Shown here: positions 1 through 64,000 of the stretch, in pieces | Position numbering within the stretch: position 1 is the first letter of the stretch | Layout: every line of letters begins with the position of its first letter | NCBI GenBank assembly: GCA_963703575.1 | Contig: CAVPEU010000008.1 | Location: 193,880 to 257,879, forward strand | Direction of reading: 5' to 3' | DNA length: 64,000 nt | DNA from: an uncultured Chloroflexia bacterium | Lineage (GTDB): Bacteria; Chloroflexota; Limnocylindria; Limnocylindrales; CSP1-4 | Program-made: the position numbers and the translations under genes | Notes under the pieces: generated by a model | Database searches by the model: none | Told to the model about the DNA's origin: nothing | The model's input: the letters and a program-made list of their open reading frames with translations, nothing else

Positions 1-218
1 ATGGATCGATACAGAAAGGGCATATGCCGATATCGGGATGCCGCGATGTCCGCGCGCGGCCGTCCGCCGGGCCCGACCGCGGCGGCGGGATCAGGACGCC
101 GGCGGCAGCGCCGTATCGGTCCCGGGCGCGGACCCGCCGAACGTGGCGTCCACGGCGGCACGCACCTCGACGGGGACGCTCCGCGTGGGCATCTGGGCTC
201 CCTTCTCGTTCGCGGGAC

Positions 219-1937
219 TCAGGTCTTCGGGGTCAGCGGCCATGCGGCGCCCTCCGGGACGTCGGGTACCCGGCTCGTCGGCAGGTGGAGGAACGGGGTC
301 GTGACCGGCAGCACCTGCTGGGTGTGGCAGCGCGCGCAATAGACCGGCTGGTGGCAGTAGGCGCAGGCGGTGTTGCCCTGCGCGCGGATGACGGCCGCGT
401 GGTTCGTGGCCATGGTGTCGTGGTCGACGGTGACCGCACCGGTGGAGTGGCAGTTCACGCAGTAGTCACGGGCGTGGCATTCGCCACACGTCGTGCCGCC
501 CGGATCCAGGCTGGTGGCGACGCTCCGGTGGTTGAACACCCACAGCCTGTCCGAGGTGTGCGTGCTGGGCGGCTGTCCCAGCGGCAGGCTGGCGACCGCG
601 GGTCCGAGCTGCGGGAACGTGTGGCAGGTGTTGCACGTGGAGGGAATCGTCTTGCCGGTCACCGCGCCGTTCTCGACCAGGAAATGGCCGCCGTCGTGGC
701 AGCGGAAGCAGCCGGCGAAGTCCAGGTGCCCCAGGTTGTCCGGGTAGGTGCCGGCCGTGACCTTCATCTCCGGGGTCGCCGTGAGCCGGTACAGGACCTT
801 GATCTGCGCGATGGCCGTGTTGATCTGCGCGGCCTTGGTCTCGTACACGTTCGGGTAGCTCGTCTGGTAGAAGTTGCGGAGGCGGTCGATCGCGCTGTCC
901 GCGGCCGTGAAGTCCGGGTAGCTGTCCCACAGGATCCGCATCCCCTCGCGCTTGATGTACGGCAGGGTCGCGTCGATCGCGCCGGTGGACAGCTCATAGT
1001 CGAGACCCGTGCGCGGGTTCGGGATCCCGTGGCCCGCACGGTTGTGGCAGTCGTAGCAGCTCATCACGCGCATCGGCTCGGCGGCCTTGACGGCGTCGAT
1101 GTCCGGCTGCACGTCCTCGGCCACGGTGATCCTGTCCTGGGAGATGAACTCGTCGATCCCGCCGTCGGTCCGGGTCGCCGCGACGTAGTCGATCGAGGCC
1201 GCGTCCTTGCTCGTGGTGGAGTAGCTCACCTCGCGCAGCACGTGCCAGTGGACACTGCGGCTCACGTCGAAGGCGTCGCCGCCGCCGGGCCGGATCATGA
1301 GGCCCACGAACTGGCGGGTGTTGGTCTCGTCCTCGGAGAACAGGGTCTGGGTCTTGAGGCCCGTCAGGGCGCGCCGGAGCGGATCGTGGCATTTCGCGCA
1401 GGTATCGGAGGCGGCCGGCAGGTCGGCGTGGTCGGGGGGCGGGATCGGCGTCGGATACGTGCCCAGCACCATCTCGACCAGCTGGCGGGTGCCGTTGAGC
1501 TTGGACTTGATCCAGCCGGTGATTCCCGGCTCGACGTGGCACTCGGCGCAGGAGACGTCCTTGTGGGGGCCGGCGGCGTACGCGGCGAGCTCGGGCGCCA
1601 TGGAGTGGCAGCGGCCGCAGAAGTCGGCCGTCTCCGTCCAGTGGATCAGCGAGACGGCCGAGAACGCCGCCACGCCGCCCAGGCCGGCCAGGACGAGGAG
1701 CAGCGCGAACAGGCCGCCCCGCGAGCGGGGGAGCCGCGGCCGGCGCCCGCGCAGGTAGAACGGGGAACGATGGCCCGCGACGGGCGCCTCGGCCGGAGCC
1801 CCTTCGGCCGGAGCCCCTTCGACGGCGGTTGCGGCCGGCGCCGGGGCCGCCTCGCCGCCGGCGTCCGTCCCGCCGCCGGCGTCCATCGACGACGCGGGCC
1901 GGGGCGGCTCGGGGGCGGTCGCCGGGTCGTCCATCAA
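219..1937 (-). CDS. Membrane-anchored decahaem c-type cytochrome, NapC/NirT/NrfH-like N-terminal tetrahaem module plus six further haem sites
   Basis: Ten CxxCH motifs (CGRCH, CAECH, CAKCH, CYDCH, CFRCH, CNTCH, CGECH, CVNCH, CAYCH, CARCH). One N-terminal TM helix directly followed by CxxCH...CxxCH, as in NapC/NirT quinol dehydrogenases. Last gene of a minus-strand operon. Confidence 0.8.
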   Translation of the reverse strand: MMDDPATAPEPPRPASSMDAGGGTDAGGEAAPAPAATAVEGAPAEGAPAEAPVAGHRSPFYLRGRRPRLPRSRGGLFALLLVLAGLGGVAAFSAVSLIHWTETADFCGRCHSMAPELAAYAAGPHKDVSCAECHVEPGITGWIKSKLNGTRQLVEMVLGTYPTPIPPPDHADLPAASDTCAKCHDPLRRALTGLKTQTLFSEDETNTRQFVGLMIRPGGGDAFDVSRSVHWHVLREVSYSTTSKDAASIDYVAATRTDGGIDEFISQDRITVAEDVQPDIDAVKAAEPMRVMSCYDCHNRAGHGIPNPRTGLDYELSTGAIDATLPYIKREGMRILWDSYPDFTAADSAIDRLRNFYQTSYPNVYETKAAQINTAIAQIKVLYRLTATPEMKVTAGTYPDNLGHLDFAGCFRCHDGGHFLVENGAVTGKTIPSTCNTCHTFPQLGPAVASLPLGQPPSTHTSDRLWVFNHRSVATSLDPGGTTCGECHARDYCVNCHSTGAVTVDHDTMATNHAAVIRAQGNTACAYCHQPVYCARCHTQQVLPVTTPFLHLPTSRVPDVPEGAAWPLTPKT

Positions 1938-1941
1938 AGCC

Positions 1942-2538
1942 TCAGGGGATCAGGGCCGCGACCGCGCGGTCCATCTCGTCCCTGGGCAGCGCCCCGATCC
2001 GGATCTCGCGGATCCGGCCGTCGGCGCCGATGAAGAAGTGGGTCGGGATGCCCAGCGTCCGGTACGTGCCGGCGATCGCCGTGTTCTGGTCGACGACGAT
2101 GGGGAACGTCAGGCTGGCCCGCCCCGCGTACCCGGCGACGTCCGATGCGGGCTCGTTGATGAACACGGCCAGCACGACCAGGCCCTGGTCCCTGTACCTC
2201 TGGTAGGTGGCCTCCACGTCGGGCGCCTCGGCCCGGCAGTCCGGGCACCAGGACGCCCCGAACGTCAGCCACATGGGCTTGCCCGCGTAGTCCGCGAGCG
2301 AGACCGTCCTGCCGTCGTAGGTCGTGCCGCTGAAGCCCGGGGGCAGGGCGCCGACCGCCGGGGCGGTGCCTGCCACGTCGCCGGCAAGGTCCACCTTGGT
2401 GAAGCCGCTGGTGTCGGGGCCGCTGACCAGGAAGGCCACGACCCCGATCACGACGGCCGTGACGGCGATCACCACGATCGTCTGCAGCCGCCCAGCCCTG
2501 CGGCCGGAGGGCGGGGCGACGATGCCCGCAGCGCTCAT
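1942..2538 (-). CDS. resA: TlpA/ResA-family thiol-disulfide oxidoreductase (cytochrome c maturation)
   Basis: N-terminal TM anchor and thioredoxin fold with WCPDC active site. Sits directly between ccsA and the cytochrome gene. Confidence 0.8.
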   Translation of the reverse strand: MSAAGIVAPPSGRRAGRLQTIVVIAVTAVVIGVVAFLVSGPDTSGFTKVDLAGDVAGTAPAVGALPPGFSGTTYDGRTVSLADYAGKPMWLTFGASWCPDCRAEAPDVEATYQRYRDQGLVVLAVFINEPASDVAGYAGRASLTFPIVVDQNTAIAGTYRTLGIPTHFFIGADGRIREIRIGALPRDEMDRAVAALIP

Positions 2539-2566
2539 CCGGATCGCTCCCTTCGTCCCCGGGGGG

Positions 2567-3451
2567 TCAACCCAGGCCGGAGTAGCTGTGGAGCCCGCCG
2601 AAGAACAGGTTCCCGAAGTAGGTGAACAGCGTCGCCCCGAACCCGGCCACGAGCAGCCATGAGGCCCCCGACCCGCGCCAGCCGCGGACCACCCGCGCGT
2701 GGAGGTAGGCGCCGTAGATCAGCCACGTCACGAGCGAGGCGGTCTCCTTGGGGTCCCAGCTCCAGTAGCTGCCCCACGCGGTCTCGGCCCAGACCGCGCC
2801 GAGGATGATCGTGAGGGTCAGGAACGGGAACCCGACCACGACCGCGCGATAGCCGATCTCGTCGAGGATCTGCGGCTTGGGCAGGCCCCAGCGGCCACCG
2901 TCGGGCTGGGCCAGGTACAGCAGCGAGGCCGCGAAGGCGATCGAGAAGCTGCCGTAGGCGACGATCGCGACGGCAACGTGGACGGTGAGCAGCAGGTTGT
3001 TCTGCAGGGCGGGGACCAGGGGCTCGATGTCGGCCGGGATGGTCGCCGCGTAGAGCATCATCGCGAGCGCGACGGGCAGCGCCACCAGCGCCAGGAGCCG
3101 CTGGTGGTACGTGCGCTCGAACCACATGTAGGCGGTGAGGATCCCGAACCCGAACGCCATCGAGAACTCGTACATGTTGGCGAACGGGCCGTGGCCGGTG
3201 GCGACGGTGCGGAAGATCATGCTCGCGAGCAGCGCGAACACCGCCAGCCAGCCCAGGATCGTCGCGTAGCGCCCGATCGCGGCCGTGCGCGGGCCGGAGA
3301 TGAAGCCCATCGTGCCGCCGGTGGCCGGCATGCCGGCCGTCTGCAGGCGGGCGGCCCGGAGGCCGGACAGCGCATAGAACAGGTAGGCGATCGTCGCCAG
3401 GCCGGTGCTCAGCATGGCCGCGACGAAGGCGTATTCGGACATCTTTGCCAT
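2567..3451 (-). CDS. ccsA: Cytochrome c biogenesis protein CcsA/ResC (System II haem-handling subunit)
   Basis: Polytopic membrane protein with the tryptophan-rich WGSYWSWDPKE (WWD-like) motif. Confidence 0.85.
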   Translation of the reverse strand: MAKMSEYAFVAAMLSTGLATIAYLFYALSGLRAARLQTAGMPATGGTMGFISGPRTAAIGRYATILGWLAVFALLASMIFRTVATGHGPFANMYEFSMAFGFGILTAYMWFERTYHQRLLALVALPVALAMMLYAATIPADIEPLVPALQNNLLLTVHVAVAIVAYGSFSIAFAASLLYLAQPDGGRWGLPKPQILDEIGYRAVVVGFPFLTLTIILGAVWAETAWGSYWSWDPKETASLVTWLIYGAYLHARVVRGWRGSGASWLLVAGFGATLFTYFGNLFFGGLHSYSGLG

Positions 3452-3465
3452 GTCGTGGTTCTCCC

Positions 3466-5001
3466 TTAGGCCCGCGCGGGCGCCTGGAGCGCCGAGCGGA
3501 TGTCGTTCACGAGGCTCTCGAACTCGGTGCCGAGCGCCGCGTCGCGGCGCCCGAGGCTTGCCACCGCCAGCACCGCCCCACCGTTGGGCCGCGCGGCGAT
3601 CCGCGCCCAGACCCGGCGATGCGGCAGGAAGAAGGTGATGACGAAGCCGGTGAACAGGAGGAATGCGCCCAGCCAGACCAGCACCACGCCGGGATCGCGT
3701 GCGACGTTGAGGCCCGTGAACTTGCTCTCGCGGTCGAACGTGAACGTCAGGCCTGCGGCCGTGGCCGCCGTGCCCTGGTCCAGCACCTGGGTGGCGACCG
3801 GCGTGCTGCCGGTCGATCCGTACAGCTCCACTTGCACCTGGCCGGGCTTGATCTTGGCGTCGCCACTGCCCAGCGTCCCGACGACCCAGGCGACGTAGTC
3901 CGTGCCCGGGATGGCGATCGAGCCGACGGGCCGATCGTCACCGGTCGTGCGCCAGGCCAGCGGCACGCCGTCGGACAGGAGCGTGTTGCCCTTGGCGTCC
4001 TTGACCGTCATCACGGCCGCCGAGCCGAAGAAGGCCTGGTAGAAGCTCGTGTCGCCGTAGCGGAGCGGGTCGTTGACCCGGATCGTGTGGCGCGCGACCT
4101 CGCTGCCGTCCTTGTACAGGACGACCTGGCTCGCGTAGTCCTCGGGGGCGCCGGTGGCCGGGTAGTAGCTGTCCGTGAAGTCGATGAGCTGGAGGCTCAG
4201 CCCCTGCTCGGCCGCGACCGGAAGGGTGCTGCCCTCGGCGATCGTGAAGCTGCTGTCGCGGTAGCCGAAGGTGCTGCCGACGACCGCACCGGCGAGGATC
4301 ACGACCAGCGCGAGGTGGCCGGCCAGCGAAGCGAACGGCGCCCATCGGAAGCGGTCCGCGTACAGGTGGATCGTGCCGTCGTCCAGGCTCGCCGGCCGGT
4401 ACCGGCGACCGCGCAGGACGCCCTGGACGATCTCGAGCGTCTCGGCCGGCGTGTGCCGGACGACGATGGCCTCGTGCTGCGGCGCGTGCTCGAAGAAGGC
4501 CGGCCCGACGTCCACGCGGGGCTTCGTGGCCGTGCGCCACATGCCCGGCACGCGGTGGACGGAGCAGGCGACGAGGCTGATCGTCAGCGCCGCCACCAGC
4601 ACCCGGAAGATCACCGAGTTGAAGATCTGGAACAGCTGGAGCGCGTCGAACAGGCCGCTCACGTTGCTGTACCGCAGGTCGGGCGTCACCGCTCCGATCA
4701 CCGGCAGCGAGTGCAGCCAGCCCACGACCGGGACCGACATCGGCCCGATCTGCTTGAGCCAGCTCGACTTCGCGTCGGGATCGCTCATGACGCCCGGAGC
4801 CGCCTGGATGACCAGGGAGCCGACCAGCCCCAGCACCGCGAGGGCGAGGATGAGGACCATGGCGACCCGCATCGAGGTCAGGAGGTGCCACAGTCCTTCC
4901 AGCGCCCAGTCGACGCGGTCCATCAGGCCGTGGCCGGCCTCCACCGTCGCGGCCTGTGGGACCGTCGGCGGGAGCGGCCGGGTTCGAACTTCGTGGGCCA
5001 T
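3466..5001 (-). CDS. resB: Cytochrome c biogenesis protein ResB/Ccs1
   Basis: About 510 aa with N-terminal TM helices, a large soluble domain and a C-terminal TM segment. Immediately upstream of ccsA, the canonical System II pairing. Confidence 0.8.
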   Translation of the reverse strand: MAHEVRTRPLPPTVPQAATVEAGHGLMDRVDWALEGLWHLLTSMRVAMVLILALAVLGLVGSLVIQAAPGVMSDPDAKSSWLKQIGPMSVPVVGWLHSLPVIGAVTPDLRYSNVSGLFDALQLFQIFNSVIFRVLVAALTISLVACSVHRVPGMWRTATKPRVDVGPAFFEHAPQHEAIVVRHTPAETLEIVQGVLRGRRYRPASLDDGTIHLYADRFRWAPFASLAGHLALVVILAGAVVGSTFGYRDSSFTIAEGSTLPVAAEQGLSLQLIDFTDSYYPATGAPEDYASQVVLYKDGSEVARHTIRVNDPLRYGDTSFYQAFFGSAAVMTVKDAKGNTLLSDGVPLAWRTTGDDRPVGSIAIPGTDYVAWVVGTLGSGDAKIKPGQVQVELYGSTGSTPVATQVLDQGTAATAAGLTFTFDRESKFTGLNVARDPGVVLVWLGAFLLFTGFVITFFLPHRRVWARIAARPNGGAVLAVASLGRRDAALGTEFESLVNDIRSALQAPARA

Positions 5002-5013
5002 TCCGGCGACCTC

Positions 5014-5781
5014 CTACAGGCCGAACGGCGACCCGAGGGTCGCCAGCCGGCCGAGCGTGTTGGTGAGCATCAGCACGCCGACGGTCACGAGCAGCAGGCC
5101 CGTGACCATGGACACGGCATGGTTGTGGCGGCCGACCCAGGACAGCCGTCGGGAGACCCAGGAGGCGCCCAGGGCAACCGCCAGGAACGGGACCGCGAGA
5201 CCGGCCGCGTAGGCGACCAGGAGGACCGTCCCCTGGAGGACGCTCGCGGTCGCGGTGGCCAGCCCGAGGATCCCGCCCAGGATCGGGCCGATGCATGGGC
5301 TCCAGCCCGCCGCGAACAGCGTCCCGAACGCGAGCGAGCGCCCGTAGCCCGGTCTGCCGTTGCCGCCCGCGAGGGTGGCGACCGCGGAGCCCCCGTTGCC
5401 GCCGGCCATCACGAGCCCGCCGGCCATGGTGGGCATCAGGCGGGTGTCGCGCCACAGCGCCCGGACGTTTATCAGGCCCGCGACCTGGAGGCCGAGGAAC
5501 ACGAGGAGCGCGCCGCCGGCCATGTTCATCGTGCGCCGGTCGAGCACCAGGCCGATCGCGCCGACGGCGGCGTAGAAGGCGACGAACACCAGCGAGAAGC
5601 CGAGCACGAACGCGAGCCCGTGGAAGAAGGCGGTGCGGCGGCCGGCGGTGCCCTCGCCGGTCGCGCCGACCATGTAGCTGATGTACGCCGGCACGAGCGG
5701 GAGGCAGCACGGGGACGCGAACGACACCACGCCGCCGGTGAAGGCGATCGCGAGGCCGAGCGCGCTGCCCAGGTCCGTCAT
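5014..5781 (-). CDS. ccdA: Cytochrome c-type biogenesis protein CcdA (DsbD-like membrane thiol-disulfide transporter)
   Basis: Six-TM protein with paired Cys motifs (SPCCLPLVP, WSPCIGP). The real start is the internal MTDLGS methionine; the 5' extension of the reported ORF overlaps the upstream TPR gene in another frame. The start ATG overlaps that gene's stop (ATGA). Confidence 0.8.
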   Translation of the reverse strand: MTDLGSALGLAIAFTGGVVSFASPCCLPLVPAYISYMVGATGEGTAGRRTAFFHGLAFVLGFSLVFVAFYAAVGAIGLVLDRRTMNMAGGALLVFLGLQVAGLINVRALWRDTRLMPTMAGGLVMAGGNGGSAVATLAGGNGRPGYGRSLAFGTLFAAGWSPCIGPILGGILGLATATASVLQGTVLLVAYAAGLAVPFLAVALGASWVSRRLSWVGRHNHAVSMVTGLLLVTVGVLMLTNTLGRLATLGSPFGL

Positions 5782-6566
5782 GGCTGGGTGCTTGCCGCCG
5801 GGGAGGCCACGGGAGAGGGCGCCGGGCTGGCGGCGGGGGACGCGGCCGGCGAGGCTGCGCCCGACGGGGCACCCGACGCGTCCGGCAGCATCGAGGCGGC
5901 GGCCAGCGAGTCGAGGTGCGACTGTACGGTCTTCGCGAGCTGGGATGTCGGGTCGAGCGCGATGACCTTGTTCCACTCGCGCTGGACACCGGCCCAGTCG
6001 GGGGTCTGCTGGTTCAGGTACAGGAAGCCGAGATCGTAGTGCACCTCGACGTTCTTGGGCTCGATGGCGACGACCTGCTGCCAGGTCTTCTCGGCCGACG
6101 TCAGGTCGCCGAGATTGAAGCTCACGGCGCCCCGGGCGAGGAGCGCCTGGATGTTTTTCGGGTCGATCGCGAGCGCCTTGTCCAGCCACTGGCCGGCGAC
6201 GTTGTACTGGGTGCCGGCGTAGTACTCGTCCGCGAGGGCGAGCAGGGTGGCGGTGTCGTTCGGGTTGGCCGCGAGCTTCTCCATCAGGCCCGCGACCTTG
6301 GCCTCGTCGATCGTCGGGGCAGAGGGTGACGCCTGGGCGGCGACGGCGTTCGTCCCCGTCGCACCGCCGCCGCCGAGCGTGAAGGCGGCGAAGGCGATCC
6401 CGAGCACGACCGCGATGGCCGCCCCGCCCAGGACGATCTTCTTCCACGGACCGCCGTCCCGCGCCCGGGAGGCGGGTTCCGGGGCGACGGCTCCGGCGAG
6501 CGGCTTCGCCCGGTGCGCCCGCTCCTTCGCGTCGGACCGCATGTCCCGGTGCGCGCTGGGGGTCAC
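5778..6566 (-). CDS. Membrane-anchored TPR-repeat protein (CcmH/NrfG-like cytochrome maturation accessory)
   Basis: Single TM helix (KKIVLGGAAIAVVLGIAFAAF), TPR-like repeats and a Pro/Ala/Ser-rich C-terminal tail. First gene of the ccs operon. Confidence 0.6.
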   Translation of the reverse strand: MTPSAHRDMRSDAKERAHRAKPLAGAVAPEPASRARDGGPWKKIVLGGAAIAVVLGIAFAAFTLGGGGATGTNAVAAQASPSAPTIDEAKVAGLMEKLAANPNDTATLLALADEYYAGTQYNVAGQWLDKALAIDPKNIQALLARGAVSFNLGDLTSAEKTWQQVVAIEPKNVEVHYDLGFLYLNQQTPDWAGVQREWNKVIALDPTSQLAKTVQSHLDSLAAASMLPDASGAPSGAASPAASPAASPAPSPVASPAASTQP

Positions 6567-6594
6567 GGACGCGTAGAGCGCCTCCAGGTCGTCG

Positions 6595-7062
6595 TCATCG
6601 GGCTCGAGGGCTCGGCTCGGTCTCGGACTCGAGCTTGGTCTCGGGCTCGGCCCCCGTCTCGGGAGCGTCAGCCACGGCCGCGGCCGTGGCTGCGACGAGC
6701 TCGTTCGGGCGCGCAGGTGCCGCTGGAAGGATGTCCCGGCGGGCCGGAGGTGTCGCCGGCCCGCCGGGATCGACCCTCGGCGGCCTCGTCGGGCTCCTGA
6801 GGGCTGAGCCCCCGAGGCCGACTGGGTCGGTCAATTGGAGATACGCCGCATCGAGCGCCGCCGCCTGGGCGTGGGCCCAGCCGCGGATGCTCGAGGGCGC
6901 CGCCGCGAGGTACTCGCTCACGGCTTCGTGGGTGGTGTCGACGTCTTCGGGCGCGGCGCTGGGCGGCAGCCCGAGTCGCGCGAGCAGCTCGTTCTCCGCT
7001 GCGGCGCGGCCGCTGGGGGGCAGGGTGGGCGCGGTCATCCGCGGGATTCCCCGGGGACGCAC
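6595..7062 (-). CDS. Hypothetical low-complexity protein
   Basis: ORF only, Ala/Pro-rich, no recognisable domain. Positioned upstream of the ccs operon on the same strand. Confidence 0.25.
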   Translation of the reverse strand: MRPRGIPRMTAPTLPPSGRAAAENELLARLGLPPSAAPEDVDTTHEAVSEYLAAAPSSIRGWAHAQAAALDAAYLQLTDPVGLGGSALRSPTRPPRVDPGGPATPPARRDILPAAPARPNELVAATAAAVADAPETGAEPETKLESETEPSPRAR

Positions 7063-7292
7063 GCGACGAGGTCGCGCACCGGCTGGCGTTTCATCGTGGA
7101 GCCCTCATTCCGTGCCGCGGGGGACCGCGGCGTGACACCTGAGGGCATTGTCCGGAACGGGCACCCCTGCGCCCATCCGTCGGGACGCACATTTCGGCCG
7201 GGACCGGGCAGGGCTGTTGGGGGGAGAGAATTGAGACCCCCTGTATCGGTCGGTACAGGGGGTGGTCCGGCGGGCCCGCAAGGATCAGGGCG

Positions 7293-8366
7293 TCACGGGG
7301 CGAGGACCGCCGCGCCGTCGTGGCCGACGCCGTGGCAGGTGAGCGTGCAGGTGCCGGTCGTGGCGTCGTAGGCGATCGGCAACCCGTTGTACTGCACCAC
7401 GTCCGGCGCGAACTTCACCAGGCCGCGGGTGTCGCCGCTGGTCCCGTGGAGGTTGGAGTGGCACTCCGCGCACAGGGCGTTCCCCTCGCCGCCACCAGGA
7501 ACGTCGATGTCGGTGCCGCCGCTGCCGTAGGCGCCGATGCTCTGCAGGTGGAAGCCGTGCTTCGGGAAGTTGGTCCCGGTCGAAGTCCCCGTCGTGTCCT
7601 CGATGGCGGCCTGCTGCGCACCCGAGTGGCAGCTGTAGCAGAGGCCGAAGTCGGCGGCGCGGTAGGCCTCCCCGCTGAGTCGCAGTGGGCTCGCCCGGTA
7701 CACGCTGGACAGCAGGTACGGGTTCGACGCACGGTGCGAGGCGTGACATGAGGCGCAGACGTCGCTGGTCAGGCCGCTGACGATGTGCGGTGATGTCGGG
7801 TCCACGTTGGCGGACAGGCCGAGCAGCATCGGCCCTGCCAGGGCCTCGGGTGATGGTGATGCGCCCTGGGCGGCCGGAGCGACGCTCGACGATGGATCCG
7901 GGGATCCCGACGACGGCGCGGAGGACGGCTGGTCCACGATCGCGCCCGGGTCCGGCGAGGGCGACGGATCCACGACCGGCGAGGGCGACGGATCCACGAC
8001 CGGCGACGGCGACGGATCCACGACCGGCGACGGCGACGGATCCACGACCGGCGACGGCGACGGATCCACGACCGGCGACGGCGACGGATCCACGACCGGC
8101 GACGGGGAGTCCGAAGCCGTCGGTTCGGGGGCCGGCGAGGGGGAGTCCGTCGGGCTCGCCACCGGCGACGTCGCCGAGGGATCCGGTGTCGGATCGGTGG
8201 CCGACACAGCCGGCACCGCAGGCGCGAACGTCGCGAGAGCGGCAGCCGCCACCAGCCACACTCCGAAGAGCGGGCCTGCGCGGCGGGTGATCCCTGCGTT
8301 CACGTTCGTGGGACGTCCTCTGGTGTGTGGGTTCGGACGGATCTCCCGGCTGGAGGCGTCCCCCAC
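7293..8366 (-). CDS. Secreted tetrahaem c-type cytochrome with Pro/Ser-rich (VDPSPSP)n linker
   Basis: Signal-peptide-like N-terminus (RRAGPLFGVWLVAAAALATFAPAVPAVSA) and a long PS-rich linker with six perfect VDPSPSP repeats. C-terminal domain has CASCH, CYSCH, CAECH and CTLTCH (CxxxCH). Confidence 0.7.
   Translation of the reverse strand: MGDASSREIRPNPHTRGRPTNVNAGITRRAGPLFGVWLVAAAALATFAPAVPAVSATDPTPDPSATSPVASPTDSPSPAPEPTASDSPSPVVDPSPSPVVDPSPSPVVDPSPSPVVDPSPSPVVDPSPSPVVDPSPSPDPGAIVDQPSSAPSSGSPDPSSSVAPAAQGASPSPEALAGPMLLGLSANVDPTSPHIVSGLTSDVCASCHASHRASNPYLLSSVYRASPLRLSGEAYRAADFGLCYSCHSGAQQAAIEDTTGTSTGTNFPKHGFHLQSIGAYGSGGTDIDVPGGGEGNALCAECHSNLHGTSGDTRGLVKFAPDVVQYNGLPIAYDATTGTCTLTCHGVGHDGAAVLAP
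7955..8101. repeat. Tandem repeat, 21 bp x 7, in-frame within the cytochrome gene
   Basis: Direct reading: ggcga(c/g)ggcgacggatccacgacc repeated head-to-tail; encodes the VDPSPSP linker. Confidence 0.9.
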
Positions 8367-8434
8367 CCGGGGGCTCGCTCCTGGCGGTCCGGAGGTGAAC
8401 CGGGACCGCCAGGAAGCCTGTTCTCAGTGGCTGG

Positions 8435-9833
8435 CTAGTTGCCGGGGGTCGGCAGGGGGCCGAGGTACGTGCCGGACGTCACGGTGCCCGTCGGGTCGTG
8501 GCAGAGCTGGCAGGTCCCACGGTTGTTGACCTTGAGCAGGCGGCTGTCGCTGGACACGACGCCGCTCGGGTCCTTGTACGTACTTGAGTTCGAGCCCGTC
8601 ATCAGCGCGTTCGAGCCGTGCTGGACATGGCACTGCTCGCAGCCGACGCGGGTCGTCCCGTGCTTGATCATGAACGTCGTGTCCGCGGAGTTGGCCGCGA
8701 GCGACGACGCCGTGAGGCTCTGGGTCGGGGCGGTTCCGGTGACCGTGCTGACGCCGTCGTACCGGGTGTGGCACTGGACGCACCACGCGGTCATCAGGCC
8801 GCCCTTGTTGCTCAGGCTGGACTGGGCGACCGGCAGTGGCAGGGCCGCCCCGGAGATCGGGTCGGTCGTCTTGCCGGCCGTCGCCAGGTCAGCGTTGTAC
8901 TGCGCGATCTCGGTGGTGTTGACCGGATACCGGAACGAGTACTGGAGGCCGTTGGCGTTGGTGTAGGTCTGGGTCTTGCTGATCCAGCCCGTGTTCATCG
9001 GGTCAGCGGGCGGGAGCGCGGCGCTGGTGGTCCAGGCCAGCGTGACCCCGGTCGGATCCCACTTGTAGCGCCAGTAGTCGCCATCGTGTTGCCCACGACG
9101 CCGGACGCCAGCCCGTCGGTGCTGGGCCGGATCGTGTAGTTGCGGAGGCCGGTGTACGCGGTGTCCTGGACCTGCACGCCACCGCTGTTGGTGACCTTGT
9201 AGGTCCCCGCCGTCGCCGTCAGGCTCGGAGCGGTCTGGAGGATCCGGTACTGCCCGTTCCCGTGCGGGTTGTGGCAGTTCGCGCACTCGAGGTCGACCGT
9301 CGCGCCGACGCCGCTGTTGACGGCGCCGTTGCCCCAGACCGTGCCGGTCCCGGCATGGGTCGAGGTCACCGGCTGACCCGGTGGGTGCCGGGGAGCGGCT
9401 GGACGTGGCCGATATTCCGGACGTGACCGCCGATCGTGTACGAGAGCCGCGCCGGGTTGGCGGAGTCGATCAGCGCGTAGCTGAAGCCGCCGCCCCGGAG
9501 TGCGCCCAGGACGGCGCCGGTGGCGCTCGCCGGGTCGTACTGCACGCCATGGACGACGTCGGCCGTCGCCTTGGTGCCGTTGTGGCAGTCCAGGCACAGG
9601 TTCGGCAGATCGTTCTTGAGCAGGCCCTCGGCCGTCGCCGTATGCGCTCTGTGGCATCCCGCACACGTGTCGGCGGTCAGCCCTGGGGTCCCGGTTCCGT
9701 TGTTGATGGCCATCTGGTGTGGACCACCGTCAGCGAGCACCGGCAGCGCGGCAACGAACAGCCAGAGGGCGCCGCCTGCAAAGAGGAGGGCGAATTTCCT
9801 CACTGTCATTACCTCAAGACGTGGCATGGATAG
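8435..9833 (-). pseudogene. Hexahaem c-type cytochrome gene broken by two frame changes (pseudogene or sequencing frameshifts)
   Basis: Three overlapping minus-strand ORFs (9366..9893, 8995..9666, 8435..9286) each carry CxxCH sites (CAGCH, CLDCH / CANCHNPH / CVQCH, CEQCH, CQLCH). The first has a signal peptide (MTVRKFALLFAGGALWLFVAALPVLA). Frames switch near 9375 and near 9085. Confidence 0.5.
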
Positions 9834-9894
9834 GATCGCCTGCGCTGCAGGCGTCATCGTTGTCCGCGGCTCCACCTCCCTCACTCCGTGCATG

Positions 9895-10956
9895 TCAGTA
9901 GCTCCAGACCTGGAGCCGGTCGTTGCCCCAGTCGGCGACGTAGACTCGGCCTCGGCCGTCGACGGCGATGCCGTTCGGAAATGCCATGAATCCGTCGTCG
10001 CTGCCCTTCAGGCCGAAGGCGTTGAGATACGTTGGACCCCGGTCGCCGGCGGCCATCGGGGCGTAGGCCTGAATCCGCGAGGCGCTCGAGTCAGCCACCA
10101 GGATGTGCCCGTGATCGTCGATCGCGACCCCCACCGGCAGGCCGAGATTGCCGGCTGCCTCGCCGCGCTCCACGATCCCGACCTTGGTCCCCGAGGCGTC
10201 GTACACCAGCAGCCGGCCGTTGGCCGTGTCGGTGACGTACACGTTCCCGCTGCCGTCCACGACGATCCCGTTGGGGTGGTCGAGGGAGTCACCGGCGCCG
10301 ATGTCGCGGAGCAGCTTGCCGTCGGGCGAGAACTCGTGGATCCGCTGGCTGCCGCCCCCGACGTCCGCGATGTAGACGTCGCCCTGCTGGTCGAACCCGA
10401 TCCCCAGCGGCTGCCAGCCGGCAAGGGCCGCACCCTGGTCGAAGACCCGCACGAAGGTGCCGTCGGCGGCGTAGATGAACACGCCGGAGTCGTAGCGGTC
10501 CGTCGTCCACACCTCGCCGGTGACCGGGTTCACCGCCAGGTACAGCTGGTGGGCCTGGGCGAGCTTCGTCGCAGGCGGCTTGAGCACGCCAAGCGTCGCA
10601 CCCTGCCGGTCCAGCATCAGCGTGTCCAGGGACGAGCCGTTCTGGGTCACGTAGATCCGCGACCCGTCGGAGCTGACGGCCACGCCCTGTGGCTTCGAGA
10701 GGTCGTACAGCGCGTACTGGTAGGTGGGCATGGCCACCGGGCCGATCGGCACCGGCAGCTCGGTGATCGGCTTGCGGAACAGCAGGTACCAGATCGACAG
10801 GGACAGGAAGACCAGCAGCAGCAGGAACAGGAACAGCAGCAACCACTTTCGGCGCCGGGCGTCCTCGCGCTCCTCGGCCGGCGGGGCCGGCTGCCCGGGG
10901 GCGTCCGGCTGGTCCGCGCCCGGACTCGGCTCGCCCGGCAGAGCGCCCAGCGTCAT
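9895..10956 (-). CDS. Membrane-anchored NHL-repeat (six-bladed beta-propeller) protein
   Basis: TM helix (WLLLFLFLLLLVFLSLSIWYLLF) followed by repeated motifs of NHL repeats (GVAVSSDGSRIYV, GDVYIAD, NGIVVDGSGNVYVTD, GVAIDDHGHILVAD, NGIAVDGRGRVYVAD). Start taken at the internal MTLGALPG. Confidence 0.7.
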   Translation of the reverse strand: MTLGALPGEPSPGADQPDAPGQPAPPAEEREDARRRKWLLLFLFLLLLVFLSLSIWYLLFRKPITELPVPIGPVAMPTYQYALYDLSKPQGVAVSSDGSRIYVTQNGSSLDTLMLDRQGATLGVLKPPATKLAQAHQLYLAVNPVTGEVWTTDRYDSGVFIYAADGTFVRVFDQGAALAGWQPLGIGFDQQGDVYIADVGGGSQRIHEFSPDGKLLRDIGAGDSLDHPNGIVVDGSGNVYVTDTANGRLLVYDASGTKVGIVERGEAAGNLGLPVGVAIDDHGHILVADSSASRIQAYAPMAAGDRGPTYLNAFGLKGSDDGFMAFPNGIAVDGRGRVYVADWGNDRLQVWSY

Positions 10957-10972
10957 GTCAGGGGAGTCCACC

Positions 10973-11956
10973 TCAGTTGCTCCCTTCCGCGCTCGGGGAC
11001 GGGACCACCGAGGGCACGGACGAGGCCGCCGCGTCGATGGCGCTGAGGCCGATCTGCGCCGACGCGTTGGCCGGATCGATGGCGAGCACCTGGCGGAAGT
11101 AGCTCGTGGCCGAAGTGTTGTCACCCTGCTGGGCCGCGATGAACCCGAGGCCGAGGAGGGCCTCGGACTTCATGGCGCCGGCGGTCAGCGGCCTGAGTGC
11201 GGCTGCCGCCTCATTCAGCCGCCCCTCGCAGAAGGCGGCCATGCCGGTCGCCCACGTGACGCCGTCCGGTTCGTGGAGGGCCGTATATGCCTCGGCGAGC
11301 TTCTGATACGGATCAGGCCAGCCTGTGGGCACGTAGGCGATGGCCAGGCGGAGCGCCGCGACGGCCTTGGTCGGGTCGCCCACCTTGATCTGCGCCGCGC
11401 CGAGCGAGTACAGCGCGTCGGCGTCGCCGGCGTCGATGGCGAGGGCCTTCTCAAGGCTCGTGACGGCGCCTGCTGCCTTGTCCTGTTGCAGCAGAACGGT
11501 CCCGAGCCAGTAGTACGCCTGCTCCAGCTGCGGGTCCGTGTCCGCGAACTCCCCCTTGCTGGCGGCGTCGATGAACTTCTGGAGGTCCGGGACCGCCAGG
11601 TCGGCCTGTCCGGACTGGACGTAGGCGATCGCTCGCCCGAGCAGCGCGGCCCGATCCCCTGCGTCGATCTTGAGCACCTCGGTGAACTGCGCGATCCCAT
11701 CCTCGAAGCGCTTCGCCGTGACGTAGGCCGCCGCGAGATGGTCGCGAGCCGCGATGTCGTTGGGGTTGGCCTGGACGGCCGCCTCCGCGGCGGTGACCGT
11801 GCGATCAGCGAAGGACGCGCCCGGATCGACGTGGCGGTCGTTCCAGTAGACGAGCACCATGGCCGGGATCCCGACGACGAGCGCGAGCCCGCAGATCAGG
11901 ATCAGCCGGTTCAGTGTTCGGTTCGAGATGGTCGTGGGACGAGCGACTCTCATCAT
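10973..11956 (-). CDS. Membrane-anchored TPR-repeat protein
   Basis: N-terminal TM helix (LILICGLALVVGIPAMVLVYW) followed by several TPR-like helical repeats. Start taken at MMRVARP. Confidence 0.6.
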   Translation of the reverse strand: MMRVARPTTISNRTLNRLILICGLALVVGIPAMVLVYWNDRHVDPGASFADRTVTAAEAAVQANPNDIAARDHLAAAYVTAKRFEDGIAQFTEVLKIDAGDRAALLGRAIAYVQSGQADLAVPDLQKFIDAASKGEFADTDPQLEQAYYWLGTVLLQQDKAAGAVTSLEKALAIDAGDADALYSLGAAQIKVGDPTKAVAALRLAIAYVPTGWPDPYQKLAEAYTALHEPDGVTWATGMAAFCEGRLNEAAAALRPLTAGAMKSEALLGLGFIAAQQGDNTSATSYFRQVLAIDPANASAQIGLSAIDAAASSVPSVVPSPSAEGSN

Positions 11957-12179
11957 GTGCGCTTCCTTGAGGCGGACGCCAGCGGGCGCGAACGCAGGCC
12001 ATCGGCGGACGCTGACGAACCTGAGCCCGGCTCCATGAGCAATCCTCGCCCGCGCAGGCGCGCGTTCCCATCCGTCAGGGGATAGAACTGCGATACAGGG
12101 CGGGGCGAGGACGCACCGGCGAGGCTGTATCGAGTGGCCCACGAAGGTCCCGTGGGACCGGGCCGGATGTCCTGTCGCG

Positions 12180-12704
12180 CTAGCTGCCCAGGCTCTGGCG
12201 AGGCGTCCGGAAGTCGCCGGGGACGTCCAGCTCGATCACGTGGCCCACTTCGCGCAGCGGGAAGCGGTCGAGGGGCCGGGGCGGCGGTCCGGCGAGGACG
12301 GTCCCGTCGAGCGCGAACGAGCCCTCGTGGCAGTAGCACCCGAAGCGGTGGTCGGCGGCCTCCCAACGGTAGGCGCACAGGGCGTGCGTGCAGCGCGGGT
12401 CGAAGGCGGTGACCTCGCCGCTGGCCTTCCTGACCAGCCAGGCCGAAGCATCCACGGAGCTGCCGCCCGACGCGAGCGTGAACTCGACCCTGGTCGGCGC
12501 GCCGACGACGAGCGTCGAGGGATCGAAGTCGACGGTGACGGTGACCGGCGGGGCGCTGCAGGCCTCGAGCAGCACGCCCAGGCCCCCGCCGCCGGCAAGC
12601 GCGCCGGCGCCCATCAGCAGCAGGACGCGGCGTCGCGGCAGCGGCGTCTCGCGGGGGTCAAAGGCCGGTTCGGGACAGTCGGGTCGGTGGTGGGCGTTTG
12701 CCAT
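12180..12704 (-). CDS. Rieske [2Fe-2S] iron-sulfur protein with Tat-type signal
   Basis: Twin-arginine-like N-terminus (PRRRVLLLMGAGALAGG). Rieske cluster boxes CTHALC and CYCHEGSF. No cytochrome b gene adjacent. Confidence 0.75.
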   Translation of the reverse strand: MANAHHRPDCPEPAFDPRETPLPRRRVLLLMGAGALAGGGGLGVLLEACSAPPVTVTVDFDPSTLVVGAPTRVEFTLASGGSSVDASAWLVRKASGEVTAFDPRCTHALCAYRWEAADHRFGCYCHEGSFALDGTVLAGPPPRPLDRFPLREVGHVIELDVPGDFRTPRQSLGS

Positions 12705-12770
12705 CGGGAAGAGCCTGGCAAAGGCGGGGGCTGTGGCCGCGGGGCCTGTGGGCTCCGGTTCGGTCTCCCC

Positions 12771-13205
12771 TCAGCCGGGCAGCACCGCCGGCTGCCGATC
12801 GGGATCGGAGGCGGAACGGTGATCCGCCTCGAGGCCACGATCCGCCTCGGGGCCGGAGCCCCGCGCGCCGCCTGCCACGACAGCCCTGATCTCGGCCAGG
12901 AAATCGTCGGGGCGACTGGACAGGCTCTCGCGTCGGAGCGCCCAGGCCCGGGTGGTGTTGATGTCCACGTCCAGGACCACCGCGCAGCTGGAGCGCCGCA
13001 CGATGTCGGCGGCGTCCACCCGGCCGCCCTCCTCGACGACGATCACCGCCGGCTCGTCGGCCAGCGCCTGGTCCACGGCCGCCTGTTCCGCGATGTCAAC
13101 CGCCTGTACGACGATGCCGCGCTCGGCGGCGAGCATCCGCTCCAGCCCTTCGCCCATCAGGGGATGGCTGTACAGGACGAGAACTCGCACCGGTTCGGGC
13201 GCCAC
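12771..13205 (-). CDS. Hypothetical protein, possibly a degenerate receiver-like domain
   Basis: ORF only. N-terminal VRVLVLYSHPLMGEGLERML resembles a receiver fold without the conserved acidic pocket. Confidence 0.3.
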   Translation of the reverse strand: MAPEPVRVLVLYSHPLMGEGLERMLAAERGIVVQAVDIAEQAAVDQALADEPAVIVVEEGGRVDAADIVRRSSCAVVLDVDINTTRAWALRRESLSSRPDDFLAEIRAVVAGGARGSGPEADRGLEADHRSASDPDRQPAVLPG

Positions 13206-13532
13206 CAGGGCTCCTCGTGGAATCGCGGGTCGCGGGTGCGGCCTGTACCGGCGATGCTAGGCGTGCCCTGCGCCGGCTCCAATCCCTCGCCCGGCACAGC
13301 CGGTTCCGGCGCCGCCTGTATCCGACGGGCTAGCGTTCTGCGCCCGACCCTGTGCCGACCGCGCCCGCGATGACCTGCCCTCGTGAGGACGCCCCGCGCA
13401 TCACCACCTCGGCTGATGCGGCGAGCCTGATCGCAGATGGGGGTGGTCCGCCCCCGCCGGGCGCGCCCGAACGGCGGCAAGGGCGGGGGCGGTGAGGACG
13501 GGGCGGGGTGACCAGGGCGAGCCTCGACCGCC

Positions 13533-14222
13533 TCAGTCGCGGGGGCGCTCCTGGGTCGCGAAGCCCTGGCGGACGGCATAGGCGGCGGCCTGCACCCGGT
13601 TCGTCAGGTGCAGCTTCTCGAGGGCGTTGTGGACGTGGTTCTTGACGGTGCCCTCGGTGATGGTGAGCTGGTTCGCGATCTCCTTGTTGGACATGCCGTC
13701 GGCGACGAGCTGGAGGATCTCCGACTCGCGCCTCGTGAGCACGCTGTCCTGCGCCGGCGCCGGGTGACCGTGCGTCGGGATGCCGCCGGTCCGGAGCGCG
13801 TCGAGCAGCTTGCTGGCGACGGCCGGGGCGATCGGCGCCTCCCCGCGCATCACGCCACGAAGGTCGTCGAACAGCTGCTCGGGCCGGACGTTCTTGAGCA
13901 GGTAGCCGTTTGCGCCGGCCTTGATCGACTCGAACAGGTCGTCATCGTCCTCGGACACCGTGAGCATGACGATCGGCGTCGTGATCCCGGCCTGCCGGAT
14001 CGCGTTGACACCGTCCACGCCCGAGGAGCCGGGCATGTTCACGTCCATCACGACGATGTCGGGGCGCAGGATCCGTACCTTGTCCAGCGCGTCCCGCCCG
14101 TTCTCGCCCTCGCCGATGACCGTCATGTCGAACTGCGCGCTGATCAGGGTCGCGAGGGCCCGCCTGAACAGCGGCTGGTCATCGACCAGCAGAACCCTCA
14201 GCCTGGGTGGAACGTGTGCCAC
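13533..14222 (-). CDS. NarL/FixJ-family response regulator (receiver + LuxR-type HTH)
   Basis: Receiver domain (RVLLVDDQPLFRRAL...DIVVMDVNMPG) and C-terminal LuxR HTH (LTRRESEILQLVADGMSNKEIANQLTITEGTVKNHV). Start approximate (GTG near 14222), overlapping the kinase gene end. Confidence 0.8.
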   Translation of the reverse strand: MAHVPPRLRVLLVDDQPLFRRALATLISAQFDMTVIGEGENGRDALDKVRILRPDIVVMDVNMPGSSGVDGVNAIRQAGITTPIVMLTVSEDDDDLFESIKAGANGYLLKNVRPEQLFDDLRGVMRGEAPIAPAVASKLLDALRTGGIPTHGHPAPAQDSVLTRRESEILQLVADGMSNKEIANQLTITEGTVKNHVHNALEKLHLTNRVQAAAYAVRQGFATQERPRD

Positions 14223-15999
14223 GCGTGTCCTCTGCCTGGAGGTGGACGACGACACGTGTCCCCTCGTTCGGGGCAGTATGCACGTCGAGCGTTCCACCGA
14301 TCTGTTCGACCCGTTCTCGCATGGAGGCGAGGCCGAAGCCGCCCTCCATCGAGCTCGCGACGGTCGCAGGGTCGAAGCCCACGCCATCGTCCTCGATCGT
14401 CAGCGTCGTCACCGGCCCGCCGCACTCGATCCGGACCGCGACCCGCTGCGCGCCGGAATGCTTGCGCGTGTTCGTCAGGGCCTCCTGCACGACGCGGAGC
14501 AGCTGGACCTCGCTCCGTGGCGTGAGGGATTGCCGGGTGTCGCCGTCGCACGCGAAGCTGGCCGCGATTCCCGTCTGGCGGCTGTACTTGCGCAGGTAGT
14601 CGCGCAGCGACCCCTCCAGGCCGGCGTCCTCGCGAACCGTCTCGCGGAGGCCGAGGATGGCCTCGCGAACGTCCCCGTACGCCTCGTCGGCGATCCCGGC
14701 GATGTCCGAGAGCTCTTCGGCCATCAGGTGGCTGGCCTCGTCCTTGGCGCGTCCCTCGAGGGCCCGGAGACGGAGGTGGATGACCCCCAGGACCTGGGCC
14801 AGGCTGTCGTGCAGCTCCCGGGCGATCCGGTCCCGCTCCGCGTGGATCGTCCACTGCTCCTCGGCCTCGTGGAGCCTGGCGGTCCGGACGGCGATGGTGG
14901 CCATGTCCGCGAGGGCCCCGAGCAGGGAGCGCTCCGTCTCGCTGAACGGGCGCCCGGTGCGCACGACGCACAGCTCGCCGAGGGTTCCGTCCGGGCCCCG
15001 GAGGGGGCGGGCGGCCCACGCGCGCTCGTGCTCGCGCTCGGCGATGAGCAGCGGGCAGAGCGGGTTGCGCGGGTGCTGGGCGCGGTCGGACTGGTGGGCC
15101 ACGAGACACACGCTGCCGTCGTCGGCCACCGCGAGCCGGTCGCGAATCCCTGCGCTGGCGGCCTCCGCCGCGTCCGACAGGCAGACCACGGCCCGCTCCG
15201 CCCCGAGCAGCTCCCGGGCGTGGCGGGTGATCGTGTCGAGCACGTCCCCCAGGTCGGTGCGGCTGGTCAGCTGGAGCGCGACCTCGTACAGGGCCGCGTT
15301 CTCCCGCTCACGCCGGTGGAGGTCCGTGAGGGTGAGGCCCAGCTGGGCGGCCCCCGCGATCTCGCCGGAGATATCGGTGAGGGCGGCCACGGAGATGTCC
15401 GGCTCGACGGGCGGGTAGAAGGCCACGCGCAGGTGCCCGATCCGGCCGCCACCGCGGATCAACGGGAGGTCCAGGATGCCGGTGTCCACGGCGGGCCGGG
15501 TCGTGTATCGCGGGACGTCGAGGCCGGGGTCGGCCGGCTCGTCCAGGATCGCGGCGAGCCAGGCGAGGCCCGGAGCGAGCGGTGCAGGCCGTCGGACCGT
15601 CAGGGGCTCGCCGCCGGTGGTCCGGATGGTGACGATGCCGGCCAGGGCGCCCGTCTGGGTCACGACGCGGTCCAGCGCCTGTTCCAGGAGGTCCGGCAGC
15701 ACGTGAGTGCCCCGGACGGCGGAGCTCACCTCGTGGGTGACGGTGAGATCCCTGTTCTGGGCAACGAGCTGCTTCTCGCTCCGGTCGAGGTAAACCGAGA
15801 CGATCGTCGCGAACACCACGATGGCGCCGCCCATGATCATGGCCGACAGGAGGTGCGCGGCGTCGCCGGTGACCTGGGGATCGAGGAACAGGAACCGGAC
15901 AAGCTCGAACACCCAGACGAAGACGACGGGCAGGATCATCGTCGCCCACTTCAGGCGATTCAGGTCGCGCGCACCCCTGGGCTCAGACATCCTCCGCAC
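14179..15999 (-). CDS. Sensor histidine kinase with TM helices, GAF domain, HisKA_3 and HATPase_c domains
   Basis: Two N-terminal TM helices and a GAF-like central region. H-box ERDRIARELHDSLAQ is typical of NarL-partner kinases; C-terminal ATPase motifs (DDGVGFD, GGFGLASMRER). Confidence 0.8.
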   Translation of the reverse strand: MRRMSEPRGARDLNRLKWATMILPVVFVWVFELVRFLFLDPQVTGDAAHLLSAMIMGGAIVVFATIVSVYLDRSEKQLVAQNRDLTVTHEVSSAVRGTHVLPDLLEQALDRVVTQTGALAGIVTIRTTGGEPLTVRRPAPLAPGLAWLAAILDEPADPGLDVPRYTTRPAVDTGILDLPLIRGGGRIGHLRVAFYPPVEPDISVAALTDISGEIAGAAQLGLTLTDLHRRERENAALYEVALQLTSRTDLGDVLDTITRHARELLGAERAVVCLSDAAEAASAGIRDRLAVADDGSVCLVAHQSDRAQHPRNPLCPLLIAEREHERAWAARPLRGPDGTLGELCVVRTGRPFSETERSLLGALADMATIAVRTARLHEAEEQWTIHAERDRIARELHDSLAQVLGVIHLRLRALEGRAKDEASHLMAEELSDIAGIADEAYGDVREAILGLRETVREDAGLEGSLRDYLRKYSRQTGIAASFACDGDTRQSLTPRSEVQLLRVVQEALTNTRKHSGAQRVAVRIECGGPVTTLTIEDDGVGFDPATVASSMEGGFGLASMRERVEQIGGTLDVHTAPNEGTRVVVHLQAEDTRGTRSTQAEGSAGR

Positions 16000-16153
16000 T
16001 GTGCCGTTCGATACATGCCCGGGCTAAGAGCCGTCCGGCCCGTGGGTGTTGGGGCCGTCCGGCCCGGAGCCGCGTGACAGGTCACGGGTGGGTGCACCGT
16101 CAGATCCGGTCCCGCACCACGTGCCGGCTATCCGCCCCGGCTTCGGCGCCTCG

Positions 16154-17197
16154 TCAGGGGCGCGGCCAGCCCTCGGCGTCGCCCTTCGGGCGCAGCTGCA
16201 CGAACTCGAACCCGAAGCGGCCCTTCACGCACAGGTGGCCGCCGCCAGCCGACGAATCGAGTGGCGAGGTCACCTTGACGATCGAGTTGTCCTGGACGTG
16301 GAGGGAGAGCGTGCAGCCCACGCCGCAGTACGGGCAGATCGTGTCCGTCGTCGTCTGGGCGGCTGGATCCCAGGTGCCGGCGACGCGCATCTCGTGCTCG
16401 GAGCGGAACATCAGTGCGCCGGTCGGGCAGACGCCGATGCAGTTGCCGCAGTAGACGCACGCCGACTCCGGGAGCGGGACGTCGAACTCGCTCGAGATCC
16501 GGGCGTCGAAGCCACGCCCGGCGACCGAGATCGCGAACGTGTTCTGGGCGTCCTCGCCGCATGCCTCGACGCACTTGTAGCAGAGGATGCAGCGCGAGTA
16601 GTCGCGGACGTACAGGTCGTTGTCCACCTTGACCGGCTGGGACACGGTCCGGGCCTCGGCCATCGCGCCCGTGGGCGCATGGTGGTGCCCGGGCTCGCGC
16701 GCGTCGCGCTCGCCCGCCGCCGCAGGTGCCGTCGCGGGACCGAACCGCGAGGCATCCGCCCCGTATCGGGCGGCGTACCGCGCCAGGTCTCCGTCCGGTT
16801 GGGTGGGCCCCGCCAGCGACAGGTCCACGGACGAGCCCAGCAGCTCGAGGACCATCCGGCGCGAATGGCGCACGCGCTCGCTGTCGGTCTGGATCTCCAT
16901 CCCGGGCTCCACGCGCCGCGAGCAGGCGGGGACCAGCACCCGTGACCCGGTGACCTCGACGACGCACACGCGGCACACGTTGACCGGGGTGAGGTTCTCG
17001 AGGTAGCACAGCGTGGGGGTGTCGATGCCGACGGACCGCGCGGCCTCGAGGATCGTGGAGCCGGCCGGGACGGTGACGGCCGCACCGTCGATGGTCAGCT
17101 CCACGTCCGGGACCTCGGGGGCGGGCGGCGGCTCGGGCACGCGTGTGGAGCGGGCCGGGGGCTGGACGAAGATGCGGCCGATGTCGAGCTCGGTCAT
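16154..17197 (-). CDS. Formate dehydrogenase alpha, N-terminal iron-sulfur module only (NuoG-like 2Fe-2S and two 4Fe-4S sites, plus the Mo-domain 4Fe-4S motif), ending prematurely
   Basis: 2Fe-2S motif CYLENLTPVNVCRVCVVEV...C; ferredoxin-type motifs CILCYKCVEAC and CVYCGNCIGVCP; then ICPYCGVGC...CVKGRFGFEFV, the FeS-0 motif of molybdopterin oxidoreductases. The ORF stops about 15 residues later. Start ATG overlaps the fdhB stop (ATGA). Confidence 0.75.
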   Translation of the reverse strand: MTELDIGRIFVQPPARSTRVPEPPPAPEVPDVELTIDGAAVTVPAGSTILEAARSVGIDTPTLCYLENLTPVNVCRVCVVEVTGSRVLVPACSRRVEPGMEIQTDSERVRHSRRMVLELLGSSVDLSLAGPTQPDGDLARYAARYGADASRFGPATAPAAAGERDAREPGHHHAPTGAMAEARTVSQPVKVDNDLYVRDYSRCILCYKCVEACGEDAQNTFAISVAGRGFDARISSEFDVPLPESACVYCGNCIGVCPTGALMFRSEHEMRVAGTWDPAAQTTTDTICPYCGVGCTLSLHVQDNSIVKVTSPLDSSAGGGHLCVKGRFGFEFVQLRPKGDAEGWPRP

Positions 17198-19227
17198 GCG
17201 CTCGATCCCGCGCCGCCCGCCGACGCCGTGCCGCCCGCCGACGGCGTGCCGCCCGCCGACGGCGTGCCGCCCGCGGAACCCGCGCCACCCTCGGACGCCG
17301 TGCCGTCGAAGTGGACGAGGCCCGTGCGGATCGCGCTCTCGATCGCCGACGACGCGGTCTGGCCGAGGCCGCAGATCGATGCGTCGCGCATCGCACGCGA
17401 GAGGTCGGCGAACCGGGTCATCTCCGCCGACAGGGAGCCCAGCGGCCGCCCGGCGACCAGCCGGGCAAGCAGTTCCTCCTGGCGGACGGTTCCCACCCGG
17501 CAGGGCACGCACTGGCCGCACGACTCGTCGCGGAAGAAGGCGGCGATCCGGCGGAGCACACCCGGCAGATCCGCCGTCTGGTCGAACACCAGCACCACTC
17601 CCGAGCCGAGCGTGGCGCCGGCGGCCCTCGTTCCCTCGAACGTGAGCGGCGTGTCCAGCCGGTCCGGGCCCACGAACGCTCCGGCGGCGCCGCCGAGCAG
17701 CACGGCCTGGATCGCCCGGCCGCCCGGGACGCCCCCGGCCAGTTCGATGACCTCGCCCAGCGTTGCCCCGAACGGCAGCTCGTACACACCGGGCCGGGTC
17801 ACGTCACCCGAGACGCAGAACAGCTTGGGCCCGGTGGAGCCCTCGGTGCCGATCCGCGCATACGCTTCGCCGCCCAGCCGCAGGATGAGCGGCACGTTAA
17901 CCAGGGTCTCCACGTTGTTGATCGCCGTGGGCTGGCCGAACAGGCCGAACTCCACCGGGAACGGCGGCTTGTTGCGCGGCTCCGGGCGACCGCCTTCGAT
18001 GGATTCGAACAGGGCGGTCTCCTCGCCGGCGATGTAGGCGCCGGCCCCGATGCGGAGCTCGATGTCGAACGACCAGCCGCTGCCGGCGACGTCGTCTCCC
18101 AGCAGGCCGGCCGCCCGCGCCTGGGCCAGCGCGCTCGCGAGGCGCTCCCGCGCCAGCGGGTACTCGCCGCGCAGGTACAGGTACCCGCGCGAGGCGCCGA
18201 CGGCGAACCCCTCGATCGTCATCGCCTCGAGGAGCGCGAACGGGTCCTCCTCCAGGATCGCGCGGTCCTTGAACGTGCCCGGCTCGGACTCGTCCGCGTT
18301 GCACACGACGTAGCGGGGCGTCGCCGGCTGAGCGGCCACCGCGGCCCACTTGCGGCCGGTGGGGAAGGCGGCGCCACCCCGGCCGACCAGCCGCGAGGCC
18401 GTGACCTCGGCGATGACGGCATCCGCGCCGATCGCGATGGCGCGCGCGAGGGCCTGGTAGCCGCCGGCGGCGCGGTAGGCGGCCAGGGAGGTCGGGTCCA
18501 CCCGGCCGACCCGGGCGAGGAGCCGCAGGTCCCCGGCACCGGCCTGGGGGGCGAGGCCCCGCACCCACTCGAGGGGCGCGGCGGCCGCGTCGCGCAGCTC
18601 GGCGCGGACCCGCTCCGGCCCGCCGTGCGCCACCTCCACGCACCAGCCGAGGGTGTCGGTCACGGCGTCCGCGCCGTCCAGCTCGCCGGCGACGAGAGCG
18701 CCCGCCTCCGGCCCGGCCACCGTCACCAGCATCGCGGGCGCACGCTCGCACTGGCCCAGGCACGGGCTCCGCTGCCACGTCCCGTCGCCGTCGTGGAGCG
18801 GCGTGCCGGGCGTCCCGACCGTCCGCTCCAGGTCCTCGCAGATCCGCTCCCCGCCGGCCAGCCGGCAGGCGATGTCGTCGCACACGTGGGCGACGACAGG
18901 CGGTCGCGGCGTCGTCGGCAGCAGCGTGTAGAAGGAGGCGACGCCATAGGCATCCGCGGGCGGCACCGACAGTCGGCGGGAGACGTGGTTGAGCGCCCCG
19001 CGACTCACCCAGCCGACCCGCGCGGCCGCCGCCTCCAGGGCCGGCAGCAGCAGGGTGCGTTGCGCCCGCGCCCCGTGTCCGCCCCGCGCGGCGCGCCCGT
19101 CCAGGGCGATGGCCCGGTCGCCGCCGTCCCAGCCGCCGCGCGCGGGCCCGATCTCCGGGTCGAGGACGGCGTCGATCGCCGCCCGCTCCTCGGGTGTCGC
19201 CGCGGGACCGACGACGTGGAGATCCAT
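17194..19227 (-). CDS. Formate dehydrogenase beta subunit, fused NuoE-like (2Fe-2S) and NuoF-like (FMN/NAD/4Fe-4S) domains
   Basis: NuoE-like thioredoxin-fold Cys motifs (CDDIAC...CLGQC). NuoF motifs (GRGGAAFPTG, CNADESEPGTFKDR, ESCGQCVPCR). C-terminal Gly/Ser/Ala-rich tail is encoded by a 21 bp x 3 tandem repeat. Confidence 0.8.
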   Translation of the reverse strand: MDLHVVGPAATPEERAAIDAVLDPEIGPARGGWDGGDRAIALDGRAARGGHGARAQRTLLLPALEAAAARVGWVSRGALNHVSRRLSVPPADAYGVASFYTLLPTTPRPPVVAHVCDDIACRLAGGERICEDLERTVGTPGTPLHDGDGTWQRSPCLGQCERAPAMLVTVAGPEAGALVAGELDGADAVTDTLGWCVEVAHGGPERVRAELRDAAAAPLEWVRGLAPQAGAGDLRLLARVGRVDPTSLAAYRAAGGYQALARAIAIGADAVIAEVTASRLVGRGGAAFPTGRKWAAVAAQPATPRYVVCNADESEPGTFKDRAILEEDPFALLEAMTIEGFAVGASRGYLYLRGEYPLARERLASALAQARAAGLLGDDVAGSGWSFDIELRIGAGAYIAGEETALFESIEGGRPEPRNKPPFPVEFGLFGQPTAINNVETLVNVPLILRLGGEAYARIGTEGSTGPKLFCVSGDVTRPGVYELPFGATLGEVIELAGGVPGGRAIQAVLLGGAAGAFVGPDRLDTPLTFEGTRAAGATLGSGVVLVFDQTADLPGVLRRIAAFFRDESCGQCVPCRVGTVRQEELLARLVAGRPLGSLSAEMTRFADLSRAMRDASICGLGQTASSAIESAIRTGLVHFDGTASEGGAGSAGGTPSAGGTPSAGGTASAGGAGSSA

Positions 19228-19337
19228 GGCTGCCGAGTGTAGACCGGCCGCGCGTCGCTCGTCCGGCGGCCCAACGGCACGCGGCCGGTGGTCCCGCGGC
19301 GCCGGCCCGCGCGGCGCGCCGGCCCGCGCGGGCGGGC

Positions 19338-20441
19338 TCAGAGCCTGATCGGCGGCCCGTACCAGACAGACGCGGCCAGGATCGCGTACAGCCCGAGCAG
19401 CATCAGGCCCTCGAGCCAGGTGGACTCGCCGTCGAACACGACGAGCGCACCCAGGATGGCGGCCAGGGCGAGGCCCACCAGGAGCGTCGGGGCCAGCACG
19501 AGCGTCATCGGCACGGGCGAGATGAGCAGGCTGGCCAGCATCAGCACCGGCGTCAGCGCGATCGCGACCTGGAGGCTCGAGTTCTGGATCAGGCTGATCG
19601 CGAGGTCGGTCCGGTTCCGGAGCGCCGCCTGGATGCCGACCACGTTCTCCACGGCGTTGCCGGCGATCGCGACGATCACGAGGCCGACGAACGCCTCCGA
19701 CAGTCCGAGTGTCGCCATCGCCGGCCGCAGCGCCTCCACGAACCAGTCAGAGACCAGCGCCGCCCCGATGCCGGCGCCCGCCAGCAGGCCCAGGGCAAGC
19801 CCCATCGGCCACTGGTGCTCGGGGACCAGCTCCAGGCTCGAGGCGCCCTTGCCGCCGCCCAGCGAGAAGGGGATCGAGGCGGCGAACACGACCAGCAGGA
19901 CGATGGAGACGAACACGGAGATCTCGACGGCGTGACCCTGGTCGGGGCCGCCCGGCGATGTGGAGATCGTCGGGATCGCGATCGAGGCAACCGCCAGCAC
20001 CAGCACGATCGCGATGTTGCGCACCGGCGCGGCCTGGAACGTCTGGGCGCCGTGCCGGAGACCGCCGGCCACGAACGCGAGCCCCAGCACCAGCAGGCTG
20101 TTGCCGAGGATCGAGCCGATGAGCGCGGTCTGGACGAGGACCACGAGGCCCTCGCGCAGCGCGAACAGCGAGATGAACAGCTCCGGGAGGTTGCCCAGCG
20201 CGGACTGGAGGACGCCCGTGGTCCCGGGCCCGAACCGGCTGCCGAGCTGGTCCGTCCCCTCGCCGACGAGCGCCGCCAGGCCGGCCAGCGTGACCGCCGC
20301 GACCAGGAACACCGCGACCTCGGACGCGCCTGCGAGCCGGAGGACGAACGTGAGCCCGACACCGGCCACGGCGACCGCCAGCAGGACGAGCACCTTGCGG
20401 CCGAGGAGGGTGGCGAGCGGCGGCGCCGCGGTGGATGTCAT
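19338..20441 (-). CDS. Ca2+/H+ antiporter (CaCA/ChaA family)
   Basis: About 11 TM helices with two alpha-repeat signatures (GNLPELF and GNAVENVVG). Confidence 0.8.
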   Translation of the reverse strand: MTSTAAPPLATLLGRKVLVLLAVAVAGVGLTFVLRLAGASEVAVFLVAAVTLAGLAALVGEGTDQLGSRFGPGTTGVLQSALGNLPELFISLFALREGLVVLVQTALIGSILGNSLLVLGLAFVAGGLRHGAQTFQAAPVRNIAIVLVLAVASIAIPTISTSPGGPDQGHAVEISVFVSIVLLVVFAASIPFSLGGGKGASSLELVPEHQWPMGLALGLLAGAGIGAALVSDWFVEALRPAMATLGLSEAFVGLVIVAIAGNAVENVVGIQAALRNRTDLAISLIQNSSLQVAIALTPVLMLASLLISPVPMTLVLAPTLLVGLALAAILGALVVFDGESTWLEGLMLLGLYAILAASVWYGPPIRL

Positions 20442-20565
20442 GCCTGCGACTCTCCGGGCTGTCCGTCCCCCGCGTCAACTCCATCCGTGCGCCCGCCCGG
20501 CGAGCAGGCGGGTGGCGGACCGATGGTGCCCCGGTGGCGGGGCGGCTTGTGCTACCATGTGCTAC

Positions 20566-20865
20566 ATGAGCGAGACCGGCGATCGTCCCTCACGCGTGGG
20601 CGTGCGCGAGCTCCGCCAGAACCTGTCCGTCTACCTGGACCGGGTGAAGGCCGGCGAGACGCTGGAGGTGACGGAGCACGGGCAGCCCGTCGCGCGCCTC
20701 ACGCCGAACCCGCCGCAGCGGCTGTCGCTCGTGGACCGGCTGATCGCGGAGGGGCGGATAACGCCGGCGAAGGGCGATCACCGGACGTTGCCGATGCCGC
20801 CGAAGATCCCAGGCCGTCCACTGAGTGAGATCCTGCGGGAGATGCGGGACGAGGAAGACCGGTGA
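20566..20865 (+). CDS. Type II antitoxin (Phd/YefM-like, VapB partner)
   Basis: 99-aa product (MSETGDRPSRVGVRELRQNLSVYLDRVKAGETLEVTEHGQPVARL...). Stop overlaps the start of the downstream PIN-domain gene. Confidence 0.6.
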   Translation: MSETGDRPSRVGVRELRQNLSVYLDRVKAGETLEVTEHGQPVARLTPNPPQRLSLVDRLIAEGRITPAKGDHRTLPMPPKIPGRPLSEILREMRDEEDR

Positions 20866-21254
20866 GCGAGCTCACCTACGCCGACGCATCCGCGCTCGTC
20901 AAGCTCGTCGTCGAGGAGCCGGAATCCCGGGCGATGCACCGATGGTTCGTTGAGGCCGGGCGGATCACGACGAGCCGGATCGGCATCATCGAGACCGTGC
21001 GCGCATCGTCGCGGCGCGATCACGACCCGGACCACCGGGACCGCGTCCTCAACGACGTCGAGGTGTTCGAGCTCGACGCCGCGATCGCCGGCGTCGCCGC
21101 ATCGCTGGAACCGTTCCTGCTCCGGACGCTGGACGCCATCCACCTGGCGACGGCGCTGGCGCTCGTGCCGGACCTCGATGCCTTCGTGACCTATGACGAT
21201 CGCCTCGCGGAGGCGGCGCGCGCGATCGGGCTTCCGGTGGTCCGACCGGCCTGA
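20862..21254 (+). CDS. vapC: PIN-domain ribonuclease toxin VapC
   Basis: 130 aa; PIN acidic residues in canonical spacing (DASALVKL...EVFELD...DAIHLATA...). Confidence 0.75.
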   Translation: MSELTYADASALVKLVVEEPESRAMHRWFVEAGRITTSRIGIIETVRASSRRDHDPDHRDRVLNDVEVFELDAAIAGVAASLEPFLLRTLDAIHLATALALVPDLDAFVTYDDRLAEAARAIGLPVVRPA

Positions 21255-21271
21255 CACAGGGCCCCGCCGGA

Positions 21272-21496
21272 TCAGTCCGGCGGCAGGTCCAGCCACCTCT
21301 CCCGGAGTTCCCCCGTCGCCAGCTCCGTCCGCGACGCGATCCCGAACCGCTCGAAAAGGCGAGCGAGATGCGTCTCCACGGTCCTGGCGCCGATCCCCAG
21401 CGCCGCGCCGATCTCGTCATTGCTGCGCCCCTCGGTCACGAGGCCGACCACCTCGAGCTCGCCGGGTTGGCGATCCGGCGCCGGCGCCCCGGCTGA
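21272..21496 (-). pseudogene. Start-less 3' remnant of a LuxR-family regulator gene (HTH domain only)
   Basis: Seventy-four sense codons plus stop, beginning immediately after the fdhA-C TGA stop and in its frame: SAGAPAPDRQPGELEVVGLVTEGRSNDEIGAALGIGARTVETHLARLFERFGIASRTELATGELRERWLDLPPD. Classic LuxR HTH, no ATG, no receiver domain. Confidence 0.4.
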
Positions 21497-23419
21497 TCAG
21501 CCGGTCGCGGCCGGGGCGCCGAGCTTCTCGACCCGGATCGCCGTCGCCTTGAACTCGGCCGTGCCGGACTTCGGGTCCGCCGCGTCGATCGTGAGGTTGT
21601 TGACCGCGACGTCGTCCTGGAAGTGGAGCGTCATGAACGCGAGGCCGGGCCGGAGCCCCTCGTCCACCCGGACCGGCGCCTCCACCTCGCCCCGGCGCGA
21701 GACCACGCGCACGCGCTCGCCCTCGGCCAGGCCCAGGCGCGCCACGTCCTCCGGTGACAGATCCAGCGTCTCGCCGCGGCGCCGCGGATAGCGGTAGCCG
21801 CCGGACTGGACGCCCGTGTTGTAGGAGTCCAGGTGCCGGCCGGTGGTCAGGCGGATCGGGAAGTCCGCGTCCAGCCGGTCCACCGGCGGGTCGTGCTCCA
21901 CCGGCACGAACGGCGCACGGTCGCCCGGGACCGGGTCCTCCCACAATCGGGAGTGGAGGAACAGCTCGCCCGGGTGCGTCTCGTCGTAGCACGGCCACTG
22001 GAGGCCGCCCTCCGCCTCCAGCCGCGCGTAGCTCATGCCCCGATGCACCGGGGAGAGGCTGCGGAGCTCGTTCCACACCGCCTCCGCGGACGGCTCACCC
22101 CAATCGTGGCCGAGGCCGCGCGCGATGTCGAAGATGATCGCCAGGTCGTCGCGTGCCTCGCCCGGCGGTGCCAGGGCGCGCCGCACCCGCTGGACGCGCC
22201 GCTCGGAGTTCGTGACCGTGCCCTCGCTCTCGGCCCACGCGGCGGCCGCCGGCAGTACGACGTCCGCCACCTCGGCAGTCGCGGTGAGGAAGATGTCCTG
22301 GACGACGAGGAAGTCGAGCCCGCGCAGCAGCAGCTCGGTCCGGTGGCGGTCCGCCTCGGACTGCATCGGGTTCTCGCCGATGACGTACAGGGCGGTCAGC
22401 TCGCCGCGCTCCATCGCGTCGAACATGCCGGTCAGGTGCCAGCCCTTCTTCGGCGGGACCTTGACCCCCCAGGCCGCGTCGAAGGGGGCCCGGAGCTCGT
22501 CCTGCTCCACGTGCTGGAAGCCCGGCAGCCGGTCCGGCAGGGCTCCCATGTCGCCGCCGCCCTGGACGTTGTTCTGGCCCCGCAGCGGGTTGATGCCGCT
22601 GCCGTACTTCCCGACGTGGCCGGTGAGCAGGGCGAGCGAGATCAGGGCGAGCACGTTGTCCACCGCGTTGTGGTGCTCGGTGATGCCCAGGGTCCAGCAG
22701 ATCATCGCGCGGTCCGCCGTCGCGTAGGCGTGGGCGGCCTCGCGGATGGCCTCCGCGGGGACACCGGTCTCCCGCTCCGCGTATTCGAGGGTGTATGGCT
22801 CGACGCCCGCTCGATACGCGTCGAAGCCGGACGTGGCGCGGGCGATGAACTCCTCATTCGCGAGACCGGCCGCGATGATCTCGCGGCCCATCGCGTTGGC
22901 GAGCGCGATGTCGGAGCCCACGTCGAGGCCCAGCCACAGGTCGGCCCACTGGGCGCTCGACGTCCGCCGCGGGTCCACCGCGATCAGCCGGGCGCCACGG
23001 TGCACCCCCCGGAGGAGGTGGTGGAAGAAGATCGGGTGCGTCTCCCGGGCGTTGCTGCCCCACAGGAGGACGAGATCCGTCTCCTCAGCCTCTCGATATG
23101 AGCTGGTACCGCCGCCAGCGCCGAACACGGTCGCCAGACCGGCGACAGAGGGGGCGTGTCAGGTGCGGTTGCAGCTGTCGATGTTGTTGCTGCCCAGGAC
23201 GACACGGGAGAGCTTCTGGGCCGCGAAGTTGACCTCGTTGGTCGACTTGCTGCAGCTGAAGATCCCGTACGTCCGGGAGCCGTGCGCCTCGCCAGCGGCC
23301 CGGAGCCCCGCGACCGTCCTCGCCAGCGCCTCGTCCCAGGTCGCGGGACGCAGGACGCCGGTGCTTCGGTCGCCGTCGCGGACGAGCGGCGTGGTCAGGC
23401 GGACATACTCCTTCGGCAC
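21497..23419 (-). CDS. fdhA: Formate dehydrogenase alpha, catalytic molybdopterin module; selenoprotein with in-frame UGA (Sec) at 23159..23161
   Basis: GTG start with AAGAGG Shine-Dalgarno and an in-frame stop two codons upstream. The two ORFs 23159..23419 and 21497..23128 are contiguous in one frame across a TGA: ...NIDSCNRT-TGA-HAPSVAGLATVFGAGGGTSS..., matching the fdhF ...CARV-U-HGPSVAGL Sec motif. The remainder is molybdopterin oxidoreductase plus C-terminal molybdopterin-binding domain. Confidence 0.85.
23105..23158 (-). promoter_or_regulatory. Bacterial SECIS element immediately 3' of the Sec-UGA of fdhA
   Basis: mRNA after UGA: CACG CCCCUCU GUCGCC GGUCU GGCGAC CGUG UUCGG. This gives a 4-bp lower stem, a 6-bp upper stem and a GGUCU apical loop, near-identical in architecture to the E. 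coli fdhF SECIS (loop GGUCU). Confidence 0.6.
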
Positions 23420-23763
23420 TGGTCACCTCTTGGTGGAGGGTCCGACTTGGGGAGTGTACTGCGCCGGAAATGTGCGCCACGTTCGGCGCAACGGATGCGG
23501 TCCCGTCCGTTGTTCGGTCGCGCGCTGCCGTGTCTGCAGGACCCGCCATCCGGCTCCAGGCTCCCATCGGAGCTGCCCGGCGGGCGGTTCCGGGTCCGTG
23601 AGTCACGAGATCGCGCCGACCGCGGTCAGCTCGGCTGCCTCGCCCCGATTCGCGGGTCTCCCAGGCACGCGCCGGCCACCTGCCGGCACGCGCCGCCCGC
23701 CTGCCGGAGCGCGACCGCGCACGCCCTGCACACGCCGCCCGCCTACCGGAGCGCGCCGCCCGC

Positions 23764-24819
23764 CTACCGGAGCGCGACGGCCGCCTCGCCCGCCTCCACG
23801 TTGCCGACCCGCCACGCCGCGACGCCCGCCGCCGCCAGGTCCGCCTCCACCTCCGCGAGCCGGTCCGCCGTCACGGCGGCGAGGAGCCCCCCGGATGTCT
23901 GCGGATCGTGGGCGAGCGCCACGAGCTCGGGCGGGACCCCGATCGCGACGTCCAGTGCGGGTGCCGTGAACCGCCGGTTGTGCCCCGCGCCCCCGGTCTC
24001 CACGCCGGCCCGCGCGAGATCGAGCGCGCCGTCGAGGGCGGGCAACGCGCCGGCCTCGAACACCAGCCGGACCCCCGACGCGCGGGCCATCTCGAGCCCG
24101 TGACCCAGGAGCCCGAACCCGGTCACGTCAGTCGCGCCGCGGATGCCGTGACGCACGAGGACCTCGGAAGCGGCGCGGTTGAGCGCCCTCATCTGGTTCA
24201 CGGCCGCGGCCAGGTCCGCGTCGCTCGTCCGGCCCTGCCGCCGTCCGCTGACCAGCAGACCCGTTCCCAGGGGCTTGGTGAGCAGGAGCGCGTCCCCGGG
24301 CCGCGCGCCGCCCTTGCGCAGCAGCCGGTCCGGGTGCGCCGCGCCGATCACGGCCAGCCCGTACTTCGGCTCAGGGTCCCGGATCGTGTGACCACCGGCC
24401 AGGATGCCGCCAGCCTCGCGCACCTTCGCCGCCGCCGCCTCGAGCACCGCGGTCAGCGCGTCGTTCGGGAAGTCCTCTGGGAACGCCGCGATCGAGAGCG
24501 CGAACAGCACCCGCCCGCCCATCGCGAACACGTCCGACAGCGCGTTCGCCGCAGCGATCTCCCCGTAGGCCGCCGGGTCGTCCACGAGCGGCGGGAAGAA
24601 GTCGAGCGTGCCGAGGATCGCGAGGTCGTCCGAGATGCGGTACGCGGCGGCGTCGTCGGGCGGATCGAGGCCGGCCAGGAGCGCGGGATCCGGGGCCGAA
24701 CCCGCGCCCAGCCCGGCCAGCGCCTCGGCCAGCAGGTCCGCGCCCAGCTTCGCCGCGCAGCCGCCGCAGTCGGTGAGGTCGGTCAGGCGGATCGGGGCGA
24801 GGTCGGGACGCGCCGTCAT
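23764..24819 (-). CDS. selD: Selenophosphate synthetase (selenide, water dikinase) SelD, Cys form
   Basis: N-terminal LTDLTDCGGCAAKLG motif; AIR-synthase-like fold motifs (GGHT, DVTGFGLLGH). Directly upstream of the fdhA selenoprotein gene on the same strand. Confidence 0.85.
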   Translation of the reverse strand: MTARPDLAPIRLTDLTDCGGCAAKLGADLLAEALAGLGAGSAPDPALLAGLDPPDDAAAYRISDDLAILGTLDFFPPLVDDPAAYGEIAAANALSDVFAMGGRVLFALSIAAFPEDFPNDALTAVLEAAAAKVREAGGILAGGHTIRDPEPKYGLAVIGAAHPDRLLRKGGARPGDALLLTKPLGTGLLVSGRRQGRTSDADLAAAVNQMRALNRAASEVLVRHGIRGATDVTGFGLLGHGLEMARASGVRLVFEAGALPALDGALDLARAGVETGGAGHNRRFTAPALDVAIGVPPELVALAHDPQTSGGLLAAVTADRLAEVEADLAAAGVAAWRVGNVEAGEAAVALR

Positions 24820-24887
24820 GCGCGGATCATAGGCGGGTCGGCCCGGGCGATCATCGGCGGGTCGGCCCGGGCGCTACCATCGCGGGC

Positions 24888-24984
24888 GGGAGCGGAGGGG
24901 TCCCGGTGGGCTCCCCGGTCTTCAAAACCGGTGGCGCGGCGCCCGGCGTCGCGCGGTGGGTTCGACTCCCATGCGCTCCCGCCA
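24888..24984 (+). tRNA. selC: tRNA-Sec (selC), anticodon UCA at 24922..24924
   Basis: 97 nt. Acceptor GGGAGCG pairs with CGCUCCC, then discriminator G and encoded CCA. Anticodon arm CCGGU-CUUCAAA-ACCGG (loop identical to E. coli tRNA-Sec), a long GC-rich variable arm, and T arm GGUUCGACUCC. Located between selD and selA. Confidence 0.75.
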
Positions 24985-24997
24985 TCCTCTTGAGGCG

Positions 24998-26158
24998 TCA
25001 GGCGGACGGCGTTCCGAAGCGGCCGGGATCGAGCTCGGCCGCGATCTCCGGTCCACGTCCCAGCACCAGGTCCGCGATCAGCCGCGCCGACGCCGGGCCG
25101 GTGGAGATGCCCCACGGCCCGTGCCCCGCGCACACGAACAGGTTGCGCCGGCCGGGGACGGCCCCGATCAACGGCCGCCCGTCCGCGCTCTGGGGCCGGG
25201 CGCAGGCGCGGACCCCGCGGATCGGCGCCTCGGCGATACCCGGCACGAAGCGGCTCGCGCGCACCAGGATCCGTTCCATCCAGGCCGCCGGGTCCGGCTC
25301 ACGCGGCAGGAACGTGGACCCGACGGCCGCCGCGCCCGGCAGGGGAACGAGGCTGGACTCGACCTCGTCGGGCTCGCCGGCATCGGTGTCGCCGCCCGGC
25401 GTGGGCTCGCCGCCGGCGTCGAGCACGGCCTCGATCCCTGCCTCCTCCAGGGCGTGGCGCGGTGGCGCCGCCAGCTCGGCCTCCACCACGACCCCCCAGC
25501 GCGGGGCGATCGGCGCCCACAGCCCCGAGGGATCGAGCAGCGCCGGGGTCCAGGGGCCGGCGGCAACCACGACGGCGCCGGCCGGGATCACCTGGCCGTT
25601 CACGCGCACGCCGACCACCGCGTCGCCCTCGACCTCGAGCGTCGCCCCATGCCCCAGGCGGATCACCGCGCCCCGCGACTCGGCCAGCGTGGCGTACGCG
25701 TAGGTGGAGGCGCCGGGCATCACCGGATAGCCGATGTCGACGCGGCAGGCCCACAGGTCCTCGCCGACCGCCGGTTCCAGCCGCCGCAGCGCCTCGCCAC
25801 CGACCACGTCGAGTGCCAGCTCCGGGAAGGGACCCTCGATCAGCGTCCTCTGGCGTCGCGCCGCCGCCTCCGAGGTCGAGATGTAGAGCATCCCGACCGG
25901 ATGCTCCGCGAACGGGAAGGCGTTCGAGATCGTCGCCAGCTCGCGGTACAGGCCGACGGTCTCGCGATAGAGGGCGGCCAGCACGGGGTCGAACGGATGC
26001 TGCACGACGCCCGAGTTGGCGCCCGACGCCCCCGACGCCAGGCCCTCTCGCTCGACCAGCACGACACGCGCCCCCGCCGCGCCCAGGAAGGCGGCCGTCG
26101 CGGTGCCCACGATCCCGCCGCCGACCACCACCACGTCCGGTGCCGCGCCCGTCCGCAT
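24998..26158 (-). CDS. FAD-dependent oxidoreductase (DAO family; glycine/D-amino-acid oxidase-like)
   Basis: N-terminal Rossmann motif (DVVVVGGGIVGTATAAFLGAAGARVVLVERE) and C-terminal CAGHGPWGIS. Start taken at MRTGAAPD; divergent from selA. Confidence 0.65.
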   Translation of the reverse strand: MRTGAAPDVVVVGGGIVGTATAAFLGAAGARVVLVEREGLASGASGANSGVVQHPFDPVLAALYRETVGLYRELATISNAFPFAEHPVGMLYISTSEAAARRQRTLIEGPFPELALDVVGGEALRRLEPAVGEDLWACRVDIGYPVMPGASTYAYATLAESRGAVIRLGHGATLEVEGDAVVGVRVNGQVIPAGAVVVAAGPWTPALLDPSGLWAPIAPRWGVVVEAELAAPPRHALEEAGIEAVLDAGGEPTPGGDTDAGEPDEVESSLVPLPGAAAVGSTFLPREPDPAAWMERILVRASRFVPGIAEAPIRGVRACARPQSADGRPLIGAVPGRRNLFVCAGHGPWGISTGPASARLIADLVLGRGPEIAAELDPGRFGTPSA

Positions 26159-26220
26159 CGCGCCTCCTCCAACCAACGCCCGGGCCATCGTAGTCTCGCC
26201 GGGCCTGCGATGATCGCGCG

Positions 26221-27657
26221 GTGAGCGTCGCCCATCGGCCCAGCCATAGCCCGGGCCACCCGCCCGGCCACCCGCCCGGCCACCCGCCCAGCCATCCGCC
26301 CAGCGTCGAACGGCTGCTTGGGCTCGTCCGCGAGCAGGTCGAGCCATCCGAGCCCGCGGCCCTGACCGCGCTTGCCCGGGCGGTGCTCGACGAGGAGCGC
26401 CGGCGGCTGGCCGCCGGCGCGCCGCCGACCCCGGAGCCCGAGCTGGCCGACGCGCTCCTGGCGCGCCTCGCCGATCTCGACGATCCACGGTCCACGATTC
26501 CGCCCCGCGTGATCAACGCGACGGGCGTGATCCTGCACACGAACCTCGGCCGCGCGCCCTGGCCGCGGGCGGCCCGCACCGCCGCGACGCTGGCCGCCGG
26601 CTCCTACGGCTACCTGGAGCTGGACGAGGCGACCGGCCGCCGGGGCGCCAGGTTCCGGGTCGCCGAGGAGCACCTGGTCGCCTTGACCGGCGCCGGGGAC
26701 GCGATGGTCGTCACCAACAACGCGGCCGCGCTGCTGCTCGCCGTGGGGCTCGCCGGGCGACGGGGGTCGGTCGTCGTGTCGCGCGGCGAGCTGGTCGAGA
26801 TCGGCGGCGGGGTGCGGATCCCGGAGGTCGTGGCGCGGGCCGGCGCGCGGCTGGTCGAGGTCGGCACGACGAACCGGACGCGCGCCGCGGACTTCGAGCC
26901 GCCGCTCGCCGACGGCCGGGCACGGGCGGTGCTGCGGGTACATCCGTCCAACTTCTCCATGCAGGGCTTCACCGAGACGGCGGACCTCGCGGAGGTCGCC
27001 GCGATCGCCCACCGCCACGGCGCGCTCGTGATCGACGACCTGGGCTCCGGGGCGCTGCTGGACACGGCGACATTCGGCCTCGTCCACGAGCCGATGCCGG
27101 CGGAGCGTCTCGCCGCCGGCGCGGACGCCGTCCTGTTCAGCGGCGACAAGCTCGTCGGCGGGCCGCAGGCGGGGCTGATCGTCGGTCGCGCCGACCTGGT
27201 GGCGAAGCTCCGGCGGGACCCGCTGGCCCGGGCGATCCGCCCGGACAAGGCGATCCTCGCCGGGGTTGCCGCCACGCTCGCGATCTACCGAGCCGGGCGG
27301 GCGGCGAGCGACATCCCCGTGTGGCGGCTGATCGCCCGGGAGCCGGAGGAGCTCCGGGAGCGTGCCGAGTGGATCCGGGGGCTGGCGGCCGCGGCCGGAC
27401 GGGCGGACGTCACGGTGGTGGAGCTCGAGTCGCCGGTCGGGGGCGGCTCACTGCCCGGCCAGACGCTGAGGTCCTTCGGCGTCTCCGTGCCGGCCGCCTC
27501 GCCCACGCGCGCGCTCGCCATCCTGCGCCGGGGCCCGGACCGGATCCTGGCCCGGATCGTGGATGATGCGATCGCGTTCGACCTGAGAACTGTCGAACCG
27601 TTCGAGGACGGTACGATCGCCCGGCGGATCGCGGACGTGCCGCCGCCCCGGCGATGA
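26221..27657 (+). CDS. selA: L-seryl-tRNA(Sec) selenium transferase SelA
   Basis: VINATGVILHTNLGRAP motif and the PLP-lysine region FSGDKLVGGPQAG; about 470 aa. Confidence 0.85.
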   Translation: MSVAHRPSHSPGHPPGHPPGHPPSHPPSVERLLGLVREQVEPSEPAALTALARAVLDEERRRLAAGAPPTPEPELADALLARLADLDDPRSTIPPRVINATGVILHTNLGRAPWPRAARTAATLAAGSYGYLELDEATGRRGARFRVAEEHLVALTGAGDAMVVTNNAAALLLAVGLAGRRGSVVVSRGELVEIGGGVRIPEVVARAGARLVEVGTTNRTRAADFEPPLADGRARAVLRVHPSNFSMQGFTETADLAEVAAIAHRHGALVIDDLGSGALLDTATFGLVHEPMPAERLAAGADAVLFSGDKLVGGPQAGLIVGRADLVAKLRRDPLARAIRPDKAILAGVAATLAIYRAGRAASDIPVWRLIAREPEELRERAEWIRGLAAAAGRADVTVVELESPVGGGSLPGQTLRSFGVSVPAASPTRALAILRRGPDRILARIVDDAIAFDLRTVEPFEDGTIARRIADVPPPRR

Positions 27658-29609
27658 GCGGCCCGATGAGTGGTCCCCTGAGCAGCCCGATGGGCGACCC
27701 GATGAGCGGTCCCGTGGGGTCGTCGCCGGCCAGCGTCGTCGTGGGCACGGCCGGGCACATCGACCACGGCAAGACAGCGCTCCTGCGCGCCCTCACCGGC
27801 ATCGACGCGGACCGGCTGCCGGAGGAGCGGCGCCGCGGCATCACGGTCGACGTGGGGTACGCCCACCTCGCGCTCCCGGACGGGTCGGTCGTGGATTTCG
27901 TGGACGTGCCGGGCCACGACCGGCTGGTGGGGAACATGCTCGTGGGCGCCGGCGAGATCGACGCCGCGATGCTCGTCGTGGCGGCGGACGACGGGCCGAA
28001 CGCCCAGACCCTGGAGCACCTGGAGCTGCTGGATGCACTGGGGATCCGCGACGGGCTGGCCGTGGTGACGAAGGCCGACCTGGCGCCGGACGACGGGCGC
28101 CGCGCGGAGCTGGTGGCGGAGGTTCGCGCGCTGCTGGACCGGACCGCCCTCGCCGGCGCGCCGGTGCTGGTGGCGTCGGCGGTGACGGGCGAAGGGGTCG
28201 AAGCCGTGCGGGCGACGATCGGGGAGGTGGCGCGGGACGTGGCGGCACGGTTGCCTGCCGGCGGTCCGCCGCGGCTCGCGATCGACCGCGTGTTCGCGGT
28301 CCGGGGCCGCGGGACGGTGGTCACCGGCAGCCTGCGGGGCGGACAGGTGACGGCCGGCATGACGCTCCGGCTGGTGCCCGACGATCACGGGGTCCGCGTG
28401 CGCGAGGTGCAGGTCCGCGGGGCGACCGTGAGCGACGCCCACGGCGGACGGACGGCGCTGCTGCTGGGCGGGATCGAAGCGGATGTCCTGCGGCGGGGCC
28501 AGGTCCTGACGGCGGACCCCGTGGTCGCCGCGACGTCCCGGGTGCTGGTCGCGGTCCGGCCGGTGGCCGCGCTGGAACCCGGCCGCCCGTCGCCGCCCGC
28601 GCCCGCCGATCGCGAGCGGCTGCGGCTCCATGCCGGTACCGCGCAGGCCGAGGCGCTCGTGGTGCGCGGGCCGCGCGAGGCGATCGAGCTGGCCGATGGG
28701 TCGTCTGTCGCGCTGCTCCGCCTGGACCAGGCGATCGCCGTGGCGCCCGGCGACGCGTTCGCCCTGCGCCGTCCGTCGCCGGGCTCCACGGCCGGCGGCG
28801 GCGTCATCCTCGATCCGGACCCGCCCCGCGGCGTCTCCCGGCGACGCCTGAGCCCGTCCCGGGCGATGGCCCTCGCGGCATCGCCGGTGGGTGGCGCGCC
28901 AGCGAGGCTGGACCTCCACGGCGCGTTGCGCGGACCCGCTGGCTGGGCGCTGGCCGCGGACGTCGCCGACGCGCTGGAGTCCCGCGCCCGCGACCTCGTC
29001 ACCGCCCACCACGACGCCGAGCCCGCGTCGCCGGGCATGCCGGCGCCCGCGTTGCGGCAGGACCTCGCGCTCGCGGCCCGTCGCCTGGTGACGCTCGGTC
29101 GGGCGGCCGCCGACGAGGTGGCGCGAGGCGTCGTGGACGCGCTCGTGGCCCGCGGCGCGCTCGCCCGGGACGGCGATCGGCTGCGGGATGCGGCGCGCGC
29201 GCCGGGGTTGCCCCGGGACACGCTCGCCGCGATGGACCGCCTGGAGCAGGCGCTCGCGGTCGCGGCGCCGCCGGGTCTCGCGAACGCCGCACGAGCGGCG
29301 GGGTGCCCGCCCGAGGGGATCCGCGCCCTGGAGGCTGCCGGCCGGATCGTCCGGCTGGAGGACGACCTCGCCTGGGCGGCGACGACGTATCGGGACCTCG
29401 TGACGCGTGCTCTCGCGATGGCCGCCACCGGGCCCCTCTCGCCGGCCGCGTTCCGCGATGCGACCGGCAGCAGCCGCCGCTACGTGCTCGTGATCCTCGA
29501 GGACCTGGACCGGCGAGGGCTGTTGCGGCGCACGGACGCGGGCCACGTCCTCGGCCCCACGACGCTGGCCCGGACGCGCGAGCGGGCGGCCACGGCGGCC
29601 TCCGAGTGA
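27654..29609 (+). CDS. selB: Selenocysteine-specific elongation factor SelB
   Basis: GTPase motifs (GHIDHGKT, DVPGH, TKAD) followed by a long winged-helix C-terminal extension. Start overlaps the selA stop (ATGA). Confidence 0.85.
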   Translation: MSGPMSGPLSSPMGDPMSGPVGSSPASVVVGTAGHIDHGKTALLRALTGIDADRLPEERRRGITVDVGYAHLALPDGSVVDFVDVPGHDRLVGNMLVGAGEIDAAMLVVAADDGPNAQTLEHLELLDALGIRDGLAVVTKADLAPDDGRRAELVAEVRALLDRTALAGAPVLVASAVTGEGVEAVRATIGEVARDVAARLPAGGPPRLAIDRVFAVRGRGTVVTGSLRGGQVTAGMTLRLVPDDHGVRVREVQVRGATVSDAHGGRTALLLGGIEADVLRRGQVLTADPVVAATSRVLVAVRPVAALEPGRPSPPAPADRERLRLHAGTAQAEALVVRGPREAIELADGSSVALLRLDQAIAVAPGDAFALRRPSPGSTAGGGVILDPDPPRGVSRRRLSPSRAMALAASPVGGAPARLDLHGALRGPAGWALAADVADALESRARDLVTAHHDAEPASPGMPAPALRQDLALAARRLVTLGRAAADEVARGVVDALVARGALARDGDRLRDAARAPGLPRDTLAAMDRLEQALAVAAPPGLANAARAAGCPPEGIRALEAAGRIVRLEDDLAWAATTYRDLVTRALAMAATGPLSPAAFRDATGSSRRYVLVILEDLDRRGLLRRTDAGHVLGPTTLARTRERAATAASE

Positions 29610-30283
29610 ACCGCCCGCCCGACGTCACGGCAATCGTGCTGGCGGGTGGTGCCTCGTCCCGCTTCGGCGGCGACAAGCTGGCCATCGACCTCGGCGGCCG
29701 GCCGCTGCTGCACCACGCGCTCGAGGCCGTCGCCCTGGTCGCCGACCGCATCGTCGTCGTCATCGCTCCCGGGGCCCCCGAGCCGGCGGCTCCGCCATCG
29801 CTGGTATCGCGCATCGCGATCGCCCATGACGCGGCGGCCTACGGGGGCCCGCTCGCGGGCCTGGCCGCGGGCCTGGCAGCCGTGGGTCTGGCGGCCGTGG
29901 GCCCCGCCGTCCGCGATGACCATCCGCGCATCGTGCTCGTCGTCGGGGGCGACATGCCCGGTCTCGTGCCGGCGGTGCTCCGGCTCCTCCTTGACCGCCT
30001 GGGCGCGGAGGATGGGCTCGCCGCGATGACCCTCGACGCATCGCCGCCGTCGCCGCTGCCGCTGGCGATCCGGCCAGGTGCCGCGCGGGACGGGCTCGCG
30101 GCCTGCCTGGCGAGCGGCCGGCGCAGTCTCCGCTCGCTCCTCGAGGCCGTTCCCTCGGCGATGGTTCCCGCCGCCGACTGGCGGGCCATCGATCCCTCGG
30201 CCGCCACCCTGCGGGACATCGACACGCGGGGCGATCTCGATACCCGGGGCGATCTCGACACCGGCGATCTCGACCGTCGTTGA
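29606..30283 (+). CDS. mobA: Molybdenum cofactor guanylyltransferase MobA
   Basis: AIVLAGGASSRFGGDKL motif. GTG start overlaps the selB stop (GTGA). Bis-MGD cofactor is required by formate dehydrogenase. Confidence 0.75.
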   Translation: MNRPPDVTAIVLAGGASSRFGGDKLAIDLGGRPLLHHALEAVALVADRIVVVIAPGAPEPAAPPSLVSRIAIAHDAAAYGGPLAGLAAGLAAVGLAAVGPAVRDDHPRIVLVVGGDMPGLVPAVLRLLLDRLGAEDGLAAMTLDASPPSPLPLAIRPGAARDGLAACLASGRRSLRSLLEAVPSAMVPAADWRAIDPSAATLRDIDTRGDLDTRGDLDTGDLDRR

Positions 30284-30543
30284 CGGGGCGTCACGCCGGC
30301 AGGTATGCCGGGGAAGCCGTGCAGCGGATGACCGTGCTCGAAGGCGCGGGACTGGAGGTGGCCGACCGCGGTGCGGCCGGCATCCGCATGGCGATGTCGT
30401 TGGCCGCCCGCCATCGACTGTCGGTGTACGACGCCACCTACCTGTGGCTGGCCATCGATACCGACGGGGAGCTCGCGACGATGGACAAGGCGCTGGTTCG
30501 GGCCGCCGGTGCTGAGGGCGTGCCGCTCGCGCTCGAGCCGTAG
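30280..30543 (+). pseudogene. Possible C-terminal fragment of a PIN-domain (VapC-like) protein
   Basis: LSVYDATYLWLAIDTDGELATMDKAL resembles the last helix/strand region of VapC toxins. No N-terminal half and no partner antitoxin. Confidence 0.3.
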
Positions 30544-30655
30544 GGCGGCAGCCGCCAGGACGCCCGGTTCCTGGGAGGCAGCCGGGAGCTTCGCCGGCCG
30601 GGGACGCCTCCGGAGCCCCTTCGCCTGGCCGGCGATCTCCGGGGCCGGCTGACCG

Positions 30656-32341
30656 CTACCCGCCGAGCGCGGGCGCCTCGTACACGGCGTCGCCCCCGAC
30701 GAAGGTCGCCAGCACGCGCGTCTCGCCGATCGGGCCGGCGCCGATGTCGAACAGGTCGCGGTCCAGGATCGCGAGGTCGGCGAGGCGGCCGACCGCCAGC
30801 GTCCCCGTCTCGTCGAGGTGGTTGGCGTACGCGGAACCGGCCGTGAACGCGGTCAGCGCGTCCACCAGCTCCAGGCGCTCCTCCGGCAGGAACGGTGGCT
30901 GCTCGCCGCGCGCCTCGTCGCTGATCCGGGTGACCGCCACCTCCACCTGGAGGAGCGGGTCCGGCGTGGAGACGCCCCAGTCGGAGCCCATGACGAGCGT
31001 CGCCCCGTGGCGGCGGAGCGAGCGCCAGGGGTACTGGCGGCGGGCGACCTCGGGTCCCAGGACGGGCAGCGTGAGCTCGTCCATCTGCGGCTCGTGGACG
31101 GCCCAGTAGGCCTGGACGTTGGCGAGGGTGCCGAGGCGCCGGAACCGCGGCAGGTCGTCGGGGTGGACGACCTGGAGGTGGGCAAGGTGGGGCCGCGTGT
31201 CGGACCAGCCGTTGGCACGCCGCGCGGCCTCGACCGCGTCCAGCGCCTCCCGGACCGCCCGGTCGCCGAGGGCGTGGAAGTGCGGCTGGAACCCGAGGGC
31301 ATCGATGCGGACGACGGCCTGCTCGAGGGTCTCGGGGTCGATGAAGCTGAGGCCGGCGTTGCCGGTGACCAGGCCGTGGGCGTCGAAGTAGGGCTGCAGC
31401 ATGGCGGCCGTGTGGTTCTCGACGATCCCGTCCACCATGAGCTTGACGCTGGTGGCGGCGTAGCGGCCCACGTGCCCGGCCGCCCGGCGCTCCACCAGCT
31501 CCTCGATCTGCTCGAGACCGCGCGTCCGGTCCCACCACAGGGCGCCCACGACCCGCGCCGTGAGCTCGCCCGAGCCGGCGAGGGCGAGATAGGCGGCCTG
31601 GTCCGCATCCGTGATCCAGGCGTCCTGCCACGCCGTGATGCCCAGCGAGTGCAGGTAGCGCTGGCTCGCGAGCAGGGCCTCGCGCATCTCGGCGGCCGTC
31701 GCCGGCGGGACGTGCCGCTCGACGAGGTCCATCGCGCCCTCGTGCAGCGTCCCCAGGGGCGTGCCGTCCGGGTCGCGGGCGATCCGCCCGTCCTCGGGGT
31801 CCGGGGTGTCCTTCGAGATGCCGGCGAGCTCGAGCGCCCGGCTGTTGACCCACGCGTCGTGGACGTCGCGGTTGGGGAGGAACACCGGCCGGTCCGGGAC
31901 GATGCGGTCAAGGTCCTCGCGCCTCGGCAGGCCACCCGGGAAGTCCGCCAGCGACCAGCCGCCGCCGAGGATCCACTCGACCTCGGGGTGCGCGCGGGCA
32001 TAGGCCGCCACGATGCCCAGGTAGGCGTCCAGCCCGCGGGCGCCGTGGAGCTCGCACCGGATCCGGGCCAGCCCCGCGTGGGTGGGGTGCACGTGGGCGT
32101 CCTGGAAGCCGGGCGTGACGGTGCGGCCCGCGAGCTCGATCACGCGCGTCCGCGGCCCGATCCGCCGCCTGACGTCCCGGTCGCCGCCGACCGCGACGAT
32201 CCTCTCGCCCGCGACCGCCAGGGCCTCGGCCCAGGTCTTCGCGGGGTCGGCCGTGAAGATTCGTCCCCCGGTCAGGACGAGGTCGGCGTGCTCGGCGTGC
32301 TCGGCGTGCTCGGCGTGCTCGGCGTGCTCGGCGTCGGTCAT
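30656..32341 (-). CDS. Amidohydrolase-family metal-dependent hydrolase (YtcJ-like)
   Basis: Metal-ligand motifs (TPGFQDAHVHP, HFHALGDRAVREA). N-terminus carries (AEH)x4, encoded by a 9-bp x 5 tandem repeat at about 32281..32330. Confidence 0.7.
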   Translation of the reverse strand: MTDAEHAEHAEHAEHAEHADLVLTGGRIFTADPAKTWAEALAVAGERIVAVGGDRDVRRRIGPRTRVIELAGRTVTPGFQDAHVHPTHAGLARIRCELHGARGLDAYLGIVAAYARAHPEVEWILGGGWSLADFPGGLPRREDLDRIVPDRPVFLPNRDVHDAWVNSRALELAGISKDTPDPEDGRIARDPDGTPLGTLHEGAMDLVERHVPPATAAEMREALLASQRYLHSLGITAWQDAWITDADQAAYLALAGSGELTARVVGALWWDRTRGLEQIEELVERRAAGHVGRYAATSVKLMVDGIVENHTAAMLQPYFDAHGLVTGNAGLSFIDPETLEQAVVRIDALGFQPHFHALGDRAVREALDAVEAARRANGWSDTRPHLAHLQVVHPDDLPRFRRLGTLANVQAYWAVHEPQMDELTLPVLGPEVARRQYPWRSLRRHGATLVMGSDWGVSTPDPLLQVEVAVTRISDEARGEQPPFLPEERLELVDALTAFTAGSAYANHLDETGTLAVGRLADLAILDRDLFDIGAGPIGETRVLATFVGGDAVYEAPALGG

Positions 32342-32386
32342 GGCGGGAGGATGCCACCGCGGTCACCGGGCCGCTACCCTGCGCGC

Positions 32387-32935
32387 ATGACGACCGTGCA
32401 CCTGCTCCACGCCGGCTACGCGGGCGACCACGTGGGCTCGTCCGTCGTCCTCGTCCGTGACGCGGACGCCCTGATCGTGGTGGACCCCGGGATGGTCGCG
32501 CGACGCTCGCTGATCCTGGACCCGATTCGCGACCTCGGCCTGGCGCCGGAGGCCGTGACCCACGTGTTCCTCAGCCACCACCACCCGGACCACACCGTCA
32601 ACATCGCCCTGTTCCCGAACGCCGAGGTCGTGGACTTCCGGGCCCGGTACAGGGACGACCTGTGGCTGGATCACGATGGCGACGGCTACCACCTCTCGCC
32701 CGGGGCGGAGCTGTGGCTCACGCCCGGGCACACCGAGGAGGACGCGACGCTCGTCGTCGAGGCCGACGACGCCGTCTACGCGATGACCCACCTGTGGTGG
32801 CGCGAGGACCGCACCCCCGAGAAGGATCCGCTCGCGTGGGACCAGTCCGCGATCGAGCGGAACCGCGCCCGGGTGCTGGGGGCCGTGGACATCGTGATCC
32901 CGGGGCACGGCGGCGCGTTCCGCGTGACCCGCTGA
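32387..32935 (+). CDS. MBL-fold metallo-hydrolase
   Basis: HHHPDH motif plus downstream His/Asp ligands; 182 aa. Confidence 0.7.
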   Translation: MTTVHLLHAGYAGDHVGSSVVLVRDADALIVVDPGMVARRSLILDPIRDLGLAPEAVTHVFLSHHHPDHTVNIALFPNAEVVDFRARYRDDLWLDHDGDGYHLSPGAELWLTPGHTEEDATLVVEADDAVYAMTHLWWREDRTPEKDPLAWDQSAIERNRARVLGAVDIVIPGHGGAFRVTR

Positions 32936-33025
32936 GTCAGCCGGTCGAGCACATCCGCACCCCAGCGGGCCATCGGGCCGGCGATCCGGTCGCAGGTCCC
33001 GGCGTCCCGGTCGCGCGAGCGGTCG

Positions 33026-34618
33026 TCAGGCAACGTCCGCCCCGGCCGCCTCGCTCGCGTCGGGCCGTTCCCGGAGCCCGACCCAGTTGGTCGCCGCACC
33101 GGCCGCGAACAGGGCGGCGCACACCATCGCGGCCAGGTGCAGGGCCGAGGTCGATGCCTCGCGGGCGGCGTCCACGATCTCGGCCGGCGTCCCGGGCCTG
33201 GGCGGGTTCAGCGGCTGGACCATCGCCCGGATATCGGCGCCGTTCGGGTCCAGCCCCGGGACGGCCCCCGCCAGCGCCGCGTAGAAGGAGCCGCTGACGA
33301 CCACGAAGATCAGGGCCGACAGGATCGGCTGCCCGATCCGGCTGACGGCGTTGTTGATCGCGGATGCGACGCCCGCGTTGCGGACCGGCACCGACGACAT
33401 GAGCGTGGACGTCAGGGGCGCCACCACCAGCGACAGCCCCACGCCGAGCAGCAGCACGAACGGCAGCACGTCGACCAGGACGGCCGCCGGTGGCATGAAC
33501 GTGGCGGAGTCGGCGGGTGCCAGCCGCCACGGCTCGGACGAGGCGGGGATCCGGGCCAGCCACACGAGCCCGGCCGCCATCAGCAGCGGCCCCACCACCA
33601 GGAACGACCTCGCTCCATGCCGGCCGGCCAGCGCCCCGACGCGGGCGGACAGGACGGTGAGCAGGATCCCCGTCGGCAGGCTGACCAGGGCCGCCGCGGT
33701 GGCCGAGTACCCCAGCACGCCCTGGAGGAACAGGGCCTGGAACGTGGAGGTGGTGTACAGGGCGCCGTAGATCAGCAGCGTGGACAGGTTGATCGTCGAG
33801 AAGCGCCGGCGCCGGAACAGCTCCAGCGGCACCAGCGGGTTCCGGCGCCGGGCCATGAGCAGCGGGAAGGCGACCAGCGCGATCACACCGGCGCCGAGTG
33901 CAGCCCACGCCAGCGGATCCTCCCAGCGCCGGTCCTGGCCCCGGATGGTGCCGAACGCGAGCCCGCCGACGGCGACCACGGCCACACCGGCGCCCAGCCA
34001 GTCGAAGCGGCCGCTCGCGCCCTCGGCTCGCGTCTCCGGCATGTAGCGCACGGTCGCGTACAGCGCGACCACGACCAGTGGGACGTTGATCAGGAACGCC
34101 GCCCGCCAGCTGACCGCGTCGACCAGCAGCCCGCCGATGACGGGCCCGATGAGCGTCGTCGCCGACGTGGCCGCGGCCCAGATGCCGAAGGCGCGGGCGC
34201 GGGCAGGTCCGTCGAACAGGGCGGTCAGGATCGCCAGCGAGCCGGGGACGAGGAGCGCGCCGGCGGCCCCCTGGAGGATCCGGGCCACGACCAGCAGCTC
34301 GAGCGTGGGGGCAATGCCGCACAGTACGGACGTCGCCCCGAAGCCGACCAGCCCGATCGTGAACACCCGCCGCCGGCCGTGGTAGTCGGCGAGCGCGCCC
34401 GCGAGCACGAGCAGGGCGGCCAGCGTGGCCAGGTAGCCGCTGACGGCGTAGGTCTGTCCCTCGAGCGTGGACACGAGGGTGGCCGGCAGCGTCGTGCCGA
34501 TCTTCGGCAGCGCGAGGTTCACGACCGTGCCGTCGAGGAACACCATCGACGATCCGAGGATGGCCGCCAGCATGGTCCAGCGCGTGGATGAGGTCACGGG
34601 ATCTCGGGGGGCAGACAT
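33026..34618 (-). CDS. MFS transporter, 14-TM DHA2 (EmrB/QacA-like) type
   Basis: About 14 predicted TM helices with MFS loop motifs; 530 aa. Confidence 0.8.
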   Translation of the reverse strand: MSAPRDPVTSSTRWTMLAAILGSSMVFLDGTVVNLALPKIGTTLPATLVSTLEGQTYAVSGYLATLAALLVLAGALADYHGRRRVFTIGLVGFGATSVLCGIAPTLELLVVARILQGAAGALLVPGSLAILTALFDGPARARAFGIWAAATSATTLIGPVIGGLLVDAVSWRAAFLINVPLVVVALYATVRYMPETRAEGASGRFDWLGAGVAVVAVGGLAFGTIRGQDRRWEDPLAWAALGAGVIALVAFPLLMARRRNPLVPLELFRRRRFSTINLSTLLIYGALYTTSTFQALFLQGVLGYSATAAALVSLPTGILLTVLSARVGALAGRHGARSFLVVGPLLMAAGLVWLARIPASSEPWRLAPADSATFMPPAAVLVDVLPFVLLLGVGLSLVVAPLTSTLMSSVPVRNAGVASAINNAVSRIGQPILSALIFVVVSGSFYAALAGAVPGLDPNGADIRAMVQPLNPPRPGTPAEIVDAAREASTSALHLAAMVCAALFAAGAATNWVGLRERPDASEAAGADVA

Positions 34619-34722
34619 GTGCGGGCGAGTGTCTCAGGCCGGCGCGCGACCGTCCAGCGGTGGCGAGGCCGTGTCCGGTCACGGGTCGTCCAATTCCGGA
34701 GACGTGCTCTAGACTGCGGCCG

Positions 34723-35445
34723 ATGTCCGGACCCGTGGCGCTGGTTGGCGCCGGTGAGTTCCTCGCCCCGATGGTCGAGCTGGATCGCAGCCTGCTCGAG
34801 GCGACCGGGCGCACCCGCCCGCGGGTGGTGATCCTGCCGACGGCGTCCGCGCCAGACGGCGAGGCGACATTCCGCACCTGGGCGGAGATGGGCGTCCAGC
34901 ACTTCGCGGCGCTGGGTGCCGAGGTGGAGCCCGTCATGGTGCGGACCGCCGCGGAGGGTCGGGACGGGGCGGCCCTCCAGGCGATCGGCGAGGCGGACGT
35001 CATCTACCTTTCGGGCGGGCATCCGCGCCACCTGCTGCGGGTCCTGCAGGAGTCACCGCTGGGTGCCGCGATCCGGGCGGCCAACGCCCGCGGCGCCGTC
35101 GTGGCGGGATGCTCGGCGGGCGCGATGGCGATCGTCGGGCGGTCGATGGACTTCCGGTTCGTCCCGAAGCTGCGACTGCCCCTGCCGTTCCTGGTGCGCT
35201 GGCCGGCGGCCCTGGCGCTGGTGGACGGCGTTGCCGTCCTGCCGCACTACGATGCCTGGCCGGAGCCATTCTCCGCATTGGTCGCGCTCCAGGCGCCACG
35301 CGGCGGCGTGGTCCTGGGCATCGACGAGGATACGGCGGCGGTGGGTCGCAACGGCACGTGGCAGGTGCACGGCCGGGGCCGCGTCACGGTCTGGAGGGGA
35401 CGCCACCGCGAACGGTTCCGTCGCGGGGATGCGTTCCGGCTGTGA
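34723..35445 (+). CDS. Peptidase S51-family protein (cyanophycinase / dipeptidase E-like class I amidotransferase fold)
   Basis: VALVGAGEF...VVILPTASA...VIYLSGGHPRHLL...AGCSAGAM. Start taken at the internal MSGPVAL. Confidence 0.6.
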   Translation: MSGPVALVGAGEFLAPMVELDRSLLEATGRTRPRVVILPTASAPDGEATFRTWAEMGVQHFAALGAEVEPVMVRTAAEGRDGAALQAIGEADVIYLSGGHPRHLLRVLQESPLGAAIRAANARGAVVAGCSAGAMAIVGRSMDFRFVPKLRLPLPFLVRWPAALALVDGVAVLPHYDAWPEPFSALVALQAPRGGVVLGIDEDTAAVGRNGTWQVHGRGRVTVWRGRHRERFRRGDAFRL

Positions 35446-35766
35446 GCTGAGGGCCTGACCCCGGATTGCTGGCGCGGGTTCGCGGCACGCGCGGGGGCGC
35501 GGCACGCGGGTGCGCGGCACGCGCGGAGGCAGGACACGCACGGGTGACGCACCAGTGGATGGGGTGGCCTGGATTGCCGCACGGTGATCCACGTGTGGAT
35601 CAGGACGACGAGTTCGCCGCACGGTTCAGCGACCCAACCCGGGGTACGGCCCCCGGGCCACGCTCGGGGATCACCCGGTTGATCCACAGGTGAATGAGGA
35701 CCCCGGGAGGATGGGGCCGGTGGAATGAGGGCCCCGGGGGATGGGGCCCTGGACCTGGGCCCGGGC

Positions 35767-36105
35767 TCAGTCCGGCTTGATCTGGCGGAAGCAGTCAGAG
35801 CAGTAGACCGGCTTGTCCATCCGGGGCTTGAACGGCACCTGCGCCTGGTTGCCGCACGACGAGCAGATCGCCACGAAGTACTCGCGCGGTCCGCGATCAT
35901 CGCTGCGCTCGTAGCCGCGGGGGCCACCGAGCGCGTGCGCGTCCGAGCCGCCGTCGCGGGTGGCGCGGCGATAGGCCCGGCATGAGGCACACCGCTTGGG
36001 GTCGGAGGTGAACCCCTTCTGGGTGTAGTACTCCTGGTCCGCGGCGGAGTGGATGAACTCGACCCCGCAGTCCACGCAAGTGAGGGTTCGATCGACGTAG
36101 GTCAC
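35767..36105 (-). CDS. Small double zinc-ribbon protein
   Basis: GTG start with GGAGGAG Shine-Dalgarno. Two CxxC...CxxC pairs (CVDCG...CASCR; CSSCG...CSDCF). Confidence 0.5.
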   Translation of the reverse strand: MTYVDRTLTCVDCGVEFIHSAADQEYYTQKGFTSDPKRCASCRAYRRATRDGGSDAHALGGPRGYERSDDRGPREYFVAICSSCGNQAQVPFKPRMDKPVYCSDCFRQIKPD

Positions 36106-36356
36106 TTGAAGTGCTCCTCCCGGGCGCGCGCTCGGACAGTTCATGGTGCGAGCACCGAACGGGACCTCACCTGCGGAGGCGGCCACGGCGGGGAGTCAGC
36201 CGGGGCCGCGTGACCCAGGTGCCGGTTCTCGGAGTCCCTAGCTCGGGGCGCACCGGTTGGACGAGGGCCCCAGCCTACACCGGTGCGCCGATCCGGGCGT
36301 TACACGCGCCTTGCATCCGGAGCCGGTCCGCACGATCGTCGGCGGACCGCTGCGAC

Positions 36357-36377
36357 TGTGACAGGCGACCTGTCACA
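36357..36377. promoter_or_regulatory. Perfect palindrome TGTGACAGG-CGA-CCTGTCACA upstream of the SbcD-like gene (candidate operator)
   Basis: Direct reading: 9-bp arms with a 3-bp spacer, about 200 bp upstream of the 36579 start, in a 470-bp intergenic region. Confidence 0.35.
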
Positions 36378-36578
36378 ATGCCCCCCGAGACTTGGCATGA
36401 CGAGCCGGGAGCGATGGGGGCGCCCGACTCGCCACCGGGTTCCGGGGGCGACCGGCCAGGCCCTGAGATCGCGCGAGACTCGCCAGGTCCCGTGGCGAGG
36501 GGGGCGGGGAGCGGCCGCTCGCGGGACCCGGTCCGCATGCCGGTCCAACTGCGTCGACGAGGGAGGCAGGCCCACCGC

Positions 36579-37754
36579 ATGCTCCGTTTGATCCATACCG
36601 CGGACGTTCACCTCGGTGCCCGCCACACGGACCTCGGCGACGCGGCGGCGTCCCAGCGGGGGCGCCAGTTCGCTGCCTTCCGCGCGAGCGTCGACCTCGC
36701 CCTTGCCGAGAAGGTGGACCTGTTCCTGGTGGCGGGCGACCTGTTCGACAGCAACGTCCAGCCTCGCAGGTCCGTGGAGGGCGTCGCGGCCGAGCTGGCC
36801 CGCCTTGCCCAGGCCAGGATCCGGTCGGTGCTGATCCCGGGCACGCATGACGTCTACGACCGCTCGTCCGTGTACCGCGCCTACGACCTGCCGGCGCTCG
36901 CGGGCACCCGGCCCGCCGAGGAGATGGTCACGGTGCTCACCCCGGAGCGGCCGTGGGTCCACTTCGCGGCCCTGGACGCCGTCGTGCACGGCCCGGTGTT
37001 CGCGACCAAGCGCGCGCCGCACAGCCCGCTGCTCGACCTCGCCGCCGTGGAGACGCCGAAAGCCAAGTGGAAGATCGGCCTGCTCCATGCCGCGATCGCG
37101 ATCCCCGGCCGCACCGATCACGACGAGGTCGTGGTGACCGTGGACGAGATCGCCGCCAGTGGCCTGGACTATCTCGCGCTCGGGCACTGGCACTCCGCGC
37201 AGTCGTCGAAGGCCGGGGGTGTGACCTATGCCTACGCCGGCGCCCCGGAGCCTGTCGCGGTGGACCAGGACCGTGCCGGCAAGGTCCTGCTGGTCACGCT
37301 CGACGAGCAGGACGGCAGGCGCACGGTCGAGGTGGAGGAGCGGGTCGTCGGGCGGACGACGTTCCAGCGCCTGGACCTGGACGCGGCCTCGGTGGTGTCC
37401 CAGCCCGCCCTCGTCGAGCGGCTCCGGGCGATGGCGAGCCCCGACCTCGTGCTCGACGTGCGGTTGATCGGGGTCCGGCCGGACGAGCTCGATCTCGAGC
37501 CGCTCGAGGTGGAGGAGGCGTTGCGCGGCGCGTTCCTGCGGCTGCGCGTCCGGGACGCCAGCCAGTCCGCCCTGACGGAGGGCGCGCTGCCGCCCGCCGA
37601 GACGATCGCGGGCGCGTTCCTCCGCAACGTGGAGGGGCGGATCGCGGACCTCGAGGCGTCCGGCGACGAGCCCGCGGAGCGCGAGGCGGCCGAGCTGCGG
37701 GACGTGCTCCGCCTGGGCAGGCTGCTGCTGGCCGGGCACGAGGTGACGCTGTGA
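36579..37754 (+). CDS. SbcD/Mre11-like DNA-repair exonuclease (calcineurin-like metallophosphoesterase; YhaO/SbcF-like)
   Basis: Phosphoesterase motifs (IHTADVHLG, LVAGDLFD, GTHD, GHWH). GAGGGAGG Shine-Dalgarno 13 nt upstream of the ATG. Confidence 0.75.
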   Translation: MLRLIHTADVHLGARHTDLGDAAASQRGRQFAAFRASVDLALAEKVDLFLVAGDLFDSNVQPRRSVEGVAAELARLAQARIRSVLIPGTHDVYDRSSVYRAYDLPALAGTRPAEEMVTVLTPERPWVHFAALDAVVHGPVFATKRAPHSPLLDLAAVETPKAKWKIGLLHAAIAIPGRTDHDEVVVTVDEIAASGLDYLALGHWHSAQSSKAGGVTYAYAGAPEPVAVDQDRAGKVLLVTLDEQDGRRTVEVEERVVGRTTFQRLDLDAASVVSQPALVERLRAMASPDLVLDVRLIGVRPDELDLEPLEVEEALRGAFLRLRVRDASQSALTEGALPPAETIAGAFLRNVEGRIADLEASGDEPAEREAAELRDVLRLGRLLLAGHEVTL

Positions 37755-39937
37755 GGATCACGCAGATCACGATCCGCGACCTGCGCCAGTATCGAGATGC
37801 CCAGCTGGACCTCGCCCCGGGCCTCACGATCGTCCGCGGCCCCAACGAGGCCGGCAAGTCCACGCTCCAGCGTGCCATCGAGCTCGCCCTCACCCGGAAG
37901 GTGACGAGCGCCGCGACGGAGCTGGACGGCCTGGTGCCGTGGAACGCCGGGCCCGACGCCCGGACGTCGATCGACATGGCCTTCACCTGGGACGACGAGG
38001 ACGGCGGGACGCACCTCGGCCGGCTCGAGAAGTCCTTCCGCGGCGCGAAGGGTCTCGTCCGGCTGGAGCTGGATGGCGAGGCCATCACGGATCCCGCGCG
38101 GGCGGACGAGGCCCTGGCGGCCCTCTCGGGTGTCCCGACCGAGGCCTTCTTCCGCTCGACGGCATCGGTCCGGCACCACGAGCTCGCGGGGCTCCAGCGC
38201 GACGAGGCCGCGCTGCGGGACCGCCTCCAGGCGTCGATCAGCGGTGCCGATCGCGGCACCAGCCGCGCGAAGAAGCAGCTGGACCGGGCGCTGCACGATC
38301 TCCAGGCCAGGGGCCCCAAGAACCCGGGCCGGCTCAAGGTCGCCGAAGACGCCGTCACCGACCTGACCGCCCGGCTCCAGGCAGGCGAGGAGAACCTCCA
38401 GCGGCTCGAGCGGGATCGGGACGCGCTCGCCGTGGCGAAGGAACGACGCGCCGAGGCCGAGACCGCCCTCCACGAGCGGCGGGCGATGCTGGACAAGGCG
38501 CGCCAGGCGGAGCGGCTCACCGCCGAGCGCGACGCCGCACGCGAGCGCTACGAGCGGTATCGCACGGCGGTCACCGTCCGCGACGAGATTGCGGCCCTGG
38601 ATTCGTCGCATCCATCGCCGACGCCGCTGCCCGTCCTGCGCTCGACCGTGGAGCGGCTCCGGACGGTGAGCACGACCATCGCCACGCTCAGGTCGGCGCT
38701 CGAAGGCGAGGTCCAGGTCAGCTTCGAGGTGCCGCCCGAGGTCAGGTGGCGGCCGCTCTCGCGGTGGTCGATCGGTCTCGTGCTCCTGGGCATCGTCATC
38801 GCCGCCGTGGCCTTCGGCCTCGACGCGGGCGGCGTCCTGGCCGTTGGCACCCTCCCGATCGCCGCGGGCGGGATCGTCGCCGCCGTCGGCCTGGTGCTCG
38901 CGATCATCGGCTTCTGGCTCCGGCGGAGCGACCGGGTCGACAGGAGCCTCCGGGATGTCGAGGTGGCCCGGCGCCTCCGCGGTCGCTCGGAGATGCAGCA
39001 GGAGCTCCGTGACAACGAGGCCGAGCAGGCAGACCTGCTCCAGCGCCTGGGGTTGGACGACGTCGAGGCGGCCGAGGAGCGGTTGCGCCTCGAGGCCGCG
39101 CACGTCGACGAGATCGAGCACCGCAGGGCGCGGCTGGATGGGCTGATCGGCGAGGAGCCGCACGACGTGCTGCCGGCGCGCCGGGATGCGGCCGCGCTGG
39201 AGATCGAGCAGAAGACCGCGGCGCTCGAGGCGCTGGGACCCATCGCGAAGGAGCCGCGCGCGCGGGAGCGGCTCGAGGTGGAGGTCGCGGACACCGAGGG
39301 GACGGTGAACAGGATGCGCGACGACGAGGCGAACGCCCGGGCGCGCGTGGAGCAGAACCCCGTGGACGCGGAGGCGGTCGCCGCCCTCGCGGAGCGGCTC
39401 ACCTCGGGCAGGGAGGATCTCGCCGCCCTCCGCCGGCGCGAGCGCGTCTACGGCCTCACGCTGCGGGAGATCAACGCCGCCGAGCAGGCGACGATGCAGC
39501 GCGCGACGCGGTACCTGGAGCGACGCATGGTCGGCGACGTGGCGCGGGTGACTGGCGGACGCTACCGCCGCGTGCGCGTGGACGACACGAACCTCGGGAT
39601 CGAGGTGTTCTCCCCCGATCGCCACGACTGGGTCGCCGTGAGCGACCTGTCGCAGGGCACGCTGGACGTGGTGTACCTCGCGGCGCGCCTGGGGCTCGTG
39701 CGGCTGGTCACCGGTGACCGGCGGCCGCCGCTCGTGTTCGACGACCCGTTCGTGACCCTGGACGCCGAGCGTGCGCCGCGCGCGCTGGAGCTGCTGCGGG
39801 AGATCGCCTCGGACTTCCAGGTGATCTACCTCACCACGTCGGACCGGTACGACGACATCGCGGATCGCGTCCTCGTGCTGCCCGGACCGGAGACCGTGGA
39901 CGACCACCAGCACGAGGCGGGAGCGGCTCCTGCCTGA
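37751..39937 (+). CDS. SbcC/YhaN-like AAA ATPase with long coiled coil and two central TM helices
   Basis: Walker A (GPNEAGKST) at the N-terminus; C-terminal LVFDDPFVTLD (Walker B/D-loop). Long Arg/Glu/Ala-rich coiled coil interrupted by two hydrophobic helices (WSIGLVLLGIVIAAVAFGL...AAGGIVAAVGLVLAIIGFWL). GTG start overlaps the sbcD stop. Confidence 0.7.
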   Translation: MRITQITIRDLRQYRDAQLDLAPGLTIVRGPNEAGKSTLQRAIELALTRKVTSAATELDGLVPWNAGPDARTSIDMAFTWDDEDGGTHLGRLEKSFRGAKGLVRLELDGEAITDPARADEALAALSGVPTEAFFRSTASVRHHELAGLQRDEAALRDRLQASISGADRGTSRAKKQLDRALHDLQARGPKNPGRLKVAEDAVTDLTARLQAGEENLQRLERDRDALAVAKERRAEAETALHERRAMLDKARQAERLTAERDAARERYERYRTAVTVRDEIAALDSSHPSPTPLPVLRSTVERLRTVSTTIATLRSALEGEVQVSFEVPPEVRWRPLSRWSIGLVLLGIVIAAVAFGLDAGGVLAVGTLPIAAGGIVAAVGLVLAIIGFWLRRSDRVDRSLRDVEVARRLRGRSEMQQELRDNEAEQADLLQRLGLDDVEAAEERLRLEAAHVDEIEHRRARLDGLIGEEPHDVLPARRDAAALEIEQKTAALEALGPIAKEPRARERLEVEVADTEGTVNRMRDDEANARARVEQNPVDAEAVAALAERLTSGREDLAALRRRERVYGLTLREINAAEQATMQRATRYLERRMVGDVARVTGGRYRRVRVDDTNLGIEVFSPDRHDWVAVSDLSQGTLDVVYLAARLGLVRLVTGDRRPPLVFDDPFVTLDAERAPRALELLREIASDFQVIYLTTSDRYDDIADRVLVLPGPETVDDHQHEAGAAPA

Positions 39938-40019
39938 GCTCCTCGGCCCGGGCACGGCGGTCATCGTCCTCGGCCTCGGGTCGGCCCTCGCCTGGGGTGC
40001 CGGCGACTTCGGCGGGGGG

Positions 40020-40799
40020 ATGCTGAGCCGTCGGGCGCCGTTGTTCGGGGTCGTCGCCGGGACGCAGCTGGTCGGCATGATCGCGGCCGTCGCGCTGGCG
40101 ATCCTCCGCGGCGAGCCCCTGCCGCAGGGCGCCGACGTCACCTGGGCGATCGGCGGCGGTCTCACCGGCATGATCGGCATCACCTCGCTGTACCGCGGGC
40201 TCGCGGTGGGCCGCATGGGCGTGGTCGCGCCGACGACGGGCGTGCTGGCCGCCGTGGTGCCCGTGGCCGTCGGGTTCGCGCTCGAGGGCGTGCCGCGTCC
40301 CGCGACCCTGGCCGGGATCGCGATCGCGCTGGTGGCAGTCGTGCTGGTGACCCGGGCGCCGGGTCACGCGGACGGCCGGCCGTCGGGCATCCGCTGGGCG
40401 TTGCTGGCCGGCCTCGCGATCGGGGGCTTCAACGTGTGCATCGGCCAGCTGTCCGACGCCGGGGCGTTCGCTCCGCTGGTGATCATCCGGCTGGTGCAGG
40501 CCGTGGTCATCGTGGTCCTTGTGGCGGCGTGGCGGCAGCCGTGGCGGCTCGAACGCGGCGTGGCCGGCCGCCTGGTCGTCGTCGGGCTCCTGGACATGAC
40601 CGGCAACGCCGCCTTCATCCTCGCTGCCCAGGCGGGCCAGCTCGCGATCGCCGCCGTCCTGTCCTCCCTCTACCCGGTGACGACGGTCCTGCTCGCGATC
40701 GTCGTCCTCGGGGAGCGGCTCACCCGGAGCCATGTCGCCGGCGTGGTGCTCACCGGGGCGGCCATCGTGCTGATCACGGCCGGCACCGCTACGCTGTGA
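40020..40799 (+). CDS. DMT-superfamily (EamA-like) transporter; true start probably about 70 nt further upstream
   Basis: Ten-TM EamA-like pattern. The in-frame upstream sequence encodes a further TM helix (LLGPGTAVIVLGLGSALAWGAGDFGGG) but has no ATG or GTG. Confidence 0.6.
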   Translation: MLSRRAPLFGVVAGTQLVGMIAAVALAILRGEPLPQGADVTWAIGGGLTGMIGITSLYRGLAVGRMGVVAPTTGVLAAVVPVAVGFALEGVPRPATLAGIAIALVAVVLVTRAPGHADGRPSGIRWALLAGLAIGGFNVCIGQLSDAGAFAPLVIIRLVQAVVIVVLVAAWRQPWRLERGVAGRLVVVGLLDMTGNAAFILAAQAGQLAIAAVLSSLYPVTTVLLAIVVLGERLTRSHVAGVVLTGAAIVLITAGTATL

Positions 40800-40801
40800 G
40801 C

Positions 40802-41116
40802 ATGACCGACATGGCCCCGGCCCACTCGCTCGAGCCCGTCTGGTTCATCGAGGCGACCTACGCCCCGGACGCTGCCGAGACGCGCGTCCCGTTCCGCGCC
40901 CGGCACCTCGCCCGGATGGCGGAGCTCGTGGCCGAGGGCGTCGTGGTCTTCGCGGGCGCCTTCACGGACGTGTCCGCGTCTGTGATCGTGCTCCGTGCCG
41001 CCTCGGAGGCGGAGGCGCTCGACATCTGCCGCCAGGACGTCTACATGCACAACGGCGTGTGGGTGGAGCTGCGCGCCAGGCCGTTCGCGCGCCTGCGGCT
41101 CGACGCCGCGGGCTGA
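40802..41116 (+). CDS. YciI-family protein (dimeric alpha/beta barrel)
   Basis: 104 aa; WFIEATYAPDAAETRVPFRARHLARMAELVAEGVVVFAGAF is typical of YciI-like proteins. Confidence 0.65.
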   Translation: MTDMAPAHSLEPVWFIEATYAPDAAETRVPFRARHLARMAELVAEGVVVFAGAFTDVSASVIVLRAASEAEALDICRQDVYMHNGVWVELRARPFARLRLDAAG

Positions 41117-41119
41117 CCC

Positions 41120-41770
41120 TCAGCCCGCGGCCGGCTCGTCCCCGCCCCGGCTGCCGGGGGCGGCTCGGCTCCCGCCCGCCGACCTGCCCGCTCGGCTCCC
41201 GCCCGCCGACCCGCCCGCTCGGCTCCCGCCCGCCGACCCGCCCGCACGTCGCCGCACGACTCGCACGGCGTCCAGGTCCTCGGGGCTCCCGAGGCGCACG
41301 ACGGCCGCGAAGCCCTCGGCGTCCAGCCCGGCACGCAGCGAGCCCCGGAGAGCGGCCAGCTGCCGATGGACCACGTCCTCCGGCACCGTGCGGCCGGGGC
41401 GCGCGGCGTTGCGTGCCACGACGACCGGTGGCGGCAGGTCGAGGACCACGGCGACCACCGGGATGCCCGCCCGGGCCGCCCGGCCGAGCAGGGCCCGGCG
41501 TGCCGGTGCCGTCACGTTCGTCGCGTCCACGACGGTGAGCCGGCCGTCACGGAGCCGGCGGGCCAGCGCCCGGTGCAGGGCCGCGAACGCCGGCCCCGTC
41601 GCGCGCTGATCGTCCGCGTCCCCCGAGATCGCCTCCCGCAGGGCGTCCGACGACAGCACCTCGTCCGGCGCGAAGTGCCGGGCCGCGAAGGTGGTCTTGC
41701 CGGCGCCGGCCGCGCCCACCAGCACGACGAGCGCCGGGTCCGGGATCTCGAGGACGACGGGACGGGACAA
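41120..41770 (-). CDS. P-loop kinase / AAA_33-family ATP-binding protein with C-terminal Gly/Ser/Ala repeat tail
   Basis: Walker A (LVGAAGAGKTTFA). C-terminal (RAGGSAGGS)x3, encoded by a 27-bp x 3 tandem repeat at about 41160..41240. Confidence 0.6.
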   Translation of the reverse strand: MSRPVVLEIPDPALVVLVGAAGAGKTTFAARHFAPDEVLSSDALREAISGDADDQRATGPAFAALHRALARRLRDGRLTVVDATNVTAPARRALLGRAARAGIPVVAVVLDLPPPVVVARNAARPGRTVPEDVVHRQLAALRGSLRAGLDAEGFAAVVRLGSPEDLDAVRVVRRRAGGSAGGSRAGGSAGGSRAGRSAGGSRAAPGSRGGDEPAAG

Positions 41771-42101
41771 CGCAGGTGCCCGGAACCGGTGGCCGCGTTC
41801 AGCCCGGGACGGGCGGTTGCGAGGCCGGGCTCACCGAGGAGGGCGGGCCCGGCAGTCGATCCGGAGCCCCGGCAGCCTCCCGATCGCGGCGGCGGGCACG
41901 GACCGGCCATCCTTCGCGCCGGGGGGCCCACGGGGTAGTCGGCTGGGACATCGCCGCCAAGCATGCGGTGCGACCGCAGGCCCCGCAACCTGCGCCCTGT
42001 CGCCCTGCCGCCGCGCGGTCGCCGGGTCACCGCGCGGTCGCGTGTCGGGCGCGTCGGGCGCGTCGGGCGCGTCGTCCCGTGGCGTCCTGTACCGTCGCCG
42101 G

Positions 42102-43436
42102 GTGAGCAGCCAGGTTCGCCAGCCGCCGCAGGACTGGCGCGTCATCGTGGCCGTGTTCTGGGTCACCCAGCTCGTGGAGGGGCTCGGCGTGAGCCAGGTG
42201 TTCGCGCTGATGCCGGCGTACCTCCGGCAGCTCGGCGTGCCGGAGGCGGACCGGTTGGGGTTCATCGGCCTGTACAGCTCGCTCGTGTTCGTGCTCGGCC
42301 TGCCGCTGGTGCCCCTGTGGGGCGTGTGGGCGGACAAGATCAGCCGCAAGGCCGTCATCGTCCGGAGCGCGCTCGTCGAGGCGGTCGTGTTCGGCCTTGC
42401 CGCGTTGGCGCGGGAGCCGTGGCAGATGGCTGTGGCGGTGCTCCTGATCGGGTTCCAGCTGGGGAACACCGGCGTGATGCTGGCCGGCATCCGCGACGTG
42501 ACGCCGCGCCGGCGGCTCGGGACGACGATCGCGCTGTTCGGTGCCGCCAGCCCGATCGGCAGCGCTCTCGGGCCGGCCCTTGCCGGCCTGCTCATCGACG
42601 GCGTCGGCTGGTCCATCTCCAACGTGTACGCGCTGTCGGCCGTGTTCTCGATCGGGACCGCCCTGCTCCTGGGGCTCGGCACGCGCGAGGTCAGACCCGA
42701 GGTCGTGCCGGTCGGGCCGGTGCTGAAGCTGGCGTTCGGGGCGGTCCGCGGCGTGCTCGCCGATCCGGCGGTGCGGCGGCTGTTCGCGGTGTACGGCGTG
42801 GTCTTCCTGGCCGGCCAGATGTCCCGGCCGTATACGCCCGTCCTGGTGGAGACGCTGGTCGGGACGGGGCCCGGCCTTGCCTCCGGGATCGCGCTGGTCG
42901 CGGGCGTCGCGGCCCTGATCGGCGCGATCGTGTCGCCCGGCGCCGGCTGGCTGGGTGACCGGATCGGCTTTCGGCCGGTGCTGGTGCTGTCGCTCGTCCT
43001 GGGCGGGGTCTCCAGCCTGCTGATGCCCGGGATGCCCGGCCTCGGCGCGCTCGCGGCGGTCGCCGTCCTCCTGGGGGCGGCCGTCGCCGCCATCGGGGCG
43101 ATGGTGTTCTCGCTGCTCGCGACCGAGGTGCCCCCGGAACGACGTTCCGCGACGCTCAACCTGGTCTACCTGCCCCTGTACATCGCCGGGATTGCCGGAC
43201 CGGCGATGGGCGGCGCGCTGGCGACGACCACCGGGGTGGGCGGACCGTTCGTCGCGGGTGGCGTCGTGTTCCTCGTTGGGGCGGCGGCGGTGGCCCTTCG
43301 CCGTCCGGCCGCGACGGCCGCAGCCACGGCGTCCGCGTCCATGCCCGGGTCTTCGCCGTCGTCGTCGGCCGCGGCGTCCGCGGCGTCGTCCGCGTCCGAG
43401 CCCGCGTCCACCTCGGGGCCCGACGGCGTGCGCTAG
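42102..43436 (+). CDS. MFS transporter (12 TM)
   Basis: Twelve predicted TM helices; Ser/Ala-rich C-terminal tail. GTG start approximate. Confidence 0.75.
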   Translation: MSSQVRQPPQDWRVIVAVFWVTQLVEGLGVSQVFALMPAYLRQLGVPEADRLGFIGLYSSLVFVLGLPLVPLWGVWADKISRKAVIVRSALVEAVVFGLAALAREPWQMAVAVLLIGFQLGNTGVMLAGIRDVTPRRRLGTTIALFGAASPIGSALGPALAGLLIDGVGWSISNVYALSAVFSIGTALLLGLGTREVRPEVVPVGPVLKLAFGAVRGVLADPAVRRLFAVYGVVFLAGQMSRPYTPVLVETLVGTGPGLASGIALVAGVAALIGAIVSPGAGWLGDRIGFRPVLVLSLVLGGVSSLLMPGMPGLGALAAVAVLLGAAVAAIGAMVFSLLATEVPPERRSATLNLVYLPLYIAGIAGPAMGGALATTTGVGGPFVAGGVVFLVGAAAVALRRPAATAAATASASMPGSSPSSSAAASAASSASEPASTSGPDGVR

Positions 43437-43881
43437 GAGCACCGGCGGCCGATCCTCGCGGCGCCATCACGTGGAGGTTCTGTCACCTGCCTCGGTGGCA
43501 GGTGGTATCGCGCTGCGGCACCGGACTTCCTGTCACCTGCCGGCCACGCGAGTGGTAGGCGTCTCCGAGCTCCGTGAGCGTCGCCGGGCCCGTTCGGGGT
43601 GCCCGTGGCACGCACGGTCGAGCCGTTCGTGGGGCCGCCACCGGCTGCACGGGGTGGCAGAACCCTGCCTTGCACTCGGCAGCGTGGTATGTGGCAGGGA
43701 TTTCGCCGCGCCGATGGCCGGCCGACGAGCCGGCGACCCGAGTCGGTCCCGCGCCGCCGGTGCGGTCGGACACACCAGAAACGCCGAGCCCAACCCGGAC
43801 CCCGCCCGACCCGAGCCGAGTCCGGACCGGCTGCCGAGTCCGGACCGGCTGCCGAGTCCGGACCGGCGTAGGGCCCGACGC

Positions 43882-45000
43882 TCAGGACGCCGGCAGTGAC
43901 CGCTCCGCCGCGCCCGTGTACCGCACGTCCGGGCGGATCAGCCGGTTCGCGGCACCCTGCTCGATGGCGTGCGCCGTCCAGCCCGCGTGCCGTGCGAGGG
44001 CGAACGTCGCCGGGAACAGGTCCGGAGTCAGGCCCACGCCCATCAGCACCGGTGCCGCGTAGTACTCCACGTTCGTCTTGAGCGGCCGGTCCGGGTACTT
44101 CTCCGCGAGCACGCGCAGCGCGACGTCCTCCACGGCGATCGCAAGCTCCAGCCACTCCGGGCGGCGCTCCATGCCCTCCGCCACCTGGCGCAGCGCCGCC
44201 GCGCGGGGGTCGTAGGCGCGGTACACGCGGTGCCCGAAGCCCATCAGCCGGTCGCCGCGCGCGAGCGCCTCGCGCACCCACTCCTCGGCTCGTTCCGGCG
44301 TGCCGACCTCGTGGATCTGCTCCACGACCTCGGACGGGGCGCCGCCATGGAGCGGGCCCTTCATCGCGCCGATGGCGCCGCACACCGCGGACGCGAGGTC
44401 CGACCGGGTGGAGGTGATCACGCGGGCCGTGAACGTGGAGGCGTTGAAGCCGTGCTCCGCGCCGACGATGAAGTACGCGTCCAGGGCCCGGGCCGTCTCG
44501 TGGTCGGGGCGTTCGCCGTTGATCTGGTAGAGATACCCCGCGACGAGATCGAGGTCCGGGTCGGGCGGGACCGGCTCCAGGCCGCGACGGAGCCGCGCGA
44601 ACGCGGCCAGCGCGGAGGGCGAGAACGCGGTCAGCGCGCGGGCCTGCTCGGGCGTGGGCGGCCAGGACGGGTCCGTCGTCGCTCCCCACACGGACACCGC
44701 GGTGCGCAGCGCGTCCATCGGCCGCGCGGTCCTGGGCAACGAACGCAGCGCGGACATCACCGGGTCCGGGACCGGGAGGCACGGCAGCGTGGCGTCGGGC
44801 CGCCACTCCCCGGTCCACAGCAGCTCGGCCACGGCGGCATACGACCCCGCACGCACGAGCTCCCCGATCGGGTAGCCGCGGTACAGCAGGCGGCCGGCCG
44901 CGCCGTCGATGAACGACAGGGTGGTCTCGCCGGCGATCACGCCTTCGAGGCCGGGGGAGTATGGACGGGTGTCGGCGGGGGCCGAAGCGGGCTCGATCAT
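43882..45000 (-). CDS. Citrate synthase / 2-methylcitrate synthase (small type II-like form)
   Basis: Catalytic His/Asp region motifs (GFGHRVY, GPLHGGAP). Start taken at the internal MIEPAS; 372 aa. Confidence 0.85.
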   Translation of the reverse strand: MIEPASAPADTRPYSPGLEGVIAGETTLSFIDGAAGRLLYRGYPIGELVRAGSYAAVAELLWTGEWRPDATLPCLPVPDPVMSALRSLPRTARPMDALRTAVSVWGATTDPSWPPTPEQARALTAFSPSALAAFARLRRGLEPVPPDPDLDLVAGYLYQINGERPDHETARALDAYFIVGAEHGFNASTFTARVITSTRSDLASAVCGAIGAMKGPLHGGAPSEVVEQIHEVGTPERAEEWVREALARGDRLMGFGHRVYRAYDPRAAALRQVAEGMERRPEWLELAIAVEDVALRVLAEKYPDRPLKTNVEYYAAPVLMGVGLTPDLFPATFALARHAGWTAHAIEQGAANRLIRPDVRYTGAAERSLPAS

Positions 45001-45026
45001 GGGTCGATGGTAGCCCCGGAGCCCGG

Positions 45027-45284
45027 TCAGCGGCTGCCTTCCACCGCCCGCAGGACCACGCGTACGAGAATCGCACCCGCGGTCGCCAGGACGAGCGCGC
45101 CGATGAAGCCCTGGACCTGGCCGAGGCCCATCTGCTCGCTCAGCCAGCCGCCGACGAGCCCGCCGACGATGCCCACGAGGATGGTCGGCAGGCAGCCCTG
45201 CGCGCTGCGCACGCCCACGAACCAGCCGGAGATGGAGCCGGCGAGGAAGCCGATGACCAGCCAGCCGATGACGCTCATGCTCAT
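45027..45284 (-). CDS. GlsB/YeaQ/YmgE-family small membrane protein
   Basis: 85 aa, three TM helices with the Gly-rich pattern typical of the family (GWLVIGFLAGSISGWFVG...). Confidence 0.65.
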   Translation of the reverse strand: MSMSVIGWLVIGFLAGSISGWFVGVRSAQGCLPTILVGIVGGLVGGWLSEQMGLGQVQGFIGALVLATAGAILVRVVLRAVEGSR

Positions 45285-45331
45285 GACCCGAGTGTCGCAC
45301 GCGACGGCAACCGCCGGCAGGGCCCGTCGCG

Positions 45332-46240
45332 CTACGCGTCGAGGAACGCCTCCACGGCTGTGATGAACGCCGCCGGGTGACTGTGGTGGGCCGCGTGCCG
45401 GGCGCCCTCGATGACGACGAGGCGGCCATCGGGCAGCCTGGCGTCGAGCGCCGCCGCGCCCTCGCGGAACGATGCCGGTGACTCCGACCCGACCAGCTGC
45501 AGCACGGGAACCCGGACCCCCGAGAGCGCGGGCAGGGAGATCGCCGGCGCCGCGTCCGCCGCCAGCAGCTCCCGGAGGATCGTGGGCGCGGCGGCCACGC
45601 GGAGCGGCCACACGGGGTCGGTGCGGAACCGGGCGAGGTCCTCGGCGGTCATCCCGGTGGCCTCGGTCATGAACGTGGCGAGCAGCGCCTCGAGCTCGCC
45701 CCGGTCCAGGTTCGCCTGGAGTCGATCGAGGAGGTCGTCGCGCGCGGGAGCACCGGTGCCGCCGTGGACCGGCCCGGCGGGGGCGGACGGCGCGCCCTCG
45801 TACGCCGCCACCCGCCGGACGTTCGGCGTCAGCAGGCTCGTGCCCAGCGCGATCCGGCCGCCCAGCGAGTGCCCGACGACGTCCACCGGGGCGCCGGTCT
45901 CCGCCGCGATCGCGTCCACGACGGCCGCCAGGTCCTCCAGCTCGCGCTCGATCGCGTACGCGGGCCCGTCGCCCGAGTCGCCCCGCCCGCGCCGGTCGAT
46001 CGCATGGAGCGTGTGACGCCGCGCCAGCTCCGGCGCCACCACGCGCCACGTCCGGTGGTCGCCGGTGGTCCCGTGGACCAGCACCAGTGCGGGCCCCGTG
46101 CCCACGGAGAACACGGCGATCCGCGCCTCGTCGCGGGACGCGACGAGGCGCGACGGAACCTCCGGGAAGCGGGCGACCACCGCGCCGTCCCCGGCTACCC
46201 GCGCGGGAGCCCGGCGGCTGCGGCCTCGTCCAGCAGCCAT
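45332..46240 (-). CDS. Alpha/beta-fold hydrolase
   Basis: HGTTGDHRTW oxyanion region and nucleophile elbow GHSLGG. Confidence 0.7.
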   Translation of the reverse strand: MAAGRGRSRRAPARVAGDGAVVARFPEVPSRLVASRDEARIAVFSVGTGPALVLVHGTTGDHRTWRVVAPELARRHTLHAIDRRGRGDSGDGPAYAIERELEDLAAVVDAIAAETGAPVDVVGHSLGGRIALGTSLLTPNVRRVAAYEGAPSAPAGPVHGGTGAPARDDLLDRLQANLDRGELEALLATFMTEATGMTAEDLARFRTDPVWPLRVAAAPTILRELLAADAAPAISLPALSGVRVPVLQLVGSESPASFREGAAALDARLPDGRLVVIEGARHAAHHSHPAAFITAVEAFLDA

Positions 46241-47037
46241 GTCGCGTTGCCGGTGCGCGCCGCCCGCAGCGGCAGCTCCCGGGCGTCCTCACCCGTCCAC
46301 GCCAGCGCGAGGACGTCCGCCTTCGACGCCCCCGTCGACACGACCAGCAGCCGCCGCGCGGCCGCCAGCACCCGCGGGTGCATGGTCACGCGCGGGACGT
46401 GCGGCTCCACGTGGGTCGGGGCGGGGACGCCGGCGCACAGACCCGGGTCGCCCCACACGGCCGAGCCCGGGAACACCGACATGATGTGCCCGTCCGGGCC
46501 GACGCCCAGCACCACCACGTCCAGCACCGGGACACCGGACGCGTCCGGGGCCGGACCCTCCGCGCGCAGCGCCTCCGCGTACCATTCGGCGGCCACGGCC
46601 GGACCGCCGCCGTGCGCGATCGCCGCGGCCGCCGGCACCGGGTGCAGATTCCCGGTGGGCATCCGCACCCCGGCGCCGGCGGCACGGACGTCGGAGCTCG
46701 TGGCCCCGGAGCCGGTTTCATCGCCGCCCGAGTCGAGCAGGATCTGGTTCAACGGCAGCACGTTGGACAGCGGGTGGTCCGCGGGCACGAACCGGTCGTC
46801 GCCCCACCAGACGTGGACCCGCTCCCAGGCGACGGTGTCGCGGAGCGGTGAGACCCGCAGGGCCCGGTAGATCCCCGGGGCAGCTGATCCGCCGGTCGTC
46901 GCCCAGTGCGCGACCCCGCGCTCCGCGATGGCGGCCGCCAGCAGGCGGGCGATCTCCCCGGCGGCGGCGGCGGCCACGGCCTCGGGTGTGTCGAGGACGC
47001 GCAGCTCCGGGAGGGTGGCGCGGGCGAGGGTGGGCAT
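46195..47037 (-). CDS. pgl: 6-phosphogluconolactonase
   Basis: HWATTGGSAAPGIY, WGDDRFVP and LGVGPDGHIMSVFP motifs. Last gene of the zwf-opcA-pgl group. Confidence 0.8.
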   Translation of the reverse strand: MPTLARATLPELRVLDTPEAVAAAAAGEIARLLAAAIAERGVAHWATTGGSAAPGIYRALRVSPLRDTVAWERVHVWWGDDRFVPADHPLSNVLPLNQILLDSGGDETGSGATSSDVRAAGAGVRMPTGNLHPVPAAAAIAHGGGPAVAAEWYAEALRAEGPAPDASGVPVLDVVVLGVGPDGHIMSVFPGSAVWGDPGLCAGVPAPTHVEPHVPRVTMHPRVLAAARRLLVVSTGASKADVLALAWTGEDARELPLRAARTGNATWLLDEAAAAGLPRG

Positions 47038-47127
47038 CTGGGCACCTCACGTGCGAAGGGGGGAGGACAGGCTCAGCCGGGCGGGGCCGGCGCGGACGGG
47101 TGGGCCGGCCCGGACGAGCGGACGGGC

Positions 47128-48426
47128 TCAGCCGGGCGGGTGTTCGTGGCGGGCGGGACCGATGAGCAGGGCGGCCATCCGGGTCGTGTCCACGGCGAGC
47201 TGGTCGTGCCCGCCGACCTCGAGCGCCTCGCCGAGCAGGTCCACGTCGTTACGGCGGGGCGCCCTGAACGTCCGGTCCATCGCCTGGACGCCGTCCAGCC
47301 AGGCGTGGACGTGGACGTTCTCGGCCTCGGCGGTGACGTCCGCGCGGAGCTCCGAGCCGCGCCGTGCGGCGAGGATCTCGACGCGCAACGTGGTCCCGGC
47401 CGGCATCCGGGACCCGAGGGGGCGGATGACGACGGCCACCTCGCCGGAGCCGCCCCGCAGCTTCGCCTGCAGACCGCGGTGCAGCGGGGGGTGCTCCCCG
47501 GGCCGGGGCCGCACCGGAGCGGTCGCGCGGCTCCTCGGCTCCACGGGCGCCAGCGGCGTGGCCACGGACATCCCCAGCCGCGAGGCCAGCCACGCGACGT
47601 GGTACAGCGGCTTGATGACGTTCGTCGTGCCGGGTGCGCCCATCTCGTCGTGGGTGGCGTAGGTGACCGCGATCCGCCGGATGTGCCACAGGAACGGCAG
47701 GAACTCCGGCATGTCGAACACGGCCGCGATCGCCTCCCGCCAGCGCGACTGGCGGACGAGGGCGAAGTCGCGGATCGACAGGCGGTCGAAGCGGTCGCAC
47801 AACGCGGCCAGCTGGCGCAGCCGCTCCAGCCCGTCGCCGGACCACGATGCGCCGTCCACCACCAGGCGGTCCGTCCCGTCCAGCAGCTCGTCCGTCGGCC
47901 CGGACCCGAGCTGGGGCTCGCCCGGCCACCACACCGTCACCGGCAGGTCGTGGATGAGCAGCGGCGCGACCAGCGCGGACAGGTGGCGCCCGGTCTCCCC
48001 GCCGGCGGTCAGGAAGATCATCTCGGTGCAGGTCTCCGGCGCGTCGGCACGCGGGAGCACGCAGTGCGCCTCGATCCGCGCGTCCAGCCAGGGCGGCCCG
48101 TCCGGGTCCGCGGACAGGACGATCAGCGTCCGGCTGGGGTGCCGGCCCGTGAGCCGGCTGATCGTCTCCGCGGTGCGCTCGCCGACCTCGGGCTGGCGCG
48201 CGACGACGACCAGGTTCATCACGCTGGTGCGCGCGGCGATGTGGCGGCCGCCCGGCTTGCCGTCCCCATCGAGCATCAGGTTCGGCTGGGCCCAGATCCG
48301 GGACAGCTCCTTCTCGATGTCCTCGATGCTGTGGGCGCGCGACTGCCAGCGAAGAACGGGCTCGCCCGGCTTCGGCGGCTCCGCCACCGCGACCGGACCC
48401 CCGTTCGCGTTCAGATCCTTCGCCAC
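47128..48426 (-). CDS. opcA: Glucose-6-phosphate dehydrogenase assembly protein OpcA
   Basis: LSRIW...NLMLDGDG...RTSVMNLVV motifs. GTG start overlaps the zwf stop. Confidence 0.75.
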   Translation of the reverse strand: MAKDLNANGGPVAVAEPPKPGEPVLRWQSRAHSIEDIEKELSRIWAQPNLMLDGDGKPGGRHIAARTSVMNLVVVARQPEVGERTAETISRLTGRHPSRTLIVLSADPDGPPWLDARIEAHCVLPRADAPETCTEMIFLTAGGETGRHLSALVAPLLIHDLPVTVWWPGEPQLGSGPTDELLDGTDRLVVDGASWSGDGLERLRQLAALCDRFDRLSIRDFALVRQSRWREAIAAVFDMPEFLPFLWHIRRIAVTYATHDEMGAPGTTNVIKPLYHVAWLASRLGMSVATPLAPVEPRSRATAPVRPRPGEHPPLHRGLQAKLRGGSGEVAVVIRPLGSRMPAGTTLRVEILAARRGSELRADVTAEAENVHVHAWLDGVQAMDRTFRAPRRNDVDLLGEALEVGGHDQLAVDTTRMAALLIGPARHEHPPG

Positions 48427-50150
48427 CGGCGACCCTCGCGGGCGAGCAGGTCGTCCGCCGCCTCCGGGCCCCAGGTGCCCGCCTCGTAGCTCGGAAAGCC
48501 CGGTGACGGCATCTCCGCCCAGGTGTCGATGATGGGGTCCACGATCGACCACGCCTGCTCGACCTCGTCGGCGCGCGTGAACAGCGACGCGTCGCCCAGC
48601 AGCGCGTCGAGGATCAGCGTCTCGTAGGCGTCCGGGCTGTCGGTCTGGAACGCGGAGCCGTAGGTGAAGTCCATGGTCACGTTCCGGACGTCGATGCCGA
48701 GCCCCGGGACCTTGGCCCCGAAGCGGAGCATGATCCCCTCGTCCGGCTGGATCCGGATCGCCAGCAGGTTGGCCTCGGGCTCCGCCCCGCTGTCCTTGAA
48801 CAGCTGGTGCGGGACCTCCTTGAACTGGATCGCGATCTCGGTCGCCCGCTTGGGCAGCCGCTTGCCCATCCGCAGGTAGAACGGGACGCCGGACCACCGC
48901 CAGTCGTCCACCGTGAGTCGAGCCGCGATGAACGTCTCGGTCTCGGACTGCGCGTCGACCGCCGGCTCCTGGCGGTAGCCGACGACCGGCTTGGCGGCCA
49001 CCCAGCCGGGCCCGTACTGGCCCCGGACCACGTCCCGGCGGACCTGCTCCGGGCTCAGCTCGGTGATGGCGCGGATGACCTTGACCTTCTCGTCCCGCAG
49101 CGCGTCGGCCTCGAACGTCGCCGGTGGCTCCATCGCGACCAGGCTGAGCAGCTGGAGCAGGTGGTTCTGGAGGAAGTCGCGCGAGGCGCCGGTCTCCTCG
49201 TAGAACGCGCCGCGGTCCTCGATCCCGATCGACTCGGCCACGGTGATCTGCACGTGGTCGATGTGGCGGCGGTTCCAGATGGGCTCGAAGATGCCGTTGC
49301 CGAACCGGAACACGAGGAGGTTCCGGACGGTCTCCTTGCCCAGGTAATGGTCGATGCGGTAGACCTGCCGCTCCCGGAAGACCTTGCCGACCTCCCGGTT
49401 GAGCCGGATCGCGGAGTCCAGGTCGTGGCCGAACGGCTTCTCGATGACGACCCGCCGCCAGCCGCCGTCGTGGCGCTCGTGGTCCAGCCCGACCCGCCCG
49501 AGCTGCGCCACGATCTCCGCGAACTGCGACGGATGGGTGGCGAGGTAGTAGATCCGGTTGCCGCGCGTGCCGCGCTCCTGGTCCAGCCCGTCGAGGCGCT
49601 CCACGAGGGCGGCGTAGGTGGCCGGGTCGCCGAAGTCGCCGCGGTGGTAGACGATCCGCCCGGCGAGGTCGTCCCACTCCTCGCGATCCACCGGCAGGAC
49701 CCGCGAGTACTTGTCCAGGGACGCCTTCAGCTCCTCGCGGAAGGCATCGTCCGTGTATGGGCGCCGGCCGATGGCGACGATCATGAACTCGTGGGGCAGG
49801 AGGCGGGTCCGCCACAGCTGGTAGAGCGCGGGGATCACCTTCCGATGGGCCAGGTCGCCGGTGGCGCCGAACAGCACGAAGGCGGCCGGGTCCGGGACGC
49901 GCTCCAGGCGGAGGCCCTCCCGGAGCGGGTTGTCGCTGGGCTTCGCCGGGGCCGAGCGCCGGCGGGATTCCGCGGCCAGCCGGAGGTCGCGCATCGTGCG
50001 CGGCGCGTCCTTCCTCGCGGGCGCGTCGGCGGGCGCGGCAGGGGCCGTCCCGAGCGCGGCCGACACCAGAGGCGCAGCAGCCGCGGGAGGCGAGGCGGAC
50101 GCCGGGGGCGCCTTGGCCGCCGCGCTCGCGGCGCCGGAACGCGGAGCCAT
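48411..50150 (-). CDS. zwf: Glucose-6-phosphate 1-dehydrogenase with Ala/Pro-rich N-terminal extension
   Basis: FGATGDLAHRKV, EKPFGHDLDSA, RIDHYLGKE and VQNHLLQLLSLVAMEPP motifs. Start taken at MAPRSG because the gnd stop (TAG) is followed 2 nt later by this ATG; alternative start MRDLRL at 49994. Confidence 0.85.
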   Translation of the reverse strand: MAPRSGAASAAAKAPPASASPPAAAAPLVSAALGTAPAAPADAPARKDAPRTMRDLRLAAESRRRSAPAKPSDNPLREGLRLERVPDPAAFVLFGATGDLAHRKVIPALYQLWRTRLLPHEFMIVAIGRRPYTDDAFREELKASLDKYSRVLPVDREEWDDLAGRIVYHRGDFGDPATYAALVERLDGLDQERGTRGNRIYYLATHPSQFAEIVAQLGRVGLDHERHDGGWRRVVIEKPFGHDLDSAIRLNREVGKVFRERQVYRIDHYLGKETVRNLLVFRFGNGIFEPIWNRRHIDHVQITVAESIGIEDRGAFYEETGASRDFLQNHLLQLLSLVAMEPPATFEADALRDEKVKVIRAITELSPEQVRRDVVRGQYGPGWVAAKPVVGYRQEPAVDAQSETETFIAARLTVDDWRWSGVPFYLRMGKRLPKRATEIAIQFKEVPHQLFKDSGAEPEANLLAIRIQPDEGIMLRFGAKVPGLGIDVRNVTMDFTYGSAFQTDSPDAYETLILDALLGDASLFTRADEVEQAWSIVDPIIDTWAEMPSPGFPSYEAGTWGPEAADDLLAREGRRWRRI

Positions 50151-50152
50151 GC

Positions 50153-51052
50153 CTATTCCGTCTTCACGGCGTGGCCGCCGAACTCGTTGCGCAGCGCGGC
50201 CAGCACCTTGGCGCCGTAGGACTCGTCCTGCCGGGAGCGGAGCCGGTTGAGCAGTGACAGCGTGATCACGGGCGCCGGGACATCCCGGTCGATCGCCTCC
50301 TGGACCGTCCAGCGACCCTCGCCGGAGTCCGCGACCCAGCCCTTGAGGTGCTCGAGGTCGTTGCCCTGTGATTCGAACGCCCGGACGGCCAGCTCCAGCA
50401 GCCAGGAGCGAACGACCGACCCGTGGTTCCACATCTCGCCGATGCCGCGGAGATCCAGGTCGTAGTCGCTGGCGTGCATGATCTCGAAGCCTTCGGCGTA
50501 GGCCTGCATCAGCCCGTACTCGATGCCGTTGTGGACCATCTTCACGTAGTGACCGGCGCCCGGTCCGCCCACGTGGAGATATCCCCCCTCCGGCGCGAGC
50601 GACAGGAAGACCGGCTCCAGCGGCTTCACGACCCCGGGTTCGCCACCGACCATCAGGCAGTACCCGACCTGGAGGCCCCAGATCCCGCCCGACGTGCCGG
50701 CGTCCACGTAGTTGATGCCCTTCGCCTGGAGCGCGGCATGCCGCCGGACGTCGTCGTGGAAGTTCGTGTTGCCGCCGTCGATGATCGTGTCGCCGGGCTC
50801 CAGGTGCTCCAGCAGCTCGTCGATCTGTGCCTCGGTCGCGTCGCCGGCCGGGACCATGACCCACACCGCGCGCGGCTTGGCGAGTTTCGCGACCAGCTCC
50901 TCGATCGAGAAGGCCGCCTCGGCGCCCTCGCCGGCGATCTCCTTCGTCTTCTCGGGGGTCCGGTTGTACGCGACGATCTCGTGACCGTCGCGGAGCAGGC
51001 GGCGAACCATGTTCGCGCCCATCCGGCCGAGTCCGATGAATCCGATGCGCAT
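50153..51052 (-). CDS. gnd: 6-phosphogluconate dehydrogenase (decarboxylating), short-chain (about 300 aa) form
   Basis: MRIGFIGLGRMGANM Rossmann start, preceded by a GGAGGGG Shine-Dalgarno. Confidence 0.8.
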   Translation of the reverse strand: MRIGFIGLGRMGANMVRRLLRDGHEIVAYNRTPEKTKEIAGEGAEAAFSIEELVAKLAKPRAVWVMVPAGDATEAQIDELLEHLEPGDTIIDGGNTNFHDDVRRHAALQAKGINYVDAGTSGGIWGLQVGYCLMVGGEPGVVKPLEPVFLSLAPEGGYLHVGGPGAGHYVKMVHNGIEYGLMQAYAEGFEIMHASDYDLDLRGIGEMWNHGSVVRSWLLELAVRAFESQGNDLEHLKGWVADSGEGRWTVQEAIDRDVPAPVITLSLLNRLRSRQDESYGAKVLAALRNEFGGHAVKTE

Positions 51053-51156
51053 GGAGCCCCTCCGTTGGGCTGGCGGGTCCAGGTCTGGTGGCTGCACCCT
51101 GGTGGCGGCAAGAGGATAGGCCCGGACGCCCGTCGGGTGCCGTCGACGCCGTCCGG

Positions 51157-51627
51157 TCAGCGGCCGCCCATGGACTCGGCCTCGATCGCGAGGACCTTGC
51201 CGAGGCGGCGGACGTGGCGCGGTTCGCCCGAGAACGTGGCGGCGAGGAACGCCAGCGAGCACTCGACCGCAGGCTCCACGCCGATGACCCGGGCGCCCAT
51301 CACGAGCACGTTCATGTCGTCATGCTCCACGCCCTGGTGGGCCGAGTACGTGTCGTGGCAGATCGCCGCGCGGATGCCCCGCACCTTGTTGGCCGCGATG
51401 GAGGCGCCCACGCCGGACCCGCAGACGAGGATGCCGCGGTCGGCGCGGCCGTCGCGGACGGCCTGAGCCAGCGCCAGGGCGAAGTCCGGGTAGTCGTCCT
51501 GCGGGTCGGAGCCGTCGCCGCCCAGGTCGACGAGGTCGTGCTCGCCGCCCAGCCCGGCGGCCAGCTTCGCGATCAGCTCCCCCTTGAAGGCAGCCCCGGC
51601 GTGGTCGGCGGCGAAGGCGACTCGCAT
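51157..51627 (-). CDS. rpiB: Ribose-5-phosphate isomerase B
   Basis: [18 protein letters not shown]...CHD...HDDMNVL...GARVIG. Confidence 0.85.
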
Positions 51628-51647
51628 CGTGTGCTCCTCGAGCGCGC

Positions 51648-53726
51648 TCAGTGCGCGCCGTGGGCGGGCAGGGTCGCGCCCACCCGGCCGTGGAGGCCGT
51701 CATGGACCACGCGGCGGGCAATGTCCGTGACGTTGTCGACGGTGAAGCCGAACGCCTCGAAGATCGTGCCGGCCGGGGCGCTGGCCCCGAACCGGTCCAG
51801 GCCCAGGATCGCGCCCTCGTCGCCCGCCCAGCGCTCCCAGCCCAGGGACACGCCGGCCTCGACCGTGACCCGCCTGCGCACGGACGGCGGCAGCACGGCG
51901 TCGCGGTAGGCCTGGTCCTGGGCCTCGAAGCGCTCCCAGCAGGGCAGGCTCACGACGCGGGTCGGGATCCCGTCCGCCTCCAGGCGCTCCGCCGCCGCCG
52001 CGCACAGCTGCAGCTCCGAGCCCGTCCCGATGAGGATCAGCGCCGGCGCCCCACCCGCGGCCTCGCGCAGCACGTAGCCGCCGCGCCGCACGCCCTCGCG
52101 AGCGCCTTCCTTCGTGCCGGGGAGCGTGGGCAGCTTCTGGCGCGTGAACGCGAGCGCCACCGGGCCCGACCCGGCACCCTCGATCGTCGGGCGCTCCACG
52201 GCCAGCGCCCACGCCGCCGCGGCCTCGTTCGCGTCGCCGGGCCGGACGAACCAGAGGTTGGGGATCGCCCGCAGGGCCGCGTAATGCTCGACGGGCTGGT
52301 GGGTCGGGCCGTCCTCGCCCAGGCCCACGGAGTCGTGCGTCCAGACGTACGTCACGTGGAGATCGGACAGCGCGGCGAGCCGGACGGAGCCGCGCATGTA
52401 GTCGCTGAACGTCAGGAAGGTGGCTCCGTACGGCAGGAATCCGCCGTGGCAGGCGATCCCGTTGACGATCCCGCCCATGCCGTGCTCGCGGACGCCGAAC
52501 CGCAGGTTGCGACCGGGGTGATCGGCGCCGAAGTGGTCGTGCCCGTTGACCTTGACGTCCGTCAGGTTGGACTCGGACAGGTCCGCCGAGCCGCCGAACA
52601 GCTCGGGGAGTGCCGCGGCCAGGGCCTGGATCGCGTCCTGGCTCGCGTTCCGGGTGGCGACCTCGGTGCCGGTCTCCCAGGCGGGGAGCCCCGCGTCCCA
52701 GCCGGCCGGGAGCGTGCCCGCGACGCGGCGCTGAAGCTCGGCGGCCTCGGCCGGGAAGGCGGCGGCATAGCGGTCCAGGCGGGCGTCCCACTCCGCGACG
52801 AGGTCCCTGCCGGCGCCCACGGCCCGCCGGAACAGCTCAGCCGCCTCCTCGGGCACGAAGAAGATCCTGTCCGGGTCCCAGCCGTAGGCCTCCTTGGTCA
52901 GCCGGACCTCGTCCGGGCCGAGCGGCGCCCCGTGGGCCTTCTGCGTGTCCTGCTTGTTCGGGCTGCCGAAGCCGATGTGGGTCCGGACCGCGATGATCGA
53001 CGGGCGATCATCCGCCTGCGCGTTCTCGATGGCGGCGGAGATGGCGGCGAGGTCGTTGCCGTCCTCGACCCGCTGCGTGTGCCAGCCGTAGGCGTCGAAG
53101 CGCGAGAGGACGTCCTCGCTGAACGCCCAGGCGGTGGGCCCGTCCAGCTGGATCCGGTTGTCGTCGTACAGCGCGATGAGCTTGCCCAGCTCCAGGTGCC
53201 CGGCCAGCGAGCACGCCTCGGACGCGACGCCCTCCTGGAGGTCGCCGTCGGAGCAGATGACGTACGTCCGATGGTCGATGACGTCGTGGCCCGGGCGGTT
53301 GAACTCCGCGGCGAGGCGGCGCTCGGCAATGGCCATGCCGACGGCATTGGCCAGGCCCTGGCCCAGCGGACCCGTGGTCGCCTCGACGCCCGGCGTGAGG
53401 CCGCGCTCCGGGTGGCCCGGGGTGATCGAGCCCCACTGGCGGAACGACTTGAGGTCGTCCAGCGAGACGGCGTACCCGGTGAGGTGGAGCAGCGAGTAGA
53501 GGAGCATCGACGCGTGGCCTGCGGACAGCACGAAGCGGTCGCGATCCGGCCACGCCGGCTGGGTCGGGGAATGGCGCAGGTGGCGGGTCCACAGCGCGTA
53601 CGCCATCGGGGCCATGCCCATCGGCGCCCCGGGGTGCCCGGAGTTCGCCTGCTGGACGCCGTCGATCGCGAGGGTGCGGATGGTGTCGACGGCAAGCTGA
53701 TCGAGGCGGTCCGTGGCGAGGGTCAT
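51648..53726 (-). CDS. tkt: Transketolase
   Basis: TPP-binding GHPG region, GDGDLQEG, and the pyrimidine-binding and C-terminal domains. Start taken at [13 protein letters not shown]; the longer ORF upstream runs through an intergenic tandem repeat and is not real. Confidence 0.85.
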
Positions 53727-53842
53727 GGGTGTCTCCGAGTGCGCGGGACGGGGGTTGTGCCGCCCGGTCATCGTACCCCGCGTGGCTCGATCCCCCGACC
53801 TCCGGCGCCCCGCGCCTCGCAGCCGCGGGCGCCCGGCGCCGC

Positions 53843-54110
53843 GCACCCGCCGACGCCTCGCCCCGCCTCGCACCCGCCGACGCCTCGCCCCGCCTCGCAC
53901 CCGACGACGCCTCGCCCCGCCTCGCACCCGCCGGCCCCTCGCCCCGCCTCGCACCCGCCGGCCCCTCGCCCCGCCTCGCACCCGCCGGCCCCTCGCCCCG
54001 CCTCGCACCCGCCGGCCCCTCGCCCCGCCTCGCACCCGCCGGCCCCTCGCCCCGCCTCGCACCCGCCGGCCCCTCGCCCCGCCTCGCACCCGCCGGCGCC
54101 TCCCGACGCG
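53843..54110. repeat. Tandem repeat, 27 bp x about 10 (cgcacccgccg[g/a]c[c/g]cctcgccccgcct), intergenic
   Basis: Direct reading; lies between the tkt start (minus strand) and the PfkB kinase gene (plus strand). Confidence 0.9.
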
Positions 54111-54418
54111 CCGGCCAGGCTGCCGGCGCGTCGGCTCACCCGCTGAGCGTCCCGATGAAGAACCCATCGTCGCGCCCACCTGACGAGCAGGACCATGAAG
54201 TTCGGCCCGCAACTCCATGGATCCGCTCCGTTGACGAGCGGACATCGCCGCATCTCCATCCATGCGCTCGTCAGGCGAGCGCAGCGACGCCCGGTCAGGC
54301 GAGCGCAGCGACGCCCGGTCAGGCGATCGCAGCGACGCCCCGGTCAGGCGATCGCAGCGACGCCCGGTCGGCGGGCTATCCTCGGTCCGTGGCCAAGTCT
54401 GCGCAACCGCCGCACGTC

Positions 54419-55321
54419 GTGGTCCTGGGCGACCTCGTCCTCGACGTCGTCCTGGCGCCCGCACGCCCGCTCGAGCGGGACACGGACGTGCCGGGCCGGG
54501 CGCTCCTCCGCCAGGGCGGATCGGCCGCGTCGACCGCTCGCTGGCTCGGGCGCCTCGGCGCGCGGACGACGTTCATCTGCGCCGTCGGGCGCGACGCGCC
54601 GGGCCGCGCGCTCGTCGCGGCCGTCGAGGGCGACGGCGTCAAGGTCCGCGCCCACCGTATCGCTGGCGCGCGGACGGGGCGGATCGGCGTGCTCGTGGAG
54701 CCGGGCGGGGAGCGCTCCTTCGTCGCCGACCGTGCCGCCGCCGACCGCCTGCGCCCGGAGGACCTGGACCCGGCATGGTTCGCCGGCGCAGACGCCCTCC
54801 ACCTGCCGGCCTACTCGCTGCTCGGCAAGCCCCTCGGCGATGCCGGCCTTGCGGCCGCCCGGCTTGCGCACGCGGCCGGCGCGCTCGTGACCGTGGACCT
54901 CGCCTCGGTCGGGCCACTGCTCGTGGGCGGCCGGCGCGCCGCACGCGCCCTCGTTCGCGGAGCCGCGCCGGACCTCGTCTTCGCCACCGCCGCGGAGGCC
55001 GAGGCCGTCGTGGGTCCGCGCCCCGACGCCCTCCTCGATCTCGCCCCGATCGCCGTCGTCAAGCGCGGCCGCAAAGGCGCCACGATCCTCGCGCGCGTCG
55101 GATCGGAGGTGCTCCGCCTCGAGGTCGCGACGACTCCGGTTGCCGCCATCGACACGACCGGGGCGGGTGACGCGTTCGATGCCGGCTTCCTGTTCGCCTG
55201 GCTTGCCGCGCGCGGCCGTGGCCTGTCCCACCCGGCGGCCCTCCGCCGCGGAGCCGACGCGGCCAACCGCACGGCACTGCGCCACCTGTCCAACCCGCCC
55301 GGCGAGCTCAGCCTGGGATGA
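54419..55321 (+). CDS. PfkB-family carbohydrate/nucleoside kinase (ribokinase-like; possibly pseudouridine kinase)
   Basis: N-terminal [12 protein letters not shown] and C-terminal DTTGAGDAF anion-hole motif. GTG start approximate. Confidence 0.7.
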
Positions 55322-55604
55322 GGTGAGGTCCCGGGGCGCGACCCTGCGCCTCCGCGCCCCGACGAACGGTCCCGCCCCGACGAACGGTCCCGCCCTGACC
55401 CTTGAGTCACGTGTGGTTCAGATCGGCCAACCCGGTGCGTGGCCCGGGCACCGAACCCCCTCCTGGACGGCCGAGCCGTGCAGCCGCATCCCGGATCTGA
55501 ACCACTGGTGCATCAGCACGACACCCGCGAGCGTGGCCTGATCCGCCCATGCATCAAGCGGCCCGCAGACCCGCCCGCGAACCGCGCGAAACCACCGTGC
55601 GCGG

Positions 55605-57668
55605 TCAGCGCGGGATGTGCCGGTCGAACCAGTCGAGGACGCGGGTCATCCGGTCGATCCGGCGGTCCGGCCGGCCGGTCGCCTGGTACACGTGGAACTC
55701 CTCGGGGTAGAGCACGTACTCCACCTCGCGGCCCAGCCACCGCAGCGCCACGAAGTACTGCTCGTTGTCCGCGGGCGGGCAGCGCCGGTCGGCCTCTGCC
55801 TGGAGCATCAGCAGCGGCGTGTGGACGTTCGCCACGTTGCGCAGGGGCGACTGGCGCCACAGTTGCTCGACGCCCTCCGGCGTCGTCGGGTCGCCCATCC
55901 GCGCCGCGCGGCAGTATTCCGGGCCCTCGTCGCTGTGCGCCCAGGCGGAGACCTGGTTGGTCACGCCGTTCTCGGACACGGCGGCCCGGAAGCGGTCCGT
56001 CGTCCCGACGAGCCAGTTGACCATGAAGCCGCCGTAGGACAGGCCGAGCACGCCGAGCCGTTCCGCGTCCGCCAGCCCGAGGCCGATGACGTGGTCCAGC
56101 GCCGAATGCACGTCCTGCGCATCCACGCCGCCCCAGTCGCCCAGCTGCGGCCGGATCCACTCGCCGCCGTACGTCGTGGACCCGCGGATGTTGGGGAGCA
56201 CTACGCGATAGCCACGGGCGCACAGCAGCACGACCTCGAGCGACGGGGCCGGCGACCACGCTCCGAGGGGTCCGCCGTGGACATCCACGATCGTGGGCAG
56301 GGGTCCGTCTCCGGCACCCTCGGGCGATGCGATCCAGGTCTCGATCGGGCCGCCGGCGCCGGGCGCCTCGACGACGCGCATCTCCGGCCAGGCAAGGCCA
56401 TCGGCCCACGAGGAGCCCATCGTGGTCAGCGGGCGCAGCTCCCCGTCTTCCCCGACCAGGCACAGCTCCGGCGGCCGCGCCCCCACCGTCGCGGTGACGG
56501 TCACGCGCCCACCACCCAGCGCGAGGGTGTTGGCCATGACGTCGCCGCGCGCCAGCCGGACCGGGTCACCGACGGGCCGGCCGGTCTGCGGGTCCAGCTC
56601 GAAGCGCCAGGGGTGCGTGCGTCCGCGGTCGGACACGAGCGCGACGACGGCGCCGGTCGCGTCCCAGGCCGGACCCGGCCGCGACTCCGCCTGCCAGCCC
56701 GCCTGGTCGGTGTCGGCCCAGTTGCCGACCGGCCGGTCGAGGTCCGGCGCCAGCGGAAGGGCGGGTGCCGATCCATCGGCCGGGCCGACGAACAGGGTCG
56801 GGGACAGGTCGTCGAAGTGGTCCGCGTCGTCCACGCCGATGCCGGCGATCCAGCGGCCGTCCGGGGAGTAGGCGGGCGAGCGGACGGGACCGGCCAGGGC
56901 GAGGATCTCGCGCGGCGCCGGAGCTGCGGCACGCCGGCGACCGTCGAACGGCACCTCCCAGATCGATGACCGCGGGTGCCGGTCCGCCTCCGCCCGGGGG
57001 TCGGCCACGAAGGCGATCGCCTGCCCATCGGGCCGCCACGCGATCCGTGACACGCCGCCATCGAGCCAGGTCAACCGCCGGGTGCCCCAGTCTCCGGCCG
57101 CGGCGACGACGTGCAGCTGGCTGCGACGATCGAGATAGCCCGCCTCGTCGTACCGCCAGTCCAGCTCCTTCACGTGCCGGGCGAGCGGCTGCTCGCCCTT
57201 GGCGACCGACCCGACGATGAACCGCTGCGGATCCACCTCCGCCGTGAACGCGATCCACCGGCCATCCGGCGACCACGCGAGCTCGCCCACCGACAGGCCG
57301 GTCGGGCGCCGGTCCGCCTCGCCACCGTCGAGGTCGATGACCAGCAGGGAGGCCTCGTCCGAGCCGGGCTCGCGCCGCGTGAACGCGACTCGCCGGCCAT
57401 CCGGGGAGATCGCCGGGCGCATGTCGCGGGCGGTGCCCCGGGTCAGCTGCCTGGGTCCCGGATGGCGGCTGCCGGTTCCCCCGATCCGCACCAGGTACAG
57501 GTTCGAGGCGTACGCGTTCCCCGCCACGAACCGCCGGCTGACGACCGCGAACGAGCCGTCGGGCGCGAGGTCGTGCTCCTCGAGGACCACCTGGCGGCGG
57601 ACGATGTCGGGGTCTGGACGGCGGAGCGGGCGGCGTGGCTGGTCTCGCATGTCGGGCAGCGTACTCAT
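55605..57668 (-). CDS. S9-family serine peptidase (acylaminoacyl-peptidase / prolyl oligopeptidase type) with N-terminal beta-propeller
   Basis: TolB/WD40-like repeats (ISPDGRRVAF, WSPDGRWIAF, YSPDGRWIA), then nucleophile elbow GLSYGGFM and downstream Asp/His. Confidence 0.75.
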   Translation of the reverse strand: MSTLPDMRDQPRRPLRRPDPDIVRRQVVLEEHDLAPDGSFAVVSRRFVAGNAYASNLYLVRIGGTGSRHPGPRQLTRGTARDMRPAISPDGRRVAFTRREPGSDEASLLVIDLDGGEADRRPTGLSVGELAWSPDGRWIAFTAEVDPQRFIVGSVAKGEQPLARHVKELDWRYDEAGYLDRRSQLHVVAAAGDWGTRRLTWLDGGVSRIAWRPDGQAIAFVADPRAEADRHPRSSIWEVPFDGRRRAAAPAPREILALAGPVRSPAYSPDGRWIAGIGVDDADHFDDLSPTLFVGPADGSAPALPLAPDLDRPVGNWADTDQAGWQAESRPGPAWDATGAVVALVSDRGRTHPWRFELDPQTGRPVGDPVRLARGDVMANTLALGGGRVTVTATVGARPPELCLVGEDGELRPLTTMGSSWADGLAWPEMRVVEAPGAGGPIETWIASPEGAGDGPLPTIVDVHGGPLGAWSPAPSLEVVLLCARGYRVVLPNIRGSTTYGGEWIRPQLGDWGGVDAQDVHSALDHVIGLGLADAERLGVLGLSYGGFMVNWLVGTTDRFRAAVSENGVTNQVSAWAHSDEGPEYCRAARMGDPTTPEGVEQLWRQSPLRNVANVHTPLLMLQAEADRRCPPADNEQYFVALRWLGREVEYVLYPEEFHVYQATGRPDRRIDRMTRVLDWFDRHIPR

Positions 57669-57729
57669 GCATCCGCCCGCGCGTGGGCCGTGGCGCGCGC
57701 GGCGCACCTGGCGGCGTACCCTCCGGAGC

Positions 57730-58662
57730 ATGACCCTCCTCGACCGCCTCGCCATCGATGCCGAGGTCGCCGACGCGCTCCGCGGTGGCCGCCCGGTCGT
57801 CGCCCTCGAATCGACCCTCATCAGCCACGGCCTGCCGTACCCCCGGAATCTCGAGGTCGCCGTGGCCTCCGAGCTCGCCGTCCGAGAGTCGGGCGCCGTC
57901 CCGGCGACGATCGCCCTCAACGATGGCCGGCTGCTGGTCGGCCTCTCGCCCGCGGCCCTCGAGGCGCTCGCGACGGCCCCCCACGGCACGGTCCGCAAGG
58001 TCGCCAGGCCAAGCCTGGGGGCGGCGATCGCCGGCGGCGGCCGGGGTGCCACGACGGTCTCGGCGACGATGATCGCCGCCCACGCGGCCGGCATCCGGGT
58101 CTTTGCGACCGGCGGCATCGGTGGCGTCCACCGCGGCGCCGTGGGCGGAGATCGCCCCTCGCTCGATATCTCCGCCGACCTCGAAGAGCTGGCTCGGACG
58201 TCGGTCAACGTGGTGTGCGCGGGCCCGAAGGCGATCCTCGACGTGCCGCTCACGCTCGAGTACCTGGAGACGCACGGCGTGCCGGTCGTGGCCGTGGGGA
58301 CGGACGAGATGCCGGGCTTCTACTCGCGCGGCAGCGGGATCCCGGCGCCGCTGAGCGTCCCGGACATCGCGGGGGCGGCCGCGCTCGTGCGCGCGCACAC
58401 CGATCTCGCCCTGGGCTCCGGGGTGCTGCTGTGCGTCCCCGTGCCCGAGGCGGACGCGCTGCCGGACGACGTCACTCGCGACGCGGTCGAGCAGGCCATC
58501 CGCGAGGCGCAGCACACCGGGGTCGCGGGCCCGGCGCTGACGCCCTGGCTGCTGGCCCGGATCGCGGACCTGACGGACGGCGCCTCGGTCGCGGCGAACA
58601 CCGCGCTGATCGTCAACAACGCGCGGGTCGCCGGCCGGCTCGCGGTGGCGCTCCGGGGCTGA
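57730..58662 (+). CDS. psuG: Pseudouridine-5'-phosphate glycosidase
   Basis: VALESTLISHGLPYP...FATGGIGGVHRG...VVCAGPKAILD motifs (IndA-like fold). Confidence 0.8.
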   Translation: MTLLDRLAIDAEVADALRGGRPVVALESTLISHGLPYPRNLEVAVASELAVRESGAVPATIALNDGRLLVGLSPAALEALATAPHGTVRKVARPSLGAAIAGGGRGATTVSATMIAAHAAGIRVFATGGIGGVHRGAVGGDRPSLDISADLEELARTSVNVVCAGPKAILDVPLTLEYLETHGVPVVAVGTDEMPGFYSRGSGIPAPLSVPDIAGAAALVRAHTDLALGSGVLLCVPVPEADALPDDVTRDAVEQAIREAQHTGVAGPALTPWLLARIADLTDGASVAANTALIVNNARVAGRLAVALRG

Positions 58663-58876
58663 CCGGCGGGACCACCTCGTCCCCCCGCCGTCGCTCCGGA
58701 TGCCACCGCGATGGTCATCGCCTTGTTTGCGACCGGGGCGCTCAGTACACTCGGGGCGACCGCCGTCTTCCGGGCGAGCGAGCGACGCGCCAGGGATCTC
58801 GGAGTGCTCGACCGGACCACCGGCTCGTAACCGCCGGGCACCGTCATTGGGCGGGCGCCGACACGAGGGAGCAGCC

Positions 58877-59389
58877 ATGCGGATCTACGACGGCAGCCCG
58901 CGGCAGGACTTCGAGGAGGTCTTCCGCTCGATCGGGGCCTTCCTCGACGCGCGTGGCACCCGGGACATCCTCCTGCTCGAGGTGCCGGACGGTTTCATCG
59001 TCCAGGGGCTGGTCGCGGCGGGTGCCGGCGGCGGAGCCTGGTCGGAGTCGGTCGGGTCGATCGACAAGGAGACCCTGACCTTCCTCGACGAGGACATCGC
59101 GAAGTTCATGGAGGAAGCTGCGGCCCGGCGGGGATCCGCAGCCGCGCTGGACGCCGCGCGCGGCGGTCCGTACGAGCAGGGGCTGCGGGTCATCGGTCGC
59201 TGGATCGACGAGCAGAAGCCCAAGGACGTGTTCCTGTTCGAGCAGGACGGCGCGTACGTGATCCGGCTCCTCGAGGGTGGCCAGGGCGGCTCGCACCACC
59301 AGATCGCGGAGTTCACGCGCGACGAGATCGCGGAGCTCGTCGCCAGGGGACCCACGCTGCGCGCCGGTCCCGTGTCGGCCGGGTCGTGA
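58877..59389 (+). CDS. Hypothetical protein
   Basis: ATG preceded by GAGGGAG; 170 aa with no recognisable motif. Confidence 0.4.
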   Translation: MRIYDGSPRQDFEEVFRSIGAFLDARGTRDILLLEVPDGFIVQGLVAAGAGGGAWSESVGSIDKETLTFLDEDIAKFMEEAAARRGSAAALDAARGGPYEQGLRVIGRWIDEQKPKDVFLFEQDGAYVIRLLEGGQGGSHHQIAEFTRDEIAELVARGPTLRAGPVSAGS

Positions 59390-59520
59390 CACCGGCCGGG
59401 TCCGGTGACACCGGCCGGGTCGCCACGGCAGCCGGGTCGCCACGGCAGCCGGGTCGTGACAGCCCGCCCCGTACCCGGCACAATCTCGCAAGTACGTCGT
59501 AACGAAGGAGGTCCCACCCG

Positions 59521-59676
59521 ATGAAGGCTCTGCGGACCGTTGCCATTGCGCTCGGGGTGACCCTGGGCGCGCTGATCGTCATCCCGCTGGTGGTGCTGGC
59601 CGGGTTGTTCGTCTGGCTGAAGCTGACCGAGGAGGACGACGAGGAGGCGCTCGATCTCGAGCAGGAAGGCGCCTGA
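59521..59676 (+). CDS. Small (51 aa) single-TM protein with acidic tail
   Basis: MKALRTVAIALGVTLGALIVIPLVVLAGLFVWLKLTEEDDEEALDLEQEGA, preceded by a strong Shine-Dalgarno (GAAGGAGG) 8 nt upstream. Not in the ORF track because shorter than 60 aa. Confidence 0.4.
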   Translation: MKALRTVAIALGVTLGALIVIPLVVLAGLFVWLKLTEEDDEEALDLEQEGA

Positions 59677-59759
59677 TCGACACGCCTCCGCCGGCGGATC
59701 GCCCGTCCGCCGGTCCCGGAAGCCCGTGTCCGACGCCCGCCGGCCCGGCGGGCGTCTCC

Positions 59760-60794
59760 GTGTCCGCGCCCGCTCGCCGTCACCCGCCGGCCGGCCCTGC
59801 ATCGATGGCGCCGGGCGGTGCCTCGATATCCCCCGGCGGTGCGTCGGGCGGCGCCCAGGTTCGCCCGGCCGTCACGCCCCGGGCGCGCCGGCTCGCGGAG
59901 CTGGGCGTCCTCGTGGCGGTCGCCGTGTGGTCGGCCAACTTCGTCGTGGTCAAGGCGTCCATCGGGGTCCTCGGGCCGCTGACCTTCACCGGTGCGCGGT
60001 ATGTCGTCGCCTCGCTGACGCTGCTGGCGATCCTCCACCACCGCCAGGGGACGATCCGGCCGCCCGCCGGCCAGACCCGCGTCCTGCTGGGGCTGGGCGT
60101 GCTGGGCTTCGGCATCTACCAGGTCCTGTGGACGATCGGGCTCACGCGGATCAGCGCCGGCGATTCCGCGCTGATCATCGCCGCGTCGCCGGTCCTCACG
60201 GCGCTGCTCGCCGGAGCCGTCGGCATGGATCGCCTCACGCCGCCGAAGCTCGCCGGGGGGCTCATCGCCTTCGCGGGCGTGGCAGCAGTGATCACGGCCG
60301 GCCACGAGCTGTCGCTGGGGTCGTCCCTGCTGGGGGACGGGCTGACGCTCGCGGCGGCCCTGCTGTGGGCCGTGTACACGGTCGGCGGGACACGTGTCCT
60401 GCGCTGGGTGGACCCGCTCGCCGCCACGACGTGGACCGTCGTGGCGGGCACCATCGTCCTGGTCCCGCTGGGGATCGGGGAGGCCGTCCTCCAGCCGCCA
60501 TCCGGCATCACGCCCCTGACCCTCGTCGCGATCCTGTATTCGGGTGCGCTGGCGGCCGGCATCTCGAACGTGCTGGTGTTCAATGCCATCCGCTTCGTGG
60601 GTCCCACGCGGGCCTCGTCGATCCAGTTCCTGACCCCGGCGGGCGCGGTGGCGCTCGGGGCGCTGTTCCTGCAGGAGCCGGTCGGTATCGCGCAGATCGC
60701 CGGCGGCGCGGTGATCGTCCTGGGCGTGTGGCTCACCCGGCGGCCGACCGTCGTGCCGGCGGCCGTGCGATCGCGACTGCCCACGACCCGATGA
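59760..60794 (+). CDS. DMT-superfamily transporter with two EamA domains
   Basis: Ten TM helices in a 5+5 arrangement. The true start is probably downstream of the annotated ATG. Confidence 0.7.
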   Translation: MSAPARRHPPAGPASMAPGGASISPGGASGGAQVRPAVTPRARRLAELGVLVAVAVWSANFVVVKASIGVLGPLTFTGARYVVASLTLLAILHHRQGTIRPPAGQTRVLLGLGVLGFGIYQVLWTIGLTRISAGDSALIIAASPVLTALLAGAVGMDRLTPPKLAGGLIAFAGVAAVITAGHELSLGSSLLGDGLTLAAALLWAVYTVGGTRVLRWVDPLAATTWTVVAGTIVLVPLGIGEAVLQPPSGITPLTLVAILYSGALAAGISNVLVFNAIRFVGPTRASSIQFLTPAGAVALGALFLQEPVGIAQIAGGAVIVLGVWLTRRPTVVPAAVRSRLPTTR

Positions 60795-61630
60795 CGCGGC
60801 CCCTGCCCCTGCCCCTGCCTGATCCCCCGCGCGCGGGCGGGGAGCGTCCGCTGCCGGTGCCGCCGCTCCTTGCCGGGCAGCCGCCGATCGCGATCCTCGT
60901 CGACTACGACGGGACGATCGCGCGAACGGACGTCTCGGACACGCTGCTGGCCGAGTTCGCGACCGAGGAATGGGAGGCGCTCGTGGCGGACTCCTACACC
61001 AGCCGGGTGGGTTCGCGGCGACTCATGGCCTGGGAGGTGGGACGCATCTCCGCCGATGAGGCCGCCCTGCTCGCCGTCGCGGCCGCGCAGCCCCACGACC
61101 CCTCGTTTCGCCCGTTCGCCGAGCGGGCGAAGGCGGCCGGGATCCCGGTCGAGGTGGTGTCGGACGGGTTCGGCTTCTTCATCGAGCCCGCGCTCCGCGC
61201 GCTCGGGGTGGGGGACATCTCGGTGGTCACCGCATCGACCACGTTCGGTCCGGAGGGTGCGCGGATCGCGTTCCCCAACGGCGCCCCGGACTGCTTCGTG
61301 TGCGGCACCTGCAAGCGCAACCGGGTGCTGGCCCACCAGGCGGCGGGTCGGGCGGTCGTGTTCATCGGGGATGGCGAGTCGGACCGCTACGCCGCCGGCT
61401 ACGCGGACGTGGTGTTCGCGAAGCATTCGCTGGTGCGGATCTGCCTGGAGAACGGCTGGGCGTTCGAGCGGTTCGCCGCGTTCGCCGAGATCCACGCCTG
61501 GCTGGAGGAGCAGCTGGCCACGTTCGCGGCTGATCCCTCGTCGCTGCCGGGGCCGCGCAGGCGGCCGCTGTTCTGCGGCGCCGAGGTGTGGGGCCCCGGC
61601 CGCTTCGATCCGGTGCCGCCCGGGGGCTGA
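60791..61630 (+). CDS. HAD-IB-family phosphatase (MtnX / phosphoserine-phosphatase-like) with C-terminal Cys cluster
   Basis: DxDxT motif (ILVDYDGTIARTDVSD) and GDGESD. ATG overlaps the upstream stop (ATGA). CFVCGTCKRN Cys motif present. Confidence 0.65.
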   Translation: MTRPLPLPLPDPPRAGGERPLPVPPLLAGQPPIAILVDYDGTIARTDVSDTLLAEFATEEWEALVADSYTSRVGSRRLMAWEVGRISADEAALLAVAAAQPHDPSFRPFAERAKAAGIPVEVVSDGFGFFIEPALRALGVGDISVVTASTTFGPEGARIAFPNGAPDCFVCGTCKRNRVLAHQAAGRAVVFIGDGESDRYAAGYADVVFAKHSLVRICLENGWAFERFAAFAEIHAWLEEQLATFAADPSSLPGPRRRPLFCGAEVWGPGRFDPVPPGG

Positions 61631-61652
61631 GGCCCGGTTGCGCTGGCCCTGC

Positions 61653-61772
61653 CTCGGCCGGGCGCGTGCCTGTGAGACCCGCGAAACGACGTCAAACCTG
61701 GCTCGCATCTCGGGGCGTGCCCACCCCCAGCCAGGCGCGTGCCTGTGAGACCCGCGAAACGACGTCAAACTC
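61653..61772. repeat. Two direct copies of a 37-bp motif (gcgcgtgcctgtgagacccgcgaaacgacgtcaaac); a third, inverted partial copy lies at 62798..62815
   Basis: Direct reading. The copies bracket the XRE regulator gene. Confidence 0.8.
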
Positions 61773-61832
61773 GCCGCTGCGCCCCGCACCCCGTGACCCA
61801 GCGCCCGCCAAGCCCTCTCGCGTGTCCGTGAG

Positions 61833-62684
61833 TCACGCAGGCGGGCCGAAGCGAGCGGGCGCACGCCATGGCCGAGGCTTGGGCTCGGCTTCGTTGACCC
61901 GGAGACACGCTCGTCTCAACGCCCCAGGCGCACCCCCGCGTGGTGGGCCGTCCAGCAGCCTCGCCCGTCCACGCTCCACGATCATCCACACGATCGCCGC
62001 ACCGGGCCACGGGACGAGCGATCCGGTGAGCGCCGCGACCGCGTCCCGACAGCGCGCCGGATACGCTGACTGCAGCGTCCCTTCGAACCGCTGCGCCAGC
62101 TCCCGGAGGGATCGAGTGGAGCGAAGCACGAGGAGCCTCGAGGTCATCGGCGCCTCCTCCGCCGGCGCGAAGCGCCACAGGTCGGCCGACGGCAGCGACG
62201 CCTCCTTCTCGCGGTGCCAGCGGATCTGCTGCTCCAGGCGTCGAAGCTCCGAGTTGAACTCCGACGCGACGATCACGGGCTCCTGCCTGCCGGACAGGAC
62301 GAGGTCGATCACGCCGCGGGCCGGGCGGTAGACGGGTACCTCCGGCGAGCCGATCCACCGCCGGTCGAGCTCGGACAGCAGCGCCTCGACCATCACCGCC
62401 TGGATCCTGTCGCGGATCAGGGGGCCCGTGGTCGGGTAGAGGCGGATCGACAGGTCGGCGCCGAGCACGGTCGCGATGGCCGAGAGCGACGCCAGGCTCG
62501 CCGCGCGCTGACCGGATTCGATGCGACCCAGGTGCGACCGATCGATGCCGGCCGCCTCGGCGACCGCCGTGCGCGTCAGGGCCTCGTCCTCACGCAGGTC
62601 GCGGATCGACCTGGCCACCGTCTCGCGGACCTTGCGGTCCTGCGCCCGGATCTGCCGCTGCAATCGCGTCTCGCCCACGGCCAC
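61833..62684 (-). CDS. XRE-family HTH transcriptional regulator with C-terminal uncharacterised domain
   Basis: HTH LTRTAVAEAAGIDRSHLGRIESGQRAASLASLSAIATVLG near the N-terminus. Confidence 0.65.
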   Translation of the reverse strand: MAVGETRLQRQIRAQDRKVRETVARSIRDLREDEALTRTAVAEAAGIDRSHLGRIESGQRAASLASLSAIATVLGADLSIRLYPTTGPLIRDRIQAVMVEALLSELDRRWIGSPEVPVYRPARGVIDLVLSGRQEPVIVASEFNSELRRLEQQIRWHREKEASLPSADLWRFAPAEEAPMTSRLLVLRSTRSLRELAQRFEGTLQSAYPARCRDAVAALTGSLVPWPGAAIVWMIVERGRARLLDGPPRGGAPGALRRACLRVNEAEPKPRPWRAPARFGPPA

Positions 62685-62894
62685 GCTCCCTGTTCGTCGA
62701 CGGGGTTCGCCCGGGCGGGGCGAGCGTGCCTGCCAGTCAACCAGAAGGGCCTCAACGGTGGCTTATCGGCGCCGCGACCGGTCCCCGACCAACATTCGGG
62801 TCTCACAGGCACGGCCGGCGGTCGGGCGACGGCAGCACGGCCGCTACGGCCCACCGGCGCTGCCTCACGGACACGCTCGACGACCTCCTCGCGT

Positions 62895-64000
<1,106 letters not shown>

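What the first reader, a model, noticed from the sequence alone, without database searches (positions are those of the whole stretch)
16154..23419. Formate dehydrogenase alpha subunit is split into two genes in reversed, non-collinear order
The N-terminal module (16154..17197) has the NuoG-like 2Fe-2S and two 4Fe-4S sites plus the CPYCGVGC...CVKGR FeS-0 motif of the Mo domain. It ends just after FEFV and is translationally coupled to fdhB. The rest of the Mo domain, from ...RLTTPLVR onward, is encoded 4.3 kb away at 21497..23419, with its own AAGAGG Shine-Dalgarno, a GTG start and an in-frame stop two codons upstream. On the minus strand, the catalytic piece lies upstream of the FeS piece. The two are separated by a Ca2+/H+ antiporter, a VapBC pair and fdhB. 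This cannot result from a simple insertion; it implies a rearrangement, or a two-polypeptide enzyme in which the FeS-0 cluster is supplied in trans.
Basis: partly seen in the sequence, partly recalled or inferred. Interest (0 to 1): 0.75.

Follow-up and report, generated by a model that had tools for sequence, protein, structure and literature searches.

The report
Naturally split, gene-order-permuted selenocysteine formate dehydrogenase
The large subunit of an NAD-type formate dehydrogenase really is encoded as two separate genes in swapped order. This is not an assembly error: the same layout, catalytic piece then flavoprotein then iron-sulfur piece, recurs in dozens of uncultured soil and freshwater bacteria from many phyla, apparently undescribed and mis-annotated.

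Summary
The 347-aa protein at 16154..17197(-) carries a 2Fe-2S site, two 4Fe-4S sites and the FeS-0 domain, then stops. The 640-aa protein at 21497..23419(-) carries the rest of the Mo/W domain.

On solved R. capsulatus FdsA the pieces cover residues 17-303 and 308-937, so nothing is lost or duplicated. It has an in-frame TGA at 23159..23161, a conserved SECIS hairpin, and selD, tRNA-Sec, selA, selB and mobA alongside.

Misassembly and gene decay are both excluded:
- Of 82 species-level genomes (GC 58-75%), 61 of the 65 informative loci show the order C-piece, NuoE/F-fusion FdhB, N-piece on one strand.
- 26 of these are tight three-gene operons, often with fdhD and mobA.
- All 16 cluster cysteines are invariant, Sec is present in 58 of 58, and dN/dS is 0.15-0.45.

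The 4.3 kb separation in this window comes from secondary insertions (GerE fragment, VapBC, CaCA antiporter) into the C-B spacer of a Limnocylindria subclade.

The predicted cofactor set equals that of M. extorquens FDH1, in three polypeptides with FeS-0 supplied in trans. I found no description in the literature searched. I rate it a new variant of a known kind, of moderate to high interest.

The parts
16154..17197 (-). fdhA-N: 347-aa iron-sulfur piece of the split alpha subunit. It has a 2Fe-2S site (C64, C75, C78, C92), two 4Fe-4S sites (C203/206/209/213 and C247/250/253/257) and FeS-0 (C288/291/295/323, followed by K325). It has no His(Cys)3 cluster.
   Evidence: Pfam. PDB alignment to FdsA 17-303. 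TIGR01591 profile positions 1-50. All 16 Cys are invariant in 82 loci. The ORF stops 0-43 aa after KGRFGFxFV in all relatives but one frameshifted assembly.
17194..19227 (-). fdhB: 677-aa NuoE-NuoF fusion (2Fe-2S thioredoxin-like domain, FMN/NADH domain, SLBB, 4Fe-4S). It is translationally coupled to fdhA-N by an ATGA overlap.
   Evidence: Pfam. NCBIfam nuoF_fam and nuoE_fam. It lies directly upstream of the N-piece in all loci.
17208..17305 (.). An 18-nt tandem repeat of 5.4 copies in the 3' end of fdhB, encoding the AGGTPS-type low-complexity tail.
   Evidence: translation.
19338..20441 (-). CaCA-family (Na_Ca_ex) cation antiporter inserted between the C-piece and fdhB. It is shared with a subgroup of Limnocylindria relatives and is not part of the enzyme.
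   Evidence: Pfam. It is present directly upstream of fdhB in L001, L004, L007 and L069 and absent from compact operons.
20566..21254 (+). Type II toxin-antitoxin pair on the opposite strand, inserted in the C-B spacer: Phd/YefM antitoxin (20566..20865) and PIN toxin (20862..21254).
   Evidence: Pfam. Translation. PIN homologues occupy the same spacer in about 10 loci.
21272..21451 (-). 59-aa GerE/LuxR helix-turn-helix-only ORF just downstream of the C-piece. It is probably a fragment or a small regulator.
   Evidence: Pfam.
21497..23419 (-). fdhA-C: 640-aa catalytic Mo/W-bis-PGD piece (Molybdopterin plus Molydop_binding domains) without FeS-0. It has a GTG start and an AAGAGG Shine-Dalgarno sequence.
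   Evidence: PDB alignment to FdsA 308-937 and to FdhF-type enzymes. TIGR01591 profile positions 53-672 at 631.9 bits.
23159..23161 (-). In-frame TGA, selenocysteine codon 87 of fdhA-C (CNRT-U-HAPSV), at the canonical Mo/W ligand position.
   Evidence: A TGA sits at this position in 58 of 58 related loci.
23130..23146 (-). SECIS-like hairpin GUCGCC-GGUCU-GGCGAC, starting 12 nt after the UGA.
   Evidence: the GGUCU loop is conserved in 49 distinct sequences, with compensatory stem changes (GUGGUC/GGCCAC in L050, L076, L078).
23764..24819 (-). selD (selenophosphate synthetase), upstream of fdhA-C on the same strand.
   Evidence: Pfam AIRS and AIRS_C. It lies upstream of the C-piece in many relatives.
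24886..24984 (+). tRNA-Sec (selC), anticodon TCA.
   Evidence: ARAGORN. Rfam RF01852 at 70.4 bits.
26221..27657 (+). selA (L-seryl-tRNA(Sec) selenium transferase).
   Evidence: Pfam SelA, E = 5.8e-111.
27654..29609 (+). selB (Sec-specific elongation factor).
   Evidence: Pfam GTP_EFTU, SelB-wing_3 and Beta-barrel_SelB.
29606..30283 (+). mobA-like molybdenum cofactor guanylyltransferase. The start is approximate and appears to overlap the selB stop.
   Evidence: Pfam NTP_transf_3. mobA follows the N-piece directly in Actinomycetota operons.

Best explanation
The window encodes a functional, selenocysteine-dependent, NAD(P)-linked Mo/W formate dehydrogenase of the M. extorquens FDH1 / FdsABG kind. 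Its alpha subunit is made as two polypeptides.

Roles of the three proteins:
- fdhA-C (640 aa) binds the bis-PGD cofactor and carries the Sec-His-Arg active site, but has no iron-sulfur cluster.
- fdhB is a NuoE/NuoF fusion with FMN, a 4Fe-4S cluster and a 2Fe-2S cluster.

The FeS-0 domain of the N-piece docks non-covalently where it is covalently attached in ordinary enzymes. This rebuilds the chain Mo/W, FeS-0, 4Fe-4S, 4Fe-4S, 2Fe-2S, 4Fe-4S (FdhB), FMN, NAD(P)+.

The gene order C, B, N is the ancestral operon form of a distinct, widely distributed clade. In this genome's Limnocylindria subclade, unrelated genes were later inserted between C and B.

What is shown: the break point, the complementarity of the pieces, conservation of the order, invariant ligands, Sec/SECIS, purifying selection, and linkage to fdhD, mobA and sel genes. 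What is inferred: physical assembly, formate and NAD(P) specificity, and the origin of the order. The origin could be tandem duplication of an fdhA-fdhB unit with loss of the outer N and C parts, or fission followed by transposition.
For: - Complementary mapping with only a 4-residue gap on solved FdsA, and on TIGR01591 positions 1-50 and 53-672.
- 61 of 65 informative loci among 82 GTDB species genomes have C, B, N on one strand. 26 are compact with spacers of 200 nt or less. The loci span GC 58-75%, several assemblers, megabase contigs and one complete chromosome.
- Every N-piece stops right after FeS-0, and every C-piece starts 5-10 residues before RLTxPLVR with no FeS-0 upstream.
- Stand-alone N-pieces of about 340 aa fill the top 120 hits in two searches. 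All top 120 C-piece homologues lack PF04879.
- All 16 Cys ligands are invariant in 82 loci.
- Sec TGA is present in 58 of 58 loci, and the SECIS shows compensatory changes.
- dN/dS is 0.15-0.45 for N, B and C.
- fdhD is adjacent in about 50 of 82 loci, and Actinomycetota have fdhD-C-B-N-mobA operons.
- The missing His(Cys)3 cluster is the off-pathway A4 cluster of RcFDH (PMC7171172).
- MeFDH1 has exactly the predicted cofactor set (PMC10869683).
- Read directly from the fdhB translation, not checked against homologues: the NuoF FMN/NADH motifs (GGAAFPTGRKW, GAGAYIAGEETAL) and the 4Fe-4S Cys motifs are present.
Against: - There is no biochemical, transcript or proteomic evidence for any member. 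All members seen are from MAGs or metagenomes.
- I could not model the complex. AF2 on the N-piece alone gave pLDDT 56, and a fused alignment misaligned.
- This window has no fdhD. The C gene is separated from B-N by an opposite-strand toxin-antitoxin pair, so co-regulation here is not assured.
- Four Limnocylindria-type loci have no C-piece within at least 6 kb upstream.
- MAG taxonomic labels may include mis-binned contigs.
Confidence: 0.8

Rival explanations
1. Assembly artefact: a chimeric or mis-joined contig has cut a normal continuous fdhA and misplaced one half.
For: The window is a single high-GC sequence of unknown provenance, with repeats nearby. No reads are available.
Against: The same break point and order occur in 61 independent species-level assemblies from different projects and assemblers. 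These include long-read contigs over 1 Mb and the complete chromosome OZ244775.1. Both new termini have proper signals: a stop codon, and a Shine-Dalgarno sequence with a GTG start.
Confidence: 0.01
2. Decaying remnants: a rearrangement broke fdhA and the pieces are pseudogenes on their way out.
For: The C-piece contains an in-frame TGA. Mobile-type genes (VapBC) sit between the pieces. This window has no fdhD.
Against: The TGA is the canonical Sec codon with a conserved SECIS and a full sel gene set alongside. dN/dS is 0.15-0.45. All metal ligands are invariant across phyla. All three ORFs are intact.
Confidence: 0.03
3. Independent modules: FdhB plus the N-piece form a self-standing HoxFU-like diaphorase serving another partner, and the C-piece works alone or with another electron carrier. 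On this reading the two alpha pieces do not form one subunit.
For: In Limnocylindria the C gene is loosely linked to B-N, with inserts of 0.85-4.9 kb, and four loci have no C within 6 kb. In complex I the cluster equivalent to FeS-0 (N7) is remote from the electron-transfer chain (PMC7171172), so an FeS-0 domain can persist without a Mo partner.
Against: The C-piece has no cluster of its own to pass electrons on, and it begins exactly where the N-piece ends. The three genes are contiguous in 26 loci from many phyla. The FeS-0 Cys residues and the following Lys are invariant (alignment A1).
Confidence: 0.08
4. Covalent rejoining: the two alpha pieces are ligated after translation by a split intein or a similar mechanism, so the mature enzyme has a normal alpha chain.
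For: None beyond the exact complementarity of the pieces.
Against: The N-piece tail after FEFV is 0-43 residues, variable and unconserved. The C-piece has only 5-10 residues before the conserved RLTxPLVR. That leaves no room for intein halves, and Pfam finds no intein domain.
Confidence: 0.01

Closest known systems
Methylobacterium extorquens AM1 tungsten formate dehydrogenase FDH1 (Fdh1A/Fdh1B; PDB 7E5Z, 7VW6)
   Same: The predicted cofactor inventory is the same: bis-MGD, three 4Fe-4S and one 2Fe-2S on alpha, and FMN, 4Fe-4S and 2Fe-2S on a single beta that corresponds to FdsB plus FdsG (PMC10869683). Neither enzyme has a His(Cys)3 cluster. The N-piece and C-piece both hit 7vw6_A, at E = 1e-37 and 3.5e-125.
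   Different: In MeFDH1 alpha is one chain of about 990 aa with a Cys ligand (Cys436). Here alpha is two chains cut after FeS-0, the gene order is C, B, N, and the ligand is Sec. Metal identity is unknown here.
Rhodobacter capsulatus / Cupriavidus necator NAD+-dependent FdsABG(D) (PDB 6TG9, 6TGA)
   Same: It is the best sequence match for the N-piece (E = 4.7e-47). The two pieces tile FdsA 17-303 and 308-937. The on-pathway clusters A1, A2, A3 and A5 are all retained.
   Different: In FdsABG(D), FdsA is continuous, has the extra A4 cluster at a dimer interface, and uses Cys386. FdsG and FdsB are separate, and an FdsD subunit is present. I did not look for an FdsD homologue.
Formylmethanofuran dehydrogenase FwdB/FwdD (and FmdB/D)
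   Same: It is a precedent for a Mo/W-bis-PGD catalytic subunit made from two polypeptides that reassemble the canonical fold. The C-piece hits FwdB weakly. PMC7171172 notes that the C-terminus is a separate subunit in M. wolfeii.
   Different: There the cut removes the C-terminal cap domain (domain IV), and FeS-0 stays with the catalytic chain. Here the cut removes FeS-0, and the gene order is permuted.
FdhF-type catalytic subunits docked on separate iron-sulfur/flavin modules (HDCR FdhF, PDB 7QV7; F420-dependent FdhA; E. coli FdhH)
   Same: These are the highest-scoring solved relatives of the C-piece (E = 1e-142 to 1e-130). Among them, E. coli FdhH is a Sec enzyme. In these systems the electron-transfer module is a different polypeptide from the catalytic one.
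   Different: In all of them FeS-0 is the N-terminus of the catalytic chain: the alignments start at chain residues 60-65, after the cluster motif. Here that segment is the C-terminus of the partner subunit.
Gene-caller truncation of conventional Sec-FDH genes at the UGA
   Same: It also yields short fdhA fragments in databases. Examples are P0215, which ends at ...NNIDHCARL just before Sec, and the 86-aa and 543-aa calls for this C-piece.
   Different: That is an annotation artefact within one continuous gene. The N/C split here lies about 90 codons upstream of the Sec codon, ends in true stops, and is separated by another gene.

Membership tests
Mo/W-bis-PGD formate dehydrogenase alpha (TIGR01591 Fdh-alpha; FdhF/FdsA type) | N-terminal FeS-0 motif CxxCxxxC...C followed by a conserved Lys | tested here: met
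   CPYCGVGC...HLCVKG at N-piece residues 288-325. PF04879 E = 3e-17. Invariant in 82 loci. It sits on a different polypeptide from the Mo domain.
Mo/W-bis-PGD formate dehydrogenase alpha (TIGR01591 Fdh-alpha; FdhF/FdsA type) | Sec or Cys metal ligand followed by His, and the catalytic Arg in the ...PLRGQNNVQG motif | tested here: met
   CNRT-U(TGA)-HAPSV, and NPLRGQNNVQG aligned to the same motifs in 7qv7_S and 7bkb_D. These positions are highly conserved in relatives.
Mo/W-bis-PGD formate dehydrogenase alpha (TIGR01591 Fdh-alpha; FdhF/FdsA type) | Molybdopterin (PF00384) and Molydop_binding (PF01568) domains | tested here: met
   E = 1.3e-67 and 4.9e-28 on the C-piece.
Mo/W-bis-PGD formate dehydrogenase alpha (TIGR01591 Fdh-alpha; FdhF/FdsA type) | A single polypeptide that reaches the curated whole-protein score (666.25 bits) | tested here: not met
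   The C-piece scores 631.9 bits (profile positions 53-672) and the N-piece 51.9 bits (positions 1-50). Neither passes alone, and only their sum would. This explains the generic database names.
NAD+-linked FDH with complex-I-like diaphorase (FdsABG / MeFDH1) | NuoF-like subunit with an FMN/NADH site and a 4Fe-4S cluster, plus a NuoE-like 2Fe-2S module | tested here: met
   Complex1_51K, NADH_4Fe-4S and 2Fe-2S_thioredx on one 677-aa protein. nuoF_fam scores 433.7 bits. The motifs are visible in the translation.
NAD+-linked FDH with complex-I-like diaphorase (FdsABG / MeFDH1) | Alpha N-terminal module with a 2Fe-2S and two ferredoxin-type 4Fe-4S clusters (the on-pathway chain) | tested here: met
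   The on-pathway assignment comes from PMC7171172.
NAD+-linked FDH with complex-I-like diaphorase (FdsABG / MeFDH1) | His(Cys)3 4Fe-4S cluster (A4 of FdsA, N5 of NuoG) | tested here: not met
   The segment aligned to FdsA HPLDCLTCAANGDC has no Cys in any of the 82 loci. MeFDH1 also lacks this cluster, so the system fits the MeFDH1 subtype and not the FdsA subtype.
NAD+-linked FDH with complex-I-like diaphorase (FdsABG / MeFDH1) | Formate:NAD(P)+ oxidoreductase activity of the purified complex | not testable with these tools
   It needs expression or purification. No cultured carrier was found.
Bacterial selenoprotein (SelB-dependent UGA recoding) | In-frame UGA at a position that is Cys or Sec in homologues, a SECIS hairpin immediately downstream, and selA, selB, selC and selD in the genome | tested here: met
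   A TGA is present in 58 of 58 relatives.
Split-intein trans-spliced protein | N-intein and C-intein halves at the new termini | tested here: not met
   The termini are 0-43 aa and 5-10 aa, and unconserved. No intein domains were found.

The most novel reading that the evidence does not exclude
The split is an adaptation to selenocysteine decoding and metallocofactor assembly, not a neutral accident. In a fused Sec-type alpha, termination at the UGA would release an iron-sulfur fragment of about 380 aa that can bind FdhB and can never be completed. With the cut placed just before the Sec-bearing domain, failed decoding wastes only an 86-aa peptide. The FdhB and N-piece module stays competent to receive a catalytic piece matured separately by FdhD, MobA and SelB. 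On this view C, B, N is a modular, exchangeable-catalytic-subunit design selected across at least eight phyla. It would also offer a natural split site for re-wiring FDH catalytic domains to other electron modules.
Probability: 0.2. Interest if true: 0.75.

Novelty: new variant of a known kind. Interest (0 to 1): 0.6.

Why it matters
1. It shows that FeS-0, normally an integral part of domain I of every cluster-containing Mo/W-bis-PGD enzyme, can be supplied by another polypeptide. It also marks a natural, evolution-tested split site between the catalytic domain and the electron-transfer module. That is useful for engineering CO2-reducing formate dehydrogenases.

2. It is a clean example of operon-level permutation of a multidomain metalloenzyme, kept across many phyla and apparently spread by horizontal transfer.

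3. Annotation pipelines see three unrelated-looking fragments: a "2Fe-2S-binding protein", an 86-aa ORF and a 543-aa "YjgC-like" ORF. None passes the Fdh-alpha model. NAD-linked formate oxidation and selenium use are therefore probably under-counted in Limnocylindria, Acidobacteriota, Planctomycetota, Actinomycetota, Rokubacteria and other abundant uncultured soil and freshwater lineages.

Tried and rejected
- AlphaFold2 on the N-piece with a 40-sequence alignment gave mean pLDDT 56, with the ferredoxin and FeS-0 parts below 50. It was unusable, so I ran no fold search.
- A fused N+C query aligned with N and C homologues misaligned in MAFFT: the N homologues were placed on the C region at 22-25% identity. 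I abandoned complex modelling.
- The 50%-identity representative library returned mostly fragments. Its short distant hits are not independent splits: P0215 is a conventional fused Sec-FDH cut by the gene caller at the UGA, P0249 continues past the split point into the Mo-domain (…RLTQPLIRRSD) and is therefore a truncated fused gene, and P0218 is a NuoG-like protein with a degenerate Mo domain.
- The promoter and terminator scan of 15900..24000 found nothing.
- Rfam found only tRNA-Sec and no Moco riboswitch.
- tblastn with FdhD found no copy in the window.
- Five literature searches and three paper look-ups found no description of an FDH alpha split after FeS-0 or of a C-B-N order. The library does not cover all journals.
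- A third homologue search, seeded with an Isosphaeraceae N-piece to find a cultured carrier, returned only MAG and metagenome proteins.
- I considered and rejected misassembly, pseudogenes, intein ligation and Sec-truncation artefact as explanations (see rivals).


Full report
**What is in the window**

On the minus strand between 24.8 and 16.1 kb the order is as follows:
- selD, 24819..23764.
- A 640-aa Mo/W-domain protein, 23419..21497.
- A 59-aa GerE helix-turn-helix ORF, 21451..21272.
- On the opposite strand, a Phd/YefM antitoxin (20566..20865) and a PIN toxin (20862..21254).
- A Na_Ca_ex antiporter, 20441..19338.
- A 677-aa NuoE-NuoF fusion, fdhB, 19227..17194.
- Overlapping its stop as ATGA, a 347-aa iron-sulfur protein, 17197..16154.

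The 347-aa protein (N-piece) has Fer2_4, two ferredoxin-type 4Fe-4S motifs and a C-terminal Molybdop_Fe4S4 domain. It stops 14 residues after FEFV. The 640-aa protein (C-piece) starts at a GTG behind AAGAGG, with a stop two codons upstream. It matches the whole Molybdopterin domain and the Molydop_binding domain, but has no cluster motif.

**The pieces are exactly complementary**

- Against solved structures, N residues 24-333 align to R. capsulatus FdsA 17-303, and C residues 7-636 align to FdsA 308-937.
- Against NCBIfam TIGR01591, the N-piece covers profile positions 1-50 (51.9 bits) and the C-piece covers 53-672 (631.9 bits).
- The curated cut-off of 666.25 bits is reached by neither piece alone and only by their sum.
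- So the alpha subunit is cut once, in the linker between the FeS-0 subdomain and the rest of the Mo domain, with no loss or duplication.

- The C-piece reads through an in-frame TGA at 23159..23161 (codon 87) in the motif CNRT-U-HAPSV. This is the canonical metal-ligand position.
- Twelve nucleotides downstream is the hairpin GUCGCC-GGUCU-GGCGAC, at 23130..23146. Its loop is conserved in 49 distinct homologous sequences, and its stem shows compensatory changes.
- tRNA-Sec lies at 24886..24984.
- selD, selA (26221..27657), selB (27654..29609) and a mobA-like gene (about 29606..30283) surround the C-piece.
- ORF finders and public gene calls therefore show the C-piece as 86 aa plus about 543 aa.

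**Not an artefact and not decay**

A search with the N-piece returned only stand-alone proteins of about 303-392 aa with the same domain string among the top 120 hits, at 77-98% identity. A scan of one genome per GTDB species gave 80 loci, and two more came from contig look-ups. I compared all 82 with tblastn and ORF extension.

| Arrangement | Loci |
|---|---|
| Compact C-B-N on one strand (spacers of 200 nt or less, many 0-12 nt) | 26 |
| C-[insert]-B-N on one strand (mostly 0.85-4.9 kb of variable genes between C and B) | 35 |
| No C-piece within at least 6 kb upstream | 4 |
| Flank too short to tell | 17 |

- Every N-piece ORF ends 0-43 residues after KGRFGFxFV, apart from one frameshifted long-read assembly.
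- Every C-piece begins 5-10 residues before RLTxPLVR, with no cluster motif upstream.
- The TGA is present in 58 of 58 loci.
- The loci come from different projects and assemblers. They include contigs over 1 Mb and a complete chromosome, and range from 58 to 75% GC.
- They are labelled Chloroflexota (mostly Limnocylindria), Actinomycetota, Acidobacteriota, Planctomycetota (Isosphaeraceae, Gemmata), Rokubacteria, Vulcanimicrobiota and others. Some labels may reflect mis-binning.
- All 16 cluster cysteines of the N-piece are invariant in 82 loci.
- Pairwise dN/dS is 0.15-0.45 for N, B and C.
- fdhD lies next to the genes in about 50 loci, and Actinomycetota have fdhD-C-B-N-mobA operons.
- The top 120 homologues of the C-piece are all post-Sec fragments without PF04879. 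None is a Cys variant.

**How the window's layout arose**

The compact C-B-N operon occurs in most phyla and in some Limnocylindrales (L041, L042). The inserted form is confined to Chloroflexota-type, high-GC loci. The 4.3 kb gap in the window is therefore best read as secondary insertion into the C-B spacer. The antiporter directly upstream of fdhB is shared with L001, L004, L007 and L069, and the PIN toxin with about ten loci.

Only the order C before B before N needs a rearrangement. A tandem duplication of an fdhA-fdhB (or fdhB-fdhA) unit, followed by loss of the first N (or B-N) and the last C (or C-B), gives exactly C-B-N. Fission followed by transposition is an alternative. I could not discriminate between them, and found no intermediates. 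One locus (L034) also carries a conventional fused paralogue at 34-49% identity.

**How it most likely works**

The predicted cofactor set is:
- Bis-PGD with Sec on the C-piece.
- FMN, one 4Fe-4S cluster and one 2Fe-2S cluster on FdhB.

This is the set seen in the cryo-EM structure of M. extorquens FDH1, whose beta subunit likewise corresponds to FdsB plus FdsG (PMC10869683).

The cluster that the N-piece lacks relative to FdsA and NuoG is the His(Cys)3 cluster. In R. capsulatus FDH this is the off-pathway A4 cluster at the dimer interface. The direct chain there is A1, A2, A3, A5 (2Fe-2S) and B6 (PMC7171172). All on-pathway centres are thus retained.

The electron exit from the pterin (FeS-0 and the Lys that follows its fourth Cys) sits on one polypeptide, and the Sec-His-Arg site sits on another. 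The active enzyme should therefore be an obligate C:N:B complex in which the FeS-0 subdomain packs into the Mo domain as it does in single-chain enzymes. Assembly, substrate and nucleotide specificity are inferred, not shown.

**Rivals**

- Misassembly is excluded by the comparative data.
- Pseudogenisation is excluded by selection and ligand conservation.
- Intein ligation is excluded because the new termini are too short and are unconserved.
- A looser alternative is that B-N is an independent diaphorase and C works elsewhere. It is disfavoured because C has no cluster of its own and starts exactly where N stops. It draws some support from the loose C linkage in Limnocylindria.

**Comparison with what is known, and novelty**

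- The system works like MeFDH1 and FdsABG.
- It fails the single-polypeptide definition of Fdh-alpha.
- It fails the FdsA-type A4 feature.
- It uses Sec where MeFDH1 (Cys436) and RcFdsA (Cys386) use Cys.
- FwdB/FwdD shows that bis-PGD subunits can be split, but at the other end.
- FdhF-type enzymes on separate electron modules keep FeS-0 on the catalytic chain.
- I found no paper describing a cut after FeS-0 or a C-B-N order. The literature coverage is incomplete.
- Database names for the pieces are generic: 2Fe-2S-binding protein, HndD, YjgC, NADH dehydrogenase.
- I rate it a new variant of a known kind.

**Limits**

- No reads, expression data or cultured carrier are available.
- Structure prediction was uninformative.
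- The breadth beyond the best 80 genome loci was not examined locus by locus.

Noticed in passing
window 16154..17197 (-), N-piece residues about 120-190, especially H171-H173: The segment that replaces the His(Cys)3 cluster is itself conserved: RYGAD..RFG and GERDAREPGHHH. The three histidines are present in 78, 80 and 64 of 82 loci. It could be a structural patch or a new metal or partner-binding site.
   Followed up: partly
window 23667..23786: A 21-nt tandem repeat (5.7 copies, consensus ACGCGCCGCCCGCCTGCCGGA) spans the 3' end of selD and the 345-nt spacer upstream of the C-piece. It may be a regulator-binding array. I did not check conservation in relatives.
   Followed up: no
window 17208..17305, 26238..26301 and 24825..24873: Short tandem repeats encode low-complexity tails in fdhB (AGGTPS-type) and at the 5' end of selA (GHPP-type). 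A 24-nt repeat of 2 copies lies between selD and tRNA-Sec.
   Followed up: no
window 19338..20441 (-); L001 6967..8079; L004, L007, L069: A CaCA-family cation antiporter sits directly upstream of fdhB (110 nt in the window) in a subgroup of Limnocylindria. It may be co-transcribed with fdhB and fdhA-N. No functional link is evident.
   Followed up: partly
window 13533..15999 (-): A GAF-HisKA_3 sensor kinase and a LuxR-type response regulator lie immediately downstream of the N-piece. Homologous kinases follow the N-piece in about 11 loci and regulators in about 10, for example L003 and L011. They are possible regulators of the operon.
   Followed up: partly
window 24998..26188 (-), within ORF 24998..26488: A DAO-family FAD-dependent oxidoreductase lies between tRNA-Sec and selA on the opposite strand.
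   Followed up: no
L034 9517..14492 (-): One Limnocylindrales genome carries, 1 kb from its split C-B-N genes, a conventional fused N-C fdhA followed by a NuoF-like gene, at 34-49% identity to the window proteins. It is a useful outgroup for dating the split.
   Followed up: no
L003-L082: N-pieces from different phyla are 67-86% identical to the window's. This is unusually high for cross-phylum orthologues and suggests horizontal spread of the whole operon. Some MAG labels (Saccharimonadales, Binatia, Verrucomicrobiia on short high-GC contigs) look like mis-binning.
   Followed up: no

What the first reader, a model, noticed from the sequence alone, without database searches (positions are those of the whole stretch)
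21497..23419. Selenocysteine-containing formate dehydrogenase: in-frame TGA plus fdhF-like SECIS in a high-GC genome
Two adjacent minus-strand ORFs are in the same frame, separated only by a TGA at 23159..23161. Reading through gives ...NIDSCNRT-U-HAPSVAGLATVFGAGGG..., which reproduces the conserved Sec context of FdhF-type formate dehydrogenases (...CARV-U-HGPSVAGL). Immediately 3' of the TGA the mRNA folds into a hairpin with a GGUCU apical loop (CACG/CCCCUCU/GUCGCC-GGUCU-GGCGAC/CGUG), the hallmark of the E. coli fdhF SECIS. Both a SECIS and a full sel toolkit (selD, selC, selA, selB) are present, so Sec is used here even though high-GC Gram-positives usually carry the Cys form.
Basis: partly seen in the sequence, partly recalled or inferred. 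Interest (0 to 1): 0.7.

Follow-up and report, generated by a model that had tools for sequence, protein, structure and literature searches.

The report
Selenocysteine formate dehydrogenase, split alpha subunit
This is a real selenocysteine-coding gene for the catalytic part of a metal-dependent formate dehydrogenase, next to the genes that make and insert selenocysteine; that is the commonest bacterial selenoprotein, so it is largely ordinary, except that the enzyme's large subunit is encoded in two separate genes and the genome is a soil Chloroflexota relative, not a Gram-positive.

Summary
On the minus strand, one TGA (23159-23161) interrupts a 640-codon frame. Read-through gives NNIDSCNRT-U-HAPSVAGL, and U aligns with Sec140 of E. 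coli FdhF and Cys386 of R. capsulatus FdsA. All 80 related species loci carry TGA at this codon, so it is not a sequencing error.

A 6-bp hairpin with a GGUCU loop (23130-23146) sits in the same register as the E. coli fdhF element. It pairs in every relative, and its synonymous sites are nearly fixed while the flanking ones vary.

selD, tRNA-Sec, selA, selB and a mobA-like gene lie alongside. The closest relatives are Chloroflexota (Limnocylindria) MAGs, not high-GC Gram-positives.

That domain ends a separate Fe-S protein (16154-17197), encoded after a NuoE-NuoF fusion. The gene order catalytic subunit, NuoEF, Fe-S subunit recurs in several phyla.

Verdict: a typical Sec formate dehydrogenase in kind, with a split-subunit architecture for which my literature searches found no description.

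The parts
21497..23419 (-). Catalytic subunit gene (640 codons including Sec86-87 region; GTG start 23419-23417, stop TGA 21499-21497): Mo/W-bis-pyranopterin formate dehydrogenase domains without the N-terminal [4Fe-4S] domain
   Evidence: Pfam Molybdopterin 7-433 and Molydop_binding 523-626, no Molybdop_Fe4S4. TIGR01591 Fdh-alpha 631.9 bits, profile positions 53-672 only. PDB matches to HDCR FdhF, FdhF and FdsA residues 308-937.
23159..23161 (-). In-frame TGA = selenocysteine codon (residue 87 of the read-through protein)
   Evidence: Aligns with X (Sec140) of 1aa6 and Cys386 of 6tg9. TGA in 80/80 related loci. A 67%-identical homologue (P0144) has Cys in the same context, DSCNRT-C-HAPSVAGL.
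23130..23146 (-). SECIS hairpin: stem GUCGCC/GGCGAC, loop GGUCU (23140-23136), starting 12 nt after the UGA
   Evidence: 100% paired in 69 distinct sequences, one compensatory change. Synonymous sites nearly fixed. RNAalifold recovers the same hairpin. Same register as E. coli fdhF.
23426..23431 (-). Shine-Dalgarno-like AAGAGG, 6 nt before the GTG start
   Evidence: Read directly from the sequence.
23453..23458 (-). -10-like hexamer TACACT, 33 nt upstream of the start (inferred promoter element)
   Evidence: TACACT, TAGACT, TACAAT or TATAAT at a comparable position in most related loci. The consensus scan finds no full sigma-70 site.
23764..24819 (-). selD, selenide water dikinase (no in-frame TGA, so not the Sec form)
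   Evidence: TIGR00476 338.9 bits against a cut-off of 125; AIRS and AIRS_C domains.
24886..24984 (+). selC, tRNA-Sec (anticodon UCA)
   Evidence: ARAGORN; Rfam RF01852 70.4 bits against 47.
26221..27657 (+). selA, L-seryl-tRNA(Sec) selenium transferase
   Evidence: TIGR00474 424.5 bits against 267.9; Pfam SelA.
27654..29609 (+). selB, Sec-specific elongation factor with a C-terminal winged-helix SECIS-binding domain
   Evidence: TIGR00475 283.3 bits against 242.25; GTP_EFTU and SelB-wing_3.
29594..30283 (+). mobA-like NTP transferase (start uncertain), probably guanylylation of the molybdopterin cofactor
   Evidence: Pfam NTP_transf_3 92.9 bits.
17194..19227 (-). NuoE-NuoF fusion (diaphorase: [2Fe-2S], FMN/NAD(P) site, [4Fe-4S])
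   Evidence: Pfam 2Fe-2S_thioredx, Complex1_51K, SLBB and NADH_4Fe-4S. nuoF_fam 433.7 bits (below its 558.65 cut-off) and weaker NuoE/FdsG-type matches. Follows the catalytic gene in about 65 related loci.
16154..17197 (-). Fe-S subunit = the N-terminal third of an FdsA-type alpha subunit: [2Fe-2S], two ferredoxin-type [4Fe-4S] and, at its C-terminus, the Molybdop_Fe4S4 (FS0/A1) domain. Its ATG overlaps the nuoEF stop (ATGA).
   Evidence: Pfam Fer2_4, Fer4 and Molybdop_Fe4S4 (390-441 of the long ORF). Matches FdsA residues 17-304 and TIGR01591 profile positions 1-50. 16 invariant Cys in 49 orthologues. Fused homologue P0127 maps 9-277 here and 281-905 on the catalytic gene.

Best explanation
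Recoding. The UGA at 23161-23159 is decoded as selenocysteine. The 17-nt hairpin 12 nt downstream (GUCGCC-GGUCU-GGCGAC) acts as a bacterial SECIS. It is bound by the SelB encoded 4.5 kb away, which delivers Sec-tRNA(Sec) made by the neighbouring selC, selA and selD.

Product. The 640-aa product is the catalytic module of a Mo- or W-bis-pyranopterin formate dehydrogenase. Sec87 is the metal ligand, followed by the catalytic His88 and the Arg of the RGQ motif.

Complex. The module carries no iron-sulfur cluster of its own. I infer that it docks onto the C-terminal [4Fe-4S] domain of a separate 347-aa Fe-S protein. Electrons would run Sec-Mo/W, then FS0, then two [4Fe-4S], then [2Fe-2S], to the [4Fe-4S] and FMN of a NuoE-NuoF fusion protein, and on to NAD(P)+. 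The reverse direction would reduce CO2. This makes a three-polypeptide version of the FdsABG / Fdh1AB type soluble enzyme.

Shown: the conserved UGA, the conserved hairpin, the sel genes, the domain content and the conserved three-gene order. Inferred: SelB binding, subunit assembly, the electron path, the metal and the nucleotide partner.
For: Sec codon: U aligns with Sec140 of FdhF and the Cys ligand of FdsA. TGA is conserved in 80/80 species loci, and all 120 listed close protein clusters are gene calls truncated to 522-600 aa, 81-85% of the query. TGA is also the normal stop of 17 of 23 confident genes in the window, so recoding must be local.

SECIS: 100% pairing, one compensatory change and suppressed synonymous variation limited to codons 5-9 after the UGA. 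Gly is GGT in 64/69 sequences here but varies freely at neighbouring Gly codons. The register matches E. coli fdhF.

Machinery: selD, selA and selB score above equivalog cut-offs, and tRNA-Sec is present.

Split enzyme: FdsA residues 17-304 map on the Fe-S ORF and 308-937 on the catalytic ORF. TIGR01591 positions 1-50 and 53-672 are divided the same way, and fused homologue P0127 maps as 9-277 and 281-905. The order catalytic gene, nuoEF, Fe-S gene holds in about 65 loci, directly adjacent in many of them.

Electron path: 16 invariant Cys give [2Fe-2S] plus three [4Fe-4S]. The only FdsA cluster missing is the His/Cys3 cluster A4, which in R. capsulatus FDH lies off the direct chain A1-A2-A3-A5-B6-FMN, at the dimer interface (PMC7171172).
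Against: No expression, 75Se or activity data exist; every relative is a MAG.

Rfam does not recognise the hairpin (SECIS_3 11.5 bits against 63), and its stability is not exceptional for this G+C content. Covariation rests on a single sequence (L072).

The hairpin lacks the bulged U of the E. coli element.

The catalytic protein alone falls just under the TIGR01591 cut-off (631.9 against 666.25).

Assembly of the two alpha-subunit halves is inferred from homology and gene order only. In this window the catalytic gene is separated from nuoEF by about 2.3 kb of unrelated genes, so co-regulation is not assured.

No fdhD/fdsC or fdsD homologue was seen among the window genes scanned.
Confidence: 0.85

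Rival explanations
1. The TGA is a sequencing or assembly error, or marks a pseudogene; the true codon is TGC/TGT, or the gene is dead.
For: A single window cannot exclude an error. A Cys form of the same family exists (P0144).
Against: TGA occurs at the same codon in 80/80 independently assembled species loci. There are no other stops or frameshifts. Identity to relatives is 73-88% across the TGA, and GC3 is 0.94-0.95 on both sides. Synonymous sites of the downstream hairpin are under constraint.
Confidence: 0.01
2. UGA terminates here. The cell makes an 86-aa peptide and, from the GTG at 23128, a 543-aa protein, as every automatic annotation assumes.
For: All 120 listed database entries are called this way. 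TGA is the usual stop codon in this window.
Against: The 543-aa product would lack the metal ligand and the adjacent His. The GTG lies inside the conserved ATVFGAG peptide and has no ribosome-binding site. The 86 codons upstream are conserved as protein in all loci. The sel genes and the constrained hairpin would be left unexplained.
Confidence: 0.03
3. UGA is recoded, but to cysteine or another residue rather than selenocysteine. This could happen through a tRNA-Sec-like tRNA charged with Cys, or when selenium is scarce.
For: Such tRNA-Sec-like systems are reported in a paper I did not read beyond its title and abstract listing (PMC5424206). Cys is functional at this site in homologues.
Against: selA and selD, which are needed only to make Sec-tRNA(Sec), are adjacent and score as equivalogs. 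The tRNA scores as tRNA-Sec.
Confidence: 0.02
4. It is a selenoprotein, but not a formate dehydrogenase: a related Mo-bisPGD oxidoreductase with another substrate or partner, for example one that is nitrate-reductase-like or quinone-linked like ForCE/YjgC.
For: The TIGR01591 score is just under the cut-off. JGI names many relatives 'YjgC'. NasC-type models also match at 396 bits. The missing A4 cluster and the split are atypical.
Against: The U-H ... R-G-Q active-site signature is the class I FDH pattern (PMC8808070), whereas YjgC has Gln in place of His. The best PDB matches are all formate dehydrogenases, with E-values from 1e-142 to 1e-122. NasC reaches 396 bits against a cut-off of 1100. 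The Fe-S fragment adds the 52 bits missing from TIGR01591. The NuoEF partner fits NAD(P)-linked FDHs.
Confidence: 0.08

Closest known systems
E. coli FdhF (formate dehydrogenase H, Sec140) and its fdhF SECIS
   Same: Mo-bisPGD catalytic fold. Sec followed by His, and the Arg in NP(L/V)RGQNNVQG. The UGA is followed by CAC GNC CCN UCN GUN GCN GGU CUG, so GGUCU lies at nucleotides 22-26 counted from the U of UGA in both.
   Different: FdhF carries its own N-terminal [4Fe-4S] domain (residues 1-60); here the match starts at FdhF residue 61. The E. coli hairpin closes on a GGUC loop and has a bulged U (the role of the bulge is from memory). The window has an uninterrupted 6-bp G+C-rich stem with a 5-nt loop. 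From memory, unverified: the Moorella thermoacetica fdhA SECIS used in SelB co-crystals has the same GCC-GGUCU-GGC apex.
Soluble NAD+-dependent FdsABG(D) of Rhodobacter capsulatus / Cupriavidus necator (PDB 6tg9/6tga)
   Same: Same module set. The catalytic domain matches FdsA 308-937 and the Fe-S protein matches FdsA 17-304. NuoF- and NuoE-like diaphorase is present. The clusters of the direct chain A1-A2-A3-A5 are retained (PMC7171172).
   Different: The alpha subunit is split into two genes between FS0 and the catalytic domain, and the gene order is permuted (catalytic, NuoEF, Fe-S). Sec replaces Cys386. The off-pathway dimer-interface cluster A4 (His117/Cys121/124/130) is missing in all 49 orthologues. 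NuoE and NuoF are fused. No FdsD or FdsC was seen in the window.
Methylobacterium extorquens Fdh1AB (tungsten FDH, PDB 7e5z/7vw6)
   Same: A beta subunit with NuoE-like and NuoF-like parts in one chain (from memory) and an FdsA-like alpha subunit; the match covers query 23-633 against chain 372-981.
   Different: Fdh1A is a single chain of about 990 aa with a Cys ligand (from memory); here the alpha is split and uses Sec.
Formylmethanofuran dehydrogenase FwdB/FwdD
   Same: Precedent for an FDH-type catalytic unit divided between two polypeptides. PMC7171172 notes that the C-terminus of FdsA is replaced by an extra subunit in Methanothermobacter wolfeii.
   Different: That split removes the C-terminal Molydop_binding domain. 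Here the C-terminus is intact and the N-terminal cluster domain is the separate piece.

Membership tests
Mo/W-bisPGD formate dehydrogenase catalytic subunit (FdhF/FdhA, TIGR01591) | Molybdopterin oxidoreductase domain plus C-terminal molybdopterin dinucleotide-binding domain | tested here: met
   PF00384 228.7 bits and PF01568 97.8 bits.
Mo/W-bisPGD formate dehydrogenase catalytic subunit (FdhF/FdhA, TIGR01591) | Sec or Cys metal ligand followed by His, and the conserved Arg (class I pattern C/U-H ... R-G-Q) | tested here: met
   U-H aligns with X-H of 1aa6 and C-H of 6tg9 and 7qv7. PLRGQNNVQG is aligned. Classes as defined in PMC8808070.
Mo/W-bisPGD formate dehydrogenase catalytic subunit (FdhF/FdhA, TIGR01591) | N-terminal [4Fe-4S] (FS0, Molybdop_Fe4S4) domain in the same polypeptide | tested here: not met
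   No PF04879 on the catalytic ORF. Only TIGR01591 positions 53-672 match. The domain sits on ORF 16154-17197.
Mo/W-bisPGD formate dehydrogenase catalytic subunit (FdhF/FdhA, TIGR01591) | Score above the curated equivalog cut-off | tested here: not met
   631.9 bits against 666.25 for the catalytic ORF alone. The Fe-S ORF adds 51.9 bits on positions 1-50.
Mo/W-bisPGD formate dehydrogenase catalytic subunit (FdhF/FdhA, TIGR01591) | Formate oxidation / CO2 reduction activity | not testable with these tools
   Needs enzyme assays.
Bacterial SECIS element (fdhF type) | Stem-loop immediately 3' of the UGA, with a small apical loop carrying G (GU) about 16-37 nt from the UGA (criteria recalled from bSECISearch, from memory) | tested here: met
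   Stem at nt 16-21/27-32 and loop GGUCU at nt 22-26 counted from the U of UGA. Same register as E. coli fdhF.
Bacterial SECIS element (fdhF type) | Evolutionary conservation of the structure beyond what the protein sequence requires | tested here: met
   100% pairing in 69 distinct sequences, one compensatory pair. Third-position entropy is 0-0.38 bit inside the hairpin and 1.1-1.8 bit outside. The five lowest of 18 degenerate codons are consecutive; the chance of this is about 14/8568 (own arithmetic).
Bacterial SECIS element (fdhF type) | Match to a curated covariance model | tested here: not met
   Rfam SECIS_3 11.5 bits against a gathering score of 63, E = 7, though aligned in the correct register.
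Bacterial SECIS element (fdhF type) | Binding by SelB and UGA read-through that depends on the hairpin | not testable with these tools
   Needs binding or reporter assays.
Sec-decoding trait (selA, selB, selC, selD) | All four genes present | tested here: met
   selD 338.9 against 125, selA 424.5 against 267.9, selB 283.3 against 242.25. tRNA-Sec 70.4 against 47.
NAD+-dependent FdsABG-type soluble formate dehydrogenase | NuoF-like FMN/NAD subunit and NuoE-like [2Fe-2S] subunit | tested here: met
   One 677-aa fusion with 2Fe-2S_thioredx, Complex1_51K and NADH_4Fe-4S. Next to the Fe-S gene in about 65 loci.
NAD+-dependent FdsABG-type soluble formate dehydrogenase | Single alpha subunit of about 950 aa with one [2Fe-2S] and four [4Fe-4S] clusters, including His-ligated A4 | tested here: not met
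   Alpha split into 347 + 640 aa. The A4 motif is absent in 49/49 orthologues, which share 16 invariant Cys.
NAD+-dependent FdsABG-type soluble formate dehydrogenase | Accessory FdsC/FdhD and FdsD genes in the operon | tested here: inconclusive
   None among the 30-odd window proteins scanned against Pfam. Not every ORF was scanned, and the genes may lie elsewhere.

The most novel reading that the evidence does not exclude
The split architecture is a distinct subclass of soluble formate dehydrogenase that my searches did not find described. The alpha subunit is divided exactly at the FS0/catalytic-domain boundary, and the genes are ordered catalytic (Sec), NuoE-NuoF fusion, Fe-S subunit. The off-pathway A4 cluster has been lost. 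The arrangement is conserved in MAGs labelled Chloroflexota (Limnocylindria), Rokuibacteriota/Methylomirabilota, Acidobacteriota and Planctomycetota. Gene callers systematically truncate the catalytic gene. If so, abundant soil lineages carry a selenium-dependent NAD(P)-linked FDH/CO2 reductase in which the cluster nearest the active site is supplied in trans.
Probability: 0.45. Interest if true: 0.45.

Novelty: new variant of a known kind. Interest (0 to 1): 0.3.

Why it matters
A Sec-containing formate dehydrogenase beside selABCD is the textbook bacterial selenoprotein locus: FdhA occurs in 89% of Sec-using bacteria (PMC1794560).

Three points have some practical value.

1. All 120 listed close database entries are truncated at the UGA and often named 'YjgC-like oxidoreductase'. 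Formate metabolism and selenium dependence are therefore probably under-called in MAGs of soil Chloroflexota and the other phyla carrying this gene.

2. The alpha subunit is naturally cut between FS0 and the catalytic domain. This shows that the proximal cluster can be supplied by another polypeptide, which is relevant to engineering modular FDH/CO2 reductases.

3. The family lacks only cluster A4. That supports the view from the R. capsulatus structure that A4 is dispensable for the Mo-to-FMN wire (PMC7171172).

Tried and rejected
- Single-sequence folding as evidence for the SECIS: z-scores of -0.05 (71 nt) and -1.51 (37 nt) are not significant at 73.5% G+C. I relied on comparative data instead.
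- Rfam at gathering thresholds found only tRNA-Sec. In E-value mode, SECIS_3 scored 11.5 bits (E = 7), below any usable threshold.
RNAalifold's alternative outer pairs are also weakly supported.
- A sigma-70 and terminator consensus scan of 21300-23800 found nothing.
- Literature searches for a split FdsA, or for an FDH in Limnocylindria, found nothing relevant. A search for the hairpin apex sequence returned no paper, so the recalled identity to the Moorella SECIS stays unverified.
- A GC3-based scan for further in-frame TGAs flagged only the gene's own stop codon followed by a GerE fragment. It missed the Sec codon itself, because GC3 is 0.83 in the 60 codons after it. It therefore says nothing about other selenoproteins.
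I reran it with the 553 aa after the UGA.
- I looked for an FS0-like remnant near the catalytic gene: tblastn of fused homologue P0127 finds the N-terminal domains only at 16196-17098.
- I did not run structure prediction. Only single chains can be modelled, and the open question is about the complex.
Full report
**1. Observation**

On the minus strand, the ORFs 23419..23162 and 23158..21497 share a frame and are separated by a single TGA at 23161..23159. Third-position G+C is 0.94 before the TGA and 0.95 after it, so both parts look translated in this frame. The window has 73.5% G+C, and TGA is the ordinary stop of 17 of 23 confident genes. UGA is therefore not reassigned genome-wide.

**2. 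Is it a Sec codon?**

- Pfam finds the Molybdopterin (7-433) and Molydop_binding (523-626) domains.
- Against the PDB, the best matches are all formate dehydrogenases: T. kivui HDCR FdhF, the M. hungatei Fdh, an F420-dependent Fdh, E. coli FdhF, and FdsA of R. capsulatus.
- In the residue-level alignments, the TGA position falls on the X (Sec140) of E. coli FdhF 1aa6 (CARV-X-HGPSVAGL) and on the Cys ligand of FdsA 6tg9. The catalytic His follows, and the Arg of PLRGQNNVQG is aligned. This is the class I FDH active-site pattern, C/U-H ... R-G-Q (PMC8808070).
- A scan of one genome per species returned 80 loci at 73-88% protein identity. Every one has TGA at this codon in the context NN(I/V)DSCNRT-*-HAPSV(A/V)GL.
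- All 120 listed close protein clusters are gene calls of 522-600 aa covering 81-85% of the query, that is, truncated at the UGA.
- A 67%-identical homologue (P0144) has Cys in the same context, the usual Sec/Cys alternation.

A sequencing error or a pseudogene is excluded for practical purposes.

**3. The SECIS**

The hairpin GUCGCC-GGUCU-GGCGAC lies at 23146..23130, 12 nt after the UGA. Taken alone it is not more stable than shuffled sequence of this composition. Rfam gives only a sub-threshold SECIS_3 match of 11.5 bits against 63, although in the right register. The evidence is comparative.

- Across 81 sequences (69 distinct), the six pairs are formed in 100% of cells. There are two wobble variants and one compensatory C-G to G-C change, in L072.
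- RNAalifold recovers the same hairpin.
- The five codons that make the hairpin (Val-Ala-Gly-Leu-Ala) have third-position entropies of 0, 0.11, 0.38, 0.11 and 0 bit. The thirteen other codons of the stretch whose residue has four or more synonymous codons have 1.1-1.8 bit.
- Gly is GGT in 64/69 sequences here, which keeps U24 of the loop, whereas neighbouring Gly codons use all four synonyms.
- The five lowest of 18 such codons forming one consecutive run has a chance of about 14/8568 (own arithmetic).
- E. coli fdhF, read from NC_000913, has UGA CAC GGC CCA UCG GUU GCA GGU CUG. GGUCU therefore occupies nucleotides 22-26 from the U of UGA in both genes.

**4. The machinery**

- selD lies at 23764..24819 (-) and has no in-frame TGA.
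- tRNA-Sec lies at 24886..24984 (+).
- selA lies at 26221..27657 (+) and selB at 27654..29609 (+).
- All pass curated thresholds.
- A mobA-like gene follows selB.

**5.

The catalytic protein has no Molybdop_Fe4S4 domain. It matches TIGR01591 only from profile position 53, at 631.9 bits, just under the 666.25 cut-off.

About 4 kb downstream on the same strand lies a NuoE-NuoF fusion (17194..19227). Overlapping its stop codon (ATGA) is a 347-aa Fe-S protein (16154..17197), which ends with the missing domain. That protein matches TIGR01591 positions 1-50 and FdsA residues 17-304. The catalytic protein matches FdsA 308-937. A fused 911-aa homologue (P0127, 45-47% identical) maps onto the window as residues 9-277 on the Fe-S gene and 281-905 on the catalytic gene, and nowhere else.

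The order catalytic gene, nuoEF, Fe-S gene recurs in about 65 of the 80 loci. The genes are directly adjacent in many of them, including MAGs labelled Rokuibacteriota/Methylomirabilota, Acidobacteriota and Planctomycetota. In none of the loci does the upstream in-frame extension encode a cluster domain. In this window and its closest relatives, unrelated genes have been inserted between the catalytic gene and nuoEF.

**6. Electron path (inferred)**

Forty-nine Fe-S orthologues share exactly 16 invariant cysteines: C-x10-C-x2-C-x13-C ([2Fe-2S]), two C-x2-C-x2-C-x3-C motifs, and the FS0 motif. The His-x3-C-x2-C-x5-C motif of FdsA cluster A4 is replaced by a variable linker.

In the R. capsulatus structure, the direct chain is bis-MGD, A1, A2, A3, A5, B6, FMN. 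A4 lies off the path at the dimer interface (PMC7171172). The split enzyme therefore keeps every cluster of the direct wire. The NuoEF fusion has no extra ferredoxin domains, which argues for a simple NAD(P)-linked enzyme rather than a bifurcating one. That last point is inference.

**7. Host**

Most of the related loci are MAGs of Chloroflexota labelled Limnocylindria/Limnocylindrales, or 'uncultured Chloroflexia' from soil surveys. The closest are 87-88% identical at protein level, and L001, L002 and L004 share synteny from selB to the histidine kinase. The 'high-GC Gram-positive' premise is not supported. Sec use is already recorded in Chloroflexi, Acidobacteria and Actinobacteria. FdhA is the most widespread bacterial selenoprotein and frequently neighbours selABC (PMC1794560).

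**8. Verdict**

The core interpretation (Sec, SECIS, sel genes) is right. The taxonomic framing and the lower helix are wrong. The enzyme is the catalytic two-thirds of a split FdsA-like subunit, not an FdhF-like stand-alone protein.

In kind this is the commonest bacterial selenoprotein locus. The split, permuted, A4-less architecture is a variant for which my limited literature searches found no description. The library is incomplete, so I put the probability that it is undescribed near 0.45. Overall interest is modest (0.3).

Noticed in passing
window 21316-21496 (-): A LuxR/GerE helix-turn-helix fragment (Pfam GerE 48 bits, profile positions 7-54 of 57) begins right after the formate dehydrogenase stop codon TGA (21497-21499), in the same reading frame. 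It has no receiver or other N-terminal domain and no evident start. It looks like a gene remnant and is absent from the closest relative, L001, where the antiporter gene follows after 133 nt.
   Followed up: partly
window 20566-21254 (+): A Phd/YefM antitoxin (20566-20865) and a PIN-domain toxin (20862-21254) form a VapBC-like pair on the opposite strand. They are inserted between the catalytic gene and the rest of the operon, next to a CaCA-family cation antiporter (19338-20441, -).
   Followed up: partly
window 23453-23458 (-); loci L001-L080 upstream of the catalytic gene: A -10-like hexamer TACACT lies 33 nt upstream of the GTG start. TACACT, TAGACT, TACAAT or TATAAT occurs at a comparable distance in most related loci, in several phyla, which suggests the catalytic gene has its own promoter. 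The consensus scan finds no full sigma-70 site.
   Followed up: partly
window 16154-17197 (-), residues about 120-195 of the Fe-S protein: Where FdsA has the His/Cys3 motif of cluster A4, this family has a variable, Ala/Pro-rich linker with a recurrent (E)PGHHH histidine-rich motif, seen in most orthologues from several phyla. Its role is unknown.
   Followed up: no
window 13533-15999 (-): A GAF-HisKA_3 histidine kinase (14179-15999) and a NarL/LuxR-type response regulator (13533-14204) follow the Fe-S gene on the same strand. The kinase is full-length and syntenic in L001, L004 and L031 (72-76% identity), with partial matches at the ends of L002, L036 and L044. It may regulate the operon.
   Followed up: no
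window 24998-26100 (-): An FAD-dependent oxidoreductase (Pfam DAO, 156 bits) sits on the opposite strand between selC and selA. It is syntenic in L001, L002 and L004 (47-54% identity).
   Followed up: no
window 219-5001 (-) and 12180-12704 (-): A NapC/NirT-like multihaem cytochrome, a thioredoxin-like ResA, CcsA and ResB (system II cytochrome c biogenesis) and a Rieske protein. The host appears to be respiratory, which is notable because Sec-type FDHs are described as oxygen-sensitive (PMC7171172).
   Followed up: no
window 23096-23158 (-): Third-position G+C falls to 0.83 in the 60 codons after the UGA, against 0.94-0.95 elsewhere in the gene. Part of this comes from fixed GGT and TCA/ACA codons, a local departure from codon bias around the recoding site.
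   Followed up: partly

What the first reader, a model, noticed from the sequence alone, without database searches (positions are those of the whole stretch)
24888..24984. Un-annotated tRNA-Sec (selC) between selD and selA
A 97-nt sequence has a 7-8 bp acceptor stem (GGGAGCG / CGCUCCC), discriminator G and encoded CCA. Its anticodon arm, CCGGU-CUUCAAA-ACCGG, carries anticodon UCA and a loop identical to E. coli tRNA-Sec. It also has a long GC-rich extra arm and a GGUUCGACUCC T arm. It sits exactly where selC is expected in a sel locus. The six-frame ORF track cannot show RNA genes, so this would otherwise be missed.
Basis: seen in the sequence. Interest (0 to 1): 0.6.

Follow-up and report, generated by a model that had tools for sequence, protein, structure and literature searches.

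The report
Ordinary selenocysteine tRNA gene (selC)
The 97-base stretch is a genuine, standard bacterial selenocysteine tRNA gene sitting among the genes that load and deliver selenocysteine and next to a selenium-containing formate dehydrogenase gene; routine tRNA software finds it, so it is real but ordinary.

Summary
Confirmed and ordinary. Window 24888-24984 (+) is a tRNA-Sec gene. ARAGORN calls tRNA-SeC with anticodon TCA. Rfam RF01852 scores 70.4 bits against a gathering score of 47 (E 2.3e-12). It aligns position for position with E. coli selC. Twenty-nine distinct homologues from Chloroflexota class Limnocylindria MAGs support the bacterial 8/5 cloverleaf: 96.9% of cells are paired and 10 pairs show compensatory changes. 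The 9/4 fold is disfavoured.

The locus holds the whole Sec machinery: selD (-), 68 nt upstream and divergent, then selA (+) and selB (+) downstream. It also holds a client gene, fdhA (-), with an in-frame TGA followed by a conserved GGUCU-capped hairpin. Both are kept in 7 relatives.

- A DAO-family oxidoreductase gene on the opposite strand lies between the tRNA and selA.
- The 8th acceptor 'pair' is an invariant G·G mismatch.
- 'Un-annotated' cannot be tested here.

The G·G is not special. In a metagenome sample, 32 of 46 canonical-layout tRNA-Sec genes have a non-Watson-Crick layer 8, and G·G is the commonest.

Side observations: a conserved -10-like hexamer lies about 7 nt before the mature 5' end, and FdhA lacks its N-terminal Fe4S4 domain across the lineage.

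The parts
24888..24984 (+). tRNA-Sec gene (selC), 97 nt, with G73 and an encoded CCA
   Evidence: ARAGORN tRNA-SeC. Rfam RF01852 at 70.4 bits against GA 47. The alignment to E. coli selC is position for position. Covariation in 29 distinct homologues.
24888..24895 (+). Acceptor stem, 5' strand (GGGAGCGG). It pairs with 24973-24980 (GCGCUCCC) as 7 Watson-Crick pairs plus a G·G at layer 8.
   Evidence: Pairs 1-7 are kept in 29 of 29 sequences, and layer 8 is G·G in 29 of 29. The 5' leader is not conserved, so ARAGORN's start at 24886 is 2 nt too early.
24898..24913 (+). D arm: 6-bp stem (GGGUCC/GGGCUC) with a 4-nt loop CGGU
   Evidence: 5 of 6 pairs show changes on both sides, and 100% of cells are paired.
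24915..24931 (+). Anticodon arm CCGGU-CUUCAAA-ACCGG, with anticodon TCA at 24922-24924
   Evidence: 3 of 5 pairs are compensatory. The loop is identical to that of E. coli selC.
24934..24954 (+). Long variable arm: 9-bp stem with a 3-nt loop
   Evidence: MFE fold. 100% of cells are paired, and 2 pairs are compensatory.
24956..24972 (+). T arm: 5-bp stem (GUGGG/CCCAU) with loop UUCGACU
   Evidence: The first pair is G:U in 26 and G:C in 3, paired in 29 of 29, which favours 8/5 over 9/4.
24875..24880 (+). -10-like hexamer TACCAT, 7 nt upstream of G1 (inferred selC promoter element)
   Evidence: A TAnnnT hexamer is present in 35 of 36 distinct upstream regions of homologues. It ends 6-9 nt before G1 in 18 of 36, against 0.25 expected from shuffles. 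Its function is inferred and not shown. The consensus promoter scan found nothing.
23764..24819 (-). selD (selenide, water dikinase), divergent from the tRNA. It is a Cys-type enzyme with N-terminus ...DCGGCAAK.
   Evidence: TIGR00476 at 338.9 bits against cut-off 125. AIRS and AIRS_C domains. N-terminal sequence.
24998..26158 (-). DAO-family FAD-dependent oxidoreductase lying between the tRNA and selA. No role in the Sec pathway is known.
   Evidence: PF01266, E 1.9e-45. There are only sub-threshold ThiO-like and other NCBIfam hits. The likely start is ATG 26158, preceded by GGAGGAGG. It is present in many but not all relatives, and in variable positions.
26221..27657 (+). selA (L-seryl-tRNA(Sec) selenium transferase)
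   Evidence: TIGR00474 at 424.5 bits against 267.9. PF03841, E 5.8e-111.
27654..29609 (+). selB (Sec-specific elongation factor with a C-terminal winged-helix SECIS-binding domain)
   Evidence: TIGR00475 at 283.3 bits against 242.25. PF00009, PF09107 and PF25461.
21497..23419 (-). fdhA, the formate dehydrogenase alpha subunit. It is a selenoprotein with Sec at codon 87 (TGA 23159-23161).
   Evidence: The TIGR01591 match is split exactly at the TGA: profile 53-127 before it and 130-672 after it. The motif is SCNRT-U-HAPSVAGL. TGA is conserved in 7 relatives.
23130..23146 (-). SECIS-like hairpin GUCGCC-GGUCU-GGCGAC, starting 12 nt after the UGA of fdhA
   Evidence: Sequence. Local MFE hairpin. 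The hairpin sequence is identical in all 8 loci, although the 12-nt spacer differs in two of them.

Best explanation
This is the functional selenocysteine tRNA gene (selC) of a high-G+C Chloroflexota genome of the class Limnocylindria.

The RNA has the standard bacterial tRNA-Sec architecture:
- an 8-layer acceptor stem plus a 5-bp T stem (8/5);
- a 6-bp D stem with a 4-nt loop;
- anticodon UCA;
- a long variable arm;
- discriminator G73 and an encoded CCA.

The mechanism is inferred from the established bacterial Sec pathway:
1. Seryl-tRNA synthetase charges the tRNA with serine. G73 and the long variable arm are the identity elements.
2. SelA converts Ser-tRNA(Sec) to Sec-tRNA(Sec), using selenophosphate made by SelD.
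3. SelB·GTP binds Sec-tRNA(Sec) and the hairpin that follows the in-frame UGA of the neighbouring fdhA mRNA.
4. Selenocysteine is inserted at residue 87 of formate dehydrogenase.

Shown here: the gene, its fold, its conservation, the presence of all three protein factors, and a UGA-plus-hairpin client. Inferred: expression, charging, conversion and decoding.
For: - ARAGORN calls tRNA-SeC with anticodon tca, the only tRNA in 64 kb.
- Rfam tRNA-Sec matches full length at 70.4 bits against a gathering score of 47, E 2.3e-12.
- The architecture is identical, position for position, to annotated E. coli selC.
- 29 distinct Limnocylindria homologues give 96.9% paired cells, 10 pairs with changes on both sides, 0 of 500 shuffles reaching any of the five measures, and a collapse to 41-58% pairing when partners are slid.
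- The 8/5-specific pair 69:85 holds in 29 of 29. The 9/4-specific pair 9:85 fails in 9 of 29.
- selD, selA and selB pass their equivalog cut-offs.
- The order selD(-), tRNA-Sec(+), selA(+), selB(+) recurs across about 35 related loci.
- fdhA has an in-frame TGA at the canonical Sec site, followed by a GGUCU-capped hairpin. Both are conserved in 7 relatives.
Against: Nothing substantive.
- Folding energy alone is not significant in this GC-rich sequence (z = -1.5).
- The 8th acceptor layer is a G·G mismatch instead of a pair. The same is true of 9 of 46 other canonical-layout tRNA-Sec genes sampled from metagenomes, and 32 of 46 lack a standard pair there.
- There is no expression or aminoacylation data.
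- The consensus promoter and terminator scan found nothing.
Confidence: 0.96

Rival explanations
1. It is a tRNA-Sec look-alike that does not carry selenocysteine. One candidate is a selC*-type tRNA-Cys with a UCA anticodon. Another is an allo-tRNA acting as a plain opal suppressor, as described by Mukai et al. (PMC5389517).
For: Such look-alikes score well against the tRNA-Sec covariance model and were first found among its hits (PMC5389517). Non-standard tRNA-Sec forms have been reported from Chloroflexi.
Against: - selC* tRNAs have discriminator U73 and allo-tRNAs have 8/4 or 9/3 branches. This RNA has G73 and 8 + 5 layers, exactly like E. coli selC.
- It is the only Sec-type tRNA in a locus with selA, selB, selD and a UGA-containing fdhA. 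If it were not tRNA-Sec, the machinery would have no substrate nearby.
Confidence: 0.02
2. It is a decaying or inactive relic of selC in a lineage that is losing the selenocysteine trait.
For: - The G·G mismatch in the acceptor stem.
- fdhA lacks its N-terminal Fe4S4 domain.
- The region between selC and selA varies in content among relatives.
Against: - The tRNA is 94% identical per column across 29 distinct sequences, with compensatory changes that preserve every stem.
- The G·G is invariant, not sporadic, and is common in other tRNA-Sec genes.
- selA, selB and selD are intact and score above their equivalog cut-offs.
- The TGA and its hairpin are kept in all 8 fdhA genes, with the same N-terminus.
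Confidence: 0.02
3. The tRNA starts 2 nt earlier (24886, as ARAGORN reports), with a 9-10 bp acceptor stem that uses G73 and C74 as paired bases.
For: In this window the two bases before G1 (GC) are complementary to G73-C74. ARAGORN reports 24886-24984 here, and likewise 99-nt genes in about half of the relatives.
Against: - The two upstream bases are not conserved among relatives (gc, ac, gt, ag, gg, ct and others).
- Rfam places model position 1 at 24888.
- The extension would consume the discriminator and part of the CCA.
- E. coli selC aligns from G1 = 24888.
Confidence: 0.01

Closest known systems
Escherichia coli selC, tRNA-Sec(UCA), b3658 (Rfam RF01852, bacterial 8/5 type)
   Same: The segment lengths are the same throughout: 8-layer acceptor, 2-nt linker, 6-bp D stem, CGGU D loop, 1 nt, 5-bp anticodon stem, CUUCAAA loop, long variable arm, 5-bp T stem opening with G:U, UUCGACU T loop, G73 and an encoded CCA. 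Both decode UGA in a formate dehydrogenase whose SECIS hairpin is capped by GGUCU. The E. coli fdhF SECIS sequence is from my own knowledge and was not retrieved here.
   Different: - Layer 8 is C:G in E. coli and G·G here.
- The variable arm is 2 nt longer, with a 9-bp stem and 3-nt loop.
- The gene is linked to selD, selA and selB. E. coli selC is not in a sel locus; its neighbours are yicJ and setC.
tRNA-Sec genes of other Limnocylindria MAGs (e.g. L012, CAWGWF010000001.1)
   Same: The L012 tRNA is 100% identical in sequence. The others are 94% identical per column on average. The divergent selD neighbour and the downstream selA-selB are the same.
   Different: - The distance from the tRNA to selA ranges from about 50 nt to 8.6 kb.
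- The DAO gene is absent in some, next to the tRNA in others, and next to selA in others.
- The 24-nt tandem duplication upstream was found in the window. L002's upstream region carries a single related copy.
Non-canonical bacterial tRNA-Sec with a 12-bp acceptor/T branch (7/5 Cloacimonetes type; Epsilonproteobacteria with a bulge; 8/4 with bulge 51a in Actinobacteria and Chloroflexi)
   Same: This tRNA has only 12 standard pairs in the acceptor/T branch, and it comes from the phylum Chloroflexota, where an 8/4 form was reported (PMC5389517, PMC5330540).
   Different: [quoted passage not shown] There is no bulge, no shortened linker and no 4-bp T stem. It is therefore not one of these variants.

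Membership tests
tRNA-Sec (Rfam RF01852; bacterial selC) | Covariance-model score at or above the curated gathering score | tested here: met
   70.4 bits against 47, E 2.3e-12, model positions 1-91 of 91, not truncated.
tRNA-Sec (Rfam RF01852; bacterial selC) | Anticodon UCA in a 7-nt loop | tested here: met
   TCA at 24922-24924 within CUUCAAA. Invariant in 29 homologues.
tRNA-Sec (Rfam RF01852; bacterial selC) | 13-layer acceptor plus T branch in the bacterial 8/5 arrangement | tested here: met
   There are 8 residues on each acceptor strand and a 5-bp T stem. Pair 69:85 holds in 29 of 29, and the 9/4 alternative fails in 9 of 29. Caveat: layer 8 is G·G, not a standard pair. That is also the case in 9 of 46 sampled canonical-layout tRNA-Sec genes, and 32 of 46 have some non-standard layer 8.
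tRNA-Sec (Rfam RF01852; bacterial selC) | 6-bp D stem with a 4-nt D loop | tested here: met
   GGGUCC-CGGU-GGGCUC. 5 of 6 pairs show changes on both sides and 100% of cells are paired.
tRNA-Sec (Rfam RF01852; bacterial selC) | Long variable arm and discriminator G73 (SerRS identity elements) | tested here: met
   21-nt variable arm with a 9-bp stem. G at 24981 followed by CCA.
tRNA-Sec (Rfam RF01852; bacterial selC) | Co-occurrence with selA, selB, selD and at least one UGA/SECIS selenoprotein gene | tested here: met
   All three equivalogs are above cut-off within 5 kb. fdhA has a TGA plus a conserved hairpin.
tRNA-Sec (Rfam RF01852; bacterial selC) | Serylation by SerRS, conversion by SelA, binding by SelB and not EF-Tu | not testable with these tools
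   Requires biochemistry. Inferred from the architecture and the gene context.
selC* tRNA-Cys / allo-tRNA (Mukai et al., PMC5389517) | U73 discriminator (selC*), or an 8/4 or 9/3 twelve-pair branch (allo-tRNA) | tested here: not met
   The discriminator is G and the branch is 8/5 with 13 layers.
12-bp AT-stem tRNA-Sec variants (PMC5330540, PMC5389517) | [quoted passage not shown] | tested here: not met
   [quoted passage not shown] The definitions are taken.

The most novel reading that the evidence does not exclude
In this genome and in about half of its Limnocylindria relatives, the only -10-like hexamer upstream of selC ends 6-9 nt before G1. Transcription would then start at, or within about 2 nt of, the mature 5' end. 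This tRNA-Sec could be made essentially without a 5' leader and so with little or no need for RNase P. That is how eukaryotic tRNA-Sec is made (from my own knowledge), and it would be unusual for a bacterial tRNA. The other relatives carry the hexamer 10-41 nt upstream, so they would still have leaders.
Probability: 0.2. Interest if true: 0.35.

Novelty: already known. Interest (0 to 1): 0.08.

Why it matters
It matters only for annotation. Recognising selC, together with selA, selB and selD, marks this Limnocylindria genome as a selenocysteine user. It also shows that the TGA at 23159-23161 is a Sec codon. fdhA should therefore be annotated as one selenoprotein of about 640 residues, not as two fragments or a pseudogene. 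No new biology follows from the tRNA itself.

Tried and rejected
1. G·G at acceptor layer 8 as a lineage-specific novelty. It is invariant in 29 of 29 Limnocylindria sequences, and it lies where, from my own knowledge, E. coli tRNA-Sec has its EF-Tu antideterminant. A metagenome sample rejected the idea: of 46 distinct canonical-layout tRNA-Sec genes, 32 had a non-standard layer 8 and G·G was the commonest at 9, across unrelated variable arms.

2. The 9/4 fold. Rejected.

3. ARAGORN's start 2 nt earlier. Rejected because the leader is not conserved.

4. A 7-bp D stem (G10:C27, as in the MFE fold). In the aligned sequences, column 10 is T in the rows that read GGTT, GGAT or GGGT after the acceptor strand, and T opposite C27 cannot pair. 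The extra pair is therefore not conserved. This was read from the alignment and not counted with a tool.

5. selC as an island integration site. No second copy of the tRNA 3' end occurs in the window, so there is no att-like repeat. The variable content between selC and selA in relatives was not pursued.

6. Identifying the source record by exact look-up of the SelD protein. Not on record.

7. BLAST of the tRNA against E. coli genomes. No match at this divergence, so E. coli selC was fetched by coordinates instead.

8. Looking for the missing Fe4S4 domain of FdhA. It is absent from all three minus-strand frames between selD and fdhA. It is also absent from the ORFs upstream of fdhA in L002 and L014, which encode an MttB-like protein and a glycosyltransferase.

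9. The consensus sigma-70 and terminator scan found nothing around the tRNA.

Full report
**1. The observation**

The sequence at window 24888-24984 (+) reads GGGAGCGG AG GGGUCC CGGU GGGCUC C CCGGU CUUCAAA ACCGG UG GCGCGGCGC CCG GCGUCGCGC G GUGGG UUCGACU CCCAU GCGCUCCC G CCA.
- seven Watson-Crick acceptor pairs (GGGAGCG / CGCUCCC);
- discriminator G and an encoded CCA;
- the anticodon arm CCGGU-CUUCAAA-ACCGG, with TCA at 24922-24924;
- a long GC-rich variable arm;
- a GGUUCGACUCC T arm.

ARAGORN finds exactly one tRNA in the 64-kb window, a tRNA-SeC with anticodon tca at 24886-24984. Rfam finds exactly one family at gathering threshold. It is tRNA-Sec (RF01852) at 24888-24980, scoring 70.4 bits against a gathering score of 47, with E 2.3e-12 and model positions 1-91 of 91.

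Thermodynamic folding gives the expected cloverleaf at -55.6 kcal/mol. In this G+C-rich DNA (window 73.5% G+C; the match itself 76%) that is only 1.5 sd better than shuffles. Energy alone is therefore not evidence. The covariance model and the comparative data are.

**2. Where the gene starts**

ARAGORN's start is 2 nt upstream of Rfam's. In this window the bases at -2 and -1 (GC) happen to complement G73-C74. In the relatives those two bases vary freely, and E. coli selC aligns from G1 = 24888.

**3. Relatives and fold**

A scan of species-representative genomes with the neighbouring SelA protein returned 62 loci. Apart from two MAGs labelled Terriglobales and Anaerolineaceae, the close ones (60-89% SelA identity) are labelled Chloroflexota, Chloroflexia, Limnocylindria or Limnocylindrales.

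ARAGORN finds a tRNA-SeC in most of them. Thirty-six Limnocylindria-type copies collapse to 30 distinct sequences. One of them, L012, is identical to the window.

I aligned the 29 distinct 97-nt sequences without gaps and counted pairs for two structures.
- **Bacterial 8/5 structure:** 96.9% of cells form standard pairs, 10 pairs have changes on both sides, and none of 500 shuffles reaches the observed value on any of the five measures. Sliding the partners drops pairing to 41-58%.
- **D stem, anticodon stem and variable stem:** these carry 5, 3 and 2 compensatory pairs respectively.
- **The discriminating pair:** pair 69:85, specific to 8/5, is G:U in 26 sequences and G:C in 3, so it is paired in 29 of 29. 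Pair 9:85, specific to 9/4, fails in 9 of 29.

The fold is the bacterial 8/5 type.

**4. Comparison with the prototype**

I fetched annotated E. coli K-12 selC (b3658) and aligned it. The segment lengths are the same throughout. The D loop (CGGU), anticodon loop (CUUCAAA), T loop (UUCGACU), the opening G:U of the T stem, and GCCA are all identical.

The one architectural difference is acceptor layer 8. It is C:G in E. coli and in an acidobacterial outgroup (L045), and G·G in the window and in all 29 Limnocylindria sequences.

I asked whether this is unusual. The literature documents other departures from 8/5 (PMC5389517, PMC5330540):
- 12-bp branches of 7/5 type;
- bulged forms in Epsilonproteobacteria;
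- 8/4 with a bulge at 51a in Actinobacteria and Chloroflexi.

[quoted passage not shown] It belongs to none of these variants.

A generic anticodon-loop plus T-loop pattern scanned over metagenome contigs gave 120 loci. Forty-six distinct sequences met a strict canonical layout: 7 of 7 acceptor pairs, 5 of 5 T pairs, G73, CCA, and D and anticodon stems in register. ARAGORN called all 46 as tRNA-SeC. Of these, 32 have a non-standard layer 8, and G·G is the most frequent combination (9), occurring with unrelated variable arms.

It is still enough to show that a mismatched layer 8 is commonplace, so this feature is not a novelty.

**5. Gene context**

Pfam and NCBIfam scans give the following order.

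| Gene | Coordinates | Strand | Evidence |
|---|---|---|---|
| fdhA | 21497-23419 | - | see section 6 |
| selD | 23764-24819 | - | TIGR00476, 338.9 bits against 125 |
| tRNA-Sec | 24888-24984 | + | sections 1-4 |
| DAO-family FAD oxidoreductase | 24998-~26158 | - | PF01266, E 1.9e-45; no equivalog reached |
| selA | 26221-27657 | + | TIGR00474, 424.5 bits against 267.9 |
| selB | 27654-29609 | + | TIGR00475, 283.3 bits against 242.25; C-terminal SelB winged-helix domain |

selD is 68 nt away and divergent. A gene on the opposite strand separates the tRNA from selA.

The order selD(-), tRNA-Sec(+), selA(+), selB(+) recurs across the relatives. The tRNA-to-selA distance varies from about 50 nt to 8.6 kb. 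The DAO gene is absent in some, adjacent to the tRNA in others, and adjacent to selA in others. No second copy of the tRNA 3' end occurs in the window.

**6. A client selenoprotein**

The molybdopterin oxidoreductase next to selD reads ...GSNNIDSCNRT*HAPSVAGL... in frame, with the stop being TGA at 23159-23161. The formate dehydrogenase alpha equivalog TIGR01591 matches profile positions 53-127 before the TGA and 130-672 after it.

Twelve nucleotides after the UGA lies the hairpin GUCGCC-GGUCU-GGCGAC. The TGA and this hairpin are present in all seven relatives that carry fdhA in the fetched stretch, although the spacer differs in two of them.

The locus therefore holds the tRNA, the three protein factors and a substrate mRNA.

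**7. Mechanism**

The mechanism follows the established bacterial pathway.
1. SerRS serylates the tRNA, using G73 and the long variable arm.
2. SelA converts Ser to Sec with selenophosphate from SelD.
3. SelB·GTP binds Sec-tRNA(Sec) and the SECIS hairpin.
4. Sec is delivered to the UGA at codon 87 of fdhA.

Shown here are the presence, fold and conservation of all components. Expression and the biochemical steps are inferred.

**8. Rivals**

- **selC*-type tRNA-Cys or allo-tRNA.** Excluded by G73 and the 8/5 branch.
- **A decaying relic.** Contradicted by strong purifying selection with compensatory changes, an intact machinery, and conserved TGA codons.
- **The longer ARAGORN gene model.** Contradicted by the non-conserved leader.

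**9. Side observations**

(a) A TAnnnT hexamer occurs in 35 of 36 distinct upstream regions of the Limnocylindria tRNA-Sec genes. Its forms are TACCAT, TACGAT, TATGAT, TATCAT, TACCCT and TACGCT. In 18 of 36, including the window (TACCAT, 24875-24880), it ends 6-9 nt before G1, against a shuffled mean of 0.25. If it is the -10 element, transcription starts at or within about 2 nt of the mature 5' end in those genomes. In the others it lies 10-41 nt upstream.

(b) The selD ATG at 24819 is preceded on its own strand by TATGAT with a 6-nt gap. That hints at a leaderless selD mRNA.

(c) A 24-nt tandem duplication at 24825-24873 lies in the selD-selC intergenic region.

(d) FdhA starts at GTG 23419, with AAGAGG upstream, at profile position about 53. 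It therefore lacks the N-terminal Fe4S4 domain. No frame between selD and fdhA encodes that domain. All seven relatives start at the same VPKEYVRLT. The ORFs upstream of fdhA in L002 and L014 are unrelated.

(e) Beyond fdhA lie a Phd/YefM-PIN pair, a Na/Ca exchanger and a fused NuoE/NuoF-like protein.

**10. Verdict**

The finding is correct and the object is a textbook selC. Routine tools detect it, an identical sequence exists in a public MAG, and its single deviation from E. coli is common elsewhere. Its value is for annotation only: it marks a Sec-using genome, and it means fdhA should be read through its TGA. Novelty: already known. Interest: low.

Noticed in passing
window 21497-23419 (-); also L002, L008, L014, L020, L021, L038, L043: The selenoprotein FdhA starts at GTG 23419, at about position 53 of the TIGR01591 profile. 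It therefore lacks the N-terminal Fe4S4 (CxxCxxxC) domain usual in formate dehydrogenase alpha subunits. No frame upstream encodes the domain. Seven relatives share the same start (VPKEYVRLT), and their upstream ORFs are unrelated, so it is a lineage trait and not an assembly error.
   Followed up: partly
window 24875-24880 (+) and the 60 nt upstream of tRNA-Sec in 36 related loci: A -10-like TAnnnT hexamer occurs in 35 of 36 distinct upstream regions. In 18 of 36 it ends 6-9 nt before G1, against 0.25 expected. That predicts transcription starting at or next to the mature 5' end in those genomes. In the rest it lies 10-41 nt upstream.
   Followed up: partly
window 24820-24831 (read on the - strand): On its own strand, selD's ATG (24819) is preceded by TATGAT with only 6 nt between. 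This suggests a leaderless selD mRNA.
   Followed up: no
window 24825-24873: A perfect-register 24-nt tandem duplication (GATCATAGGCGGGTCGGCCCGGGC x2, 96% match) lies in the 68-nt selD-selC intergenic region. The relative L002 carries a single related copy.
   Followed up: partly
window 24985-26220; related loci L002-L049: The stretch between tRNA-Sec and selA is a variable region in the class. It ranges from about 50 nt to 8.6 kb, and a DAO-family oxidoreductase gene lies next to the tRNA in some genomes, next to selA in others, and is absent in others. No repeat of the tRNA 3' end was found in the window.
   Followed up: partly
window 17194-21254: Beyond fdhA there are three features: a Phd/YefM antitoxin plus PIN-domain toxin pair (+ strand, about 20.6-21.25 kb), a Na/Ca exchanger family protein (19338-20441, -), and a fused NuoE-like 2Fe-2S plus NuoF-like FMN/4Fe-4S protein (17194-19227, -). 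The last is the diaphorase type that partners NAD-linked formate dehydrogenases.
   Followed up: no
L007:2705-2802, L012:10454-10543, L018:18141-18232, L044:683-778 and others: In these GC-rich loci ARAGORN reports several over-long 'tRNAs' of 90-98 nt (Asp, Arg, Ala, Gly and one with a 2-base anticodon). They are probably false positives. They were not examined.
   Followed up: no
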